Shown: in pieces, positions 1 to 64,000 of the stretch
Position numbering within the stretch: position 1 is the first letter of the stretch
Layout of the letters: every line of letters begins with the position of its first letter
DNA from: a virus
Strand: one strand, 5' to 3'
Length of the DNA stretch: 64,000 nt
IMG/VR virus record: IMGVR_UViG_3300023718_000004
Coordinates: 12,819-76,818 of that record
Program-made: the position numbers and the translations under genes
The notes under the pieces: model-generated
What the model was told of the DNA's origin: nothing
The model's database searches: none
Seen by the model: only the letters and a program-made list of their open reading frames with translations

Positions 1-3000
1 GCGTTCATCTTGTTCGGATAAATATCCGTCTTTGTACTTCGCCCAGATTACCTTGATTCTGTAGAGGTCTTCCAGTTCATCTTCTTTTATGTTTTTTCCG
101 TTTCCTATTGATTTGTAACGAATCGAAGATGCAGCAGCCGCATTAAGAGTTTTCATATCAGATGCAAAAACAACAGCTGCACTTGCACTAGAGTTCCACG
201 GCAGACCACTCATCGTAACGGACTTATGAAAATTAGCAGAATCATAAAAGTCTGATTTAACATTTACTATCATGTAACCTGAGTTTACTGTTTTGCCACT
301 AAAAAACTGAAAAGCTGTTTTTCCATCATCAGAATAACCATAAATATCACTTGTTAAAATGGCCATTGTGCCATTATCGTTAACCAAAAGAGGCATTTCT
401 AGATTCAGTAATCCTGCTGAATCGGTTACTCCGTACTTAATTCCGCTTGAATCAAAAATAAGGCATTTATAGTTATTTTCATTTACATAATCTTTAAATA
501 TGGTTAATCCGTCAGAATCAAGCTTACTAGCCCATCCAGTTTCACGGCGGTTCAGTACCTCTAATATCCCATACCCATTATTTTTACCGCCAAGCTTTAA
601 TGTGCCACCCTTGGCGTAAGTGAACGAAATATATAGCTGATTTCCCTCTTTATAAATTCCTTTAATTGCGCCATCATTGGTTAAGAGGTTAAATATTTCT
701 TCATGTGTAAGTGCATCTACATCAATTACAACCGCCATACTTTGGGAATCTAATGGTTGTGAAAATCCACCCGCCGCGTATAAGGTACATTTTATGGCAC
801 TTACATCTCTTGGAATTCCAATTGACCTTCCAGAAGCCGTTGTTATAATTCCTCCCGCTTTAGTTGATAATACCGTATATAAATTATGTGAAACGCTTGT
901 TTCGTCTTTCGCAGAAGAATATACCGTTTTCCAATTTTCCCCATCTACGGATTCTTCGATTTTAAAACGACCTTTATATGCTGTTCGTGTTTCCGCGTTT
1001 CCATCGCGATACCAAGCACTCAAAGTAATATAGCTCGGGGCTACACTGCCATTCGCGCGTTGCTTAATAACATATGATGGGCTTTCAAGAAAATATGTTC
1101 TACCCGGAACTCCTTGTTCTCCCTTAATCTTTGTCCATGAATAGGCACCGGGGTTAGTGCTATCGGCTTCCGTATAATCTGTATACTGCCCGATGTATTC
1201 TTTTCCAGTGCTATCAGATACATCAAAGCCCATCTTACCATCCGCGCTGTTTGCGTAAGCTACATGGAAATATGGTGTTCTTCCGTCTGTTCCAGGTTTT
1301 CCTGGAGATCCATTTGCCCCATCTGCACCTTTTACAAGCGTCCATGCATAATCATCCGGGTTAGTGCTATCTTGTAGTTCAAAATCAACATATATACCGA
1401 TATATTCCCGGTTACTATCAGACACCGAAAAATCGGTTTTACCATCTGCGCTATTGGCATAAGCAATATGGGTGTAACTTGTTTTTCCATCTCGTCCAGG
1501 TTCTCCCGGAAGACCGTTCTTTCCATCGTTTCCCGCATAAATTTTTGAAATGGAAAATCTTTTGGTCACCGTCAAAGCACTAAGATAAGTTGCCCTAACA
1601 TCTACCCAACCATCATCGGCTGACAGCCCCGTTACCGTATATGTCTTTGCTGAATTGTTCCAGATTCCTGTTATACTATCTGATTTTGTGATTATAAAAT
1701 TACAATCATCTGTAATATCTTGTGTCCCGTACATTACTACAGCATGTGTAATCACATCGCTTGGAAATGTGCCGTAATTTCCATCAGAATCAACAGAAAC
1801 GCCCTGGTATTCATTGCTCAGTTGCAATGTCATGTTTTTGGCGAGAGCTGCCGCTTCCTGTGCCTGTTTCGCTGCCGACAATGCGTCCTCAGAATCTTTC
1901 AGTGCCTTTGTAACGTCCGTATCTTTCAGCTGTTTCCAATAATATCCATTGCCTTCATTTACAAAGCGGTATGCGTGGCTATCGCCATCGTAGTAAATGT
2001 CACCGACATGCTTGCTCATTTCGGTATCGTCCAGCCATTCATTGGCCGGATAATTGCTCAATGTAGGTACTGATGTTCCTGTCCAGGTATTTATATTCCC
2101 ATCGATCTGCCCCTGCATACTGTTTAACAGTCCATCCAAAGGAGATGCACCAATCCTAATTGAGGATCCATCCATTATTAATTGATGTTTAGTTATATCG
2201 GCAGAAAATATAATATTTCCGCTATTATCACGAACCACCAAGGCTCCCGTCTTAATCCAGTCAGCATTAACACCTGTAGCCGTAAGGATTCTGGCAATCA
2301 CATCACCATCAACCGTCATACCGCCATTCCAATGTTGTCCACCATCTGTAGATACCGCCCATGCTTCTGCGGTCATTTTCCATACAATGTCAGAATCGGA
2401 TAGCTGTGGTTTGTTGTGAAGATAATAGATATTGCTTCCGTCCGGCTGTGTTTCCACTGTCGTGTATGTTCCAGAAGATTCCGCAAGGCGTTGTGATAAT
2501 TCTTCCAGCGCTTTTTCCCTAGAAGTACGCTCATCTCTTAAGCTTTTTCTATATTCAGATTGTGCCTGTTGATTAAGGGTATATTGCTTCTGTTTGTTTC
2601 TTGAAACACTCTTCGCACTGCATTCTAATTGTTCAAAAGTTCCCGGGTTCAATGTAAGAGAAGTTAAATAACTCTTATGTTCTTCCCCATTCCTATCAGT
2701 GATTGTAATAGCATCCCCTGCTTCCAAAGCAATATCGGTTAGCGCGCTGGTTGTAAAAGGACGAAATTTTAATCCAACAGATCTTTCAGCAATTATTGAG
2801 CAAATCGTTTGTCCAGTCCCCGGTTGTATTAGCTTATTTTCGCTAATATCTATGATGTACCCCTCATCCCCTGATTGATATGTTTTAGCGTTACTTTCAG
2901 ATGAATTGCTTGAATACTCCGTTACTTTTACTCCTGTTATTTCGAGATCGTATAACCAAGGGGTAAATCCGCTTGTATCTTTGGAGGTAATATTAGCTGG

Positions 3001-3657
3001 AATATTAGATTCTTTTTCATACCATCCGATACACAATCTGCCGTATGCATCTGTTTTCGCCCACTGACAGCCCATCTGCGCTACCCATGCAATTACCTGT
3101 CGGAAAGTAATGCTACTATCATCTGGTCGATTCTGAATCACAAAATCATCATTATCAAACCTTGTAGATTGAAGTGTTACTCCGCACACCTCGCAAGCAT
3201 CCTGGATGATTTGTAATCTTGTTGCCGGATAAGTCAGTTTACTTTCTGAATAATCGCGATCAAATAATCGCATTGAATCTTCGCAGGTTAGGCTGATAAT
3301 TGCAGTGCTTTGATATGGAGCATCTGTTACCGTCATAGTACAGATACGGATTTTTTCAATGCCAGTAGATAATTCAAGCCCAATATAGCAAACAACTCTT
3401 GCTCCGTCCCAGATGTAATCTGTGTACTTTCCAGAAAAGTTGTTGATCTGCAGTGTCAACTTATTTACGATAGCTGCGCCGATATCAAAAGAACCGCTTT
3501 GCGATACTGCATCCTCAAACTTGAAGCCATTAGACCATAAATCTTTGTCAGTAATGGATAATTTGCTTCCGTCCGTAAAGGTAAAATCTGCATATTTCAA
3601 ATAGTTACGGTTCCCACTATTCTGTTGTTCTTTAAATTCCGTTGATAAATTTCGCAT
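1..3657 (-). CDS. Tail-associated protein / tail fiber (Tal-like N-terminal domain plus collagen-like GXY repeats). Partial: the C-terminus runs past the window start.
   Basis: ATG at 3657 with a GAGG RBS that overlaps the upstream stop. The manual translation (MRNLSTEFKEQQNSGNRNYLKYADFTF...) stays open to position 1. It contains GLPGEPGRDGKT / GSPGKPGTDGRT collagen-like repeats and duplicated HIAYANSADGK segments. It lies downstream of the TMP and Dit-like genes. Confidence 0.75.
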   Translation of the reverse strand, partial: MRNLSTEFKEQQNSGNRNYLKYADFTFTDGSKLSITDKDLWSNGFKFEDAVSQSGSFDIGAAIVNKLTLQINNFSGKYTDYIWDGARVVCYIGLELSTGIEKIRICTMTVTDAPYQSTAIISLTCEDSMRLFDRDYSESKLTYPATRLQIIQDACEVCGVTLQSTRFDNDDFVIQNRPDDSSITFRQVIAWVAQMGCQWAKTDAYGRLCIGWYEKESNIPANITSKDTSGFTPWLYDLEITGVKVTEYSSNSSESNAKTYQSGDEGYIIDISENKLIQPGTGQTICSIIAERSVGLKFRPFTTSALTDIALEAGDAITITDRNGEEHKSYLTSLTLNPGTFEQLECSAKSVSRNKQKQYTLNQQAQSEYRKSLRDERTSREKALEELSQRLAESSGTYTTVETQPDGSNIYYLHNKPQLSDSDIVWKMTAEAWAVSTDGGQHWNGGMTVDGDVIARILTATGVNADWIKTGALVVRDNSGNIIFSADITKHQLIMDGSSIRIGASPLDGLLNSMQGQIDGNINTWTGTSVPTLSNYPANEWLDDTEMSKHVGDIYYDGDSHAYRFVNEGNGYYWKQLKDTDVTKALKDSEDALSAAKQAQEAAALAKNMTLQLSNEYQGVSVDSDGNYGTFPSDVITHAVVMYGTQDITDDCNFIITKSDSITGIWNNSAKTYTVTGLSADDGWVDVRATYLSALTVTKRFSISKIYAGNDGKNGLPGEPGRDGKTSYTHIAYANSADGKTDFSVSDSNREYIGIYVDFELQDSTNPDDYAWTLVKGADGANGSPGKPGTDGRTPYFHVAYANSADGKMGFDVSDSTGKEYIGQYTDYTEADSTNPGAYSWTKIKGEQGVPGRTYFLESPSYVIKQRANGSVAPSYITLSAWYRDGNAETRTAYKGRFKIEESVDGENWKTVYSSAKDETSVSHNLYTVLSTKAGGIITTASGRSIGIPRDVSAIKCTLYAAGGFSQPLDSQSMAVVIDVDALTHEEIFNLLTNDGAIKGIYKEGNQLYISFTYAKGGTLKLGGKNNGYGILEVLNRRETGWASKLDSDGLTIFKDYVNENNYKCLIFDSSGIKYGVTDSAGLLNLEMPLLVNDNGTMAILTSDIYGYSDDGKTAFQFFSGKTVNSGYMIVNVKSDFYDSANFHKSVTMSGLPWNSSASAAVVFASDMKTLNAAAASSIRYKSIGNGKNIKEDELEDLYRIKVIWAKYKDGYLSEQDER

Positions 3658-3660
3658 ATC

Positions 3661-4026
3661 TTACCTCTCGATAAAATCAAAACTAAGTCCTTCCATGCGC
3701 TCATTGCCTATCCACCAACACTTAAAAGGGGATTCCCTGTCGCCAACATAGAATGTTCTGGTTTCGTGCTTATTTGCAGATAGCAAGTCTGGATATGTGA
3801 CCTGTATGTACTCTGGATTTACTGCCTGTATAATTTTGCAAGCAGTGTCCCAGTCTGGGCCATTCCAACCTACAGACAGCTTTCGTTTCTGTCCAACTCT
3901 GTTTTTATGCATGGTCGTATCGTCTGTTCTGCCGGATTCTGATGCCGATATATCCTGTAATCCCCATGTAAAAGAAGAAGGACAGGGCAATGCTACCCCA
4001 TCCACTTTAAGAAATACTTCTGCCAT
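3661..4026 (-). CDS. Putative tail tip component (short Dit-like protein)
   Basis: 121-aa ORF translationally coupled to the Tal-like gene. Position is consistent with a distal tail protein, but it is shorter than typical Dit. Confidence 0.35.
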   Translation of the reverse strand: MAEVFLKVDGVALPCPSSFTWGLQDISASESGRTDDTTMHKNRVGQKRKLSVGWNGPDWDTACKIIQAVNPEYIQVTYPDLLSANKHETRTFYVGDRESPFKCWWIGNERMEGLSFDFIER

Positions 4027-4069
4027 ATATTCACCTACTTTAGCACTCTGATTTCAAATTAGAGTGCTC

Positions 4070-4786
4070 TCAAGCAATCATTTTAGTTGCTTCACTTTGA
4101 ACAAATTCTTTAATTTGCTGATATCCCCATCCGCAATTAATAAGGCTGCTTACAAGCATTTCCATATTTTGTACTTTTGCTAAGTCATCACCTGTGAAGA
4201 AATCTCTAAGATTTTCTTTTGCTTTTACCCCATAATCACTTTCAAGCTCTTTGGCTGTTTTTCCGAATAAATTACGATAAATTAAATTTGTGTAATTTGG
4301 ATAAGCAAATCTTTTATTTTGGCTTTCCGTTATTTTCATCTTAATTGTATCTGTTAGGATATGTCGAATAACAACACCCTTGTCACGCTCGATTTGCCAT
4401 TGCTGACGTTCTGTATGAATTCTTTTTAATTCAGATTCCATTTTATTAAAAGCGTCAATGTATTTAAGTTTCCACTGTAATGCTTTTTCACCATTAAATC
4501 CCATGGCTAACAAGGAAAATCCATCTCTTGTTATAAGGTATTCGGTATACTCACGATTGTTTTCTCCGATATAAGAAGTTTTTATAAAATAATCAGAAAG
4601 GGGGATATCTCCCCTTTGAGAAATCTGTGTTACAAGACCTAAATGTTTGGTTTTACCCTCTGCGTCAACTTGTCCTTCAATTGCCCTTATTACTTCCTTG
4701 TGCTCTTTTTCGAAAGATTCTGCGATTTTTCTTGACGTAGTAAGTAACTTTTCTTCGTATCTTTTTCCAACGATTTCTACCAGCAT
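4070..4786 (-). CDS. Phage regulatory protein, Rha family
   Basis: N-terminal LLTTSRKIAESFEKEHKEVIRAIE matches the Phage_pRha signature (VA..F.K.H..VlR.I). AAAGGAG RBS. Confidence 0.65.
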   Translation of the reverse strand: MLVEIVGKRYEEKLLTTSRKIAESFEKEHKEVIRAIEGQVDAEGKTKHLGLVTQISQRGDIPLSDYFIKTSYIGENNREYTEYLITRDGFSLLAMGFNGEKALQWKLKYIDAFNKMESELKRIHTERQQWQIERDKGVVIRHILTDTIKMKITESQNKRFAYPNYTNLIYRNLFGKTAKELESDYGVKAKENLRDFFTGDDLAKVQNMEMLVSSLINCGWGYQQIKEFVQSEATKMIA

Positions 4787-4821
4787 AAATTCATATCTCC
4801 TTTATGATTTATTTTTTGGCA

Positions 4822-4858
4822 ACAAAAAAGCGCCTACCCCGAAAGGTAAACGCTTTAA
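4822..4858 (-). terminator. Leader terminator-like hairpin plus U-run between the motif and the Rha start
   Basis: Minus-strand AAAGCGTTTACCTTTCGGGGTAGGCGCTTTTTTG. Confidence 0.4.
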
Positions 4859-4899
4859 AAATTGCTTATTATGATTTTATATTATAGCATACGGCGAAA

Positions 4900-4926
4900 G
4901 TATCATTCAGTATATTATGGTATCAT
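4900..4926. promoter_or_regulatory. Conserved 28-bp motif, copy 1 (rc ATGATACC-N12-ATGATAC), upstream of the Rha operon
   Basis: Near-identical to the sequences at 19709-19736 and 29303-29330. Followed on the minus strand by a TATAAT-like box and a hairpin plus T-run (4822-4858) before the gene start. Confidence 0.5.
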
Positions 4927-5282
4927 TCTATAATTCCTCCCAACATTCTAATCAATTTCTGTTTGCGGTTATACTTCAAAATCTCGGAAATCTGCCCCAT
5001 CATATCATCCATTGTCATGTTGCTCTTCATGCTGTTGCAACGCTTACACGCCAGTTGCAGATTCTTAATATCATTGGTGCCGCCACGAGACAACGGCGTA
5101 ATGTGGTCGATTGTCATTTTCTTGAACTTGACAGGTTTACCGCATATCGCACATTTTCCGTTGCACTTGGCGTACACGCTCTTTTTCTGAAAGTCATTGA
5201 ACTGGATTCTGTTTGCCATACGATCACGCTTTCTGCTCCATAGATTTAAGAGCCTTAAAGGCCTGTTTTGCTTTCCAGGCAT
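4923..5282 (-). CDS. HNH endonuclease
   Basis: CAICGKPV...DHITPLSRGGTNDIKNLQLACKRCN, a classic HNH/zinc-finger motif. Confidence 0.75.
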   Translation of the reverse strand: MPGKQNRPLRLLNLWSRKRDRMANRIQFNDFQKKSVYAKCNGKCAICGKPVKFKKMTIDHITPLSRGGTNDIKNLQLACKRCNSMKSNMTMDDMMGQISEILKYNRKQKLIRMLGGIIE

Positions 5283-5475
5283 AATCGCTCAAAATCAACA
5301 GTTTCATTGTCATAAATTGCTTGTTATATGCAAAGGAAAGGCTTTTCTCTTTGTCCATCTCTTCTGTGCTGTTAAATCCATACTGTTCCATGAAATCATC
5401 CACAAGAAACTTGATTTTATCAATAGTGTCCTCTACTTCGAACATTGTGTTTTCTCTATCCATATTTTCTTCCAT
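5224..5475 (-). CDS. Hypothetical protein
   Basis: 83-aa ORF in an operon context. Overlaps the HNH gene start, so the true start is uncertain. Confidence 0.3.
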   Translation of the reverse strand: MEENMDRENTMFEVEDTIDKIKFLVDDFMEQYGFNSTEEMDKEKSLSFAYNKQFMTMKLLILSDYAWKAKQAFKALKSMEQKA

Positions 5476-5511
5476 TTTATTTTCCTCCTGTGTATCCCTG
5501 TAAAAATCTAA

Positions 5512-6333
5512 TCATGCGATTTCTACTCTATATGCAATCATCATTTCTTTAATCACGCTAACGTAAATCTCTTTCAGACGCTTATCTTGCATAATCACGG
5601 AAAGTTTATTAATTTGGTTAATCAGTTCTTTTGTGCAACCTCTTTCCTCAGCTCTGGAAATTGCATTTCTAAGTTTCTGATCTAATCGGCAACCAGCTCT
5701 GTCTGATAATCTGCGGTAGCTTTCGTTTCTGGCGGCGGCATATTTATTTCCGAATGAGTAAGAGAAATCATCACTCTCAGCAATCTTTGAAATACATCTG
5801 TTTACCCATTTCTCTGTGCCAACATCAGAATCCGTTCCTTTAAAGGTATCAATAATGGTTTTCATGTTCTTCTCTTGTTGATCGGCACGTTCCGCAAGTT
5901 TCTTCTGTTCCAGTTCAGTCTTGGCTACCTGTTGGAAAATCTGATTGAACATTTGCAGTTCGGGGGACAGTTTAGAATAATCAATTACTTGTTGTTTTAC
6001 CTTTTCTTCAAGTCTAGTAAAATATTCTCTAGCTTCTTCTGCTTTTTCGCTATTACCTTTTACCGATAACTTCTTTGCAAAATGAGCAGTAATTTTGTAG
6101 TCCTTAGTAGCCTGCCCTCCCCATTCGTCATTAATGACGAATGCCCAATAATCAACGTTTTCCTCTGCAAATTCATTTCCTGTAATGTTGCTCTTGCACC
6201 ATCTTGAATAATTGCTAGAATCCAATTCTAAAAAGGCATATAACTTTCTTGCAGTAGTCATTCCCTCTTCATCAATGCCAAGTGCGATTTCAATAGGTGT
6301 CCGGTTTGCTGTGTTAATTGTGATTTCGTTCAT
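5512..6333 (-). CDS. Phage antirepressor-like protein (Ant/KilAC-type)
   Basis: 273 aa. The C-terminal AHFAKKLSV...EEAREYF segment resembles KilA-C / antirepressor domains, in a lysogeny-type neighbourhood with Rha and RHH genes. Confidence 0.4.
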   Translation of the reverse strand: MNEITINTANRTPIEIALGIDEEGMTTARKLYAFLELDSSNYSRWCKSNITGNEFAEENVDYWAFVINDEWGGQATKDYKITAHFAKKLSVKGNSEKAEEAREYFTRLEEKVKQQVIDYSKLSPELQMFNQIFQQVAKTELEQKKLAERADQQEKNMKTIIDTFKGTDSDVGTEKWVNRCISKIAESDDFSYSFGNKYAAARNESYRRLSDRAGCRLDQKLRNAISRAEERGCTKELINQINKLSVIMQDKRLKEIYVSVIKEMMIAYRVEIA

Positions 6334-6457
6334 ATAGAAAATCCTCCTGTTGTTAAAAAATCTATTTGCAAACAGGGGATATACAGTGTTATAATTTGCA
6401 TATCCCCTGTAGGGGGTGTTGTATAAGGGACTGTTTCTTTCCTAGGGAGCCAGTTCC

Positions 6458-6670
6458 TTATTTTTCGCCTATTTCATCTTCTATTAGACCGATTCCTTTC
6501 ATAATGGTGTCCGTTCTTGAAATTCCAAGTTCTTCTGCACATTTGTCTATGCGTCCTTTTTCTTCTTTTGTAAGACGAATATTGAGCTTTTCCTTTCTTG
6601 ATTCACCATTTACAGGTGGTCTACCTGTTCTTGGGGACATTTTGTTCACCTCCTTATTTTGTCCTTGCAT
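6458..6670 (-). CDS. Ribbon-helix-helix (CopG/Arc-like) DNA-binding protein
   Basis: NIRLTKEEKGRIDKCAEELGISRTDTIMKGI fits a beta-strand plus two-helix RHH pattern. Confidence 0.5.
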   Translation of the reverse strand: MQGQNKEVNKMSPRTGRPPVNGESRKEKLNIRLTKEEKGRIDKCAEELGISRTDTIMKGIGLIEDEIGEK

Positions 6671-7388
6671 AATTCGTTATAATTTATGGTCGTACAAAAG
6701 TCAAGAGCATTTTCTATTATTTTAGAAAACGTATCAATCAAGGTTCTCGTCATTATGACGAACACCTTTTCGCTAAAATTTTAGTAGAATTGGCTTCCAC
6801 AAAATAATGGAGCCGAAATTTCGGCGGCTTATTCACTGTCGAATTTTCGACAGTGTGCGTCTCGTCTTTTAGGAAGAGTCGCAGTTAGCCGAAGTAAAAT
6901 TGACTTTGGTGATTGAAGCATCCACTTTTCCGCATGAATGCGGAGTCACTAGTCATTGTGGCGAACCTAGGACAAATTGTCCGAAATGCTAACCGTCATC
7001 AAATTGATGATAGTTCAAAATATCAATCATAGAAGTAGGGTGCATCAAATTAGAAGCACCCCTATTAAAAATAAAAGGTGTCGAAATTTCTACGCCTTTT
7101 CGCCATGTATGGCTAAAACCCATATAAGCTGCTCAAATTTGTGCACCTTGTATGAATAAACAGTTTGCCATAGTAACGAAAGGTCAATTTGTCCGTTCGC
7201 TTCTCATTGCGAAAAACAGCTCCATAAATTTGTGGAACAGCTATTAACCGTCTTGAAATTCACGACAGTTTTTTACTGACGATTCGTCATTTTGATGAAT
7301 CGTTATTTTTTTTCAAATTTCCTATTCCACTATCCGTTTTGGAGTGGTAAAATACAAATATCATACTGATTTAGGGAGGAAAACGCAT
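6671..7388. promoter_or_regulatory. 700-bp ORF-free divergent intergenic region densely packed with short perfect palindromes or hairpins
   Basis: cgtcat-t-atgacg, gccgaaatttcggc, ccgcat-ga-atgcgg, gacaa-a-ttgtc, tcatcaa-a-ttgatga, gggtgc...gcaccc, gacga-t-tcgtc. No coding potential. Confidence 0.4.
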
Positions 7389-8285
7389 ATGAAAAAATCC
7401 AAAAAGTTACTGGCAATTTTTACCATTATGTTACTGATTGTCTGTATGGCAGTTCCAGTATCGGCGGCTGGTAAAATCAACAAGAAAAAAGCCACTTTGA
7501 AAGTCGGTCAAACATTACAATTAAAAGTAACTGGAACAAAAGGAAAAGTAAAATGGACAAGTAGCAAAAAATCTGTTGCTACGGTATCTTCTAAAGGACG
7601 TGTAAAAGCGAAAAAGAAAGGTTCCGCTACAATTACCGCAAAGATTGGTAAAAAGAAATATACCTGTAAAGTTACTGTGAAAAAGGCTTCTAATGGCAAT
7701 GGCGGTTTTGGTGGAAATCCAAATGCTAACAGCAGTGGTAAAAAGAATGTTGTTAGTTATCATGCAGAATCTACGCCGTATGGAGCTGTGGCAATTCTGG
7801 AAAACCATTATGACCATGCAGTTGATCTGACCGTTGAATTTATCTATTATCTGAATGGAACAATGGTCGGAGTTGATAAGGATTATAATTTTGCGTTTGC
7901 AGCACATTCAAAATGTGCACTTCAAGGCTGGAATTCTGATAAAACGTGGGATTCTTTTAAAATCAATTTGAATATTAAGAAAGCATCTTCAAGTGTTATA
8001 ACAAATAACTCGGGAATTCATTATTCAGCCAATTTTGGAAATAGAAATGTAGTGGTAAAAGTAGATAACAATGGACGGAAAAATGCGTTTACCACTATTG
8101 CAATTGTATTTTATAAAAATGGTAGGATAGTGGGGTATGATGATCGTAATGCTGATGTAAAAAATCCAGGATCGACAGCTTATCTCGAATTTGATTTTCC
8201 ATTTGATAGGAATTTCGAGGATATCATACCAGATAAATTTGAAGTATATGTAAATGATTCGTATACATATAGCTGGATGAATTAA
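7389..8285 (+). CDS. Secreted Big_2 (bacterial Ig-like) domain protein
   Basis: GGGAGG RBS. Signal peptide MKKSKKLLAIFTIMLLIVCMAVPVSAAG. Big_2-like segment LKVGQTLQLKVTGTKGKVKWTSSKKSVATVSSKGRVKAKKKGSATITA. Confidence 0.7.
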   Translation: MKKSKKLLAIFTIMLLIVCMAVPVSAAGKINKKKATLKVGQTLQLKVTGTKGKVKWTSSKKSVATVSSKGRVKAKKKGSATITAKIGKKKYTCKVTVKKASNGNGGFGGNPNANSSGKKNVVSYHAESTPYGAVAILENHYDHAVDLTVEFIYYLNGTMVGVDKDYNFAFAAHSKCALQGWNSDKTWDSFKINLNIKKASSSVITNNSGIHYSANFGNRNVVVKVDNNGRKNAFTTIAIVFYKNGRIVGYDDRNADVKNPGSTAYLEFDFPFDRNFEDIIPDKFEVYVNDSYTYSWMN

Positions 8286-8292
8286 GATAAAA

Positions 8293-8322
8293 GGCTAGGG
8301 AGAAATCCCTAGCCGATTTTTT
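8293..8322. terminator. Bidirectional rho-independent terminator between convergent genes
   Basis: ggctaggg-agaaat-ccctagcc stem-loop followed by gatttttt. The reverse complement reads as hairpin plus ttttat. Confidence 0.55.
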
Positions 8323-9066
8323 CTACTTATCGTATGTTCTATGTTCAAACATTACTTTTGTTCCAAATATATCTATATCATTTGCGCCTGTATATAACTC
8401 TTCGTATGTTCCATTCTGGTTATCTTCTGTTTCGTAAGTAAACTGAGTTATAAATTTATATGATACGTTATTCAATTCGTATTCTCCGCTGACTTCTGCT
8501 AAGCCATTGCAAGCTTTGAATGTGCATTTACTCTCATTTTCAGTTCCGATATTCAATGAAATGGATTTATCCAACTCGCTTTGTAATATTTCTTGCGTTA
8601 TCCTCATAAGGAAAGTACGTTCTTCATCAGAAAGTTCGTTTTCGGTTTTTATTATCCAAGGAAATCTCATTGATAAAGGATGATCGCTTGAGCTATTTAT
8701 TTTCGTTCCACTTTTTGTATCATAGACATTAGTTGACAATAAAAAACCAACATTTGAACTAATACCTATGCTACAAATAGTGGTATAGTCAAACCATTCC
8801 TGTGAAGACATATTCGCAAAAATTTCATCCATTTCCATAAAACTGACATTTACTTTAAATAAATCAGTTCTGACGATAAGTGTTTTATATTCCGTCCCTT
8901 CCGAATCTTTTCCGCTGTATTCTTCTGTATAAAATGCATTATCATCATTTTCATACTGTTGCAAAAATGTATTTACATCATCAATACTTGCTTTTACTGC
9001 GATAGGTGAAAAACATTCACATATTATTAATGTTGACGCAACAATAACTCTTTTCACTTTCTTCAT
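8323..9066 (-). CDS. Secreted protein or lipoprotein of unknown function
   Basis: N-terminal signal peptide MKKVKRVIVASTLIICECFS. 247 aa. Confidence 0.5.
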   Translation of the reverse strand: MKKVKRVIVASTLIICECFSPIAVKASIDDVNTFLQQYENDDNAFYTEEYSGKDSEGTEYKTLIVRTDLFKVNVSFMEMDEIFANMSSQEWFDYTTICSIGISSNVGFLLSTNVYDTKSGTKINSSSDHPLSMRFPWIIKTENELSDEERTFLMRITQEILQSELDKSISLNIGTENESKCTFKACNGLAEVSGEYELNNVSYKFITQFTYETEDNQNGTYEELYTGANDIDIFGTKVMFEHRTYDK

Positions 9067-9129
9067 ACACTCATACCTCCCAATAATTGATACCCATATT
9101 GTACCACCTTTGGACGTATTCTGGAAGCC

Positions 9130-9363
9130 CTATTTCGCTTTTCTGTCAATTTCCGCAGTTACGGCAAACAAAAGAGCTTCGGCAAATTTTGCGCCAACCG
9201 AATCGGAGTATTTATCGTGAATCCGGCTTGCTTCCATGGTGAGATTTTCCCACTGCGGAATATCGTCCTTTGAGATAAAAGCATACTTCTTGTGGAGATT
9301 CCATATATCTTGCCAGATGGAAAAGTAAGTCTGTTTAAAGTCCATCAGCGTAAAGAACCCCAT
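9130..9363 (-). CDS. Hypothetical protein
   Basis: 77-aa ORF in a co-directional cluster. Confidence 0.3.
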   Translation of the reverse strand: MGFFTLMDFKQTYFSIWQDIWNLHKKYAFISKDDIPQWENLTMEASRIHDKYSDSVGAKFAEALLFAVTAEIDRKAK

Positions 9364-9640
9364 GATATTTCTCGAACCTATGCTCTTGCTTTATTTCTGG
9401 GTATTTGTTCCAATCTACCTTGCTATAAAACATCTTTGTTGGCCTGGCAAATAGTTCCTTACCGCCATACAAAGCTCTGTATACTACCAAATCTTCCCCT
9501 GTTTCTGTATGTCTGGCATATCCGATAAACTTATACAAATACTCGTTGTTGCGTGGCTCCTTGATGGTTTCTCTCTTAAAGTGCTGTACAATGTCTCCTG
9601 GTTCAAATAATGGTCTATACATTTTCTTTCTCCTCCTCAC
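9335..9640 (-). CDS. DUF1653-like protein
   Basis: YKFIGYARHTETGEDLVVYRALYGGKELFARPTKMF resembles the DUF1653 core (HYKGgeY...hsET...vVvYralYgd..lwvRP..mF). Confidence 0.45.
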   Translation of the reverse strand: MRRRKKMYRPLFEPGDIVQHFKRETIKEPRNNEYLYKFIGYARHTETGEDLVVYRALYGGKELFARPTKMFYSKVDWNKYPEIKQEHRFEKYHGVLYADGL

Positions 9641-9897
9641 CCAGCTAAAAGAATATCTCCAGGATTAACTTCATGGAGTTTTGTTATCTCAACATCTTTC
9701 TTACTCTCCCCTTCCCAAATCAAGCCAAGGCTCAGAGCGATTCCTTTAGCTTCGTTTTCACTTCTGGCGCATACAAGCACATCATTAATACCCATATCGC
9801 ATTCTATTCTCTTTGTTCTTGAAACCAAGTAAAGATTCCCGTTTATTTCCATGCTAACGTCCTCCATAATTTGTTGACTTCTTCGCCCGAAAATCAA
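9637..9897 (-). CDS. Hypothetical protein
   Basis: 86-aa ORF whose stop overlaps the downstream start. Confidence 0.3.
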   Translation of the reverse strand: MIFGRRSQQIMEDVSMEINGNLYLVSRTKRIECDMGINDVLVCARSENEAKGIALSLGLIWEGESKKDVEITKLHEVNPGDILLAG

Positions 9898-9957
9898 TTT
9901 TATTGGCTTATGCCTATATTTTATAGTGTGAGTGGTTTTGTAGCGGATCCGGTTATT

Positions 9958-10590
9958 TTATCGCAGTAATTCTTTATCAATAATCTGGAAATTTGCCCTG
10001 TGGATATAAAGAGCTTTTCCGTCAATCATTAACTTTGTCATTTTAGGTAGATCGTCCGGGATTTTCCAGAACACCTCGTCACCAGAATATGCGGCTATCG
10101 GTTGTCCAAGTTGAGATTTGATTACTACAACCCTGGATTTCCCAAAATAATTTTTATAATAATTCACAATCCCGGCTATGTATGCATTCTCTGAAATCTT
10201 CCCGGTTGAATGGCTGGTAATATCTTCCTGGGTAAAATCAACCTCCGGCTCCAATCCTTTTTGCTCAAAAATACAAGTATCACCACAGCTTTCAATTTCT
10301 TTACCGTCAATCAGAATTGTAATAACGGAAGATACGTCATAGCTGGTTGTTTCGTTACCCTCGCTATCGTAGCCCTTGGATTTGGTTTTATTCCCGGCAA
10401 TGTTGATCTTGTCCCCAGTGGTGGTCATAACCTTCTGGCCGTAGTTATCATAGGTGTAGATTGTATAACTATTACCGGAAAGATTTCCTTTCACGTCATT
10501 CATGTAATCATCATTGGCTGCACAGCCTGTTAGCCCTGTGATAACGCAAATACAGATAATGGTTGCCAGTAGTGCTTTGATTCTTTTCAT
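9958..10590 (-). CDS. Lipoprotein (superinfection-exclusion candidate)
   Basis: Signal peptide with an LTGC lipobox (MKRIKALLATIICICVITGLTGCAAND). Translationally coupled to the upstream membrane protein. Confidence 0.55.
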   Translation of the reverse strand: MKRIKALLATIICICVITGLTGCAANDDYMNDVKGNLSGNSYTIYTYDNYGQKVMTTTGDKINIAGNKTKSKGYDSEGNETTSYDVSSVITILIDGKEIESCGDTCIFEQKGLEPEVDFTQEDITSHSTGKISENAYIAGIVNYYKNYFGKSRVVVIKSQLGQPIAAYSGDEVFWKIPDDLPKMTKLMIDGKALYIHRANFQIIDKELLR

Positions 10591-11039
10591 GGTTTTTGTC
10601 CTCCCTCATATGTCTCATAATCAATCGTTCCCAAATCACCGTACACATCTGGATAATAAATTCCAACCCAGAAGTTATCCTCCATTGCTTTGTAGTAAGT
10701 TACTTTTACATTCCATCTCTGTACCTCGTCAATAATTTCTTTGTTAAGAAGTCCGAATTGATCTCGGCAAGCTTCACTTTCCAGTTTGTAAGTCAATGCT
10801 TTGTATTTCTCGGCATTTGCCTGTCTGGTGGCGGTAACCGTAGTCTGGCTTATTGCTAAAAGCAATCCAGCGATCAAAAGATATACCGCACCGATAAAAG
10901 CCACTGCTACGCCCAAAACAAGCACGGTTGCGCTCACATTCGAATACTCATATTCGTAGCTTAAAGATTCTCCTATTCTATTTGCAATCAGAATAACAAC
11001 GCCGACTGCAAAAATGATTATTGATAGCCAAAATATCAT
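10587..11039 (-). CDS. Integral membrane protein (two predicted TM helices)
   Basis: IIIFAVGVVILIANRIG and VLVLGVAVAFIGAVYLLIAGLLLAI hydrophobic segments. Start and stop overlap with the lipoprotein gene. Confidence 0.5.
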   Translation of the reverse strand: MIFWLSIIIFAVGVVILIANRIGESLSYEYEYSNVSATVLVLGVAVAFIGAVYLLIAGLLLAISQTTVTATRQANAEKYKALTYKLESEACRDQFGLLNKEIIDEVQRWNVKVTYYKAMEDNFWVGIYYPDVYGDLGTIDYETYEGGQKP

Positions 11040-11095
11040 AGTGTGTCCTCCCTTTTCTCATTCTGCGTCAGATTTATCTGACATAATAATATCGT

Positions 11096-11232
11096 TAGAT
11101 ATTATTCAAAATATAATTCTTTCTCTTTTTCTTAATCTAAATCTATATCTAAATCTATATCTTAATCTAAACCTTTATCTAAACCTTAATCTGAGTGCGT
11201 CTACTATGCGTCTTTTGTGCGTCTAAAAAAAT
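11096..11232. repeat. Iteron cluster, second (oriR-like) copy of the replication-origin repeats
   Basis: About 12-bp ATCTAAATCTAT-type direct repeats followed by ATCTGAGTGCGTCT and TGCGTCTTTTGTGCGTCT. About 170 bp are homologous to 48200-48372, which lies inside the replisome organizer gene. Confidence 0.6.
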
Positions 11233-11241
11233 TAATTTATT

Positions 11242-12459
11242 TTAAGGTCTAAAATCATGCTTTTTTCTTTCCTCGCTTTCATATTCTGCACATTTTTCGG
11301 CGCAAATAGTCCCTCCACAGGAAAACATAGCTTCTGGCATTTGCACTTTTTCATCATATTCTTTGCCTAATTTAAGCATTGAAAACATATTACCATAGTC
11401 TTCTCTAGTAACACAATTTGACCAATATTTATTTGACGCATAATGATTTAAAAGTCTTAATCCTTGTTCGGTAGTTAAAACTGGGTGAGGTTCATTGTAT
11501 GTTTGATAGTATTCCCTGTAATATTCTCTTAGCAATTCTGTGAAACCATTAAGGTACGGAATTAAGCTAACTCTATTTTGCGGCGAATATCTTTCAGAAA
11601 AGAAATATCCATTATTTTCTAAATCAAGCCCATATTTAATATTTTTTATGCTCTTTTCGCCGTCAATATCTAGTATTCCTACAAAACATTTATCCATCAT
11701 ATAGTTTTGTGCAAATTTATCCTTATCAAATTTAACGCTTGGATATTTGACAAATATCTTCAAATACCGTTTATTTTTCTTTTCCTCCGCAAAATCTTCT
11801 TCTGTGATTAAATATGTTTCAACATAATATTTTAAAAGTTTCGGATTAAACTCTATTCCTCGTGATGTTAAAACTTTCTTGATATAATTGAAATAATAAT
11901 TTGACTTATTATCCCCCTTTGAGTGATTAATACACACTCCTGGTATTTTTGAAAATGCCATTACAATTTCATCGTATGAAAATTCTTTACAATATGATTT
12001 TACGGATTTTTCCATTGCGTCCATAATTTTATCTGCTGAAAATCTTTTCAACCAGATTCCTATTTCTTTGCGTCCGTTATCGTTTACATCACACCCTGTC
12101 AATTGTTCAAAATATTCGGTTAGCATGTTTACTGCCATATTATCATAATCGAGTAGCTCTTTCTTCCATTCAGCAATCATTTCCAACTGTTCTTTTTTCT
12201 CTGCAAGATCTTTTAATGCTTCCTGTTGTAATGATATTGCTTTGGAATCTGAAATTCTAGTTTTGCCTTTTCCTCTATTACAATCGCGACACGAAGTAAT
12301 TAAATTTGTAATCTCATTATCTCCGCCCTCTGCTACTGGCTCAATATGGTCTACTTCCAAAATTACGTCTGGTGACATTCGTCCACAATATTGACATGTG
12401 AATTTGTCTCTTTTGAATACTTCAAATCTGATTTTCTTGCTAAGTGGTTTTCTTGCCAT
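11242..12459 (-). CDS. HNH-domain protein with a large C-terminal domain of unknown function
   Basis: N-terminal CQYCGRMS...VDHIEPVAEGGDNEITNLITSCRDCNRGKG HNH motif. 405 aa. The iteron cluster sits immediately downstream. Confidence 0.55.
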   Translation of the reverse strand: MARKPLSKKIRFEVFKRDKFTCQYCGRMSPDVILEVDHIEPVAEGGDNEITNLITSCRDCNRGKGKTRISDSKAISLQQEALKDLAEKKEQLEMIAEWKKELLDYDNMAVNMLTEYFEQLTGCDVNDNGRKEIGIWLKRFSADKIMDAMEKSVKSYCKEFSYDEIVMAFSKIPGVCINHSKGDNKSNYYFNYIKKVLTSRGIEFNPKLLKYYVETYLITEEDFAEEKKNKRYLKIFVKYPSVKFDKDKFAQNYMMDKCFVGILDIDGEKSIKNIKYGLDLENNGYFFSERYSPQNRVSLIPYLNGFTELLREYYREYYQTYNEPHPVLTTEQGLRLLNHYASNKYWSNCVTREDYGNMFSMLKLGKEYDEKVQMPEAMFSCGGTICAEKCAEYESEERKKHDFRP

Positions 12460-12721
12460 AGATTAATACCTGCCTTTCGTATAAAAGAGTGCCTTGAACT
12501 GTATGTAAATCAACAGGCAGGCGGCAAGGCATTTCCGCTTTTCGATGATCGGTCTAGCCTGTTGGTTTTACCAAAATTAACGGTTAAAATAAAAAAGAGC
12601 CGCCAAGTAAGATAAAAATTCCTCAAAATCGAGAAATGTTAATTTCTTCTTAGCGGCTCAAAAATTCAAGACCGTGTGTACTTCTTCATTGAAAAAATTA
12701 TACCACACAATCAGTCAAAAA

Positions 12722-15700
12722 TCAATATGCTGGGGACGGTTTGAAACGGCTATCCGTATCATTCTGGGCTTTTGTTACAGCTTTCGCAATCTCACTTCCG
12801 TCCAGAATAATACTGTTCATAATGTACTGCGGATTCTTATTTCCGCTGTTCATGCTCATTGCCATTGCAACTCCCTGTGCTACTGCTTTTGCCATTTCTT
12901 CTTTTGTAAGTCCCATGCTTCCGTCCGAATTGGAAACAATGCTGTCTGCAATCTTCTTCATGGTTCGTGGATTTTCCAGTGGAAGAACAGCTTCAGAACC
13001 AGCTTCACCGATACCAATTACTTGTGCACCATTAAAAAGACCACCTTTAGCGTACCAATTAGGCTTATAAACTGGTGTAGAACTGGTTTTTCCACCACCA
13101 AGATCATGTTTTCTCCACTCTGAAATATAATAAGTCAGAGTCGGTAAATGTACTTGTTTCATGCCATCAGCGAATGATTGAGCAGTTTCCCGACCAATTG
13201 ATGTAAGATTAACATTAAATAGCCTTTTAATTTTATCCGAAATCCCAGACAAATTAGATTCTGTGTAGGTTTTCATTTTTCCAGTTTCCGTGTCAACTTT
13301 ACCAGAAGCCTTTTCCCAAATCTGGTTTGTATTGATAAGAACGGAAGACCAATAACTTTGGATGGTTGTCATGACCTTACCCATTACATCTTTTGTATCG
13401 GTGTCCATGGTTCCGAGAGCTGTCGATACTGCATTTGCGGAATTTCCCCAGTTTGTTTTAGAGTTGGTTTCAACATCATCATTTGTGTTCTTTATCTTCG
13501 ACCAAATGGAAGGCATTGTGCTTTCTGTGCTTTTTTTCATCCCAGCCATTGCAGTGCTTACGGCGGTATTGGCGAGACCAAAGCCAGTTTTTGTCTTGGA
13601 TGATACGGAGCTAGAAGCATTTGCAACAGCGGTAGTAATACCTCCCACTGCTGTTTTCACAGATGTATTCATTCCATCGAAAGAATTCTTTGCACTTGTT
13701 TCCATTGTGACAACTGCATCTGGAAAATCTTTTCTGAGTTTTTCATCTAATTCATCTAACGGAACGCCAGCATTTTTTAATGACGTATAAACTGCGTCTA
13801 GTGCTTCTTCTGTATTAGCATATGTTCTTCCAGATATTGCACTATCAAGAGCATCTTTAGCAGTTAAGTAGTCTCCACTAAATTGATCAGAGCTAAGACT
13901 TAAAAGATAAAGTTCGTCTTTCAAATCAGATATACTGATTTTGGTTGTATCAAATTTTCCTGCTGATTCAGATACACCATCTCCAAGGGCTACAGCTTTG
14001 TCATTCATATCTTCCAAAAATCCAGTTGATATGCCCGCCTGTGCGCCGTATTTTTCGAGAATTTTTCTTGCATCTTCGGTTGATACGCCGAATTCTCCAA
14101 GTTTCTGAATGAAACTATCGTACATTTCAGAATTTGATTTTCCGGCACTTTCATCTGCTTCAATTAACTTCCAAAGCTCTTCTGCTTGATCTTGCGTTAT
14201 TTTATGCGCGCTTTCCATCTCGCCTGCATAATCATGGAGATAACCACCTGTTTGTGTGAGAATACCATTTCCACCTTGCGCAGCTTCTGTAATACTTGCA
14301 ATTCCTTTAGCAAGTTTAACAGATAATGCCGTTGCAACAAATACAATCCCAGCGGTTCCAAATATAGCACCAAGTGTTGAAGAAAACGTTTTAAGTCCGC
14401 CTGTTGAAGCTGTTTCCGCTGCATCTCCAACTCCCTTTATTACTTCACTTGCCGCACTTGTACCATTTCCTATCACATCCGCAAGTTTATCTGCAATTAG
14501 TTCTGCATTTTTCTTTTCAGCTATTTTGCCTGCGATATGTCCCACAAGTGAACCTACAAGAGTTCCAATCCCTGTAATATTTGCTATTTTTACTGCAATA
14601 AACGCTTTTGTAAGCCATTCTGCAATATGTCCTGCTATCGGGTGCTTTTCCTCTAATCCATCGAATAATCCGTTTAATGCACTGGTAAGACCAGTCAATA
14701 ACAAATCAGCCGCAGTACTAAGTATTTCACCCCATGGTAATTCGCCAAGGAATGTTCCAACACCTTGTCCAAACTCATAGAACGTGTCTTTTGTAAGCGT
14801 ATTTTTCAACGCCGTACACAGGTGAGATATGAAATCTCCAAGTGCTTGTCCATTTTCTTTCCAGTTTGTATCTTTGATGAACTTAGCGATTCCATCTCTG
14901 ATTTTCGTTGCTAGATCATCCCAATTAAATGTTTCGGTAAATGACTTTAAGCTTTCAAATGCTCCATTCAGTAAGCCGGAAAGTGCATCTGCAATGGTGT
15001 TCATGTCTATCTTTTCGATTGCACCATTTAAGGCATTTCCAAGTGCAGTGCCAAGTTTACCCCATCCAGTAATTCCAGCACCATCCTTTTTAGACATATC
15101 CTTTACAAAGCCAGAAAGCATTTTCCAAGATGCCATAAAACTATTTCCGATTAAGTTTCCAAGACCTGTCCAGTCAATTTCCTTTATAGCGCCTTTTAAA
15201 AGTTGAGACAGTTTTGCCCCTATTCCAGAAAAATCTATTCCTCCCTCTCCGAGCAACAGGTTTAGGGTATTTACTGCCGTGTTGATTCCAGCCCCAAGCA
15301 ATCTTCCCATTAAGTCAAAATCTATACCTCTAACCATGGAATTGAATGCCGTGGTAAATGCATTTACAAATTCGGTTATTTTCGGGCCAACATTATTCCA
15401 ATTAATAACTTCATATATTTTTTGCATTCCGACATTTATCATGTCTGCAATAGTAAAGCCTAGTCCCTGCCAGTCTTTATTGATAAATGCCTTTCTAATT
15501 TTAGCAGCCCATTTATTAATTGGTGTTTCATCAACAGTCAAAACTTCATCAAGTGAATCTTGTATTCCAGCAAAACTATCTGCCAAATCTCCAAGCCCAG
15601 AACCAAGACTTTTAGATGCAGTTCCAGAATTATCAGAATTATCGGCAAGCTGATTTAATTGGTCAAATGGCAATACAGAAAGTGCCTTTTTCAGTTTCTT

Positions 15701-17461
15701 TGCAGATGATGTAGCGTCATCAAGCCCGGAGGAGGCATCGTCACCAGCTGTTTCTATACCACCTAAGTTAGATACAATATCGCTAACTCCACTCTGTGAA
15801 CCTTTCAGCTTCTTTCCCATCAATACATACATGAAGTTGCGGAACGCATTCGCAGCCTGCATAAGCTTTGACATAAGCGCATTGAGAGCTTGAATAGCAG
15901 GAAGAATGCCAGCAATCAAACCTTGCCCGATTACTGCGGAAAGTGACTGGAAATTCAGAGTGAGTAAACGAACCTGGTTCGCCCAGGTGCCGCTTGTCCT
16001 AGCGAAATCCCCTTGCACATCTCCTGTAACTGACATTAAATAGTTATATCGAAGAGCAACTTTTTCAGCTTGAGACATTGCATTATAAGATGTTGTAATT
16101 CCCCTTGAAAGAGCATAAGCCTCCATATTTGCAACGGATAAATTAATACCCAATTGTCTTAAAGGCTCAATTTCCCCGGAAATTCCAGCGCGTATTTTCT
16201 GAAAAGCAGTATCGGTATCAATGTTGTAAAATGATGCAATATCCCCGGCTAATCCAGCAAGAGAAATTGACATTTTAGAAGCTGCATCTTGCGCGACACC
16301 AGATGATTTCATCATTGCCATCATGGTTCCAGAATATTGCTTTGCTGCCAATTCGGATAATCCAAATTGTTCTTTAGCCGTAGAAGCAAATTTGTAGGCT
16401 TCATCTGCCATGCTTCCAAAGGAAACATCTACAACATTTTCGATTTCTGTAATAGCAGAGCCAAAACCAATTGCACTTTTTCCTAAATTTGCCAGACCAC
16501 GAATAGCCTTAAAACCGATAGCAGTTTTAAGCAAATTTCCGAGATTAAAAGAAGCGGTTTTAATTCCAGAACTACTATTCCCGAGACGTTGAAACCATCC
16601 AATAATGCCTTTTACCCCGGTTCCAATTATAGAAGAAGTTTTACTAACAATATTACCAAGGCTAGATGTTGCAGATGATAATTTAGAAAACGCACTGGAT
16701 ATAGAATTTGTAGCGGAATTTACCTTTCCCCCTGCATTAGCCAACTTTGCCAGTGCTTCCGTCATGCGGATGGTGTTCTCACTGATTTTAGGTGCAGTTT
16801 TCATTACATCGAAGAAAGACAATACTTCCTTTGCTAGTGTTCCAAGCTGGCTTGACGTTTGTCCGATTCTATTTCCAGAACTTGCCAATTGTGCAATAGA
16901 CTGAACTAACCTATTTACAGGTTCAGATATATCGCCAACGCTCGTAAAGCTCTCTACGATTGATTTAAGATTTCTTCCAAGCCCAGGTAATTCAGCGGAT
17001 ACATTTGCAATATATTCACCGGAATTGGCTAATCTAGCCATTGAATTGACAAAACGATTAACACTGGTAGATACATCTGGAATCTCTGTCAAATTGCTTA
17101 ATTGATGGATTATTTCTCCAAGTTTTCCAGAATCAAATCCACTAGCATCAACCTGGCTAAGTCTGTTGATTGAGTTGATAACTGCATTCAGTCCAGAACC
17201 TTTATAATCTACTTCACCCATTGTCTTTATGGAATTTGAGAATTTTCCAATTCCATCAGCAATGCTTGTCATTTTCCCTATATCAAGTTCTTTTAGTTTT
17301 CCAAGTTCCCTTACACAACTACGTAGCCCATTTGTATTAACTCCGCTTAATGCGGAATTAACTTCTGTGAGTTTGTTTGAAAGATTAGTCAGCGCGCGTA
17401 CTGCTTTTTCTGTACTACTGCTAATTTGTATATCAAGGGTATCAATGGTATTGTCAGCCAT
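12722..17461 (-). CDS. Tail tape measure protein
   Basis: 1579 aa from MADNTIDTL, with an AAAAGGAGGG RBS. The ORF-track start at 17545 is probably too far upstream. Long alpha-helical repeats, hydrophobic Gly-rich segments, and a position between the chaperone pair and the tail tip genes. Confidence 0.85.
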   Translation of the reverse strand: MADNTIDTLDIQISSSTEKAVRALTNLSNKLTEVNSALSGVNTNGLRSCVRELGKLKELDIGKMTSIADGIGKFSNSIKTMGEVDYKGSGLNAVINSINRLSQVDASGFDSGKLGEIIHQLSNLTEIPDVSTSVNRFVNSMARLANSGEYIANVSAELPGLGRNLKSIVESFTSVGDISEPVNRLVQSIAQLASSGNRIGQTSSQLGTLAKEVLSFFDVMKTAPKISENTIRMTEALAKLANAGGKVNSATNSISSAFSKLSSATSSLGNIVSKTSSIIGTGVKGIIGWFQRLGNSSSGIKTASFNLGNLLKTAIGFKAIRGLANLGKSAIGFGSAITEIENVVDVSFGSMADEAYKFASTAKEQFGLSELAAKQYSGTMMAMMKSSGVAQDAASKMSISLAGLAGDIASFYNIDTDTAFQKIRAGISGEIEPLRQLGINLSVANMEAYALSRGITTSYNAMSQAEKVALRYNYLMSVTGDVQGDFARTSGTWANQVRLLTLNFQSLSAVIGQGLIAGILPAIQALNALMSKLMQAANAFRNFMYVLMGKKLKGSQSGVSDIVSNLGGIETAGDDASSGLDDATSSAKKLKKALSVLPFDQLNQLADNSDNSGTASKSLGSGLGDLADSFAGIQDSLDEVLTVDETPINKWAAKIRKAFINKDWQGLGFTIADMINVGMQKIYEVINWNNVGPKITEFVNAFTTAFNSMVRGIDFDLMGRLLGAGINTAVNTLNLLLGEGGIDFSGIGAKLSQLLKGAIKEIDWTGLGNLIGNSFMASWKMLSGFVKDMSKKDGAGITGWGKLGTALGNALNGAIEKIDMNTIADALSGLLNGAFESLKSFTETFNWDDLATKIRDGIAKFIKDTNWKENGQALGDFISHLCTALKNTLTKDTFYEFGQGVGTFLGELPWGEILSTAADLLLTGLTSALNGLFDGLEEKHPIAGHIAEWLTKAFIAVKIANITGIGTLVGSLVGHIAGKIAEKKNAELIADKLADVIGNGTSAASEVIKGVGDAAETASTGGLKTFSSTLGAIFGTAGIVFVATALSVKLAKGIASITEAAQGGNGILTQTGGYLHDYAGEMESAHKITQDQAEELWKLIEADESAGKSNSEMYDSFIQKLGEFGVSTEDARKILEKYGAQAGISTGFLEDMNDKAVALGDGVSESAGKFDTTKISISDLKDELYLLSLSSDQFSGDYLTAKDALDSAISGRTYANTEEALDAVYTSLKNAGVPLDELDEKLRKDFPDAVVTMETSAKNSFDGMNTSVKTAVGGITTAVANASSSVSSKTKTGFGLANTAVSTAMAGMKKSTESTMPSIWSKIKNTNDDVETNSKTNWGNSANAVSTALGTMDTDTKDVMGKVMTTIQSYWSSVLINTNQIWEKASGKVDTETGKMKTYTESNLSGISDKIKRLFNVNLTSIGRETAQSFADGMKQVHLPTLTYYISEWRKHDLGGGKTSSTPVYKPNWYAKGGLFNGAQVIGIGEAGSEAVLPLENPRTMKKIADSIVSNSDGSMGLTKEEMAKAVAQGVAMAMSMNSGNKNPQYIMNSIILDGSEIAKAVTKAQNDTDSRFKPSPAY

Positions 17462-17510
17462 TTTATTTGTCCCTCCTTTTTTACAAAAAAATAAAGGGCA
17501 GACAAGAGTG

Positions 17511-17834
17511 TTAATCCTGCCTGCCCTTTTCATGGTTAAGTTCAAAGTTCGCCTGCATGAGTTGCAAGCTTGCCAAAAGTGCGTTTCTCTGTTTTTTCTT
17601 TTCTTCTTCGGAAAATATACCTTCCTGTTTACGCTTTTCTTCCTCTGCTGATTCGAGCAAAGGTTTCTTCAAATACTCTGCCTTGGATTTTTTTCCAATT
17701 AAAGCATTTGCAACAGCTGTGAATGTGGCTGATGTTTCATAAATGCCCGCTTGCCAAAGCTCAGTGTCTTTTCTCTTTTGCCGTATCTTTTCAGCTTCGA
17801 GATAAGGTTTTAACTCAGCCGGAGTAGAATCCAT
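17511..17834 (-). CDS. Tail assembly chaperone, downstream (GT-like) frame reached by a putative -1 frameshift
   Basis: This ORF is in the -1 frame relative to 17906-18334 (coordinate mod-3 analysis). An A-rich slippery stretch sits at the end of the upstream ORF. A 72-bp gap contains no independent RBS. Confidence 0.45.
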   Translation of the reverse strand: MDSTPAELKPYLEAEKIRQKRKDTELWQAGIYETSATFTAVANALIGKKSKAEYLKKPLLESAEEEKRKQEGIFSEEEKKKQRNALLASLQLMQANFELNHEKGRQD

Positions 17835-17905
17835 AAATTCTTCTTTAGATACACCGATAGAGAGGTATAAAGGAAGAATCTCTTGGTAAACAACTTCTCG
17901 AAAAG

Positions 17906-18334
17906 TTAATTTTTCTTTTTGTGATCCTGTGGAAGCTTCGTTGCATTCTTCTCCACTGCCTGCGCTTCTGCTACTGCATTCAGCAGACCGGATAAAAAAC
18001 CATTTTTCTCCAATTCTTTGTCAAGAAGTTGGTATAAATCAAATCCGCTTTTTGGATTTTCCTCAGTTCCTTCATCTTCGTAATCATCCAAAAGGTCACA
18101 GACTTTATTAAGAACAACTTCTTTTTCAGAATCACTTTCATACCCAAACTCTTCCTTGTGCTTCTTTTGAAGTCCGGCAAGAAGCAGTTCCGGAAGAAGA
18201 GAAATCATCTTATGAAGGCTTCTCTCTTTTCCATCTGTAATTCCCTGTACCTTGTCCAGAACATCTGTTTTTGTAAGAAGTCCGTATCCAAATACAACCT
18301 TATATTCTTTTCCATGTACATTAAAAGTTACCAT
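17906..18334 (-). CDS. Tail assembly chaperone (gpG-like)
   Basis: 142-aa acidic protein between the major tail protein and the TMP. Confidence 0.55.
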   Translation of the reverse strand: MVTFNVHGKEYKVVFGYGLLTKTDVLDKVQGITDGKERSLHKMISLLPELLLAGLQKKHKEEFGYESDSEKEVVLNKVCDLLDDYEDEGTEENPKSGFDLYQLLDKELEKNGFLSGLLNAVAEAQAVEKNATKLPQDHKKKN

Positions 18335-18358
18335 TTTATAATCCTCCCATTAAAAACA

Positions 18359-18835
18359 TCATTCTGATTTTGTAAGAGCAACCTTTGTTTCAAGTCCCTT
18401 GTAATCTGTGATAATAAGGGAAATGGACATTGTTGCAGCTTCATTCTGTCCAACTTCTGGAAGTGGAATCTCACGTCCGCACTCAGCTGTAACAAAGAAT
18501 GCATCTGTCATATCCGGGAAAACAACCTCAAACCATGTTGCAAGTCCAGTTTCTTTTGCTGTCTTAGATGCACTATAAAGTTCCTTAATCTGCTTAACAG
18601 ATTTATCTGGATCCATGATAAATTCGATTTCCCATGTACCGCCAGTATCCTGTCTACCAGCTGCATATTTTGTGATATAATCTTCCAATGCTGATACGTC
18701 AATCTGCTCTGTATCAAGTGAAATTCCACCAATTGAGCTTGCAAGCTCAAGTTGCTTAAAAGTTGTAGGCTTTACGCCTTTTTCGGTTTCAACTCCATAA
18801 CCAAAAGTCACACCTAATGTTGTTAAACGGCTCAT
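18359..18835 (-). CDS. Major tail protein
   Basis: 158 aa, immediately upstream of the chaperone pair and TMP. Synteny-based call. Confidence 0.5.
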   Translation of the reverse strand: MSRLTTLGVTFGYGVETEKGVKPTTFKQLELASSIGGISLDTEQIDVSALEDYITKYAAGRQDTGGTWEIEFIMDPDKSVKQIKELYSASKTAKETGLATWFEVVFPDMTDAFFVTAECGREIPLPEVGQNEAATMSISLIITDYKGLETKVALTKSE

Positions 18836-18943
18836 TATTTTTCCTTTCTACCTTTAACTCTTTAAGGTCAGCAATTTTTTTCAAGCAAAAAATCGGTAAT
18901 ATGCACGTAACCCTGTGCCGGGAGATAGCGGATCACCGCCTTT

Positions 18944-19174
18944 CTACTCTTCTTTGTCTGTTTTCAGTTCTGGTAATCCTGCTACAGATGTAAGCAGTGA
19001 TAAAAATCCAGAAAGCAAAGATGCAGATAGAACCATTTTCCAGTCAACACTGCCAATTACAGTTGCGGTTCCGATGGTTGCTACCGCTGTTTGTGCGACT
19101 GTTTTTACAGCTCTAATTCCTGCGGCTTTCAGCCAAAGTAATTTATCTGCTTTCATTCGGCATTCTCCTTTCAT
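18944..19174 (-). CDS. Small two-TM membrane protein (holin-like)
   Basis: 76 aa with two hydrophobic helices. Position among tail genes is atypical. Confidence 0.3.
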   Translation of the reverse strand: MKGECRMKADKLLWLKAAGIRAVKTVAQTAVATIGTATVIGSVDWKMVLSASLLSGFLSLLTSVAGLPELKTDKEE

Positions 19175-19208
19175 ATTTTTTGGTAAAAAAATAGAAGCAT
19201 TTCTGCTC

Positions 19209-19616
19209 CTAATCTAATAAAGTTCCTGTATATATCCGGCTGTATCGGCTCACAAGCTTTTTGATTCCACTGTCACCAAAAAACATAGGCTCCGGGCCAT
19301 ATGTGCGGCGGAATCCCATGCTCACCATAACTTTATGACTTATCTTGTCCAATTCATACACTCTGGTTAATGCTTTGCTCCCAGATGTGAAGCAATTTAC
19401 TTGAAACGATGGCATTGTTGCACATTCATCCCCTTCAAGGTCACCTCTTGCAATTGGATTTCCGAGCATATAAAGCTGTGCATATGCTTTTTTACCGGAA
19501 GCATTTGTCTCGCTACCATCCATGGAATAATTGTCTGCGCCAGTAATCTTAGAAACAGCCGCTCCCCACCTTGAAAAAACTTCCAATACAGGGGCTTCTA
19601 TTGTGTCTGGCATATT
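19209..19616 (-). CDS. Neck or tail-completion protein (synteny-based)
   Basis: Likely start MPDTIEAPV with a GAGGTGA RBS. Lies between the head-tail genes and the major tail protein. Confidence 0.4.
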   Translation of the reverse strand, partial: NMPDTIEAPVLEVFSRWGAAVSKITGADNYSMDGSETNASGKKAYAQLYMLGNPIARGDLEGDECATMPSFQVNCFTSGSKALTRVYELDKISHKVMVSMGFRRTYGPEPMFFGDSGIKKLVSRYSRIYTGTLLD

Positions 19617-19628
19617 CGTCACCTCACA

Positions 19629-19663
19629 ATAAAAAATGCACTCACCTTTATAGTGAATGCATT
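19629..19663 (-). terminator. Leader terminator-like hairpin plus U-run after motif copy 2
   Basis: Minus-strand AATGCATTCACTATAAAGGTGAGTGCATTTTTTAT. Confidence 0.4.
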
Positions 19664-19708
19664 GCATTTTATGCTACAATTTAACACTGTAATCATAACA
19701 TAATTGGT

Positions 19709-19736
19709 TGGTATCATTCAGTATACTTTGGTATCA
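19709..19736. promoter_or_regulatory. Conserved 28-bp motif, copy 2, upstream of the tail operon
   Basis: GGTATCATTCAGTATACTTTGGTATCAT, followed on the minus strand by a hairpin plus T-run (19629-19663), then RBS and start. Confidence 0.5.
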
Positions 19737-19739
19737 TCT

Positions 19740-20291
19740 TCAAGAAGAGAACACCTCTTTGGCGATTTTGCGGATATTCTGAATGATTTCTACGCTTGCC
19801 TTATACATTGGCATTGTAGCTTCTGTACCGTAAGAACGTACCCATTCGCCAGAATCAGATACATATACCCAGGAATCGTTTTTTCCTTTTCCTTGTCCGT
19901 AAGAACCGATTATATAACCAAATTCTTCTCCTTTTGGATGCGGACTAGAACCGGCTGCACCATTGTAGTGAATACCTGCACCGAATTCTATAAACAAAAG
20001 GTCTATTCCTTCACATATTAAATGAGCTTCTGCATAGTCCCCAAAACTGTTGATTTTGATATAAGTATTATGGTTCTTATCAGAATCGCCTTGTGCTGCC
20101 AAAATATTTTGGTCAATGACCGGAATCCCTAATTCACATAATCTTTTTATGAAGATTTCATTTTTATTCCTTAAAGATTTTTGATAATTTTTTATTTCAT
20201 CAATAGCTTTTTGGATTGATTTCTGTGATAAGGTACACTTTATTGTCTTACCCATCTTCGTTTCCTCTCTTAGAAATTCCGTATCTGGCAA
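19740..20291 (-). CDS. Hypothetical head-tail/neck protein
   Basis: 183 aa in the neck gene block. Confidence 0.3.
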   Translation of the reverse strand: MPDTEFLREETKMGKTIKCTLSQKSIQKAIDEIKNYQKSLRNKNEIFIKRLCELGIPVIDQNILAAQGDSDKNHNTYIKINSFGDYAEAHLICEGIDLLFIEFGAGIHYNGAAGSSPHPKGEEFGYIIGSYGQGKGKNDSWVYVSDSGEWVRSYGTEATMPMYKASVEIIQNIRKIAKEVFSS

Positions 20292-20640
20292 TATTGCCTT
20301 TTTGTGTGTCTAAAATCTTCTTTAGTGTGTAGTCTGGTAATACTGTTGGCTCTCCATTTTCATCCAAAATAAGGTTTCCATCCTCGCTTATTTGTGGGAT
20401 TCTATCTATCCAAAATATGTCCGCTTCCTGTGGATGAAAATTTCGATTAAAGCTTGTAATATACCTGTCGTAATCTGGCACTATTCCGGCTGCAATTTCT
20501 TCCGGCGTTCCAGCAGTGGATGATACGGAAAAAGAGTATAAAACTGGTTTCTCATAAACTTTAATACGGTCTAATCCTTGTGTTTTCTCAGATATTCGTG
20601 ACCAATATACCTTTTGCTTTTGACGGACTAATCCTCTCAT
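20248..20640 (-). CDS. Head-tail joining/adaptor-like protein
   Basis: 130 aa. Position and size fit a neck protein. Confidence 0.3.
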   Translation of the reverse strand: MRGLVRQKQKVYWSRISEKTQGLDRIKVYEKPVLYSFSVSSTAGTPEEIAAGIVPDYDRYITSFNRNFHPQEADIFWIDRIPQISEDGNLILDENGEPTVLPDYTLKKILDTQKGNIARYGISKRGNEDG

Positions 20641-21023
20641 GCAATCATCCTTTCTGCTCTAACAGGGGCTACATATGTGAATTGGTTTCCCAAAATATCT
20701 CTGGCCGTACCAATCACGAAATGGCCGTAGTCTGCCAGAATATTGCATACAAATTCCTCTGCGTCCACCCAATATCGTTTCTTGACCATGCGGTGAAGCT
20801 CTGGCAGTAAACCATAGCTGAACATCACGCAATGACCTAATTCATGGATAAATACACGGTTCAGAAGTTCTCCATACAGGTTGTTTGCGATTGAAATTAT
20901 CTTTGTTGAATAATCCGATACCGCAAGAGTTCTTTCGCCTGTGCGGTCAATTAACACGCTGTCGTGCGGAGATACGAACTGCACTCTCCATAGGTCTCCG
21001 TTCATATAAAATTGTCTTAGCAT
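20637..21023 (-). CDS. ImmA/IrrE-family (DUF955) HExxH metallopeptidase
   Basis: NRVFIHELGHCVMFSYGL carries the HELGH zinc-binding motif typical of ImmA/IrrE. Confidence 0.6.
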   Translation of the reverse strand: MLRQFYMNGDLWRVQFVSPHDSVLIDRTGERTLAVSDYSTKIISIANNLYGELLNRVFIHELGHCVMFSYGLLPELHRMVKKRYWVDAEEFVCNILADYGHFVIGTARDILGNQFTYVAPVRAERMIA

Positions 21024-21041
21024 GGCTTATCACCATCCATT

Positions 21042-21374
21042 TCAAATTAACTCAAGTTCTTTGAATACTTCAAAAATCTTCGGAGATTGAATCGCAAACC
21101 AATCAACTGTGGTTTCATCATGTCCGAACTGTTCCATATGTTGCCAATTGCACTGCAATCCACTTTCCGACAAGAATGCATGAATAATTTCGTGTCTCAA
21201 CTGCTTTTTCTGTAAGAAGTCAAAATCACCAACGTTATTTACGTTGTCCGTTCTGATAACAATTTCCTTTGCAGTATTATCTGTAAAGCCGTCAATATCT
21301 GCATTTTTAAGTTCTTTTGGAATAATTCTGTAATTCGTTCCAAGAACATTTATTACACATTTTTCCATCATCAA
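21042..21374 (-). CDS. Second HExxH metallopeptidase-like protein
   Basis: LRHEIIHAFLSE HExxH motif. Adjacent to the ImmA-like gene. Confidence 0.45.
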   Translation of the reverse strand: MMMEKCVINVLGTNYRIIPKELKNADIDGFTDNTAKEIVIRTDNVNNVGDFDFLQKKQLRHEIIHAFLSESGLQCNWQHMEQFGHDETTVDWFAIQSPKIFEVFKELELI

Positions 21375-21434
21375 TCTCCCTAATTAAAAAGCCCCTGCTA
21401 CATTCCTGTAACAAGGGCAAAATTCATTTCATAT

Positions 21435-22061
21435 TCAATTCATCTGCTGTATCAGACGAGTTAAGTCGGTTTTCATCGACTGTCTAAGAGTCGCATCTGC
21501 ATCTGACCACATCTCTGTAAGATTTCTGACGATATCGGATGTATATTCTTTCATAGAATCATCCATCTTACGCTTGGAATCAGAATCTTTGGAATCATGG
21601 TAATGTCTGCGGTTCTCGCTGTATCTGTCATAGCTTTCACCATATCTGGACTGCTTATGGTTCATTCCATCCATTCTCATATCACTACGGTCTGGATGAT
21701 AACCCATGCGGTACATATTACGTTCGAACTCTGGATTGTTCAGATACTCGTCCATCCAGTCATCATCTTCCATGTACAGATATGGTTTATATCCCATACG
21801 ACTTCCTTTGCCTTTCGGGGCAAATCTGCCGTTTGCGTAACGATACCTGTCATATCCCATGCGACCAAGATATTTCTCTTCCTGTTCGCATTCGTCCATA
21901 GCTTCTACGATTCTGTAATCTTTATCTGCACAAATCGCACACTTTACAGCTTCCATGCAGTCTTTCAAATCGTCCCAGTCTTGAGCGCTGAGATTATCAA
22001 AGCCATGTGTTTTGGCTTTTTCCATAGCCCATTTTCCCATTTCCATTGCTGTCTTATGCAT
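21435..22061 (-). CDS. Repeat-containing acidic protein (RMGY repeats)
   Basis: GRMGYDRYRY, SRMGYKPY, YRMGYHPDR repeats. Low-complexity D/E/R/Y-rich. Confidence 0.4.
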   Translation of the reverse strand: MHKTAMEMGKWAMEKAKTHGFDNLSAQDWDDLKDCMEAVKCAICADKDYRIVEAMDECEQEEKYLGRMGYDRYRYANGRFAPKGKGSRMGYKPYLYMEDDDWMDEYLNNPEFERNMYRMGYHPDRSDMRMDGMNHKQSRYGESYDRYSENRRHYHDSKDSDSKRKMDDSMKEYTSDIVRNLTEMWSDADATLRQSMKTDLTRLIQQMN

Positions 22062-22485
22062 TCACGATACCTCCCCTCTTCGAAGCCTGTACAACATTTT
22101 CTGCTGTTGGGGCTGTACCATTGATTGCAGTCAGATTGTTATTCGGACTACATGCCGGATTTCCTAACATTTTGAACGCTCCACCAGTAGCACTTGTTGC
22201 AACTCTGGTTGCATATTTTGTTCTGGTTCTTACGCCACAAGCTGTTACCTGTGCGCAACAACGATTCTCCAATGGATATAAAGTTGTTCCTGTTCCTATC
22301 TGAATCATCACTGGGGCGGTAATTGTGGTTGTATTCGGAATAGACTGTGCTAAAACAATGCAGTATTTTTCTCCATTATTGTAGCTTCCTTCCGGGATAG
22401 TAACCACAAGATTTCCACCTGTGAATGCAATCGCAGTAGACATCACAAGGTGATTGCAAAGCTTACAAACATTCTTACATGCCAT
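22054..22485 (-). CDS. Cys-rich, Thr/Val-rich small protein
   Basis: MACKNVCKLCNH... N-terminal Cys cluster and RCCAQVTACG. Beta-rich composition reminiscent of self-assembling spore-appendage or coat-type subunits. This is a speculative comparison. Confidence 0.4.
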   Translation of the reverse strand: MACKNVCKLCNHLVMSTAIAFTGGNLVVTIPEGSYNNGEKYCIVLAQSIPNTTTITAPVMIQIGTGTTLYPLENRCCAQVTACGVRTRTKYATRVATSATGGAFKMLGNPACSPNNNLTAINGTAPTAENVVQASKRGGIVNA

Positions 22486-22563
22486 ATCTTTTACCTCTCA
22501 ATCAATAAGAGGTGAGCCGAAACCCACCTCTTAGAATTTAGTCAACCTCTAAGGGTGAGTTAC

Positions 22564-23370
22564 TTAGCAACAACCATTACCATATGTGCTACATCCTGCG
22601 TACGCATATGGAGCCGGAACCTGGAATGCAGGAATCGGAGCCGGATTGATTGCATTGATTAACTGCTGTGTCTGAGAAGCCATTGCAGTTGTGAGCAATG
22701 CAGACTGGCGATCCTGGGATGCAGCACGCTTCAGATCAGAATTCTCTGCCTGTAATGTTGCAATCTTATCCTGAGTTAAAAAGTCTAACAGCGCACGAGT
22801 GTTGCTGTTCTGATTTTCCAGAATGTCTCTGGTGTTGTTGTTCATTGTGTTCTGCAATGCACAAGTGTTGGTAGCCAGATTGTAATTTACGCCCTGGATA
22901 GCTTCTCTGGTCTCGCAGCAACAGTTCTGGAGCTGTGCCTGTAATGCATTGGTATTCTGCATACCGGCTACAGTATCAGCATTGATTGCCTGCTGAATTC
23001 CGTTGAATCCTTGAAGCATTCCAACATTCACGCCGTTGAAACCGCTCTGCATGGTATTGTTAAGCGCATATGTGCTATCGCAAATACCCTGCTGAATACC
23101 TCTAATACCATTCTGAATATCATTCAGAGCAAAGCCCTCATTGATATCTGCTCTGGTAGCCCATCCTTGGAAACCTGCACCATTTGTACCGTTTCCACCA
23201 TTGCCGCCCCAGCCACCAAAGCCGCCGAAACCGCCCCAGCCGAAGATTGCAAAAATAAGGACAAGCCAGATAAGGGAAAAACCATCGCCGCCCCACATGT
23301 CGTTTGCACGGTTATTAGAGCCTGTAGCGGCTGCAATGTCGCTAAGACTATAATTTGAACCATTCATCAT
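22564..23370 (-). CDS. Gly/Asn/Gln-rich single-TM protein with Cys clusters
   Basis: TM helix FSLIWLVLIFAIFGW followed by GGFGGFGGWGGNGGNG, then N/Q-rich coiled-coil-like segments, a CCCE stretch and a C-terminal YGNGCC. Confidence 0.45.
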   Translation of the reverse strand: MMNGSNYSLSDIAAATGSNNRANDMWGGDGFSLIWLVLIFAIFGWGGFGGFGGWGGNGGNGTNGAGFQGWATRADINEGFALNDIQNGIRGIQQGICDSTYALNNTMQSGFNGVNVGMLQGFNGIQQAINADTVAGMQNTNALQAQLQNCCCETREAIQGVNYNLATNTCALQNTMNNNTRDILENQNSNTRALLDFLTQDKIATLQAENSDLKRAASQDRQSALLTTAMASQTQQLINAINPAPIPAFQVPAPYAYAGCSTYGNGCC

Positions 23371-23464
23371 GTTTTTAGTCTCCTTAAATTTTATTTACAA
23401 TAGGAGACATCCGCGGCTGTCATCCCAAATTGTAGCGATTTTAAATCACCCAATTATGGGGAAG

Positions 23465-23713
23465 TTATTTCATCCCTAAAAATTTTTCCAAAATTCCTTC
23501 GGGAGAAAAATTCTTTTCTTTAAATATATTTTGCTGAACTTGGTGTAATTGTTCTGTATCACCATGTTTGTATAAATCCAAAGCATTTTTCAATGTTGGA
23601 TTGTTACCTGCAAATTTACTCATATCGTTCATCATGTTATCAACACTTCCGAACCTCTGAGAAATCATTTGCTGAATTTTTTGTTTCATTATTGTGTTTG
23701 GGTTGAAATTCAT
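23465..23713 (-). CDS. Hypothetical protein
   Basis: 82 aa, coupled to the upstream ORF. Confidence 0.35.
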   Translation of the reverse strand: MNFNPNTIMKQKIQQMISQRFGSVDNMMNDMSKFAGNNPTLKNALDLYKHGDTEQLHQVQQNIFKEKNFSPEGILEKFLGMK

Positions 23714-24198
23714 CTCTGATTACCTCCCTTCTGTGTCTTGGGCGGTTCAGATTGTATTGGCAATAATTCTTTAATTTCGGAAATCTCTGCGTGAACATCA
23801 TCACGAAGTTGGTTAATCAGCGAAACAATATCAACTTGATTTGTCTTATTGCTTTCTGGTTGTTCTCCTTCATTTACAAGTCTATAAGTGAAAATTCGGC
23901 TTCTGCCATCTGCCTGTAACTGTTTTCGGTAAACTTCTGTACCGTCAGTTTTTGGATAATAAACAGGGTTTCCAGACATATCTACGTCTTTCGCCTTTAC
24001 AGTATCAATACCGTCAACCATCTGTCCTTGCAACATGGGGATTTGTGGTACTTGTGGCATTTGTTGTATTGGTTGCTGAATCTGTGCCTGTCCGTATGGC
24101 ATTGCCTGCTGATAACTGTTCTGTAATTGTGCTAATCTATCTTGATACGGCTGTATTTGTTGAAATGGTTGCGCAAAATACGGATTACCATACTGCAT
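23710..24198 (-). CDS. Gln/Pro-rich protein
   Basis: N-terminal QPFQQIQPYQ...QQPIQQMPQVPQIP low-complexity region, then a globular domain. Confidence 0.4.
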   Translation of the reverse strand: MQYGNPYFAQPFQQIQPYQDRLAQLQNSYQQAMPYGQAQIQQPIQQMPQVPQIPMLQGQMVDGIDTVKAKDVDMSGNPVYYPKTDGTEVYRKQLQADGRSRIFTYRLVNEGEQPESNKTNQVDIVSLINQLRDDVHAEISEIKELLPIQSEPPKTQKGGNQR

Positions 24199-24288
24199 AT
24201 CTCAAACCTCCCTTGTTTTTATAACTATATTTTACAATAATAAGAGGTTGATTAACACGCCACGATAACGCCATAAATACGCCACGTT

Positions 24289-24588
24289 TTATGAATACAA
24301 AGAAAAGCCCCGACAATACATCGGGGCGACTTTCATAATTTTCTTCTTTAATTTTCTGTTTATGCGGTCTACGGTTCTTGTGCTGTAGCCCATGATTTCT
24401 GAAGCTTCTGCAAGTGTTTTTTCTTCGTAAACACGCAGTCGAAATAACTCTTTTTCTCTGGAATCAAATCCAGCTTCACGCAAATAGAAGATTCTTTCAT
24501 CTTCCGAAAAGTCTTTATAATTATCCATTCCACCGTCCTCCCTGTTAGTGGAATCAATATTACACCGGGAAAATGCCTTTAAGAGCAA
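24289..24588 (-). CDS. Sigma-70 region-4-like HTH regulator (ArpU/late-regulator-like)
   Basis: EKELFRLRVYEEKTLAEASEIMGYSTRTVDRINRKLKKK resembles sigma region 4 (ECF) HTH. Confidence 0.5.
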   Translation of the reverse strand: MLLKAFSRCNIDSTNREDGGMDNYKDFSEDERIFYLREAGFDSREKELFRLRVYEEKTLAEASEIMGYSTRTVDRINRKLKKKIMKVAPMYCRGFSLYS

Positions 24589-24871
24589 AACCTAAAACAA
24601 TACCAATTATTCCAGTTATGACATAAGCAATAATTTTGTCCTGTAATTTTCCTGGCTTTTCCATGAGTGATTTTAAATTGTCGTTCATTTCGTCAACTGT
24701 ATCTTTGATGTGTCCCAGATCGTTGTTGTATAAAGCAATTTTCTGTTCTAGCACATTGATACGATTAAAAAAGCCTTCATCCCTTTTGGAATGCTTTTCT
24801 TTCATCTCATGGACGGCACTTTCCAATTCTTTCAAGCGGTGTTCGTTGATACACTCGTGTTCACATCCCAT
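24560..24871 (-). CDS. XhlA-like protein (coiled coil plus C-terminal TM)
   Basis: N-terminal coiled coil (LKELESAVHEMKEKH...) and C-terminal TM IIAYVITGIIGIVLGFAL, the PBSX XhlA architecture. Confidence 0.45.
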   Translation of the reverse strand: MGCEHECINEHRLKELESAVHEMKEKHSKRDEGFFNRINVLEQKIALYNNDLGHIKDTVDEMNDNLKSLMEKPGKLQDKIIAYVITGIIGIVLGFALKGIFPV

Positions 24872-24979
24872 CGCTATTCCTTTCCATCACTCCCATTTTT
24901 TAAGATATTGCTTCTACCCACCTAATTTGAAGCACCCCTGCGATACGTGGGAGGATTGACGTATCACGCACACACCATC

Positions 24980-25300
24980 TTAGAATCCGATAAATGGAAA
25001 AACACCATGATTTACATAAATTTCAGTTTCGGAAGTCCAATTTCTGTTTACAGAAGATTCGGAATGTGATCCTTGAAATTCAGCTCCCTGTTTCACCAGA
25101 AAGAAAAGAGCCAAATCAAATATGCAATCATAGCAGTTTTCCATATCGGAATTTATTTTCTCATCACTGTAGGATGAAGGATAATTCCTTTTCTTCTTAA
25201 ATGAACGAATAGCCCTCTCTGCTGAAAGAGGAATCATCCTCGCTGTTTCTGCATCATCTTCAAGATAATTTGTCAAATCTTCTATAAGCTGTTCGTCCAT
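24980..25300 (-). CDS. Head-tail connector protein (gp6-like)
   Basis: MDEQLIEDLTNYLEDDAETARMIPLSAERAIRSF matches the Phage_connect_1 N-terminal pattern. Lies downstream of the capsid gene. Confidence 0.6.
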   Translation of the reverse strand: MDEQLIEDLTNYLEDDAETARMIPLSAERAIRSFKKKRNYPSSYSDEKINSDMENCYDCIFDLALFFLVKQGAEFQGSHSESSVNRNWTSETEIYVNHGVFPFIGF

Positions 25301-25508
25301 TTAATCACCTACCTTTGCTGAGATAAAATCTCTGATATTATTCCAGCCTTATTAGTTGCTGTCAGGGCATAGCCGTTATCACTTGCAAGTTGTCTTAACT
25401 GTGATACAGTCATATTAGACAACTCGCTTTCTGTATACTTATGTGTCGATTCGTCATAAACACTCGCTACAGATGGTGACTGGCTGTTTTCATCGAGACT
25501 ATGCCCGG

Positions 25509-26546
25509 TTATTCCCCCGCCTTGGTACCGATAACGATACCGCCGTTAGCTTTTGGTGCAACAGGAACAAACATACCGGATGCTTTTGTCCATACTGCAA
25601 CTGGGTCTGGTGTAGCCCACATGGAAAGAGTAACAAAGGAACGATTCTCTTCCTGGATAAACTGTCTGTATTCAAGTTCTTCTGGTGTTACGCCCCAAAG
25701 ACCGGAACCAAAGGAACCATTTGCATTTGCTTCATACAGAGTAAATACATCTTCTTTGAAGTATCTTCCTGTTTTCAGAGTTCCGTCTGCTTTTCTGTAA
25801 CGATATTTTTCATCGCAGCGATCAATTGTGATTCCGTACTCCTGCATAAGCAGATTTGTAAGCTCCTGTTTTGTCAGAAGACGTTTGTTTGCAGCTCCAA
25901 GAACCGCGGTCTGCATTGCAGTATTGCTTCTCATGTAGTTAATCATTTTAAGAGAAGTAAGAGCTTTGTTTACCACGAAACCATTGTCTTCTGCGACGGC
26001 AACCATCTTCTGGATATCACCCATGATATCTGCATCCGGTTTAGACCAGTCTGTCATTGTTACTTTTGCACTGGACGGTACGCCGTAATCAATGCTCATA
26101 TCCACATGATTTTCCTTGATTTTTACAATACCAGTGGAAAGGAACTGGCCTTTCATTACATTCGCCCTTGCGACTACGCCCTCAAAAAGATTGGCTGCAT
26201 CATCAAATACGAATTTTTTGAGATTATTGTCATCTGGAACACCATTTTCAATCGCTTGCTGTAATCGCTCAGACTGATTGATTTTTCTCTTGATGAAAAG
26301 CTTCTCGGTCAGTACCTTTTCAAAACCAGGTCTGGAACCAATTTCTGCTTCGGTATCAAGTGCATGAACAAAAGCTACCTCTGGCAGTCTTTGTCCAGCC
26401 ATAAGTCTGTAGTATTCAGCTTTCAAATACTGTGTTTTTGTATCTGGGAAAATGGTACCGAGGATACCAGGTCTTTTTACATCAAAGCTCTGGGAGAAAT
26501 TAAGTCTCTCTTCCTCTGTGATTGTTTCTAATACATTAAATGGCAT
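25509..26546 (-). CDS. Major capsid protein (lambda gpE-like)
   Basis: 345 aa preceded by a decoration-like gene and scaffold. Size and synteny fit the Phage_cap_E family. Confidence 0.75.
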   Translation of the reverse strand: MPFNVLETITEEERLNFSQSFDVKRPGILGTIFPDTKTQYLKAEYYRLMAGQRLPEVAFVHALDTEAEIGSRPGFEKVLTEKLFIKRKINQSERLQQAIENGVPDDNNLKKFVFDDAANLFEGVVARANVMKGQFLSTGIVKIKENHVDMSIDYGVPSSAKVTMTDWSKPDADIMGDIQKMVAVAEDNGFVVNKALTSLKMINYMRSNTAMQTAVLGAANKRLLTKQELTNLLMQEYGITIDRCDEKYRYRKADGTLKTGRYFKEDVFTLYEANANGSFGSGLWGVTPEELEYRQFIQEENRSFVTLSMWATPDPVAVWTKASGMFVPVAPKANGGIVIGTKAGE

Positions 26547-26559
26547 TTGTCATACCTCC

Positions 26560-26904
26560 TTAAAATACTGGGTCTTCTGTGACTACAAAAACAATTCCTG
26601 CTTTTTCAAGCTCTGTTTTTGCAGTAGTGTCAACTGTTACTGGAAGTCTCTTTTCGAGAACACGGCCTGCGACAATCACGGAAATTGGTCTCTTGGTATC
26701 ATCTGTCATATCAACATCTTCAAATACAATGCCGATTGCGCCTGTCGCATTTGTTGGATATACGGAACCTGCTTTAATAATTTTCTTAGTTCCAACTGTT
26801 TCAGCATTTGTCTGGTCTGCTGTGTAGGTTTTAAGTACAAGTCCGACCTCGGATTCGAGAATATTTGGAGTGGACTCATACTGCTCTGTTTTCATAAAAG
26901 CCAT
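26560..26904 (-). CDS. Head decoration protein (gpD-like)
   Basis: 114 aa immediately upstream of the capsid gene. Confidence 0.45.
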   Translation of the reverse strand: MAFMKTEQYESTPNILESEVGLVLKTYTADQTNAETVGTKKIIKAGSVYPTNATGAIGIVFEDVDMTDDTKRPISVIVAGRVLEKRLPVTVDTTAKTELEKAGIVFVVTEDPVF

Positions 26905-26922
26905 TATTTATATCTCCTTTAC

Positions 26923-27570
26923 TTAAATATTTACAGGGGCGTTATCGTCCGCTGATTTAGTTTCCTGGTTCATTTTTGCTGAGTAAGCTTTTGCAAATTC
27001 AGCAGCATCGCTTTTCACTGTAGGTTTGCCGCCGCTACCACCACCCGGATTCGGAGTGTTTTCTAATGCTTCTTTCTCCCAAGCTGCTTTTGCGGTATCA
27101 AGTGCTGTTTTATTTGCTTCGGAAACTCCCTTGACAAAAGTTTCAACTTCTTTCATTACATCCTCAGATTTCTCACAAGGCATGGACGCATATGCTTTAA
27201 TAGCACTTGCGTAAGTTTCGCTTGAAAGTCCTGCGTTTGCGAACATGGAAGTAATTTCACTGGTAAGGGCTTTTTTGTTGGATTCTGCAAGCGCAGCTTT
27301 CAAATCAGCTAACTCCTTATCCACTGCTTCCTTTTCTTTCTTGCGTTCAGCTTCTAGCCGTTCTGCTTCGGTCATGTTCTGCTTTTTCAACTCTTCCAAC
27401 TCTTTTTCCAGGGAATCTGCTTTTTCAGCTTTTTCCTTCAGAGAAACATTTTTGTCTTTCTCTTTCTTAGTTTCAGCAGAAATAGAATCAAGAAGCTTAG
27501 AAACCTGTTCCTCGGAAGGTTCTGCAACTCCCATACCGATAAGTACCTGTTTTGCCTGTTCTCTTGTCAT
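26923..27570 (-). CDS. Capsid scaffolding protein
   Basis: Start MTREQAKQV with an AAAGGAG RBS. Highly charged coiled coil (KELEELKKQNMTEAERLEAERKKEKEA). Confidence 0.65.
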   Translation of the reverse strand: MTREQAKQVLIGMGVAEPSEEQVSKLLDSISAETKKEKDKNVSLKEKAEKADSLEKELEELKKQNMTEAERLEAERKKEKEAVDKELADLKAALAESNKKALTSEITSMFANAGLSSETYASAIKAYASMPCEKSEDVMKEVETFVKGVSEANKTALDTAKAAWEKEALENTPNPGGGSGGKPTVKSDAAEFAKAYSAKMNQETKSADDNAPVNI

Positions 27571-27735
27571 TGAAATCTCCTTTCTTCCAGTCCAATACGC
27601 TTTTTCAACACGGTTCGCTCCGCACATGGTCTGTACCCGATTTACGCTCACGGGCTGTTGCAATTTATTTGATTTTGGGTATTAAAAAAGAAGCCTTAGA
27701 TTTCTCTAAAACTCCTTAAATAATCGAAATTTGGT

Positions 27736-29229
27736 TCATTCTTCGTTAGATGGAGAATTTGCCATTGGTTCTGTTTTGGACGGATTCTGAAATTTTTCAT
27801 CCAGTAGTTGTTGAGCTTTCTTCATTTCCGCTTCCGGGTCTGCCAGTTCCGGGTAAATAGTTCCCAGATACGGTAAACTCATTTCGTAGACTTTCTGCGG
27901 ATCACTAAATAGCCCACAAGTAATCAGTGCGATAAGCGGATGGATTTTATTTTTGAACAGATAATCAAGTGCTTGTGCTTTTACAAGCATATTGTCTGTT
28001 GGGTTTCTGGTTATCTTTACATCGAAATCTCGAGTTGAGATATTAACATCATTTGATGTACCACGGATAATATTCAGAATAATTCTAGCAGATTCCTTTT
28101 CGGCTTCCTTGGTGAATGCTTCTACCAATTTTGCATCTCTCTCTGCGAAGTCCCATCCATTACGAAGGTATACGGCATTTCCTGTATCTCCTCCGCTATT
28201 GCTTTGTCGGTTTGGCATTGCTTCCACAATCAGCATATTATTGTAGATATCATCCTTTGCAACCTGGCTCTCTGATTGATTCAGTTCAGCGGTCATAAGT
28301 TCAACATCCGACTGACAGCCATTTCCAGTGTCTTTAACAGAGATAGCACCAAGTTTTACCATTTTCAAAAACTCGTTTTCGTCTACCTCGCAGTTTTTAA
28401 ATTTCATAAAGGCTTGCACAAACTGTTCCACGCCATTTAATCTATCAGACTGGTATTTGTTGATTGCATCAAATAAGGTGATTGCAATTTCAACGTCTGA
28501 TAGTCTGTCGTGATTATTCGGGCATTCAACAATAGGAATCCCGCCAAAACCATTGATGCCGTAGTTGGTTACTTTTCCATTCTTGATTTCAAAAAACTGG
28601 TTCTTTGAATAACATAAATAATATTGCTGTTCGTCTTCATCCTTTAAAATCTGAACGGACAGCATTGGTTTCCCGTTTCTCTGCGAATATACAATGTAAC
28701 AATCACCTGGATATGGGATGAAAATTCTAAACGGTGGTAAATCTCCGTTTTCTGTCCAGTCCTCTTCTTTCAGAATAGCCTTATAAGAAGTTCCTGTTGC
28801 ACTCTGGTATATTGCCCTTTGGATGTTTCTTGCATCTGCATTGGCTTCATCCAAATAGTCATTCAGAAGGTCAACTTGCTCATTTATTTTTTCATCTGCA
28901 TTTTTCTTTTTACATACATATTGAATTGGCTCCCCACAAATCTGTCCAGCTTTAAATTTTACAGTTTCAAACGCGTGATTTTCAACCACTCTGTTATTAA
29001 CTTCTGGACGGACTATTTTGTTTCGGTATAATATCGGCTGATCGCCTTTCATGTACCGATACAAGTAATCAATTAATGTTCGGTTTCTATTATGTATGCC
29101 AATTGTATCTGATACTACTTTTACTACATTTTGTGGAGTGATTCGGTCAACGCCTGTGTAGGCCACTTTTCGCCCGAACTCACCTCGGCATAAATCTACA
29201 AAATTCATTGTATTTCTCACGAGCCGAAC
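27736..29229 (-). CDS. Portal protein (SPP1 Gp6-like)
   Basis: About 497 aa downstream of terminase. YRNKIVRPEVNNRVVENHAFETVKFKAGQICGEPIQY resembles the SPP1-type portal. Start is uncertain (29229 or 29205); the ORF-track start at 29310 falls inside the regulatory motif. Confidence 0.75.
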   Translation of the reverse strand, partial: VRLVRNTMNFVDLCRGEFGRKVAYTGVDRITPQNVVKVVSDTIGIHNRNRTLIDYLYRYMKGDQPILYRNKIVRPEVNNRVVENHAFETVKFKAGQICGEPIQYVCKKKNADEKINEQVDLLNDYLDEANADARNIQRAIYQSATGTSYKAILKEEDWTENGDLPPFRIFIPYPGDCYIVYSQRNGKPMLSVQILKDEDEQQYYLCYSKNQFFEIKNGKVTNYGINGFGGIPIVECPNNHDRLSDVEIAITLFDAINKYQSDRLNGVEQFVQAFMKFKNCEVDENEFLKMVKLGAISVKDTGNGCQSDVELMTAELNQSESQVAKDDIYNNMLIVEAMPNRQSNSGGDTGNAVYLRNGWDFAERDAKLVEAFTKEAEKESARIILNIIRGTSNDVNISTRDFDVKITRNPTDNMLVKAQALDYLFKNKIHPLIALITCGLFSDPQKVYEMSLPYLGTIYPELADPEAEMKKAQQLLDEKFQNPSKTEPMANSPSNEE

Positions 29230-29240
29230 CATCCTTTCTG

Positions 29241-29276
29241 AAAAATAAAAAGCACTGGATATTTTAATCCAATGCT
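29241..29276 (-). terminator. Leader terminator-like hairpin plus U-run between the motif and the portal start
   Basis: Minus-strand GCATTGGATTAAAATATCCAGTGCTTTTTATTTTT. Confidence 0.45.
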
Positions 29277-29302
29277 CTACTTTATATTTTACACATATTG
29301 GC

Positions 29303-29330
29303 GGTATCATTCAGTATACTTCGGTATCAT
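29303..29330. promoter_or_regulatory. Conserved 28-bp motif, copy 3, upstream of the portal/head operon
   Basis: GGTATCATTCAGTATACTTCGGTATCAT. Reverse complement is ATGATACC-N12-ATGATACC. Confidence 0.5.
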
Positions 29331-29749
29331 CTTTCAAAACCTTTTATCTTTTTTACTTCTGCCAAAGCTTTTAAGTGTTTTTTCTTAATATGTATTTCAG
29401 AATAACCCATCTCATCTGCAATGCGAACCAAAGATTTGTACTCAACATAGTGCTTAAATAATATGTCATATAGTAATGGATCTTCAACCTGTTCTATGGT
29501 TCGGACTATTTCTTGTCTTTTTTGTAAAAATTCAGATATCATTTCTGAAATCTCTTCTCGCAGATCAAATATCTTTGCAATCATATCTCCCATCGGATCA
29601 CGTTTTACAGAAGTTTGTACCTTTTCTCCAACAGGAATTGCAGATACACTTGTGGAAAGAGAACTGAGCTGTTCTTCTTCGATAAGCTTGTTTTTGATTC
29701 TGTTATCATAATTTTCAATCTGGCGTAAATATTGAGTTGCAGTCATCAT
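29327..29749 (-). CDS. Hypothetical protein with a possible C-terminal HTH
   Basis: 140 aa between terminase and portal. SLVRIADEMGYSEIHIKKKHLKALAEV is HTH-like. Confidence 0.4.
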   Translation of the reverse strand: MMTATQYLRQIENYDNRIKNKLIEEEQLSSLSTSVSAIPVGEKVQTSVKRDPMGDMIAKIFDLREEISEMISEFLQKRQEIVRTIEQVEDPLLYDILFKHYVEYKSLVRIADEMGYSEIHIKKKHLKALAEVKKIKGFER

Positions 29750-29752
29750 ATT

Positions 29753-31447
29753 CTATCTCCTTCCCCACATAAAATTTTTGGTTGCTTTTACTTCTGCAAA
29801 TCTTTTTCCAGCAAGTGTTATTGCAAGCTGTGTAACTCCATCTGCGGCGTCATCATGCTCATTATCGCCAATATATACAAAGGTCGTTAATTCATCCATA
29901 GCCTTTTGATACTGCTTGTCTTGATATTTCGGAGCCAAAAATATGAAATTCTGCTTAACATCCCCGGAATACTGATTTATTTTTTCTTTTTTTGCTTGTT
30001 TTGAAGGTGCTTTTGTACTTGTCGTGCTGCAAGCGTATTTATGTTCCTTCAACCGTTCATTTACATAATAGGCATACATATCTCCACCATTATTTGCTTC
30101 AAAATTGATAGATTGAATATTATTTCCCATGATTCTTCCAACAACTAATGGCAATGTTCCTTCTTTTGGCGCTGTGCTAAAAATCCAGTCATATATATAC
30201 ACATCTCCATTTTCGTATTCTGCACCCACTGGCATTGATAAGCTATCGCCACCACCCCACGCAACATCGCAAGCAGAAACATTTTTAACAAATCCACCTT
30301 CTGGGAGAACGCCGTTATAATATCTCAATTCGTCAGCTGCAAACACAATTCCTTCACGCAAGAAGGGCTTTTGCTGATATTTGGCTTCCCATTCGTTAGC
30401 GTCTAACCTAGCTTTCATATCAACATAATATTTTGTTGAAAATCCAACGCCATACTCATAATCGAAATTGGATTCACCATCATCGTTCAAAGCTGGAATT
30501 TTTCTAAACCGATACATTGGATTATCCCGATTTAGCTTCTCTATTTTTCCAAGAGGGTCATATAAATTCCATCTGGTTCCAACCATAAGTTCTCTTGCAC
30601 CATCAATCTTACGGTCAACCATCTTGTTTAGATATTCTTGATATGTGTTTTCTAATCGGGTAGGACTTAATGAATGTTGCCTATCTCTTACAAGGTCATC
30701 CACGTACAAATACCCATCGGAAGAAATGTCAACGGCACCTGTCCAAGTACCTTCAATACCACGGCAAGTCATTGTTGCAAATCGGTCTGGATTGTCCAGG
30801 TTTATTTCAAAATCATCAGCACTCTGTTTTTGAAGTTTCGACTGTGGAAAAATTTCACTATAGTTGTATTCCTGTGTATTAATGAGATTAAGAAGTTCTC
30901 CGTAAAATCCTTTTGCCAGTTTTCCAGAATGACCACCCATGGCACTATGGCTATTTGGTCTTTTACCCATTATCCATGACATAAAGAAAATACACATAGT
31001 GGATTTTCCAACACGGCTCGGAAGCGATAAACCGTAAAACTCTATCTTTCTTTCTTCCAAATCTTGTAGGTCTTGGGCTACCACATGTAGTGTTTTTCTT
31101 CGTGGAATATAAAATTTCTTGCTGTCTGGTCTATTTTTTTCCATATAAAGCAAGTAACTTTCAAATAAATGTGGTGCTTCCAACAACAAATACTGCCAGT
31201 AGATATCATCAAAATCACCACTGCCAGTTAATGCAGCACACTTCTCTGCTATGTTATGTGAGTATTGACTTACTTTCATAGCCATTTTCCGTGCTTCTTG
31301 GTTCTTTCTGAAAGGAAGGTCAATATTCATATTTAAGAGCAAATCAAGGCAATCTTTTTGATTCTGATAGATTGTCATGTCACTACTGATAATCTGATTC
31401 AGTACTGCCCGATACCATTCAAGCGAACCTTCTGTAATTTTTCCCAT
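29753..31447 (-). CDS. terL: Terminase large subunit
   Basis: 564 aa. Walker A GLSLPSRVGKST, an ATPase domain and a C-terminal nuclease domain. Immediately upstream of the portal. Confidence 0.85.
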   Translation of the reverse strand: MGKITEGSLEWYRAVLNQIISSDMTIYQNQKDCLDLLLNMNIDLPFRKNQEARKMAMKVSQYSHNIAEKCAALTGSGDFDDIYWQYLLLEAPHLFESYLLYMEKNRPDSKKFYIPRRKTLHVVAQDLQDLEERKIEFYGLSLPSRVGKSTMCIFFMSWIMGKRPNSHSAMGGHSGKLAKGFYGELLNLINTQEYNYSEIFPQSKLQKQSADDFEINLDNPDRFATMTCRGIEGTWTGAVDISSDGYLYVDDLVRDRQHSLSPTRLENTYQEYLNKMVDRKIDGARELMVGTRWNLYDPLGKIEKLNRDNPMYRFRKIPALNDDGESNFDYEYGVGFSTKYYVDMKARLDANEWEAKYQQKPFLREGIVFAADELRYYNGVLPEGGFVKNVSACDVAWGGGDSLSMPVGAEYENGDVYIYDWIFSTAPKEGTLPLVVGRIMGNNIQSINFEANNGGDMYAYYVNERLKEHKYACSTTSTKAPSKQAKKEKINQYSGDVKQNFIFLAPKYQDKQYQKAMDELTTFVYIGDNEHDDAADGVTQLAITLAGKRFAEVKATKNFMWGRR

Positions 31448-31522
31448 AAAAATAGAGCCAGACCTCCTTTCTTTTTAGGATTTAGTCTGGCTCTCATGTG
31501 GCTCTCTTGACTGGTTTACTTA

Positions 31523-32476
31523 TTATTTAACATTCTCATCAGCTGTCATGTCTCTTGTATCTACGATGGTAGAAGTGTTACCTCCTTGAATCTTTGGTAC
31601 TTCACCATTCCATTTATCAATCTTCTGTTTTTCAATCAGTTCGGGAGTAAGAGATTCTGCGATTTTTCTATTTGCTTCTGCTTCAGCTTCTGCTTTAATC
31701 TTAATTGCTTCTGCTTTTCCTTCTGCATCAATCTTTGCCTGTTCCGCTTGGATAGATGCTTTTTCTTTTTCCTGTTCAGCAGCAATCAGTGCAACTTCTT
31801 TATCTTTATCAGCTTGTACTTTGGCTGTTTTAGCTTCAATGTTAGCAAGTTCTAATTCTTGCTGTGCATTTACCTTCTTCTGAATTGCAGCCTGTGTTTC
31901 ATCATCGGTGGAAATAGAAGTAAAGTTTACTGTATCAATAATAATTCCGTATGGCTCAAACTTCTGTTTAAGATATTCGTCAAGTGCTTCATTCAGTTCC
32001 TGGCGTTTATCACCGAAAACATCTGTTACTGGATACTTCGCAGTTACTTCCTGCGTCCATGCTTTCATCTTAGGCTTAATAAAAGTATTTTTCACAGATT
32101 CCCCGGATTGACCTTTGAACTGAGTAAATACATCAGTTACTCTGCTCTGATCGAATTTATAAGAAAATTCAAGGTCAACTTGAAGCGATTTACCATCTGC
32201 TGTTGGTGTCTTGAAGCTTTCATCTTTTGGAGAATCGCCCTTATCCTCAGATGTAAGATAAGACTGCTCGATTCCAACGGAATACAGTGAAGTTTTTACT
32301 GTAGGTGAAATCAAATGCCATCCTTGTGTAAGTACATTCTTAGAGATTCCTCCGTTCATTTTGTACTCTACCGCAATGTAACCAGCCGGAACTCTCACAC
32401 TGCACTTTGCAACACATATAAGTCCTGCAATGATTACAACAGCTAATCCAATTCCACCTAAAAGTCCTTTTTTCAT
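31523..32476 (-). CDS. SPFH/band-7 (prohibitin/flotillin-like) membrane protein
   Basis: N-terminal TM, an SPFH core, and a long Ala/Glu/Lys-rich coiled coil (AEQEKEKASIQAEQAKIDAEGKAEAIKIKAEAEAEA). Confidence 0.8.
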   Translation of the reverse strand: MKKGLLGGIGLAVVIIAGLICVAKCSVRVPAGYIAVEYKMNGGISKNVLTQGWHLISPTVKTSLYSVGIEQSYLTSEDKGDSPKDESFKTPTADGKSLQVDLEFSYKFDQSRVTDVFTQFKGQSGESVKNTFIKPKMKAWTQEVTAKYPVTDVFGDKRQELNEALDEYLKQKFEPYGIIIDTVNFTSISTDDETQAAIQKKVNAQQELELANIEAKTAKVQADKDKEVALIAAEQEKEKASIQAEQAKIDAEGKAEAIKIKAEAEAEANRKIAESLTPELIEKQKIDKWNGEVPKIQGGNTSTIVDTRDMTADENVK

Positions 32477-32637
32477 TTATTATCCTCCTCTTTTTGACTT
32501 TCGTCTTTATTTAACTCATCAATAGCATTTCTGCCAATGTGGTTCAATAATTTACCTAGTGGCTGAAATAATTTGTAAAGCAGGAACCATACTACTGCCG
32601 CTCCGCATACCACTAGAAATATAAATACTGGGTTCAT
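32473..32637 (-). CDS. Small membrane protein translationally coupled to the SPFH gene (NfeD-like partner role?)
   Basis: Manual translation MNPVFIFLVVCGAAVVWFLLYKLF..., 54 aa. ATGA start/stop overlap with the SPFH gene. Confidence 0.35.
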   Translation of the reverse strand: MNPVFIFLVVCGAAVVWFLLYKLFQPLGKLLNHIGRNAIDELNKDESQKEEDNK

Positions 32638-32841
32638 TCAATCACCTAACCTTCTGCAAATTTCAATAAAATCTGGCTTACTAAGTTCTTTCAGCTTGTT
32701 AGCATATTTTGGAAATTCATGTGTATATATCGGATGACCTAAAAGTTTTTCTGCGTATTCGTATGCAAGTTTTCGGTCATCCCCTGTAAGCATACAAATT
32801 CCTGTGTAGGTTTCAACTACTACCGCTTCTTGTTTTGTCAT
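32638..32841 (-). CDS. Hypothetical protein
   Basis: 67-aa ORF. Confidence 0.3.
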   Translation of the reverse strand: MTKQEAVVVETYTGICMLTGDDRKLAYEYAEKLLGHPIYTHEFPKYANKLKELSKPDFIEICRRLGD

Positions 32842-33053
32842 ACATATCCTTTCTTGATAAAATCATCTTTTTAATTCCGTAAAAATATTTTCAATTACTT
32901 TCCATTCTGCGAATACTGCCATAAACAGTAATGGTACTGCAGAAAATCCCCAATGATTTTCAATCATCATTTGTATTGTAGCTATTAAATAATCTGCTAC
33001 CCATTTGGATATTATGAAATTCGCAATTATCCAACATATTTTTCTGATTTTGT

Positions 33054-33338
33054 TCATTTGCTCACCATCTTTCTTTTTGATTTCAAGTATTTTCTGTATT
33101 TGCGACTGTATTTACGAAGAATTAAATCAAGCATAATGCTATTTGTCTGTTCTACGTTTTCTGACATAGTTGTGAGATATGGATAATCTTCTCTATCATC
33201 TACTAATGTCTTGAAGATCAAGTCTAAAGCAAACTGAGCACTGACAGGTGGGTCGCACAGTTCAAAGTCTTTATCCTTGTACCACTCATCAATCTTATTT
33301 TGGAATCCATCAAAGGATATTTCTTCGTTCCATATCAT
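33054..33338 (-). CDS. Hypothetical protein
   Basis: 94-aa ORF in a coupled small-gene array. Confidence 0.3.
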   Translation of the reverse strand: MIWNEEISFDGFQNKIDEWYKDKDFELCDPPVSAQFALDLIFKTLVDDREDYPYLTTMSENVEQTNSIMLDLILRKYSRKYRKYLKSKRKMVSK

Positions 33339-33604
33339 ACATTCACCTCAAACTCTTTCTTGCAATTACTACCCTTACATTTCAGTTTCAAGTGCTGAAT
33401 CTTCGTGTTTGGGCTAATCAGAAGCGCTTTCTTCTGGCAAAAAGGACAACAGGCGTATTTCGTTCCGTTAATATTCCGTATCAATGCCTGTCCATTCCAC
33501 GGCTCGGGTGGGTTCATGTATTCAGAAAAATCTATCCCTTCGGATTCTAATGCTGATTTAATGCTCATTAAAAATCTCCTTAAATTTCTTCCTATTAAAA
33601 CCAT
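33335..33604 (-). CDS. Zinc-ribbon protein (Com-like C-terminus)
   Basis: CCPFCQKK...KLKCKGSNCKKEF, two Cys pairs. Confidence 0.35.
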   Translation of the reverse strand: MVLIGRNLRRFLMSIKSALESEGIDFSEYMNPPEPWNGQALIRNINGTKYACCPFCQKKALLISPNTKIQHLKLKCKGSNCKKEFEVNV

Positions 33605-34030
33605 TGTATTGGTTTCCCCAATACGGATATTGCTCTAAGCATTTTCTCATATAATCGCATGGATGTGCTTTTGCAAAGTCAACAATTTCTTTGGCAGGTG
33701 CCTGCTGTACTTGTGTTCTCCATTCTGGACAACCTTTTGTTTTTTCTTGATCCATTAATTTTCCTCCGTTTCAGAATGCCATGCATTTTTCGGAAATTAT
33801 TCTGGTTTATTCGATTTAGGGCAACTAGTGTCCAAAATAGTTCATTACTTAATTTAAATTCAAGTTCAATACTTAACGGCTTTCCTATGCTACAAAGTGT
33901 GCCATCCTCATTTTTGTGAAGAATACCACCTTCGATAACAGCACCATCCGAAATTGAAATCTCTGGTATTGTTTCAATAACTTTTCCATTACATGTAAAG
34001 AAATGCTTTAATTCTTCCTTTTCACCCATA

Positions 34031-34633
34031 TCAGCACATCCCTTTGTTTTTCCTTAAATTAGCGTATCGGTCAACCAATGTGTCAACAGTAACAGTTAAC
34101 TCGTTGATTCTAATACAGTCATCCTGGTGGCGTTGTTCATACCATTCGATAGATGGATGACCAGTATTTACATTTTCAACTTCATCAGTTGGAAGCTTCC
34201 AGTTATCATTTTCAAGAAGCTTTTGGTTAAGTGTCTCCGATAAAGCTTTATAGTCCAGGATTATATGCTGTTTCTTCTCGCATTCATCAGCCAAACGAAC
34301 AACTTCATTTTTCAACTGTTCTTCTGTCCAGTTTGCCATATCCTCAAATTTCATATTTACCACCTCTGTCTTCGAAAATTGTCTCTTCCAAGCATAAATT
34401 TTTTCGGCTGAAAAATTATCCTCTACATCAATATGTGCTTCACGGTCTTGCACATCATATCCGTTTGAAGTTAATTCAAGTTTTGCAGTATATTCAGCGC
34501 CGCAATTGGTGCATTGCCATGTCACATTTAAAAAGAGTCCTTTTTCTATAAAAGGGTTTGTGAAATCGGCATTTTCACATTTCAATATTCCACCGCAAAC
34601 AGGGCAATTGCGTTTATCAAGTAAATTTAGCAT
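34031..34633 (-). CDS. Zinc-ribbon-containing protein
   Basis: N-terminal CPVCGG...CTNCGAEY. 200 aa. Confidence 0.4.
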   Translation of the reverse strand: MLNLLDKRNCPVCGGILKCENADFTNPFIEKGLFLNVTWQCTNCGAEYTAKLELTSNGYDVQDREAHIDVEDNFSAEKIYAWKRQFSKTEVVNMKFEDMANWTEEQLKNEVVRLADECEKKQHIILDYKALSETLNQKLLENDNWKLPTDEVENVNTGHPSIEWYEQRHQDDCIRINELTVTVDTLVDRYANLRKNKGMC

Positions 34634-35045
34634 TCAAATTCCCTCTTCTGTCTGTGTTTCATCTGACAGGCGATCATTTTAGCTATGTTTTCACGTTCCT
34701 GTTTTATTCCATGCCCCTGGCGAAACAACTCACATTCGAGGATATTCCCGCAGTGTGAGCATTCATCTTTTATTTCTTTACCACATATCTCCATCTTCTT
34801 TTCTCTCCCAAAACTCACAATAACACTCTGGCTCTGTAAAGTCTGCGCAATATTTGCTATCACCATTGAAGCAAGCCCATGTGAAGTCATCATGTTTTCT
34901 ACAATTCTTGCAACATTTTTCTTCCATAAACACCTCTTGTTAAAAAAAATCCAGTGTGCCGACTTGAACGGCATAAATCTCCCAACGAGAAACACTGGAA
35001 CTTTAAGGGGGAAAATGCAACTTCTGGCAATGGCAATTTGCCAGA

Positions 35046-35117
35046 TAGAAACAACAGGAATCGAACCTGTGTCACATGATATTCAATATCATTGCTCTAC
35101 CACTGAGCTATGTTTCT
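35046..35117 (-). tRNA. tRNA with anticodon UGA and class-I (short variable arm) structure, i.e. an atypical Ser-anticodon tRNA
   Basis: Manual fold: acceptor AGAAACA/TGTTTCT, D-arm GCTC-AGTGGTA-GAGC, anticodon stem ATGAT/ATCAT, loop ATTGAAT, 5-nt variable arm, T-arm ACAGG-TTCGATT-CCTGT, discriminator A. Confidence 0.6.
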
Positions 35118-35340
35118 TTTTTCATCATAAAACGCTAAACTAGATGATTTTTTTAGAATCCCCGACTACCACTCCTCACGGGCATTGGTCTTATCTCTCT
35201 AAAAAGTTTTTGCACAAGATCGCTAGTGAGTTGCGTCTATATGCCTGCACGAATGCACACAAACGCATCCGCATTTATGTGCAAGAACTAACAATAGCTA
35301 TGCTAAAGTAAGATATCCTATCTACACCTGGTAGATGGAA

Positions 35341-35412
35341 TTGCAGGAGACGGATTCGAACCGCCGTTCTCAAGGATATGAGCCTTGCGAGATTCCACTT
35401 CTCTATCCTGCC
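35341..35412 (-). tRNA. tRNA-Met/Ile2 (anticodon CAU)
   Basis: Manual fold: anticodon stem CAAGG/CCTTG, loop CTCATAT, T-loop TTCGAAT. The acceptor stem has a G1-A72 mismatch. Confidence 0.6.
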
Positions 35413-35704
35413 GGAACCCGGAAAAACCGGGTTAGCAATAGGTTTATCGTGTTATGCTTTCCACTATCTACAAGTTTTAGTGCTGTAGATTCACTGGATA
35501 TTTTTATGCGTCTTTGAACGGCATCTCTTGAAAACTCCTTTTATTAACGTGCGCTGCGTTAATGTTTTTAACTCCGAGATATACCAGCCGGGAAATCAGA
35601 TCCATTTAGGCTACGCCGTATCGCACCTATAAATTTACCTAATCCACACGCTCAACTGGAAGTTTTTTCCACCCATATTACGGATGAATGGCATTTAGAA
35701 GAAA

Positions 35705-35777
35705 TGGAAGCTCTGGGATTCGAACCCAGGACTTACGGCTTATGAGGCCGTTGCTCTTACCGCTGAACTAAGCTTCC
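35705..35777 (-). tRNA. tRNA-Met/Ile2 (anticodon CAU), second copy
   Basis: Manual fold: acceptor GGAAGCT/AGCTTCC, anticodon stem ACGGC/GCCGT, loop CTCATAA, T-arm CTGGG-TTCGAAT-CCCAG. Confidence 0.65.
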
Positions 35778-35927
35778 TAAGATACCGAATTATTTGACCG
35801 CCATGACAAACAATCCGGCACTGTTGCAGTTCTTGACCACCAACCGCAACAAAGGTTTTCTGAAACGCTTTTAGATTTCAGAAAAGAGTGTTATAAAATG
35901 AACTTGCGGCGTTAGCAAAACCGCAAA

Positions 35928-36000
35928 CTGGGCTAACTGGATTCGAACCAGCGAATACAGCAGTCAAAGTGCTGTGCCTTAACCGTTTGGCGATAGCCCA
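35928..36000 (-). tRNA. tRNA-Gln (anticodon UUG)
   Basis: Manual fold: U1-A72 and G73 as in bacterial tRNA-Gln, anticodon loop CTTTGAC, T-loop TTCGAAT. Overall similar to E. coli tRNA-Gln. Confidence 0.7.
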
Positions 36001-36307
36001 TCAACCCCGGCGCACCATTAAAACCGGGGAAGTCGTGATATTAAGCTAAACAAGTATATAAACTTTCCGCTCTTACTGATTACTCTTTTCCAGGAGGGAA
36101 ATTTTCTTTTTCTAAATATTCAATAATTCCTGGCGTATTCATCAATAAGAGCTTACGCTACTCTGGATGCCTCGACTTATCACTTTCATAGGCTTTCCCG
36201 AACCTACATGGATTAAGTCGAAGCTGTGCTTTTATGAATTTAACCCTTTCGATTAATTCAATCGGGATAATTCCAATTGGAATCGGTAAATACATGGGGT
36301 TCTCCTC

Positions 36308-36889
36308 TTATTCTGCAAAAATCCAATCCTCTGCTAACATATCTGCTTGAGATGCAAGCCATCCCATCTGTACGCCAGATGTTCCGACAAAAGCAATGGC
36401 TTTGTTTCCGATTGCATCATGTTCACAATTTACAATTTCATTATCAGCAGTCTTATATGAAATTCCAGTGGCAATCTGAATGTACTGTTTCTTTCCATTC
36501 CAGCCTTTACGAGACACTTTAAGTCCTCTTTTCAGATAACGGATAGCGTCACCAAATCCAAATGTTGACTGACCACCAAGAACACCACAGTTATTCTCAT
36601 CAGCAATCATCCAGTCATCTCGCTGTGTGTGCATGAAAGTATATTCTACTCTCTGTGTTTCACGGATATCGAGAACTGCTCCCTGGCCTTGATCGGAATC
36701 TTTTGGTCTGCAATGAATCATAATCGTCTGTTTTTCATCGTCCCAACACCAGTAACCATTCCATCCTGGAAGTTTCACTTTTGCTCCCTGTTTCATAAGT
36801 TTTAATGCTTCTGAAAATTTCATTTCTATATCCTCCTTTACCTCGTGCAAATTAAGAAAATATTCAGTGCGAAACATATTTCTAAACAA
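36308..36889 (-). CDS. Tandem DUF2829-like domain protein
   Basis: Two internal repeats, FSEALKLMKQGAKVKLPGWNGYW and FGDAIRYLKRGLKVSRKGWNGKKQYI, matching the DUF2829 signature (EAl..lk.GkkvrR..W). Confidence 0.5.
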   Translation of the reverse strand: MFRNMFRTEYFLNLHEVKEDIEMKFSEALKLMKQGAKVKLPGWNGYWCWDDEKQTIMIHCRPKDSDQGQGAVLDIRETQRVEYTFMHTQRDDWMIADENNCGVLGGQSTFGFGDAIRYLKRGLKVSRKGWNGKKQYIQIATGISYKTADNEIVNCEHDAIGNKAIAFVGTSGVQMGWLASQADMLAEDWIFAE

Positions 36890-37000
36890 ATACAGAATAA
36901 AATCTGTATTACGCTTGTCTTTCCTTCTTCGTCCAGTATGGCTAAAGTACCGGCAAGAACCAGAACGAAAAATGCAAGATTTACAGCTGTTCCGATTACA

Positions 37001-37450
37001 TTAAGTGCATTCATTTTCTTTTTCCTCCCCAATTAAGAAATTCAAAATCTTTTCTGCAATCTCTTCTTCTGGCTCAAATGGCATTCCACAGTAATTGTAG
37101 GATTCTAAAGCCGATTTTAGGCTTGCTTTGAATCCATTGTAAATTTCTCCGTGTTGTAGCAGTTCGTGCCTTAAAACTGAAATTGCGTCAGTAATTGATT
37201 GAGAAGTGACACCGATTTGTGCCAAGCATTCCATTTCAATGTCTGGGACAGCCATCATTTCAAACTCAAATACTGGAATTTCATATACTGCGGTATGGAA
37301 ATTTATTGATCTTACTCTCGGAACTTCATTTCCATCAATGAAATATTTTGTGCCGAGCCAATCATTGGGGTTGGGGTTTGTGATTTTTACTAAAGACATC
37401 TTCTCGCCCCTTTCTTTTAGTTTCACAGTAGAGAAGGAGGTGTTTCGCAA
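37001..37450 (-). CDS. Hypothetical protein
   Basis: 149-aa ORF. Confidence 0.3.
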   Translation of the reverse strand: MRNTSFSTVKLKERGEKMSLVKITNPNPNDWLGTKYFIDGNEVPRVRSINFHTAVYEIPVFEFEMMAVPDIEMECLAQIGVTSQSITDAISVLRHELLQHGEIYNGFKASLKSALESYNYCGMPFEPEEEIAEKILNFLIGEEKENECT

Positions 37451-37781
37451 TCTCTTCCAACTGTAGAATGTTGTATTTTGGAATTTCCCATGTTTTCTGC
37501 TCCAATAATGAAGACAGTGGAATTTTCTCAGTCGGTAGTTCGTTAGTTACTGTGGCATTGATAAGCATAGACGCTACATCAATGGGGGATTCGGGAAGAC
37601 TATCCTTGTTATCACTTATTGGTGCGTATAGCATGGATAACTTTTTCCATTCTCCGTTTTCCTTTGAAAATACTTCTCCATTTTGTACTTTAAGTATTCC
37701 AGTAGCATCTCTTGGAATATACTCTTCTTTTTCACATGAACGGACATCATTCCCAATACTGTATAAAAAATAATTCATCAT
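37362..37781 (-). CDS. Hypothetical protein
   Basis: 139-aa ORF. Confidence 0.3.
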   Translation of the reverse strand: MMNYFLYSIGNDVRSCEKEEYIPRDATGILKVQNGEVFSKENGEWKKLSMLYAPISDNKDSLPESPIDVASMLINATVTNELPTEKIPLSSLLEQKTWEIPKYNILQLEEIAKHLLLYCETKRKGREDVFSKNHKPQPQ

Positions 37782-38245
37782 CCTTCTTCCACCTCCCCGA
37801 AATATTTCTTGTAAAGGTCAATGTCTTTCCTTCCCAATAATATTTTTATATTTTCTTTGTCTTCAACTTGCAAAGAGCCATAAGCAATATGTACCCACGT
37901 TGTTATTGTATTTTCTTCTTGGTTCTCTTCTCTATAGCCATTAATAACTGTAAATGCTGAAAACCAATTTCCCTTTGCTGTTAAAAAATAAGTCTTTTCT
38001 GAATAACATGTATATCCGTAATGGTCGCAGTCAATATTATCGGTAAATATCTTTTCTGCATTTTCTGTGTTGTAAAATTTCCCATCTGCACATATTCCAC
38101 TCGAATGAACAACTATATTGTCTTTCCTTATGCGTTTGGTATCTGCATTCGGGAATTTCTTTTCGTATTCTTCTGGAACTGAAACGCCTTTTTTATTTTT
38201 TGAAAAAAATTTAAGCACGTCTTTTCCTCCCGAAATATTCATCAA
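37778..38245 (-). CDS. Hypothetical protein
   Basis: 155-aa ORF. Confidence 0.3.
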   Translation of the reverse strand: MMNISGGKDVLKFFSKNKKGVSVPEEYEKKFPNADTKRIRKDNIVVHSSGICADGKFYNTENAEKIFTDNIDCDHYGYTCYSEKTYFLTAKGNWFSAFTVINGYREENQEENTITTWVHIAYGSLQVEDKENIKILLGRKDIDLYKKYFGEVEEG

Positions 38246-38602
38246 CTGCCTGTCTTACAATATCCGATACGCTCCTGTCAGTCCGGTTCTTCTCTTCCAG
38301 GAGCCTTTTTTTCTGTTTTTCGGAAAATCGGATGCGGATGGATTCGGATTGTGGGTTATGCTTTTTCATAGGCAGTATCCATCTTTACGGAAAGAATCGG
38401 TTTGTCATCGGCTTTAGCCAGAAGCGTAATACCTTTCCCATTCTCACAAGATGATGTCATGAGTTGAATATTTGAATTTCCGGTTTCGTTACAAATATTC
38501 AAAAGCTGTTGTGCTATATCCATCAACCTTGACCGAAGGTATCCGTCATTGCTTACTATTTTTTCCATCTTGTGCCTACCTTTCTGCGAATGTTATCAGT
38601 TA

Positions 38603-38992
38603 TCACAAATCGTTTATTGCTTTTAATTTCTGATTAGCAATTTCAACCTGAGAAGCAAGTACGCTACGTGTCACATCTCTTATAAACGATTGTTCTAGTG
38701 TCATGCTCTCACTGTAAAACAACGTCGGAGCTGTGAGTACATAGATTTCAATATCCAAATTACAAAGCCGTCTCCATATTTCTTCGATTTCATTCTTGGT
38801 ATTTCCAATATCATCAACTCCGCAAATAATTAATGAATCACCCTTTTTCATGTTTTCACAAAGAAGTCTAAAATTATTATTTTCATCTGCCAAATCGAAA
38901 ATAAACGAGTCAATTTCTTCGTTCAAAAGTATCTTTTTCTTTGCTTCCAACGGGAACCATAATCCAGATTCTCTTGCGTATCCTATCTTCAT
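38603..38992 (-). CDS. Serine recombinase (resolvase) catalytic-domain-only protein
   Basis: MKIGYARESGLW resembles the resolvase IGYARVST N-terminus, with Ser retained. 129 aa. No HTH or DNA-binding domain. Confidence 0.4.
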   Translation of the reverse strand: MKIGYARESGLWFPLEAKKKILLNEEIDSFIFDLADENNNFRLLCENMKKGDSLIICGVDDIGNTKNEIEEIWRRLCNLDIEIYVLTAPTLFYSESMTLEQSFIRDVTRSVLASQVEIANQKLKAINDL

Positions 38993-39483
38993 GTTTTATA
39001 CCTGCCTTTCTTGGTACTGCCTTATTTAGTGTTGGCAGAGAAACAGTTAAGGCTTACTGCTTGTCGTGTTGCAATCACTATCCCTGCCATGTGGAGTCGT
39101 TGATGTTGAAAGAGTTCTTTTTGTTTTTTTGGAAACTCGAGGAACTGACTACGCCAGCCAGAGGTCTATATATAACCCCCTCCCGGTCATCCAGTGCAGA
39201 CGCTGGCAAGTCAGCCCGCCGCCCCATTGGACCCGCTGCCCTTACCTGGTCGCTGTTTATCGTATGCCATTGGCAATGGTCAAGTAGAATTTACCGAACG
39301 TATTTTCTCGAACATATGTATCTATATGATAAACACTTGTTTTTTATATAGATGTCTTCAAAAATCTATACATAATGCACAAATATAATCGTCATTATTG
39401 TGTATATTGTACGATTCCATGCGTTTACTGCATTTTGTCCGTCCCTCATGTACATTTTTATTGTTTCTGTGTTCTTACAGGCT

Positions 39484-40074
39484 TTACAACTCCGGCTTTT
39501 CCATCTCTGGAAGCTGTAAAGCGGCTCTGTGCTTCTCTGCGATCTGCTGCGCGGTCTGCTGTGGTACGCCGTACTGTTGTGTTGCTTGTACTGGTGCCGT
39601 TTCTGCCATGCCATAGGCTGCTTTTGCAACAAATATCAAATTCGCATTTGTTCCGGTCTGGTTATGCAGTCTATTAATTGCACAGTTTTTACAAATATCA
39701 AACCATTTTTTAGCCGTGTCACCATGTGATGAGTTTGTTCTATACACTCCATTCATCCAGTCAGTAAACGTTGTACGATTAATCCCAACTAAAAAGCTAA
39801 ATACTTCTAATGTTGGCAATACATGATATTTACTGCATAATCTCACATAAGTATTAAACATTTTATCTAATAGCTCTATATTGTCATTACTTGGCTTTTG
39901 TATATGATCTGCAATATAAAAAATCATATCTACAAAGCTATCTGATACTTCTTTCTTATAGTTTTCGTTATCTGGTGATATACATAATACAGTATCTATA
40001 TACTCATCAGCATATATATTAATATTATCTAAATAGATATCTACGTCTTGTACATTTACTGTATTATCTTTCAT
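39484..40074 (-). CDS. Hypothetical protein
   Basis: 196-aa ORF. The last minus-strand gene before the AT-rich non-coding region. Confidence 0.35.
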   Translation of the reverse strand: MKDNTVNVQDVDIYLDNINIYADEYIDTVLCISPDNENYKKEVSDSFVDMIFYIADHIQKPSNDNIELLDKMFNTYVRLCSKYHVLPTLEVFSFLVGINRTTFTDWMNGVYRTNSSHGDTAKKWFDICKNCAINRLHNQTGTNANLIFVAKAAYGMAETAPVQATQQYGVPQQTAQQIAEKHRAALQLPEMEKPEL

Positions 40075-40404
40075 ATTATCACCTCACTTTAACACGTTAA
40101 TTTACAAATAAAAAAGAGAATGTCACCGGGTAAAGCTTATTCCCGGAAAACTTCCGGGTGTTCGGGTACATTCTCTAAAACTTAAAATAAAATATTCTGT
40201 TTTCTTTGTTGCTGATACCTTAACACAGTTTTTAATATCTTGTCAAATTTAATTTTGCATAAAATAAAACCCATTATTTTGTCAATAATTAATAAATAAT
40301 AATTAGGGTATTATATTATAATCTTTATTTATATTTATATCTTATATATTATTATACGGTACTGTATAGCATATCTTTTAATAAACTCCAGCTTTAGGAA
40401 TCTA

Positions 40405-40575
40405 GGAAGGGCAGAGAATAATTATATAATTATATATAATATAAGGGCGGCTACATTTTCGCAGATTTGCATAATAAAAGCCAGACCTTCCAGGAGTTTC
40501 TATCCGGCGTGATCTGGCTTGTTATGCGTGTTGTTTAATTAACGATTCTGTGTACTTTCAGCCTCTGCCCTTCCT
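40405..40575. repeat. Long-range inverted repeat (12/12 bp GGAAGGGCAGAG / CTCTGCCCTTCC) enclosing about 150 bp with a nested imperfect hairpin
   Basis: Direct reading at 40405-40416 and 40564-40575. Nested aagccagacc...gatctggctt. Confidence 0.4.
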
Positions 40576-41013
40576 GAGTTCCGTCAGCTCTCGTTATCTG
40601 ATAGCCTAAAGAAGTTTTAGAAAAATGTCGAGCGGTATTTTAAAAATATTTTTCTTGACAATTTGCCAAAAGCTGTGTTATTAAAATATTAACAGGCTCG
40701 GCGGCGGTCTGTACTCTGTCCATAGCCGCCACAAATAAGCATATTAAAAGCCCCTGGATAATTTCCTAGGGCTTTATTTTTATTCTTCCTCTTCTTCCTC
40801 TTCTTCCTCTAACCATATTTGACACTGCTTGCCGTCCTCTTCGTAGCTGATAGCCTCGCCAGCTTCCAGGCGTTCCCGCCATTCCTCCGGGTAATTCTCC
40901 GGTCTGTAAATACAGTTTCCCGAAAAGAACTGGTTTCCTCTCATTTCGTTAACTACCATTTTTCCTCCTGTCCGCCCCTCCTGGGGCTGTGTAATTGGTT
41001 TTCTTTAACTATC

Positions 41014-41400
41014 TTTATGATATCATAAGTGCATTATATTGTCAATAATATAAGTGCATTATTTTTTATATTTCTCCATTCTTTCAAGCTCTGCCGCTAT
41101 TACTTCCTTTATAAATGTATTTGGCTTTTCGATTCCTAGCTTTTTCATTTTTTCTTTTGTACCAGCTGGAAATATTATATTTATACGGTCGTTCTTCTTC
41201 TCGTATTCTCTAACGGCTTTTCTTTGTGCTTCTGTTGTCTTTAATTCTTCCATATTGTAAGCCCTCCTTTTTATAATGATAATATCATAAGTGCATTATA
41301 TTGTCAATAATATAAGTGCATTATACACAATGTACAATTAAGCGCCACTATATAAGTGCATTATTTAGTTATTATTCCATATTGTATAAGTGCATTATAT
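41014..41400. repeat. Array of six copies of the 13-mer ATAAGTGCATTAT, including a 45-bp perfect direct repeat flanking the RHH gene
   Basis: Copies at about 41022, 41048, 41292, 41318, 41352 and 41385. The unit tcataagtgcattatattgtcaataatataagtgcattat is duplicated on both sides of the RHH gene (41059-41253). Confidence 0.55.
41059..41253 (-). CDS. RHH-fold (Arc/CopG/Omega-like) DNA-binding protein
   Basis: DRINIIFPAGTKEKMKKLGIEKPNTFIKEVIAAELERM fits a beta-strand-helix-helix pattern. Embedded in the repeat array. Confidence 0.5.
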   Translation of the reverse strand: MEELKTTEAQRKAVREYEKKNDRINIIFPAGTKEKMKKLGIEKPNTFIKEVIAAELERMEKYKK

Positions 41401-41614
41401 GTGGTATTATAATATCAACAAAGGAACAAAAGAAACAAACAACCGGAACCGCCCGAACCACTCAAGCCAATGAGGACATAAGGAAAACGGACTGATTAAT
41501 TGAAAAATTCTAGTTCCCAGAAAATAAAAAAGCCCGGCGATCTTCCAAACCAAACCGGGCACCAAACTAAAAAGAAAGGCAACCCTATTATAACAGGGGA
41601 GAAGGTAAAAAGCA

Positions 41615-42025
41615 ATGTTAAAAACAAATTCAAAAGAAGTTATGAACAGAATTAAAAAGGTTATCATGGACAGCTACGAAGCAGCCGAGGAATATTATAC
41701 ATTTGACGGCTCCACAATGAAAACAGAGTACAACGATATCTGTAAAGATATTATGAACATGTTTTACATTGAAAAATTACAGTTTGATAACAGATACAAA
41801 GCCGGAAGAATTAGTAAAGCTGATTTGTTCATGGATTGGATGCAGGGCTTACCGTCAGCTTTTCCAGTTTCTAACGATATTTTTTTAAACAGTGCTGTTG
41901 ATTTTCTCGGCGATCTCCTGGACGAGACAGAAACAGAAAAAGAAAAATTTACAGATGAACAGGCAGAAAAAAGAGCCGTGTATCTTCTGTACAGAAAACT
42001 TGAAAAACACGCAAAAAAGGCATAA
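41615..42025 (+). CDS. Hypothetical protein (plus-strand cassette)
   Basis: 136 aa. Start of a 1.5-kb plus-strand gene set opposite to genome polarity. Confidence 0.4.
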   Translation: MLKTNSKEVMNRIKKVIMDSYEAAEEYYTFDGSTMKTEYNDICKDIMNMFYIEKLQFDNRYKAGRISKADLFMDWMQGLPSAFPVSNDIFLNSAVDFLGDLLDETETEKEKFTDEQAEKRAVYLLYRKLEKHAKKA

Positions 42026-42098
42026 ATAACTAACTTTTATATCAATCCGGGGAACTTTCCCCGGAAGTCTTTAAAATAAAATCAGGAGGATTAAAAAC

Positions 42099-42302
42099 AT
42101 GATAAAAATTGACATGTGGTACAATGACAAAAAGGAGCAGGCAACTGGGCTTGATATCTGGTTTAATGATTTAGGGTGTTTTTACTCTGGAAATATCAAG
42201 ATTTTTGGTGATATTGTAGGCGATTATTACGCCGACAGCGTGCAAGAAATTTGTAAAGCGTTCCCGCATCTGGAAGAGAAAATAAACGCTTGTTTGAATT
42301 AA
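42099..42302 (+). CDS. Hypothetical protein
   Basis: 67 aa with an AGGAGG RBS. Confidence 0.4.
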   Translation: MIKIDMWYNDKKEQATGLDIWFNDLGCFYSGNIKIFGDIVGDYYADSVQEICKAFPHLEEKINACLN

Positions 42303-42363
42303 ATAAACAATTTCCGGGCGGGGCTTTCTCGCCTGTTTTCCTAATCAAATGGAGTTCTAAAAC

Positions 42364-42576
42364 ATGAAATATCATTATATAGCAATTTCAACACGCACAA
42401 ACAATAAAAACTTTGCGTCTGTTCTTCGAGTCTCAAGCTCTGATAATTTATTATTTTCCTTGCAAATCCCCGGCATTACTTCCGCGAATATTTGCAGTAC
42501 AAAAAAAGAAGCGGAAAAAGTCGTTGATTTTTGGAACAAATGTTACAAGAAAAATAAAACTTTTGGAGGGCTTTAA
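42364..42576 (+). CDS. Hypothetical protein
   Basis: 70 aa. Confidence 0.35.
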   Translation: MKYHYIAISTRTNNKNFASVLRVSSSDNLLFSLQIPGITSANICSTKKEAEKVVDFWNKCYKKNKTFGGL

Positions 42577-42577
42577 A

Positions 42578-42991
42578 ATGGTAACAATCATGAAAGCCAC
42601 GCAAGCGCAAACAATCACCGCCATAAAAAGCGGCGACTTCTCCGTAATTGATACGATCAACAGAAAATCTGAAAAGGAAGCAATGGAAATCTTCAAGGCT
42701 GTTTCCGATGGAGCTATTAAATTAGCTTATTGGGATATGCCCTCGGTAAAGCGCCGGGATGGTAAAAGGTCTATAATGCGGTACGCCTTGCACCGATCGA
42801 CGAAAAATGTGGACTGTTTACAACTTTCCTGTATGGAGCTTATCGGGAGCGAGATCATCCCCACAAGCGACAGACAATTCAATATTAAAGATGATTACGA
42901 CCGCCGGGAATTTTTCCGCAGTCTTCCAGCTGTTACAAAAATGACTTTAAATAATAGGGCGCGTCTTTTTATATCCTGGCTCCCAGGGTGA
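42578..42991 (+). CDS. Hypothetical protein
   Basis: Start MVTIMKATQ with a GGAGGG RBS. 137 aa. Confidence 0.4.
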   Translation: MVTIMKATQAQTITAIKSGDFSVIDTINRKSEKEAMEIFKAVSDGAIKLAYWDMPSVKRRDGKRSIMRYALHRSTKNVDCLQLSCMELIGSEIIPTSDRQFNIKDDYDRREFFRSLPAVTKMTLNNRARLFISWLPG

Positions 42992-44180
42992 AGGGAAGAA
43001 AGATAAAAACATGAGTGATAAAATATTTAATAAATTAATAACACTTTCTGTTGATGAGCTAGACAATTACATAGAATTTTTAGAAAGTATTTATTCCCCG
43101 ACTATTACTGGGAAAGAGATTGATAAAAAAACTATGGAATATTTAGGTATAACTGATTGATTTTTTACCGCTTCCCGGTATCCAGCCCGTCGGCACGTTC
43201 ACGGCGTGCAAGCGGTTTTTTGGCATTCTGCCAGATACACCTTGCAAAGTTAATATAATAAGTCAATCAATTAACGCGCTATTTTATCCGTAAATCGTTT
43301 TTTATGCTGTTAATGGTGATTTATGCCACGTTTGCATTATAAGCCGTTTATGAGCCTTTAAAACGCTTTATAGTGTGTTGTATGGTTTATTGACTGTCTG
43401 CGGCTATGGGTGTATAATAGCCTTGTATAGCTATGTTCGGCTATGCTTTATTTGTGTACCTTTTCAATTGGCGCATTGTGTCCGCTTATTTGTGCCGGCT
43501 TTGCGTTGATCTGCCGAAGCTGTCCGGGCTATATAACAATTATGGCTACAACAACTATATTGCAATACGCTTGTATAGCACCATATTTGCCATTTTAAGG
43601 CGTTTTATAACCGCAGTCGATAAAGTATAGGCTAAATACATTAAAAGCCATTAAAGACGCATTTAGCAAGACTATTATTGTATTATTCGGTATTCTTTGT
43701 TATGGCTTATTATTCGTGGTCGGTTGCTTTTTATTTGCCACAACTACGGCTGGCGGTCTGCTTCGTTGGTGTTCAATTGTTCCGGGTGGTTTCCTGGCTT
43801 CATCAGCTCGGCGCTGTATCGGTTCCCGGTGCTGTCCCTGGTTGATTTGTGCCGGCGGAAAAGTCGCAGCTGTTCAAGACTTCAATAGTTGCAACTAACT
43901 TATGAATAATCTCCAAATTCCAACATCATTTTGGCGGCCAAAAATCAAGGAAATCCAGAAAAAAAGTGGCAACCAGAAAAATTCTCGCATTTTCTAGCTG
44001 CCACTTAAATTTTAATTTTGCACAAATATTTCTATAGCGTAAAGTTTCAAATGATTCAAAATTCACAATTTATTTAATCCTTCTTTCTTCCGTGTTCCAT
44101 ATCTTCTGTGGGATGATTTCTCTAAGCGTTCTGTCCTCTTCACTTGGGACTTGGAAAGTTTCTTCTTTCTCTGGTAATTA

Positions 44181-44861
44181 TCAGTCGTTGTCCCCATTCA
44201 CGCCCTCCTTGTTAATCTTCTGATTCCTGGTTTCAAAGTTTATAATCTCCGTGTCTGTTTCTAATTCTTCCGGGATTCTTCCAACAATGATAACTCTCAG
44301 TGGCTTCAATCTCCGTTCCATCTCCTTGAAACCAACGCAAAATTCCAACCGTGCCACCTTGCTCTTTACTCTTCCATTGGTGCAACAGGCAACTGTACTT
44401 CCCTCTGGTAGCCCATCAAAGCACCAGTCCCAACAGTATTCTGGTAATATGTTTACGTTCGGAATTATTGGAATATCATTCAAGATCATGTAGTGAGCCA
44501 GTGCGTGATTGCGGTATTTATTCCACAGGCACATTACCAGTGGCATTCCATTCTTGCCTACCGATATGCTAAAATCCGGCATAATGACTGCATGAAAACA
44601 TTTTAAATGCTCCATATACTTGTCTGGCTGATTCCATAATCTTTGAAACTGTACATCATCCACGTAGAAGTTTACATCCAGTTCCAGGTGGTTCTTAATC
44701 TTTCGGCTGAAGCTCTCCGCAAAGTCTACAGTATCTTTGCCTGGATGGATAAAAGTCTTTGGAATTTTCGGTATTCCGTACTTACCATCAAGGTCTGCAT
44801 CCGTGATTAAAAACTCTTTCATTACGTCATAAGCTGTATGTATCATTGATTCCACTCCCAT
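44181..44861 (-). CDS. Hypothetical protein (DUF4417-like?) adjacent to the recombinase
   Basis: 226 aa immediately downstream of the serine recombinase. Family assignment is from memory only. Confidence 0.35.
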   Translation of the reverse strand: MGVESMIHTAYDVMKEFLITDADLDGKYGIPKIPKTFIHPGKDTVDFAESFSRKIKNHLELDVNFYVDDVQFQRLWNQPDKYMEHLKCFHAVIMPDFSISVGKNGMPLVMCLWNKYRNHALAHYMILNDIPIIPNVNILPEYCWDWCFDGLPEGSTVACCTNGRVKSKVARLEFCVGFKEMERRLKPLRVIIVGRIPEELETDTEIINFETRNQKINKEGVNGDND

Positions 44862-44869
44862 TTTTTCTC

Positions 44870-46582
44870 TTATAGCGCTAAAAGGTACTTATATTTGAAA
44901 AATACCATATCTTGTGTCTTAATGCAAGTTTTCCTACTAAATATCTTGTGTTGTTCTGGATGTAGAGTTAAAATCATATCGTCAGAACGGCGCAAGGGAA
45001 ACCCCCATTTTTCAAGGCTTCCAGACCTTAATTGAAATGTCAGTGTTGCACATGTAACCGCCAACGGTTCAACGGTAATTTTCTCAAAAAGTTCATTGAC
45101 AATCTGCCTGTTAATGTCCTGTGGAGTAACGCCTTTAAACTTTTCTAACTGTTCTTTAATAGCACTTAATTGTATTTCTACTGGCTCTGGACTTTTTGTA
45201 TTTTGGATTTCTAGAATATGGCTCTCAATCTGTTTTATCTGCTTCACGTATTCTTTATTTCTTGAAATAAACTCATCATCAGATATTTTTCCATCCAGAT
45301 TATATTCCAGTATTTTTTCACGTTTTTGTTTTAACAGATCAATCTGTTTTTCAAGTCGTGAGATTTCGTTTTTATTGTCTGGAATGTTTTTGATCGAGGA
45401 CTGCAAAATTTCAAAATATTCTTCCAAAATGCTGTCAATATTTTCAGAAGATTTATTTATTAATTCTGCAATTATTTCTTTCAGTTCTGATTCTGCCAGT
45501 CCGAATGAATCGCATGAAGCTGCTCCGTTTTTTATCTTATAACTGCATACCCATCGAACATCTTCTTTTCCTCGAATATAATGCTGCTTCATCCAGTATG
45601 GCGCTCCGTCATTTGCGCAGAAAAGTTTTCCAGTGAAAATATTTTCGTTTTTAAAAGAGGTTCTTCTTGATTTTATGGCTTCTCCACGTTCTCTTAAATA
45701 TGCGTTTGCCTTTTTCCAGGTAGTTTCATCAATGATCTGCGGTACTCTGGAACCATCATCCTTAAACATTATCCATTCTGACTGCGGAAGAAATTCTTGT
45801 TTCTTTGTGAACATATCGACAACCTTTACTTTTCCTCCGCAATAGTATCCTTTGTATTTTGGATTCCGAATAATATTTTTTATGACATCTCTACTGATCT
45901 TACCGCCTTTGAAACTTCTATATCCCATATTCCAGAGTTTTTTTTCAATTCTTGGTGTAGACATTCCAGAAGCATAGTCTCGAAAGACCATTCGAACCAT
46001 GTCTGCTTCTTCTGGAATCAGTTCGAGTTTTCCTTGATTGTTTGAGTATCCATACATTCTGTGTCCGAGAACAACACCGTTTTTGATTGACTGTGCGTGT
46101 CCAAATTTTACTCTTGAAGAAAGCTTGCGGATTTCGTCCTGCGCTACCCCGGCCATAATAGTAAGTCGGAATTCACTATCATCATCAATAGTATTAATTC
46201 CATCATTTTGGAACCACACGCATACGCCGTAAGACAACAATTCTCTGGTATATTGGATGCTATCAAGAGTGTTTCTCGCAAATCTTGAAATTTCTTTTGT
46301 TATAATCATGTCAATTTTTCCAAGCTTTGCATCTCTGAGCATTCTTTGAAATTCTTCTCTTTTATCCGCATGTATTCCAGAAATACCATCATCAATGTAA
46401 GAACCAGCAAACTTCCATCTGTTGTTAGAATGTATCAGATCTTCAAAATGTTCCTCCTGGTGCTTAATGGATGCTTGCTGTTCAACTTTTTCAGTAGAAA
46501 CCCTGGCATAATAAGCAACATTTAGTTCAATGTCGTAAATAGAGCAATTTCTTAATTTTTCTCTGACATAATAAATATTCAT
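44870..46582 (-). CDS. Large serine recombinase (integrase/invertase family)
   Basis: Start MNIYYV with an AGGGAG RBS. YARVSTEKVEQ catalytic motif, recombinase domain, C-terminal zinc ribbon plus coiled coil. 570 aa. Confidence 0.85.
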   Translation of the reverse strand: MNIYYVREKLRNCSIYDIELNVAYYARVSTEKVEQQASIKHQEEHFEDLIHSNNRWKFAGSYIDDGISGIHADKREEFQRMLRDAKLGKIDMIITKEISRFARNTLDSIQYTRELLSYGVCVWFQNDGINTIDDDSEFRLTIMAGVAQDEIRKLSSRVKFGHAQSIKNGVVLGHRMYGYSNNQGKLELIPEEADMVRMVFRDYASGMSTPRIEKKLWNMGYRSFKGGKISRDVIKNIIRNPKYKGYYCGGKVKVVDMFTKKQEFLPQSEWIMFKDDGSRVPQIIDETTWKKANAYLRERGEAIKSRRTSFKNENIFTGKLFCANDGAPYWMKQHYIRGKEDVRWVCSYKIKNGAASCDSFGLAESELKEIIAELINKSSENIDSILEEYFEILQSSIKNIPDNKNEISRLEKQIDLLKQKREKILEYNLDGKISDDEFISRNKEYVKQIKQIESHILEIQNTKSPEPVEIQLSAIKEQLEKFKGVTPQDINRQIVNELFEKITVEPLAVTCATLTFQLRSGSLEKWGFPLRRSDDMILTLHPEQHKIFSRKTCIKTQDMVFFKYKYLLAL

Positions 46583-46900
46583 AGTGCATTTCTCCCTTAA
46601 TAAACAGGGAGTGGAATCATATAAAGTATAACACCTCATATAAATCCACTCAATACATTGTCGTTACTTTCTAATGCTGATTTCAGCTTTAATTTTATCT
46701 CTTGTTTTCTCATCTATCAGACCAAGTGAGAACATTCTTTCGTTTATGGCATACAATATAGCTTTTTCCATTAATTGTCCCTCCATATAATTATCTCGTT
46801 TTAAGCGCTGTTTTTCTTTATCTTTTGTATGCCCTATAATTTCTACCATTATTCTCTTTTGAACGATTCTGCACTATTTTAAGTATACAATTATCACGTT

Positions 46901-47113
46901 TTACAACAAATCAAAGATGTTTACCTGTCCATCAATCAGAGATTTTTCCAGGTTGTAAAATTTACAGGCTATATAATCTGGGTTCCAATCAATTTCCAGT
47001 TCGTATTGTAAACACCGCGGATGCTTACCACCACGGAAGAATCTGCATTCCGAACAGGTATGCTGATAAGCTGTACCTCCAGATCGCTTATACATTTCGC
47101 TTATCTTTCTCAT
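46901..47113 (-). CDS. Zinc-finger small protein
   Basis: CSECRFFRGGKHPRCL...CKFY. Confidence 0.35.
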   Translation of the reverse strand: MRKISEMYKRSGGTAYQHTCSECRFFRGGKHPRCLQYELEIDWNPDYIACKFYNLEKSLIDGQVNIFDLL

Positions 47114-47352
47114 AGAATCACTCGCTTTACTCTTGACTTTCCTCTCGCTTTCTTCTTGAAGATACCATTTTTAACACAATCCCTTGGATCACATCCTCTG
47201 CTATGTTCTTCAATCAAGATATAATCACAGGTTGCATTTGTGCTCCATGCATTTTCGCTCTTGCTGTAATAGTCGCATTTTGAGCATTGTCTCCGCTTTA
47301 AGCCTATAATTTCAGTGCTTTTTAATTCTCTCCATGGTTTTCTATCTGGCAA
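47110..47352 (-). CDS. Zinc-finger small protein
   Basis: CSKCDYY...CDY..C Cys pairs. 80 aa. Confidence 0.35.
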   Translation of the reverse strand: MPDRKPWRELKSTEIIGLKRRQCSKCDYYSKSENAWSTNATCDYILIEEHSRGCDPRDCVKNGIFKKKARGKSRVKRVIL

Positions 47353-47882
47353 TTTTCCGCACCTCCCAATCTGGCAGTATCTATAATTTTTAAAAGGTCT
47401 GGACTTAGTTTTCTTCGTTCTTGTTCTCTTTGTACTTCTGCCCGGTAAGTCCTTTGGAAATTAGACTGAACTACACTCCACCATGTGCCATCTATATTCC
47501 CTGATTTCGCCCATTCTTCTAACTGCCCCGGACTTGATACTGCTTTCTGAACTATTTCTGGAAGTTTAGAAAATTCTTCTTCCGCATGGTATATAGAGTT
47601 CCAAATTGCCCTTGATACCAGATTCCAAGCTTCTGTTTCGTTCAGTTCGTCAGACTGTGGCGCAAGGCTCTGCGCGCATTGCCGTAATGCAGCTATTGTA
47701 GGTTCTTTCCATTCAGTTTGCATATATTTCTTCAACCCAAAACTTAAAAGCTTGTAATCCAGGTCTTTCAAAAGTCCGTACCAAGTATCAAAAGCATATT
47801 GATCTGGCAGAAATGATGGAGAAGTGTACACAGCTTTCATTGCCTTTACCAGTACCGCCCATTCTTCTCTTGTCATACCCAA
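47322..47882 (-). CDS. Helicase loader, SPP1 G39P-like
   Basis: MTREEWAVLVKAMKAVYTSPSFLPDQYAFDTWYGLLKDLDYKLL resembles the G39P N-terminal domain. Immediately downstream of the replisome organizer. Confidence 0.5.
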   Translation of the reverse strand: MGMTREEWAVLVKAMKAVYTSPSFLPDQYAFDTWYGLLKDLDYKLLSFGLKKYMQTEWKEPTIAALRQCAQSLAPQSDELNETEAWNLVSRAIWNSIYHAEEEFSKLPEIVQKAVSSPGQLEEWAKSGNIDGTWWSVVQSNFQRTYRAEVQREQERRKLSPDLLKIIDTARLGGAENCQIENHGEN

Positions 47883-48781
47883 TTATCCACCTCGCTTACC
47901 CTGTTTTGGATTTTCTCCATGTAGCTTTGAGGCTTGTTGCCGGATTTATCAAGATAGTTCCCTTCAAATACCTTTGCAAAGTTACCGGGCTTTAAGAACC
48001 AATCGAAAGTTATCATCCAGCCTTCTTTGTTCTGCCCTTGTAAGAAGCTGCTATGGCGAATGTTTTCAATGGCTTCTAAGATATCGTCCATATGGTTCTG
48101 ACGGATTCTGGCTTTCACTGCTTGTTCTCGTTTTGATGTCATTCTTTTTACAGGGTTAATACCAAATTCTTCCAGAGTATTCCATTCATCAATGATTCGT
48201 TGGACGTCAGTCTGACGAATAGTATCTTTAGATACTATTAAATCATTTATATCTTTTTCTTTATCTTTATCTAATTCTGTATCTAAATCTAATTCTAAAT
48301 CTTTATCTAAACCTATATCTTTATCTGAGTGCGTCTTTCGTTCGTCTATTTTGCGTCTTTTCTGCGTCTGCCTGTTTGAACGCTCTATTAGTTTGGTATC
48401 ATCAATAGAATTTCCATTTGTCAGTGAGTAACTTCCGTTATCTTTCAATAGCAGTTTCTTTTTTTCATCAGTGTATGAAGTTTCTATATATCTGTCTCTG
48501 GACAGGGTGTTGTGCATTCTCCAATGTTTAATAACGATCACGCCATCATCAAACAAGATAACAAATCTCTTGGCAATTAGAAGCTTCAAATCATCATCAT
48601 TCGCTCCTATTATTTTTTCAATCCTCTTTGGGTTTCCAATAAATCCATCATCGTCCGCTCTCATGTTTAGATGAAAATAAAGACATTGTGTTGATAACGG
48701 CATATCAAGGAAAGCATCTGTATCAACAATTTTCATTGTGAACATTCTTTTATTTGCCAATTTTGAAATTCCTTTCTCCAA
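47873..48781 (-). CDS. Replisome organizer / replication initiator (SPP1 G38P-like) with an internal origin
   Basis: N-terminal LSTQCLYFHLNMRADDDGFIGNPKRIEKIIGANDDDLKLL matches the phage replisome-organizer N-domain. The acidic DKDLELDLDTELDKDKEKD linker is encoded by the iterons. Confidence 0.7.
   Translation of the reverse strand: MEKGISKLANKRMFTMKIVDTDAFLDMPLSTQCLYFHLNMRADDDGFIGNPKRIEKIIGANDDDLKLLIAKRFVILFDDGVIVIKHWRMHNTLSRDRYIETSYTDEKKKLLLKDNGSYSLTNGNSIDDTKLIERSNRQTQKRRKIDERKTHSDKDIGLDKDLELDLDTELDKDKEKDINDLIVSKDTIRQTDVQRIIDEWNTLEEFGINPVKRMTSKREQAVKARIRQNHMDDILEAIENIRHSSFLQGQNKEGWMITFDWFLKPGNFAKVFEGNYLDKSGNKPQSYMEKIQNRVSEVDNWV
48255..48372. repeat. In-gene iteron cluster (oriL-like origin)
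   Basis: TATCTAAATCTAATTCTAAATCTTTATCTAAACC...ATCTGAGTGCGTCT...TGCGTCTTTTCTGCGTCT. Homologous to 11096-11232. Confidence 0.6.
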
Positions 48782-48803
48782 TTCCTGGATTTTTCAAAAG
48801 TGT

Positions 48804-49925
48804 TTATCTCAATTCAACTTCAATTCCATTGATTTTCAGTTCTCCATTTACCGGAACCACAAGAGATGGAACGCCGTTTATTTCTTTCAATTCAATCAGA
48901 GCAATTTTATCCGGCTGGATGCAGATTGTTGCATCTGGTGTTACAATTTTTGCAGTTTTTGAATTGTGGATATTGTCAAGTGCAGCAGGCTCATTACTGA
49001 AATACGTTTCCCAGTTTTCCTTGAAATCTGATAACTTCTCGCCTGGAACTCCGCAATATTCAAAAATCTGTTCCATTTCATCACATGATACAGTTATCAT
49101 CTCCGGGCTGTCTTTCTTCTGTTCTCTTACTTCCTGCAAAGATTCAATTAGGCTTTCAGTGAAATTGAATGTTGTGTTTCCTTCGAAATTGTCCATGATA
49201 AAATCTGAAAAGACATTGATCTCATTTCCCGGTATACGTGGAATTGGTGTGCCAAGAACGTTTTCGATGAAGTCTGGATGAATATTCTTTATGTTTTTGT
49301 TGAAATACAAAGTTCCATGAATATCAGTACTTCTGTCATTGAATACAGGGAATAAGAATCCTGTTTCTGGTCTTGAGACTACCCAATCACGAATTCTGCC
49401 TTTGATGTTATTTTCAGCCACATCATAGCTAAGCCCAGCCTTTGAAAGATTTACTGGACAAATGCTGCACAGAATGTGTTCATAAATTTCTTCTGATGCA
49501 TCGTGCATTTCGGTTCCATCAGAAGCTTTTCCTGGAATATCATATACTGCATGAATGAGAACTATGTAGTAATTTTCTGGATAATCGTAATTTTCAATCA
49601 CTTTGTCGTAAAACTCATCCAAAAGATCATCATCTTTAAGCTTACTTGCTCTGATCCGCATAAGAAATTCCTGTGTTCCACCCTCTTTTTCCTGTGCTAA
49701 TGGGAATTCAAGATTCATAAGGCTTTTTCCAAGTCTGCCAGACATGGTTTTCTTGAAAATGTCAAAATACTTAAACATTTCTTCCTCTGGAAGGGAAAGG
49801 AAAGCTTCTTTAATTTTGGTTTTCTTATTTTTTTCTGCATCCACATAACAACCGCAAATGCGTGTGATTGCACAATTCGCCGGTGTAAACTGCTTCTTGA
49901 TCTCTGTGATTTCTTTCTTATTCAT
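48804..49925 (-). CDS. Large hypothetical protein (DUF4317-like?)
   Basis: Start MNKKEITEIKKQF with an AAAGGATGG RBS. 374 aa. Family call is from memory and low confidence. Confidence 0.35.
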   Translation of the reverse strand: MNKKEITEIKKQFTPANCAITRICGCYVDAEKNKKTKIKEAFLSLPEEEMFKYFDIFKKTMSGRLGKSLMNLEFPLAQEKEGGTQEFLMRIRASKLKDDDLLDEFYDKVIENYDYPENYYIVLIHAVYDIPGKASDGTEMHDASEEIYEHILCSICPVNLSKAGLSYDVAENNIKGRIRDWVVSRPETGFLFPVFNDRSTDIHGTLYFNKNIKNIHPDFIENVLGTPIPRIPGNEINVFSDFIMDNFEGNTTFNFTESLIESLQEVREQKKDSPEMITVSCDEMEQIFEYCGVPGEKLSDFKENWETYFSNEPAALDNIHNSKTAKIVTPDATICIQPDKIALIELKEINGVPSLVVPVNGELKINGIEVELR

Positions 49926-50190
49926 TTTTTTCCATCCTTTCTGCTTCTCTTGCCTGTTTCTTCTCAATCCACTTATTAATTTTATCTTCGGAAATCATAT
50001 ACATTTGCTTTAGCATTTCGATGCAGATCAACACATCTGCAATTTCTTTTATCATGTTATCACGGTCGATTTTCCACGTTTTTCCTTACTGATTGCTTGT
50101 ATAAGTTCCGCGCATTCCTCCATGCAGACGGTTGCCTGAATTTCTTCTCCGTAATGGTCAACGCTTCTAGCAATAACGCTTTCGTCAATG

Positions 50191-50478
50191 TTATATGTCA
50201 TTTTCTTCGCTCCAATCCAGTTTCTGCCCACACCTAGTACAGTATTTACCAACAATATCTATGTTGTAATTACAATTTGGGCAGTTACCGTAAGCACCAA
50301 CTTTTATTTTTTTACCTATCCCGAAGTCCATGTATATTTCACATAAGTTGTCTACTTTCTTCGGAATCTGCTTTTCAAGCGCCTTAATAGCTTTTTGTCT
50401 AGTTTCTAAATCAACCATAACTAACCCGTCTGGAAGTTCTGGGTATCTTAATTTTTTTAATGCTTCTTCTGGTTTCAT
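50191..50478 (-). CDS. Zinc-ribbon protein
   Basis: Start MKPEEALKK with an AGGAGG RBS. C-terminal CPNCNY...CTRCGQ. Confidence 0.35.
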   Translation of the reverse strand: MKPEEALKKLRYPELPDGLVMVDLETRQKAIKALEKQIPKKVDNLCEIYMDFGIGKKIKVGAYGNCPNCNYNIDIVGKYCTRCGQKLDWSEENDI

Positions 50479-50747
50479 ATTAATCCTCCTAATGATTGTT
50501 TTTCTTGGAGAAATCATAGTCAATAAACAGTGTTTCCTTTTTGCCACATTTCTTACATACCAATTTGGTTTCCCCATTTCTGCACCAATGCCATTCAATT
50601 TCATATACATGTGGTTTACAAAGACATTTAATCTTGCAGCCATTCTTGCGCCATCTGTTGAATTTGTTGATTATTGTGCAGAACAATCCGTAAATAATAA
50701 CACCAGCTACGCACGTTCCCAACGCCATAAGAATTTCTTTTATCGCT

Positions 50748-51236
50748 TCAATCATTCTTCATCTCCTCCAGCTGTTTTACTGCTTTTCTACAATCTCTAT
50801 TTGCAGACCGGAACATCATCAAAAGTATTTCAGACACAGGTCTTGTCCGATTTCTTCGCTTTGCTTTTTTGATGCATGTAAGATCATTTGCTTCTGGTAC
50901 ATATATTCCTACATAATGTGGAATTTCAAGGGATACCGCAGCACATGTATCTGTTGGCATAACCAGGTAGTTATAATCGCCAATAAAATTCAACCCATGA
51001 CCAGAACGAAAATCTTCAGCTGATGATTTAATCTCATAACAATAGCAGTCACCTTTTTCTATCCCGGACACACTATTATTTGCTGGCACGAACCGCATAT
51101 AATCCACTCTGACCGCATGATCTGTCGAATAATCAAATGTAACTTCCTTAGCCCAATAAATACGTGGATCATTGTGAGGATTGATTTTCTTTTCGATCAT
51201 TGCTGATAGTTCTGCTGTAATCTCAGGTCTTGTCAT
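50748..51236 (-). CDS. Putative PD-(D/E)xK-like nuclease-fold protein
   Basis: VDYMRF...GDCYCYEIKSS resembles a D...E.K motif. Weak. Confidence 0.3.
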   Translation of the reverse strand: MTRPEITAELSAMIEKKINPHNDPRIYWAKEVTFDYSTDHAVRVDYMRFVPANNSVSGIEKGDCYCYEIKSSAEDFRSGHGLNFIGDYNYLVMPTDTCAAVSLEIPHYVGIYVPEANDLTCIKKAKRRNRTRPVSEILLMMFRSANRDCRKAVKQLEEMKND

Positions 51237-51478
51237 TTCTTCATCTCCTCCAGCTTCTTCTCGGCTTCTTCACGAGTGAGGAACCATGTTTTTCCGTATT
51301 CTACGTCAACACAAATAACGTTTGGGGCATAAATACTGTCTTTATCACACTGTACAAGCCAACCACTTTGTGAAAATACAATGCTGTAAACTTTTTGATG
51401 ATACACTCTGTTATTTACTTTATATCCATTCAGCCCATTTACCATTATCAATCCGCTTTGCCTTAAAAAGAATTTCTC

Positions 51479-51733
51479 TCATTCAACTCCACCACCTTCT
51501 AAGATTCTAATAGCGTAATCTATAGCTCTGTTCCACTCCAAGTCCTCATCATTGGAAACAACACGAAATCTGTTCATAAGCGATTCCGTAACTTTTTCCG
51601 CATCAAAAGCTGTCGGCTGATTGTCAATTACTTTAGCAAGTTCACTCAATGACACACATTTGAAAAAATCTTCAAATTCGCCTGTGCACTTGCAGTTTTT
51701 CTTTAATAAGTCTGCATCTATTAATCTACCCAT
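51479..51733 (-). CDS. Small protein, tandem paralog A
   Basis: MGRLIDADLLKK...QPTAFDAEKV, paralogous to the next gene. Confidence 0.4.
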   Translation of the reverse strand: MGRLIDADLLKKNCKCTGEFEDFFKCVSLSELAKVIDNQPTAFDAEKVTESLMNRFRVVSNDEDLEWNRAIDYAIRILEGGGVE

Positions 51734-51991
51734 TCAATTTCCACCACCTTTCACGATTTCTATCGCCCTGCTCAACCCAGCATTGTATCCTTGATGTACA
51801 TCAGATAAGATACATTCCGATTCAATGAATTTATCTCTTTTCAACTCACCAACAACCTTGTCCACATCAAAAGCTGTCGGTTGCTCGTCCACAATATGTA
51901 TATATCTGTCTATAATATTCTGTATTGGTTCTCCTAAAATATTTTGAAGCAGTATATCTTTTTTTAATTTATCTGCGTCGATTAACCGCAT
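51734..51991 (-). CDS. Small protein, tandem paralog B
   Basis: MRLIDADKLKK...QPTAFDVDKV. Confidence 0.4.
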   Translation of the reverse strand: MRLIDADKLKKDILLQNILGEPIQNIIDRYIHIVDEQPTAFDVDKVVGELKRDKFIESECILSDVHQGYNAGLSRAIEIVKGGGN

Positions 51992-51994
51992 TCC

Positions 51995-52387
51995 TTAATC
52001 CTCCTTATACGGTTCTGGAAGTGGTCGCCATGCCGTAATATCAATCCAATCATAATTGCTATCAAGATAATATCCGTCACAATCAATGAAGCACGTATCT
52101 TGCCATGTTGTTTCTCCGTTAGTAACCAATATTTCTTGTCCGTCATCTGGCATTTTGCAGTCAAGCATATACTGTATATCAGTTGATATGGATTCTTCCG
52201 CACGTTCTTTTTCTGATATCTGATGATATTTTACCGGAATCCACCCATTTTCTTTCTCGTCCTGTTCCAGATCGTCCAGAAGACTATTTACGATATCCAG
52301 CGCACTCCCTGGAAGCCCATGCTTATACTGCGATTTCTTTTCTATCTCAGCTTTGTATTGCTCTAATCTGGTTCGTACTCTGCTCAT
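51995..52387 (-). CDS. Hypothetical protein
   Basis: 130-aa ORF. Confidence 0.3.
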   Translation of the reverse strand: MSRVRTRLEQYKAEIEKKSQYKHGLPGSALDIVNSLLDDLEQDEKENGWIPVKYHQISEKERAEESISTDIQYMLDCKMPDDGQEILVTNGETTWQDTCFIDCDGYYLDSNYDWIDITAWRPLPEPYKED

Positions 52388-52719
52388 GCTTCCACCTCAC
52401 TATCCTCTGGCATCTGGAACGTCATTCCTTTTTTGAGCATTTCTCCAAGTTCTCCCGCATGTGCTTTGTTTTCTTCCGTTTTTGGCTTCATACTTAATAT
52501 CCTACATACTTCTGGAATTACATATTTTGTGTATTCCGAATCTCCATAAGCTTCCTGAATCATATCCAGTACTTTTATGGCTTTTTCTTTGGTGGAATAA
52601 TGACCAATTGGGCACACACAATCCGTTATATTAAACCCTTGTGCACATTCCCAGAATCGCAGCTCTCGTGTATTGTTAAGACTGATCAATCGGCTTTTAT
52701 CATGGCTTCCGATTAACAT
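52384..52719 (-). CDS. Hypothetical protein
   Basis: 111-aa ORF. Confidence 0.3.
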   Translation of the reverse strand: MLIGSHDKSRLISLNNTRELRFWECAQGFNITDCVCPIGHYSTKEKAIKVLDMIQEAYGDSEYTKYVIPEVCRILSMKPKTEENKAHAGELGEMLKKGMTFQMPEDSEVEA

Positions 52720-52731
52720 TTTGTGTCCTCC

Positions 52732-53295
52732 TTATTCGATAAAACTCGTTCCGCACTGACAATGATAACTAATATGTCCGTTATATTTGCTTACGTTCGC
52801 TGTTACCTTTCTACCGCATGAAAAGCAAGTTACCTCTTTCGTCAGCGCCTTTTCGTATTCTTCTACTTCTTTATCTTGAATGAATCTCTGACCGCACCAG
52901 TGGCACTGCTTAGTGCTATATGGCATTTCTCCACAAATAGGACATTCTGGAATTATTCCGTAACCATCATTTATGATAGGGAGTTTGATTGGTTCTCGCT
53001 TTGAATAGATGTTCCAGAGTTCTTTTCTGCGGTTTTCTCCGTCTTGCTCTATTAAAGCCTTGTACTTCTCTTCCTCTTCTTTGTCCCAGTAAATGACACA
53101 GGCTTTGTCTTCTGGTGAAATGTCTTTGGTGTACGGCTGTGTCGTGCAATGATAGCCTGTTTCGCCCTTCCTTTTTCTTGACTGACATCTCATGCAGCCA
53201 CCGCATTTTTTATCCATCAATTCTTCTGGATAAATGCTTGTGCTGGAACGCCTTTCTCTTTCTGGCATTCCGTCACTGAATTTAATTTCGCTCAT
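52732..53295 (-). CDS. Multi-zinc-ribbon protein
   Basis: Several CxxC pairs (CGGCMRC, CPICGE, CHWCGQ, CFSCGR, CQCG). Confidence 0.4.
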   Translation of the reverse strand: MSEIKFSDGMPERERRSSTSIYPEELMDKKCGGCMRCQSRKRKGETGYHCTTQPYTKDISPEDKACVIYWDKEEEEKYKALIEQDGENRRKELWNIYSKREPIKLPIINDGYGIIPECPICGEMPYSTKQCHWCGQRFIQDKEVEEYEKALTKEVTCFSCGRKVTANVSKYNGHISYHCQCGTSFIE

Positions 53296-53375
53296 TTTTC
53301 ATCCTCACTTTCCTAATGTAAGCAACTGACACGCTATTGTGCAGTCCTCCATGATTTCTGTGTTAATTCACTACA

Positions 53376-54287
53376 TTAACCTTTATAATCTTCAAATCGT
53401 TCACATGTATTGAAAATAAATCTTGAATTGCACCATCTCTGCATTCTTTTCAGCGGATCACGCTTCTTTAATTTGTATTTTTCATAAATCATCACATAGG
53501 GCGAAAAACCAATATCTCGAATCGTGTATATTCTTTCTAAGTCTTGTTCTATTGTCGTATTAAATCCACATAAAACGTATACTACGACTTTCGACCTGTT
53601 CCATCCTGTAAATTCTTTAAATGTTCTCAATTTAGGAACGATGAAATCTTTATCTTCGTATCTATCCCACGCAAAATGTATTAGCTTAATTTTCATTTGC
53701 TTAATGTATTCTGCTTTTTCCTCGGTCATAATCCGAATGTCGCAGCCCTGCGAAAAATCTATCCATGCCTTGCTATCTATTAACTGCCGGCTTGAATCTT
53801 TCCAGTCTTTACAAGCAAACATGTTTGGATCAAGCAAAACAATATTCTTTTGTCCGTTCCAAAATTCGGATAAATCTGCTACTTTACAGCTTTTCTTTCC
53901 CTCTTTGTCCTTTACGATACAAAAATCACATCCTCTAGGGCATCCTCTTGTAAGAAAGCCATAAGCGGTATCTTTGCATAATTCTGGATAAAGACTATAA
54001 TCGGGATAAATGTGTTCAATTTCATCCGGTAATGACTCCCCACCAGACGGATATTCATATCCCGTGCCACCTTTTATGATTTTTGTTGCACATACAGAAT
54101 GCGGATAATCCGGCGTAAACGTAAATACCTTGCTCATATACACCTTATCTGGTGGATTTATCCATGCTGTTAATGGTTCGTACCACTCAACAGAATCGCC
54201 GTTCTTTTTATGCCATGCCGACAGCTTCATTAGTGCAAGATTTGGAAAATTATGACCATCTACATCAATTAACGCAACACGCACCAT
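53376..54287 (-). CDS. Radical SAM domain protein (phage Gp37/Gp68-like)
   Basis: CPRGCDFC fits the CxxxCxxC radical-SAM cluster motif. 303 aa. Confidence 0.5.
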   Translation of the reverse strand: MVRVALIDVDGHNFPNLALMKLSAWHKKNGDSVEWYEPLTAWINPPDKVYMSKVFTFTPDYPHSVCATKIIKGGTGYEYPSGGESLPDEIEHIYPDYSLYPELCKDTAYGFLTRGCPRGCDFCIVKDKEGKKSCKVADLSEFWNGQKNIVLLDPNMFACKDWKDSSRQLIDSKAWIDFSQGCDIRIMTEEKAEYIKQMKIKLIHFAWDRYEDKDFIVPKLRTFKEFTGWNRSKVVVYVLCGFNTTIEQDLERIYTIRDIGFSPYVMIYEKYKLKKRDPLKRMQRWCNSRFIFNTCERFEDYKG

Positions 54288-54344
54288 TTTCTCCTTTCTA
54301 TTTGACCTTTAGATAAGTGTTATTCCTTTCTTTTAACCATTTAT

Positions 54345-54731
54345 TTACGCTCCAAATCTTCTGACCAATTCTTTGGTTTCTTCTGGAAATCTAATTTTCG
54401 TCTTCTCTTCGATTTCCTCCATCATGCTCATAAAGCTTCTCTCTCCGCTATTTGCCATCCTCACATACTCGTTAGTAAGATGAACTACATCCAAAAGCCT
54501 GTCTGTTGAAAACTTATGTTTCTTGTTCAAAGCCATCATAATTGTTACAGTATTGACTACGGTCGCCCAATTATCGCCAGTATCAAAGCCGTCGTTGTAG
54601 GCTTGATCCCGCATTTCCTGTAGTTCCTTGTACGATTGCTTCATTGCTCTTCCGAATGCCTGTGACATTTGATTATCGCATTCCAACACCCTATTTTTCT
54701 TTGGCGCTTTCATCTTTAATTTGCTTCCCAT
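54345..54731 (-). CDS. Hypothetical protein
   Basis: 128-aa ORF. Confidence 0.3.
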   Translation of the reverse strand: MGSKLKMKAPKKNRVLECDNQMSQAFGRAMKQSYKELQEMRDQAYNDGFDTGDNWATVVNTVTIMMALNKKHKFSTDRLLDVVHLTNEYVRMANSGERSFMSMMEEIEEKTKIRFPEETKELVRRFGA

Positions 54732-54990
54732 ATTTTTCCCTTTCGTATCTGTATTCCGTCAAACGGTATGCTCTCGATATTCCCGGATGTTCTGTGGCAA
54801 TCAGAGAATCCATCTCCAATTGCCGCATATGTCTCTGGACGGTACATTTTGTAAGGTCTGTTCCATCCATGATTTCTTCATAAGAAGGCATATATCCGTG
54901 TTTCTCAAAATACTTGACAAGAAATCTGTAAATATCATTTCTGGCAGATTGTCCCTCATTATATTTTCTCTGACGGTAATTCATAGGCAA
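54691..54990 (-). CDS. Winged-helix DNA-binding protein (LexA-N-like)
   Basis: IYRFLVKYFEKHGYMPSYEEIMDGTDLTKCTVQRHMRQLE resembles a LexA-type DNA-binding domain. Confidence 0.45.
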   Translation of the reverse strand: MPMNYRQRKYNEGQSARNDIYRFLVKYFEKHGYMPSYEEIMDGTDLTKCTVQRHMRQLEMDSLIATEHPGISRAYRLTEYRYEREKYGKQIKDESAKEK

Positions 54991-55289
54991 AACGGCTCTT
55001 CTGCCGCAGTATTACTTTTTTCTGCACGCATTTTATTTAATCTTTCCGCAGCTTTCTTTTTCGTTTCGTCGGAATATTTTCTTGGTGGATTGATTTTAAT
55101 GTAGGAATAAGGCAAGTGGGCGAAAATAGATCCATCGTTATTTCTGGCAATAATTTTCACATCTTCTGGAAATTCCTTTTCTAATTCCTCGCATCTGTTC
55201 TTCCAGGCACTTCCATTCTTGGCAGTAAGCCCTACATAATCTCTTCCGGGAATCCACTCAATAACACATTCATTGGTATTCTCTGCCAT
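54981..55289 (-). CDS. Hypothetical protein
   Basis: 102-aa ORF. Confidence 0.3.
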   Translation of the reverse strand: MAENTNECVIEWIPGRDYVGLTAKNGSAWKNRCEELEKEFPEDVKIIARNNDGSIFAHLPYSYIKINPPRKYSDETKKKAAERLNKMRAEKSNTAAEEPFCL

Positions 55290-55343
55290 GTAATCACTCT
55301 CCTTTTAAATAATCAAAGATTGATATTTGCTGATAACATTGTT

Positions 55344-56249
55344 TTACGATAAAAAATCCTCAATACTCATTTGTCCTACCGGGCAATCCATTACATTTCC
55401 ATTCAGTGCTTCTTCTACATTTGCTTTCATTTGTTTAAAATAGCTTTCTTTAAGTTCACATGAGATTGCTCTTCTTCCAAGTGTTAAAGACACAAATGGG
55501 GTGGAACCGATACCACCGAATGGGTCAAAAATTATATCTCCTGGATTGCTCCATAATTCAATGCAGCGCTGAATAACTTCCAGCTGCAAAGGGCAAATAT
55601 GACGTTCGTCCTTATCTTCTCGTGCAGATTTTTTCTGTAATGTATCGCTCTGCCTAATGTCCATCCATACTGGACTTGCGTAGTTTTGCCACACATCAAC
55701 AGGAAAAGTCTCGTGTGTATGCGAAATTCGTTCTGGATTTTCTCCTGGCTTTCTCATTGTGACAATATAATCCGGGATTCCCTGCCTGTTCATTGCACTA
55801 TCTTTTCTAATCTGCTTATGCAGCAGTCCCAATGCTTTTGTTCTTTGCATTTCAGTTACTGGATTTTTCCAGATGGTAACCTTACTATGGTAAATAAATC
55901 CGCAATCTTCAAAAATCTGTCGCATGATTGCTGGAAAGTCTTTCAAGCCAATCACGCCGTCACGCTCTTTCATAAGCGGCAAGTCCATACAATGAAAACT
56001 AAGTAATCTTCCGGGCATTGTTATTCGATACAGTTCTTTTGCCAGATAGATAAAATGGTTGTAAAATTCATCATCTCCCTTACTATTCCCCATATCCCGG
56101 TCACTGTTACTGTATGTATACAAGCTAGAAAATGGTGGTGAAAATACTGTATAATGAATACTTTCGTCCGGGATTTCTTTTGTGATTTCGCAAGAATCGC
56201 CGTTGTATATTGCGTATTTTTCTTTAACAACCTGGTCTAAAACATTCAT
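55344..56249 (-). CDS. DNA methyltransferase (N6-adenine/N4-cytosine type), orphan
   Basis: Start MNVLDQ with a GGGAGG RBS. SPPF (DPPY-like motif IV) and FDPFGGIGST (motif I, SAM binding). No adjacent restriction endonuclease. Confidence 0.75.
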   Translation of the reverse strand: MNVLDQVVKEKYAIYNGDSCEITKEIPDESIHYTVFSPPFSSLYTYSNSDRDMGNSKGDDEFYNHFIYLAKELYRITMPGRLLSFHCMDLPLMKERDGVIGLKDFPAIMRQIFEDCGFIYHSKVTIWKNPVTEMQRTKALGLLHKQIRKDSAMNRQGIPDYIVTMRKPGENPERISHTHETFPVDVWQNYASPVWMDIRQSDTLQKKSAREDKDERHICPLQLEVIQRCIELWSNPGDIIFDPFGGIGSTPFVSLTLGRRAISCELKESYFKQMKANVEEALNGNVMDCPVGQMSIEDFLS

Positions 56250-57613
56250 GCTGTAAATTCCTCCCAATCTGGCAATTTCATTTCTTTTGTTGGCTCATAA
56301 GGCGTACTTATACGGCAAGTGCTTTTAAGCTCTTTTTTTGTTATTTCCTTTGTTAATTCTGTCATTTCAGACTGCATTTTCTGGAAATCACATTGCTTCC
56401 TTTCAATATTTTCCTTTACGCAGCCTTCCTTCGCGGAAATAATAATGTAAACATTCACAGGCTTCTCTTGCCCGAACCGCCAACACCGTCTGACTGCTTG
56501 GTAATACTGCTCATAGCTATCTGAAAGTCCAGTAAATATCATATTGTGGCAATTCTGCCAGTTCATGCCGAACCCTGCAATTTTGGGCTTTGTGATAAGG
56601 CATTTGACCGTTCCATCAGAAAACGCCAACATAGAGTTGCTTTTATATTCTGATTTATCAGAGCCTTTTACTTCCACGGATTCAGATATCAGTTCGCTTA
56701 ATCTTGCTGATTCGTCATTTAAATCACACCATACAAGCCATTTCTCATTTGAACTATTTACAAGTTTCGCAGCTTTTTTACATCTAAGTTCAAGACTTTC
56801 CTTTCTGGCTTCTCTTCGTTCTGTAAGTGTTAATGATTCTTTTATCGGCTCATTTCCGTCTACAATAATTTCGTTAATGTTAAGTTTCGGAAGATCGTAG
56901 CCAGATACTTGATACCCGATATTTGCTGGGTTATCTACAAATACACTGAATGTTGCCAGCCATTGCCAGAATACATCTGTTGCATGCCCCTTTAATCTCC
57001 ATTTAGATGTTTGTCCACCGTCATGCACAAAGAACATTGATAACATTTCCGACCGTGTCATAACGCCGCAAAATTCGCTGTGATTTCCTATTTCCATATA
57101 GTCATTGGGGGCTGGTGTTGCAGTACAAGCCAACTTATAAGGAACTGAATGAAAATTCTGAATAATTGCTGTTCTGACTTTTCCAGAATAAGATTTAAGA
57201 ATACTACTTTCGTCAAGTACAACTCCCACAAATTCATTTGCAACAAATTTATCCATTTTTTCATAATTGGTAATATTAATACCGCTGATACATTCAGATT
57301 GGCTTTCCACAACTTTTGCAGTATAACCAAATTTTTCAGCTTCACGCTTCGTTTGATCCGCCACAGCCAACGGTGCAAGAATAAGAACCATTCCACCAGC
57401 GTGTGTGCAAACTTGATGTGCCCACGAAAGTTGCATTGGTGTTTTTCCTAAACCGCAATCAGCAAATATGCAGGCTTTTCCTTTCTTTAAAGCCCATCTC
57501 ACAATGTCTTTTTGAAATTCATACAACATTGGATTTAATTCCGATTTATCAATATCAAACCCACTGCTTTCAAGAACAAATCGTTTGCTCTTTAAAAAAT
57601 CTTCATAATTCAT
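56246..57613 (-). CDS. SNF2/DEAD-like helicase
   Basis: DCGLGKT Walker A and VVLDESS (DExx) motif II. 455 aa. Overlaps the methyltransferase start. Confidence 0.7.
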   Translation of the reverse strand: MNYEDFLKSKRFVLESSGFDIDKSELNPMLYEFQKDIVRWALKKGKACIFADCGLGKTPMQLSWAHQVCTHAGGMVLILAPLAVADQTKREAEKFGYTAKVVESQSECISGINITNYEKMDKFVANEFVGVVLDESSILKSYSGKVRTAIIQNFHSVPYKLACTATPAPNDYMEIGNHSEFCGVMTRSEMLSMFFVHDGGQTSKWRLKGHATDVFWQWLATFSVFVDNPANIGYQVSGYDLPKLNINEIIVDGNEPIKESLTLTERREARKESLELRCKKAAKLVNSSNEKWLVWCDLNDESARLSELISESVEVKGSDKSEYKSNSMLAFSDGTVKCLITKPKIAGFGMNWQNCHNMIFTGLSDSYEQYYQAVRRCWRFGQEKPVNVYIIISAKEGCVKENIERKQCDFQKMQSEMTELTKEITKKELKSTCRISTPYEPTKEMKLPDWEEFTA

Positions 57614-57720
57614 TTTTAAAAGAAGCCCGGTGCACCCTTACGTCAGCTGAAGGCAAGCTCCTTTCATTTTTTATTTTTTATCTTTGGAATTTAGCCAGTA
57701 GAACTACTGGTGTGTTAGAA

Positions 57721-58308
57721 TCAGTGATAGTTTTCTTCATTGAGTAAGTCGTTGAATTTTTCCAACGCCTTAATAGATACTTTGTTATTTGCTTTTTCTG
57801 GTCTGATTGATACGTTTAAGTGAGTATCAATAATGTGCGTCAACTCTCTTGCAAGTGTTTTCTTTCCTTGCTGAAGTCCCTGTCTGTATGTCTTGGGCTG
57901 TTTATATTGCCCTGTTACTTGCTTTCCAGCTAACTGGCCACCAGCTGTAATGTTGTACATCTGGAAGCCTTTATCTGCAAAAGCCTTGATTGTTTCAATT
58001 TCTTTCTGGTCAAGTTCATCCTTTCTACATGTTCTATATGAAAGTTTCCATCCAGTAGGATTACTTTCACTGTAAAACTTATGCTTTTTAAGGCTTAATG
58101 CTATATGGTCATATTCTGCTAAATGGCTCGCACATCTCTCACGAAGTCTAAGCGCTTGTCCCACGTAGCTGCGTCGAATCCCTGCTTCGTCTATCCTATA
58201 AAAAGCATATATGCCACTTGTATTTGGTATCGAAGGGCATATTGATTCAATCATTTTTTCTCTCGCATTTTTCATTGCATATATTTTTTTATAATTTACT
58301 TTTTGCAT
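57721..58308 (-). CDS. GIY-YIG nuclease-domain protein
   Basis: GIYAFYRIDEAGIRRSYVGQA is GIY...YVG. Confidence 0.5.
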   Translation of the reverse strand: MQKVNYKKIYAMKNAREKMIESICPSIPNTSGIYAFYRIDEAGIRRSYVGQALRLRERCASHLAEYDHIALSLKKHKFYSESNPTGWKLSYRTCRKDELDQKEIETIKAFADKGFQMYNITAGGQLAGKQVTGQYKQPKTYRQGLQQGKKTLARELTHIIDTHLNVSIRPEKANNKVSIKALEKFNDLLNEENYH

Positions 58309-59248
58309 TTCTCCTGCCCCTTAACGGTGTGGTTAGTATTTCTTCGATAGACCATCCTAATTCTTTTCTATGATATAAACAGTGTGCGTTTATGCCTATA
58401 ATTTCAGCCCATTCAAGAACTCTATACTTTTCTCCATTGTATTCCCATATTGCAGATTCAGATAAATTCTTACATCTCTTGCTACAATAAACAGCGTCAT
58501 TGAAATGTCCACCTCTCTTGGCATTAAAAGGTTTGTTACAAATTGGGCATATTTTTGTATAATCTTTAATAGTTGGGTGATCTTTGTAATAAAGAATTTT
58601 ACCGCATCTTGGACTGCACGTCTTTTGCCCTTTTCTTTGCTTTAGTTCAAATTGTTTTCCACAAACAGGACATATTAAATACTTGTTTTCTTTTGGTATA
58701 GAGTTTCTTTTATTTTGTGCCTGCTCAGCATTTGTAATAAAACGGCAGTTATCTGGTTCATAATTTCCGTTTACGTCTATTCGGTCAATGGTTAAGATAT
58801 TTATTCCATTACTTGTTTTTTCTTCCTTATATCCATTCTCAATTGCCCATTTGTAAAATAATGTGAAATTATTTTTCCATTCATCACACATTACTATTCC
58901 ACGCCCGCCGTAATTTTTGTACGATTTACATGTTTTACAATAGCAACGATATTTAATACTCTTCCAAAGTGGGTACAGCCTTCCACAGTTATTAGATAGC
59001 CCATGTTTTCTGCTCATATTGCCAATAATTTCTCTATGCAGACATCCACATGACTTCGTTGTTCCTCTTTGTAACCCTGCTTGTCTTACAATAGTTTTAT
59101 TTCCACAATCACAAATGCATTCCCAGCGCTTTGTTCTAACCCCTTTGTCTGAAATAGTATCTTCTGCTCTTTTTATGACGGTGAGTCTCCCGAATTTCTT
59201 GCCTGTCAAATCAATAGTTTTACGCATTAAAAACTCCTTTTTCTGCAC
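58289..59248 (-). CDS. HNH_3-type homing endonuclease-like protein with zinc ribbons
   Basis: N-terminal GRLTVI motif, central IDRIDVNGNYEPDNCRFITNAEQ (HNH_3-like), and several CxxC pairs. Confidence 0.5.
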   Translation of the reverse strand: MQKKEFLMRKTIDLTGKKFGRLTVIKRAEDTISDKGVRTKRWECICDCGNKTIVRQAGLQRGTTKSCGCLHREIIGNMSRKHGLSNNCGRLYPLWKSIKYRCYCKTCKSYKNYGGRGIVMCDEWKNNFTLFYKWAIENGYKEEKTSNGINILTIDRIDVNGNYEPDNCRFITNAEQAQNKRNSIPKENKYLICPVCGKQFELKQRKGQKTCSPRCGKILYYKDHPTIKDYTKICPICNKPFNAKRGGHFNDAVYCSKRCKNLSESAIWEYNGEKYRVLEWAEIIGINAHCLYHRKELGWSIEEILTTPLRGRRNAKSKL

Positions 59249-59282
59249 ACTTCCTCATCACGAAAACTTTTCTATAATTCCT

Positions 59283-59714
59283 CTAACATCCCCCCCTTTC
59301 AATCTGGTCAATGAGTTTCTTGCATTCATCTTTAACATAGGCAAGTGAACGAATTTTGCAATCTGGATCTTTATTTAATTCTCGCCAGCAATCTCCCATT
59401 ATTTTAAGCATTTTTTTGAAGTCTGGTTCTTCTCCGAAATACTGTTCTGCTGTCTCAATATCATAACCATCGAAACAATGAGCACAGTCAAATCCAATCC
59501 ACCATGTATCATCATCGTCACAATCGTGTAGAAATGGTTCTGAATAAGTAACTCCACCATGACAGTCAAGATAACCTAAATCATCAACACTTTTCTTTGC
59601 TAACTTATGGCTGTAAGGTATACCAACATATCCGCATCTGTATGCTCCTGGCATAAACAGAACCACATATGGATAACCTTTGTATGTAGACTTTGTTTCT
59701 AAAACTGGTTTCAT
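59283..59714 (-). CDS. Hypothetical protein
   Basis: 143-aa ORF. Confidence 0.3.
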   Translation of the reverse strand: MKPVLETKSTYKGYPYVVLFMPGAYRCGYVGIPYSHKLAKKSVDDLGYLDCHGGVTYSEPFLHDCDDDDTWWIGFDCAHCFDGYDIETAEQYFGEEPDFKKMLKIMGDCWRELNKDPDCKIRSLAYVKDECKKLIDQIERGGC

Positions 59715-59718
59715 TTAA

Positions 59719-60165
59719 TCACTCCCATTCACTCTCGTATTCATCTTCGCCCTCATCATAGTAACCATTTTCCATGATTTCTTTGAATGCAGCTATTGCC
59801 TTTCTGAACCTGTCACGCAAAACCTGTTCTTTCTGTTCAAGATCATCAATAACCTTTTTTCTTTCTGCGATTTCTTCTAAAAGAGATTTATTCTCTTCTT
59901 CAAGATTGTATCTGGCAATGCGTTTCATGGTTGTTGGATCAAGTTTTACAAGTTCCTTTCCAGTAACGTAAAGAGTTGTTGGATTCATTATTGCCGGCGC
60001 ATACGTTCTTGTCTCGCCATAAACCGATGTAGTTTCTATTTGTTCTGGCGGTTCAGTAATATCCTCAATAGATTCAACATCAAAGCACATCATTTTCTGA
60101 TTGCTAAAATAAATAATCTGTCCTGTTTGTACCATTTCATCACTCCTAACTAAACGGAAATTCAT
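59719..60165 (-). CDS. Hypothetical protein
   Basis: 148-aa ORF, acidic C-terminus. Confidence 0.3.
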   Translation of the reverse strand: MNFRLVRSDEMVQTGQIIYFSNQKMMCFDVESIEDITEPPEQIETTSVYGETRTYAPAIMNPTTLYVTGKELVKLDPTTMKRIARYNLEEENKSLLEEIAERKKVIDDLEQKEQVLRDRFRKAIAAFKEIMENGYYDEGEDEYESEWE

Positions 60166-60571
60166 CTTCCATACTGCCTAAATCTGGCACATCCATGAAA
60201 CTAGGTTCCGGCGGCGGTACTGGTCGTGTATCTGGTTTCTGTGGATTCTCTGTCTGACCTTTGTTTTCTGCAAAATCATGTGATTCCACAAAACAGTCAT
60301 TTGTGTATATTTTTTCACCATTTTGGTTCGTATAACTTCCAGTCTGCCATTTCCCACGCACATTTACTTTCGTGCCTTTTTTAAGATATTTCTCTGCAAA
60401 TTCTGCATTTTTCCCAAGGCATACGCAAGCAATAAAGTCTGATTTTCTTTCTGTATTCTTTTTCACTCTTCTCTCGACAGCCAAAATATATCTTGCAATT
60501 TTGGTATCATTCGTTCCCATTCTGATATCTGGATCGGCAGTTAATCTTCCAGAAAGAATAACAATATTCAC
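60146..60571 (-). CDS. ssb: Single-stranded DNA-binding protein
   Basis: MNIVILSGRLTADPDIR...KWQTGSYTNQNGEKIYT OB-fold pattern, with an acidic C-terminal tail MEDEFPFS. Confidence 0.75.
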   Translation of the reverse strand: MNIVILSGRLTADPDIRMGTNDTKIARYILAVERRVKKNTERKSDFIACVCLGKNAEFAEKYLKKGTKVNVRGKWQTGSYTNQNGEKIYTNDCFVESHDFAENKGQTENPQKPDTRPVPPPEPSFMDVPDLGSMEDEFPFS

Positions 60572-60771
60572 AATTTATCACCTCTCAATCTGAATGTCGC
60601 ATCTAATAAGTGCGTGTTTGATTTTCTTTGTATTCCCTGTTACAACTTCTTCTTTCCCGATAATAAAGGAAATATCATCTTCCGTTACATTGAATCCTTT
60701 TGTTTTTATATGCTCCATGATGATTTCTTTAATTTCCTCTGCGCCGATTCCAATTGTAATTTCCAATGGTG

Positions 60772-61128
60772 TTACCTCCCTGGTTTGTAGGCTGGTGGCA
60801 TTGGTTGCCATGCAATGACTGGGTAATATGCAATTCTGTGTTTTTCTACCATGCCCCATCTTCCACCACCTAAATATGTAAGGGTTGTTGGTAACTCGGC
60901 GTCTTTTATGGTAACGTTGTATTTTATCTTATCTTCTGGGCTTTCTCTCACATCTGGCTCTGGCGGTAACTTCACATCTGTTGGAAACCACATATCCGCA
61001 GAGCTGTAGGAACAAATCAGTTCTTCAACTTTCTTGATTGCATCATTCCATCCTTTGTCGTACTTGCATTCCTGTTCGGAAGGTTTTGGCTTTTTCAGTT
61101 TGTCAAGTGTTTTTAAGAATATTTTCAT
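60772..61128 (-). CDS. Hypothetical protein
   Basis: 118-aa ORF. Confidence 0.3.
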   Translation of the reverse strand: MKIFLKTLDKLKKPKPSEQECKYDKGWNDAIKKVEELICSYSSADMWFPTDVKLPPEPDVRESPEDKIKYNVTIKDAELPTTLTYLGGGRWGMVEKHRIAYYPVIAWQPMPPAYKPGR

Positions 61129-61640
61129 TAATAATCATCCTCCTTTGGCTTTTTAAATGAAATATCAATCGGCATTTTCCATTCGGATTCTGTACACTTA
61201 ACAATAGCCTGTAAAAAAGAAGCAACAATATTCTTTCTGAAATCTGCACCCTTTAGCTGTTTTCTTATCTCTTCTGCAAATTCCTCACGGTTTTCGTTTA
61301 CATATTTTTCAATTTCTTCCTTTACTGTGGTTTTTACAATATCTTCTGCAAGCCAGTCAAAATATGGTTTTGCGTTCCAACTCCCTTTATCGCAAAATTT
61401 TCCTTCTTTATTAACATACCTATTCGTCATTGTTTTTATCGCATCACGTACAATAACGGATGGGTCGCCTAATGCCTTTACGATTCCGGCGTGAACTTCT
61501 TCTTGTATTGCTGCTTTTATTACATCGTCACTGATATTTAAACTCATCATATTTCCCATGTTATAGCTTCTCCTTCCAAAACGGACATAAGTCCAAATTA
61601 ACTTCAAGTCCAGGTCTGGCAATCTGCACCAGCGCATCAT
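61128..61640 (-). CDS. Hypothetical protein
   Basis: 170-aa ORF. Confidence 0.3.
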   Translation of the reverse strand: MMRWCRLPDLDLKLIWTYVRFGRRSYNMGNMMSLNISDDVIKAAIQEEVHAGIVKALGDPSVIVRDAIKTMTNRYVNKEGKFCDKGSWNAKPYFDWLAEDIVKTTVKEEIEKYVNENREEFAEEIRKQLKGADFRKNIVASFLQAIVKCTESEWKMPIDISFKKPKEDDY

Positions 61641-62346
61641 CCCAAACCACCGCTTCTTTTATTTCATTCAAAATCTGTTCCGGGTCAGCTGCTTCATTAC
61701 TCAAATGCACCAATGTTACCGTCCGTAATGCTGTCGTATGGTTTGTATTTACTAGGCTTTTGCAAGTATCTAAGGAACAATGCCCTTTAAGCCTGTGCGT
61801 GTAATTTTCAGCTGTTTTGTCAACCAATTCTTTACAATAGTTGCACTCAATAACCAAGTGGTTCAGTCGCATTTCCTTGAAGTTGTATCGACAAAACTCG
61901 AAGTCCGTCATGTACAGCAGCTTTCCCATCTCTTCATGTTCCACGATATAACCATAATTGAAACACGGAATAAGTTGCCCTGTATCCTTATCCCTTGTAG
62001 TATGCGGCAAATAGAACGGTATTACAGTGAACGAGCCGACCCGAAATGGTCTTTTCTCTGGAACACCTTTCATTAATTCGCCAGTGATGATTTGCAGATG
62101 TTCCACGGTTTCATCATTGGTGTAAATTTGAATGCCTAAATTCATCAGATTTTTAAATGATTCACGGTGATCACCGTGTTCATGCGTCAGAAGCACGCCC
62201 GAAACATCACTTGTTCTGTAGTCAATAGCTTTCAGAATATCTTTGTATCTGCATCCACAGTCCAGAAGAAGCAATTCTCCGCTGTTGGATTTCAAAACAT
62301 AGCAGTTTCCATGTGTACTCCCTGTATTTACTATTCTCATGAACAT
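61561..62346 (-). CDS. MBL-fold metallo-hydrolase
   Basis: LLTHEHGDH (HxHxDH) motif. Confidence 0.65.
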   Translation of the reverse strand: MFMRIVNTGSTHGNCYVLKSNSGELLLLDCGCRYKDILKAIDYRTSDVSGVLLTHEHGDHRESFKNLMNLGIQIYTNDETVEHLQIITGELMKGVPEKRPFRVGSFTVIPFYLPHTTRDKDTGQLIPCFNYGYIVEHEEMGKLLYMTDFEFCRYNFKEMRLNHLVIECNYCKELVDKTAENYTHRLKGHCSLDTCKSLVNTNHTTALRTVTLVHLSNEAADPEQILNEIKEAVVWDDALVQIARPGLEVNLDLCPFWKEKL

Positions 62347-62574
62347 TTTTCATCACCTCGCTTTCTGTTTATTTGTAGCTATTTAAAATTGAAGAAGCAG
62401 TTTCTCCAATCATATTTTTATCGTCCTGCTGATATGGAGGAGCTCCGCGCCATAATTCTTTCATATCTTTTAAATCTGTAGCCACCATTGCGTCCCTTAT
62501 TAATTGAAGCTCTTTAAGCGATAATTCCACAGTCACAATGGAATCCCAATTTATTTTCTTTCTTCCTATTTCTT

Positions 62575-62928
62575 TCATACTTCATCATCCTCCGGGAACT
62601 GAAATACAATGTTTGCCGGTTCGAATTTCATTTCATCTCCACTTGTAAAAGTTCTTATGATTCCAAACCCTTTGGTTGACACCATTTCTAAGAACTTTTT
62701 TTCATCATTTTCCGTAATGTGCATGTTTTGTGAAAAGAATGTTCCTGTATATGTGTTATGTAACATTTTCATAGCATTCTCAGCTTTTTCATCTGTCAAA
62801 TAACGAGCCATGACTGTTCCTTTTTCACCTACCATTGGCACATATGCTCTTATGATATTTCCAGTTCTGCTTAATGATGTGATTTCATAAGGAACATCAA
62901 ACTCTCCGTTCTGTGAAACTAATCTCAT
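62575..62928 (-). CDS. Hypothetical protein
   Basis: 117-aa ORF. Confidence 0.3.
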   Translation of the reverse strand: MRLVSQNGEFDVPYEITSLSRTGNIIRAYVPMVGEKGTVMARYLTDEKAENAMKMLHNTYTGTFFSQNMHITENDEKKFLEMVSTKGFGIIRTFTSGDEMKFEPANIVFQFPEDDEV

Positions 62929-62930
62929 TC

Positions 62931-63344
62931 CTACTCACCTCCGAAAAAAGTTTCTCTCATATCAACAGGCTTATATTTTTTATGCATTAAAGCTTTGTTC
63001 TTTCTGGCTCCCTGTGGGTCATTGCAGACAAATGATTTGCATATCTCCGGTCTAACAGGGTAGATTGAACATTTCTCTTTTGCCTTATCGTCCATCAGAA
63101 ACGGACAGGTTAAATCCATTAATGAAGCAGTGAAATTATGTCTGCATTCCTTGATATGGTGTTTGCGAATATACCACTTGATCTGTTTGATTTCCTTGGA
63201 TGATATCGGTAGAAAATTTGAACAACACGAACCGCATTCTGAACATTTCCCATCTACCGTGAAATCATAAAGTCCGCTGTTCATATTGCTTACAACTTCT
63301 TTAATTGTTTCAATTACACTGCTACTCATGTCAGTTTTCCTCAT
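62931..63344 (-). CDS. YkgJ-family Zn/Fe-chelating (CxxCxxCC) domain protein
   Basis: CSECGSCC motif. Confidence 0.5.
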   Translation of the reverse strand: MRKTDMSSSVIETIKEVVSNMNSGLYDFTVDGKCSECGSCCSNFLPISSKEIKQIKWYIRKHHIKECRHNFTASLMDLTCPFLMDDKAKEKCSIYPVRPEICKSFVCNDPQGARKNKALMHKKYKPVDMRETFFGGE

Positions 63345-63615
63345 TTACGACAATACCGCCGTGGATAATAACTCTCTTTCCGTCCGAATCGTCAAAATAA
63401 ACTTCATTTTCAGATTCGGAAACATCGAACTTTCCAGACCAGGACTTAATTTTACCACCGTTGTAATCGTAAACAGTTACGGTACGGTTCAGACCACCGT
63501 CAATATCACTGGATAGTGATTTTAATGATCTGCTACAGGAAGAACAACCACTAAACATTGTGATTGCTATAACCCCTGTGACTAATACTGCTGTCTTAAT
63601 ACATTTATGCTTCAT
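63331..63615 (-). CDS. Small lipoprotein
   Basis: Signal peptide MKHKCIKTAVLVTGVIAITMFSGCSS with an FSGC lipobox. Confidence 0.45.
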   Translation of the reverse strand: MKHKCIKTAVLVTGVIAITMFSGCSSCSRSLKSLSSDIDGGLNRTVTVYDYNGGKIKSWSGKFDVSESENEVYFDDSDGKRVIIHGGIVVNEEN

Positions 63616-63790
63616 TTTGGCTCTCCTTTTACATTGTAAGTCGGATTATAATGAGTACCACATATGTAATAACATTTAAAAGAATAATTAAATTGGTTCG
63701 ATTGTATTCATTTTTTCGAATAAAAGTTACTATCCATCCCAAAAGTGATATTAAAAGCAAAATAATAAGCACAATTGTGGAGGTTTCCAT

Positions 63791-64000
63791 CCTACATTTC
63801 CTCCTGGCTCATAAATGACGGAATTTCTGTTTCCACTGGCTCTGATTCCGGAACTGGTTCTTTTTCTGTTGTTTTTACGGTTTCGGCTACGGTTGGCTGC
63901 TTTGGCTTTTCTTCGATTGTTTCTGGCTGTGGAATGAATGCTTCTGTATTTGCATTCTCACTAATTTCATAAGCAACGTCTTGTTCAATAATATCCTGTT
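63791..64000 (-). CDS. C-terminal fragment of a Pro/Glu-rich protein that runs off the window end
   Basis: Open minus-strand frame to position 64000, ending ...EIPSFMSQEEM with a TAG stop (plus-strand cta at 63791-63793). Confidence 0.3.

Follow-up and report, generated by a model that had tools for sequence, protein, structure and literature searches.

A mobile five-gene cassette within the head-tail module of a gut phage and its possible role as an accessory fibre

Positions 20637-24871 of the window, which is the entire 64,000-nucleotide stretch of virus record IMGVR_UViG_3300023718_000004 analysed here, raise the question of why a virion-assembly operon is interrupted by genes that do not look like assembly genes. 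Nine co-directional ORFs are found on the minus strand in this region, as given in a preliminary description of the DNA, and none of them is a core morphogenesis gene. The block is located between MCP/c106 and the n130-n183-n152-major tail genes. By position only, c106 (24980..25300, minus strand) is the putative first head-tail joining (connector) gene and n130 (20248..20640, minus strand) is the putative second one; c106 comes next after MCP, an order also seen in phiEf11 and MT835513. The labels 'gp6-like connector' and 'neck' reflect gene order alone, because c106 and the neck genes match neither Pfam nor PHROG families. The head-tail genes are contiguous in MT835513 and phiEf11, which have a related capsid (MCP identities to this phage of 44.5% and 32% respectively). 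Because these genes adjoin without a gap, the block is an insertion relative to these two phages, and the head-tail module is interrupted as had been described. Comparison within the lineage does not reveal an indel, however: all of the 79 relatives fetched (own contig not counted) carry the block at this site, a count that is partly circular because these relatives were retrieved with G268, a block protein, as the query. The gap between n130 and H128, the nearest block gene, contains 0-6.8 kb of variable DNA in the relatives; in the window the two genes overlap, such that the last 4 bp of H128 are the start of n130.

The block consists of three units with terminator-like hairpins between them: an XhlA-like membrane protein gene with a small sigma-70 region-4-type HTH gene, a five-gene operon (21435-24198) encoding QP162, s82, G268, C143 and R208, and two HExxH mini-zincin genes encoding proteins of roughly 110-130 aa. 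All features given below are on the minus strand. The five-gene operon, a mobile cassette, is widespread and occurs in thousands of gut phages. In a census of 54 diverse Clostridia phage and prophage loci, QP162, G268 and a protein in the C143 position (the knob slot) are encoded in all 54, s82 in 46 and R208 in 39, and the gene order is fixed. The location of the cassette varies: it follows lysis or RBP genes in L001, L002, L005, L086 and L169, lies between MuF/portal and scaffold/MCP genes in L003, L004 and about 10 other loci, in at least 10 loci stands at the prophage end beside an integrase, and lies between head-tail genes in the lineage of the window. It is always co-directional with the late genes. 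The spread is host-agnostic, over phages of Clostridia and Bacteroides, crAss-like phages and predicted archaeal viruses, all from gut, rumen or faecal sources and some of them lytic; a Butyrivibrio phage contains the full cassette. Identities within the lineage are about 91% for R208, 84% for C143, 88% for MCP and 67-74% for the neck genes, and 90% for G268, by whose similarity the loci were picked. These identities suggest that the cassette is under purifying selection. No described module covers these genes, as the preliminary description had it, and no curated family does, but their combination is not peculiar to the window.

G268 (22564..23370, 268 aa), the proposed stalk, matches PHROG 16490 (5e-69) and has homologues in 1546 cluster representatives at 50% identity (E<=1e-3). 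Its N-terminal hydrophobic/Gly-rich anchor comprises a hydrophobic segment at residues 33-51, which has the look of a true membrane anchor, and after it a GWGGFGGFGGWGGNGGNG tract. A long N/Q-rich helical region carrying an invariant CCC at residues 150-152 leads to a Cys-rich C-terminus with GNGCC. The hydrophobic periodicity is 3.65 residues, with a power of 67 as compared with a shuffle mean of 31 +/- 8.5. Homologues are encoded by crAss-like and Bacteroides phages, a lytic Butyrivibrio phage and predicted Methanomassiliicoccales viruses. The crAss homologues are independently annotated as 'viral fiber' or 'spike', and a predicted archaeal virus encodes the G268 homologue alone of the cassette. 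QP162 (23710..24198, 162 aa; PHROG 21718, 1e-18), encoded by the first core gene, contains 17% Gln and 9% Pro and is built from a Q/P-rich N-terminus, a small conserved beta domain and a C-terminal helix. The gene for s82 (23465..23713, 82 aa) lies directly upstream of the G268 gene in every locus that has it. This small protein is Met/Gln/Asn-rich (family mean 11.6% Met and 27% Gln+Asn), a composition from which a chaperone function may be suggested. R208 (21435..22061, 208 aa), encoded by the last core gene, has acidic helical ends on either side of an R/G/Y/M-rich repeat region, with RMGY at residues 67, 88 and 118. Neither QP162 nor R208 has a relative in PDB and Pfam searches.

C143 (22054..22485, 143 aa), the proposed knob, is a Cys-rich protein predicted by AF2 to be a beta-sandwich. 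It contains eight Cys residues, including C3, C7 and C10, and has 3232 homologues, none of them named. The pLDDT of the AF2 model is about 80-90 for residues 11-90 and 66-73 up to residue 110. When the model is compared with BFVD, it matches the C-terminal domains of phage tail and collagen-like fibres (E 3e-4 to 1e-2); when it is compared with PDB, no significant match and no Ena match is obtained. In its predicted fold, C143 is akin to the tip domains of phage fibres and unlike Ena pili. The knob slot is occupied by a C143-type protein in 26 of the 54 loci and by a BclA_C-like protein (Pfam BclA_C, 4e-7) in the other 28, and sequence homology between the two is not detectable. BclA-type and phage collagen-like fibres consist of a stalk and a C1q/TNF-like C-terminal knob. 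The cassette is similar to them, in that its slot encodes either a BclA_C-like protein or a beta-sandwich modelled like a fibre end, next to a long rod-like partner with Cys clusters. It differs from them in that stalk and knob are separate polypeptides, in that the G268 stalk is helical and N/Q-rich rather than collagenous and begins with a TM-like segment, and in that C143 shows no sequence homology to BclA_C.

Unit 1 begins with the gene for the XhlA-like coiled-coil protein (24560..24871, 103 aa), which has a C-terminal TM segment at residues 80-98. It matches PHROG 937 'hemolysin' (4e-14), and its Pfam XhlA score of 15.8 bits is below the cutoff of 34.7. This gene accompanies the cassette in only 12 of the 54 loci. 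Like the PBSX-type lysis cassette xhlA-xhlB-xlyA, the block is headed by an XhlA-like coiled-coil/TM protein, and in MT835513 a homologue is the first gene of an array XhlA-holin-holin-endolysin-HTH-cassette. Unlike in PBSX, no holin or endolysin gene follows it in the window. The second protein (24289..24588, 99 aa) had been described as sigma-70 region-4-like. It does match Pfam Sigma70_r4 (29.1 bits, cutoff 24.1), but the TIGR02937 match is limited to model positions 110-163 and region 2 is absent in HMM searches. With region 4 alone present, a sigma factor is ruled out. In 41 of the 54 loci the cassette has such an HTH gene upstream, whose product is likely a local regulator.

The 3' end of this gene carries a terminator-like hairpin (24307..24327) with a 9-bp stem, six GC pairs and a T-run, which has its equivalent after the HTH genes of L001 and L003. 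Three TGGCGT direct repeats with 11 bp spacing (24257..24284), unique in the window and expected zero times by chance (100 shuffles), are kept in close relatives, one of which has a fourth copy. They are a candidate operator for the HTH protein. A -10-like element read from the sequence, TGTAAAATA (24228..24236), precedes the QP162 gene; L001 and L003 also have comparable AT-rich elements after their hairpins. A strong terminator-like hairpin (21391..21418; 12-bp stem, six GC pairs, TTTTT) follows the core cassette. All promoter and terminator calls are consensus matches, and promoter-like sites are fewer in the block stretch (19) than in shuffled sequences (mean 25.6).

Unit 3 encodes the stand-alone mini-zincins H110 (21042..21374, 110 aa; PHROG 1233, 3e-19) and H128 (20637..21023, 128 aa), with HEIIH at residue 61 and HELGH at residue 60 respectively. 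The H, E and H residues are invariant in 22 aligned members of the H128 family, which has more than 7400 short homologues. The H128 family profile matches the minigluzincin MJ1213 in PDB (E=0.003) and, more weakly, IrrE (E=0.02-0.05). In a single-sequence PDB search with H110, CapP comes first, at a non-significant E=0.32. H110 is detected by tblastn in only 14 of the 79 relatives. Like ImmA/IrrE (M78), CapP and minigluzincins such as selecase MJ1213, these proteins are stand-alone, about 110-130 aa long, and have an invariant HExxH followed by conserved acidic residues; the profile also weakly matches an IrrE orthologue. Unlike ImmA/IrrE, the predicted peptidases have no M78 Pfam match, and unlike ImmA/IrrE and CapP, they are adjoined by no XRE-type substrate gene. 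The two adjacent HExxH motifs of the preliminary description are present, but membership in ImmA/IrrE is only weakly indicated. An HExxH protein occurs in only 13 of the 54 loci, about 7 of which also have the HTH. The proposed HTH-peptidase pairing is not obligate, because a terminator-bracketed five-gene operon lies between the two and because most loci have no HExxH protein.

Our best explanation, put forward with low confidence, is that the core cassette encodes a stalk-and-knob fibre or an adhesin as an accessory module under its own regulator. The cassette is a self-contained mobile accessory operon of gut phages and would be expressed in the late region. G268 would be the stalk, anchored by its hydrophobic/Gly-rich part and continuing as a long amphipathic helical rod, which the invariant CCC and the Cys-rich tail would lock, and the interchangeable beta-sandwich, C143 here and a BclA_C-like protein elsewhere, would be the distal knob. 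QP162, s82 and R208 may be assembly, chaperone or linker factors, the HTH protein would probably control the operon through the TGGCGT repeats, the XhlA-like gene may have moved with the cassette from its usual place beside lysis genes, and the mini-zincins would be optional companions, which may be maturation proteases. As an accessory adhesin or a decoration, the fibre would belong to the virion or possibly to the envelope of the infected cell. Conservation, mobility within late regions, purifying selection, the BclA_C match, helical periodicity, CCC, the 'viral fiber'/'spike' labels, host-agnostic spread, the bracketing hairpins and the triple repeat speak for a fibre. The resemblance of the G268 segment to a true membrane anchor, the frequent proximity of holin and endolysin genes, the lack of detectable homology between C143 and BclA_C-like proteins, the archaeal virus with only the G268 homologue and the promoter and terminator calls, which are consensus matches only, speak against it. 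A membrane or cytoplasmic complex fits no less well than a capsid fibre, because of this anchor-like segment and because no signal peptide is found in the partner proteins. A specific stalk-knob joint is not supported, because the types of the G268 C-terminal tail and the knob type do not co-vary.

A membrane location would also suit an accessory of lysis or egress, in which G268, the XhlA-like protein and the cytoplasmic partners modulate the holin, lysis timing or membrane disruption. Like T4 holin T, which combines one TM segment with a large disulfide-containing domain, G268 would be a large single-TM membrane protein; it has one strong hydrophobic segment. A membrane target would be common to monoderm, diderm and archaeal hosts, an XhlA-like gene heads the block, and the cassette directly follows holin/endolysin genes in L001, L005, L086, L169 and the crAss-like cr116_1. 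This adjacency weighs little, however, because cargo of Firmicute phages generally lands in the region after the lysin. A set of five to seven genes that includes a fibre-tip-like knob and low-complexity proteins has no counterpart among known lysis cassettes, XhlA is rare among the loci, the cassette has MuF/portal just upstream and scaffold/MCP just downstream in roughly 10 of 86 loci, and in the lineage of the window it lies among head-tail genes, away from lysis genes. We regard a lysis function as rather unlikely. Moron-type cargo acting in the infected or lysogenic cell, where a membrane-anchored complex would bring about superinfection exclusion, defence or a change of the cell surface, is a doubtful explanation. 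It would be transcribed from its own promoter under the HTH protein, possibly with de-repression by a zincin as in CapH/CapP or ImmR/ImmA, in keeping with the bracketing hairpins, the candidate operator upstream, the neighbouring integrases and the non-significant CapP match of H110. Morons are autonomous cargo units inside late operons, for example of lambda and HK97. The block is similar to them, in that it lies co-directionally between conserved morphogenesis genes, has bracketing hairpins and its own candidate promoter and operator, and occupies this site in some but not all phages whose capsids are related. It differs in being much larger, with five conserved genes and a regulator, in the conservation of this gene set over thousands of phages from several host phyla, and in its presence in lytic phages. 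Moreover, PADLOC gives no match, most cassettes have no HExxH protein and about 7 of the 13 that do also have the HTH, the orientation is that of the late genes in all cases, and some carriers, such as the Butyrivibrio phage Ceridwen and crAss-like phages, have been seen only in the lytic cycle or are presumed virulent.

The presence of the block in all 79 relatives, its conservation to the same degree as capsid proteins and the fibre/depolymerase gene slot immediately downstream in relatives might be taken to mean that the genes encode ordinary essential virion components native to this position, such as head fibres or neck proteins. This is improbable, given that other phages carry the cassette at quite different sites, that phages with related capsids do not have it between their head-tail genes, that the block has its own HTH, hairpins and TM proteins, and that the retrieval with G268 makes the first count partly circular. 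The preliminary description had instead suggested cargo controlled by a sigma factor and peptidases, for sporulation modulation or spore-coat/Ena-like appendages, and this has very little probability. The composition, rich in Cys, Gly, Gln and Tyr, is coat-protein-like, BclA_C-like proteins occupy the knob slot of other cassettes, and many of the hosts are Clostridia. C143 is also, like Ena subunits (DUF3992), a small Cys-rich beta protein with an N-terminal Cys cluster. However, it has no DUF3992 HMM match and no structural match to solved Ena fibres in both PDB searches, YjcZ and GerQ matches are likewise absent, and sigma region 2 is lacking. The sporulation link is contradicted by the relatives of G268 in crAss-like, Bacteroides and predicted archaeal viruses and by the full cassette in the lytic Butyrivibrio phage; the hosts of these viruses are not known to sporulate, and the word 'spore' is absent throughout the paper on the Butyrivibrio phage. 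The host range of the cassette excludes a spore-specific role. The alternative suggestion of the same description, cargo related to a surface structure, is plausible. If the cassette does encode an accessory stalk-and-knob fibre, this fibre would be of use for life in the gut, not for one particular host.

The nine minus-strand genes at 20637-24871 are not one unit. The pair of genes encoding the XhlA-like protein and the 99-aa HTH protein ends at a terminator-like hairpin at 24327-24307 on the minus strand, and a stronger terminator-like hairpin on the same strand (21418-21391) lies 3' of the RMGY-repeat gene. Five genes are enclosed by these two hairpins. They encode the Q/P-rich protein QP162, the 82-aa protein s82, the 268-aa protein G268, the 143-aa protein C143 and the RMGY-repeat protein R208, and are termed the core cassette. 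Three TGGCGT repeats with 11 bp spacing (24284-24257, minus strand) are located upstream of the first of these genes, and a -10-like TGTAAAATA element is located 20 bp beyond the repeats. The hairpins, the repeats and this element were found by consensus scans; the triple array occurs once in the window, where none is expected by chance. The two genes for the small HExxH proteins H110 and H128 follow the second hairpin, and the second of them shares 4 bp with the next neck gene. Late transcription must cross both hairpins or restart, because the neck and tail genes are located downstream of both, and this arrangement is the one that would be expected of a moron-type insert. HMM searches and re-inspection of the sequence confirm the nine-gene block with all the features and motifs listed in the preliminary description.

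The genes around the block are all on the minus strand. In transcription order, the portal gene (27736-29310) comes first and is followed by the genes for the scaffold and a decoration-like protein, the E-type major capsid protein (MCP; 25509-26546) and the 106-aa protein c106 (24980-25300), which lies between the MCP gene and the block. The genes for 130-, 183- and 152-aa proteins come directly after the block, followed by an r1t-type holin-like gene and the genes for the major tail protein, chaperones and a 1607-aa tape measure. The 'connector' and 'neck' labels of the flanking genes have no HMM support and are based on gene order only. In Enterococcus phage phiEf11 (MCP 32% identical) and faecal contig MT835513 (MCP 44.5% and decoration protein 48% identical), the head-tail joining genes come straight after the capsid gene with no gap. 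The block therefore shows the variable presence of a moron, being at this site in the lineage of the window and not in the head-tail genes of MT835513 and phiEf11, and the proposed insertion into the head-tail region is borne out by this comparison. The block lies between the same two genes in all 80 IMG/VR loci fetched, including the contig of the phage itself, and is thus fixed in the lineage, although this count is partly circular because the loci were retrieved with the 268-aa protein as the query. Across the lineage relatives, the core proteins are about as conserved as the capsid protein (91% identity for R208 and 84% for C143, as compared with 88% for MCP and 67-74% for the neck genes).

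Several other features of this region were observed. The junction between H128 and the downstream 130-aa protein gene (window 20637-20640) is a hypervariable slot of 0-6.8 kb in the relatives L007-L085, and is empty in the window; seven other loci, among them the contig of the phage itself, also lack an insert. Filled slots encode large fibre-like proteins that are conserved at the N-terminus and variable at the C-terminus, and in one of them a pectate-lyase-like domain is recognised (8e-18). Of the loci, 14 have a tyrosine recombinase (Phage_integrase, 9e-41) and 9 have a reverse transcriptase (RVT_1, 3e-8). This content suggests receptor-binding genes that are exchanged or diversified. In the 208 bp that separate c106 from the capsid gene there is a 34-codon minus-strand ORF (MTVSQLRQLASDNGYALTATNKAGIISEILSQQR; 25309-25413), which by eye resembles a Rho-N/SAP-like helix-extension-helix and has a promoter-like site at 25365-25337 inside it. 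The r1t-type holin-like gene (18944-19174; Pfam 1e-12, PHROG holin 1e-14) is flanked by the putative neck genes and the major tail gene, is distant from any lysin, and is found by tblastn in only 27 of 79 relatives. No endolysin is found in the window when five lysins, two holins and a 125-aa Cys/His protein from related loci are used as queries. The morphogenesis operon has a second interruption of about 8.7 kb (4054-12721), between the tape-measure gene, which ends at 12722, and the tail-tip genes. It contains genes for two HNH endonucleases, Ant/Rha-type anti-repressors and membrane or lipoprotein-like proteins, as well as a plus-strand Ig-domain gene (7344-8285). Of the tail-tip genes, the one at 3661-4026 encodes a Dit-like DUF6711 protein; the other (1-3660) is cut off at the left edge and encodes a tail protein of 1220 aa or more.

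Homologues of the 268-aa and 143-aa proteins are adjacent in many phages, as detected by tblastn. In the survey of these loci, annotated phages were inspected, one genome per species was scanned with a three-sequence G268 alignment (an eight-sequence one is too divergent), and family profiles were then applied to the loci. Among the 54 diverse loci with enough flanking sequence, the Q/P-rich protein, the 268-aa family and a protein in the next slot, termed knob, are present in all (54/54 each); the knob is of the C143 type in 26 loci and BclA_C-like in 28. The 82-aa family is present in 46/54 loci, an upstream HTH in 41/54, the RMGY-type protein in 39/54, the HExxH protein in 13/54 and the XhlA-like protein in 12/54. 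The cassette is located after the lysis or receptor-binding genes in bajarodcaudo virus 5, Dulem virus 36, MT835513, Butyrivibrio phage Ceridwen and C. perfringens phage CPD1, between the MuF/portal and scaffold/capsid genes in Dulem virus 35, bajarodcaudo virus 2 and about ten prophages, and next to the integrase at a prophage end. The gene order in MT835513 is XhlA, holin, holin, endolysin, HTH and cassette. This order suggests that the XhlA-HTH-cassette block of the window may have been relocated from a lysis-proximal site into the head-tail region. The finding is therefore broader than the preliminary description supposed, because the cassette is common and not peculiar to the window.

Two further proteins recur beside the cassette. 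A protein of about 125 aa, which has no Pfam match and is absent from the window, adjoins it in 36 of 86 loci (for example L133:4514-4894, L166:9388-9753, L005:6665-7042 and L169:22047-22445); its N-terminal Cys (DC[TV]VRAI) is conserved, a His follows further on, and the protein is possibly a papain-like peptidase. The other contains Pfam DUF7841 (L168:7021-7422, L159:10605-11285), which is detected at 5e-16 in Bacteroides phage C3_41T2LP and at 2e-4 in a Clostridia prophage, where it is fused to an R/G/Y-rich region. A literature search found no paper mentioning this domain.

QP162 contains 17% Gln and 9% Pro, C143 has eight Cys, and R208 (208 aa) has three RMGY repeats. The s82 family averages 11.6% Met and 27% Gln+Asn; some Met-rich domains shield hydrophobic segments, and the composition of s82 recalls these as a lead only. 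In G268, a hydrophobic segment and a Gly-rich tract are accompanied by CCC at 150-152, and the protein ends in GNGCC. Its family-averaged hydrophobicity between positions 72 and 240 is strongest at a 3.65-residue period; the power there is 67, as compared with 31 ± 8.5 for the mean of the shuffles and 75 for their maximum, and indicates a long amphipathic helix. A usable AF2 model of C143 was obtained from a mixed alignment of two homologue searches, and a model from a shallow alignment (pLDDT 46) was discarded. Beyond its own family, this model matches in BFVD the C-terminal domains of tail fibres, collagen-repeat fibres and receptor-binding proteins (E 3e-4 to 1e-2, TM about 0.41-0.47), and gives no significant match in fold searches of the PDB. 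A fibre-tip-like model fits with the presence of a BclA_C-like protein in the same slot elsewhere, despite the lack of sequence homology between the two: C143 has no Pfam match to the BclA C-terminal domain (PF18573), its hhalign probability against the BclA_C-like family is 0.8%, and it is not a member of that family. One BclA_C-like occupant of the slot matches Pfam BclA_C at E=4e-7 with 30.3 bits, below the cutoff of 38.

The likeness to spore-coat proteins that had been seen in this composition is not upheld at the level of sequence family or fold. There is no DUF3992 HMM match, the C143 model matches no Ena structure, and G268 matches no YjcZ sporulation protein model in NCBIfam or Pfam. 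Homology is not detected by hhalign between R208 and the 'Fer' type or between C143 and G268, and PDB profile searches with the QP and R208 families give noise only. When all nine proteins are searched against Pfam, PHROGs, NCBIfam and PADLOC, only the HTH protein, the XhlA-like protein and unnamed PHROGs are matched. No known anti-phage defence system is recognised, since PADLOC gives only coiled-coil noise for the XhlA-like protein and nothing for the others.

The 99-aa HTH protein belongs to the sigma-70 region 4 HTH domain family, with a Pfam Sigma70_r4 (PF04545) score of 29.1 bits, above the gathering threshold of 24.1, over residues 42-79. Its match to TIGR02937 covers model positions 110-163 of 165 and scores below the cutoff. 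It cannot be a sigma factor, as had been supposed, because only region 4 is present and region 2 is missing. The XhlA-like protein scores 15.8 bits in Pfam against a cutoff of 34.7, yet matches PHROG 937 over its full length (4e-14) and has a TM segment at 80-98. Its gene has no holin or lysin neighbours in the window; such neighbours are present in locus L169.

H110 has HEIIH at residue 61, and H128 has HELGH at residue 60. The H, E and H of the motif are invariant in 22 aligned members, and acidic residues are conserved after it. Each of these proteins consists of a zincin-like domain alone, with a length of 106-128 aa in the members from Clostridia phages and 131-154 aa in those from crAss-like and Bacteroides phages. 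Of the ImmA/IrrE-like assignment, the HExxH motif stands, and the family membership is no more than putative: H110 and H128 have no Peptidase_M78 Pfam match at E<=0.1, and the family profile matches the minigluzincin MJ1213 (E=0.003) better than IrrE (0.021) or an IrrE orthologue (0.048). They are named mini-zincins here and are possible ImmA/IrrE members. A 'PolyVal metallopeptidase' label on a Bacteroides phage homologue finds no Pfam support. An adjacent XRE-type repressor as the cognate substrate is rejected, the neighbours of the HExxH genes being R208 and the 130-aa protein gene. The sole HTH is of the region-4 type and lies 3 kb upstream, beyond two hairpins. By our reading of the locus table, about 7 of the 13 loci carrying HExxH also have the HTH, as compared with 41 of 54 overall. 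The HExxH proteins are uncoupled from the HTH, and the suggested pairing of peptidase and sigma-like factor is not supported.

Clustered at 50% identity, the 268-aa family comprises 1546 representatives (E<=1e-3); homologues number 3232 for the 143-aa family and more than 7400 for the HExxH family. No curated family covers any of the three; two HExxH homologues have the source label DUF3920. The genome-scan matches are in prophages of Lachnospiraceae, Oscillospiraceae, Ruminococcus and other Clostridia, and 268-aa homologues are also present in many crAss-like phages, Bacteroides uniformis phage C3_41T2LP and predicted Methanomassiliicoccales viruses. In crAss-like and Bacteroides phages, the 268-aa gene is followed by genes for small beta-rich Cys-containing, beta-plus-coiled-coil, short acidic/Arg-rich and HExxH proteins, and the predicted archaeal virus has the 268-aa homologue without the rest of the cassette. 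The crAss-like homologues are publicly labelled 'spike protein/glycoprotein' or 'outer capsid protein/viral fiber' (cr116_1, locus L167, and others); these labels may be artefacts of helical-rod similarity and are no evidence of function. For Ceridwen, only lytic growth has been observed. This host distribution and the lytic Ceridwen are hard to reconcile with a sporulation-related role, and suggest instead that the function is linked either to the gut habitat or to the lytic cycle. The interpretation in the preliminary description is partly supported, for the insertion in the head-tail region and not for the link to sigma factors or sporulation, and without this link the finding is less exotic in one respect.

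We tentatively prefer, at somewhat less than an even chance, the explanation that the products of the five-gene operon build an accessory fibre or adhesin of the stalk-and-knob type. The 268-aa protein would be an anchored, Cys-locked helical stalk, the exchangeable beta-sandwich protein would be the knob, and the three low-complexity proteins would be assembly factors; the HTH would be a local switch acting on the TGGCGT repeats, and the mini-zincins would be optional maturation proteases. Against a fibre, the hydrophobic segment of G268 resembles a true membrane anchor and its partners have no signal peptides, the C-terminal stalk tails of G268 and the knob type do not co-vary, and the cassette is often located beside lysis genes. 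An accessory module for lysis or egress is an unlikely explanation, and a cell-directed moron acting in exclusion, defence or surface change is somewhat less likely still. That these genes encode ordinary essential virion parts is improbable, and sporulation-linked cargo under sigma and peptidase control is very improbable.

Apart from the fibre reading, it is conceivable, if doubtful, that the cassette is an unrecognised self-assembling protein system, exchanged among viruses for the gut habitat, with an HTH switch of its own and optional dedicated proteases. Such a system would combine a helical stalk locked by Cys with low-complexity partners and a knob that can be swapped, would be exchanged among viruses of Clostridia, Bacteroidota and possibly methanogenic archaea, and would provide a gut-habitat service that is not host-specific, such as particle adhesion, protection or a matrix released at lysis.

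As a cargo block within a late operon, the cassette is like known morons, but its gene set is itself undescribed. A literature search that included phage-linked BclA, XhlA, Ena/DUF3992, the crAss spike protein and minigluzincin found nothing describing it, no paper, Pfam family or NCBIfam family covers the gene set, in agreement with the initial view that this is not a described module, and no component has a curated family or publication. The coat-like composition of such proteins in Clostridia phages should not be taken to imply sporulation. Of the unannotated gene sets in gut phages, crAss-like phages included, the cassette is one of the commoner, and it crosses host phyla; at 50% identity the 268-aa family by itself forms about 1500 clusters, and more than 3000 members belong to the knob family. 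Three cultured carriers, Butyrivibrio phage Ceridwen, C. perfringens phage CPD1 and B. uniformis phage C3_41T2LP, make it directly testable. An accessory structure linked to habitat rather than to host, if true, would name thousands of 'hypothetical proteins' and would bear on the persistence and adhesion of gut phages.
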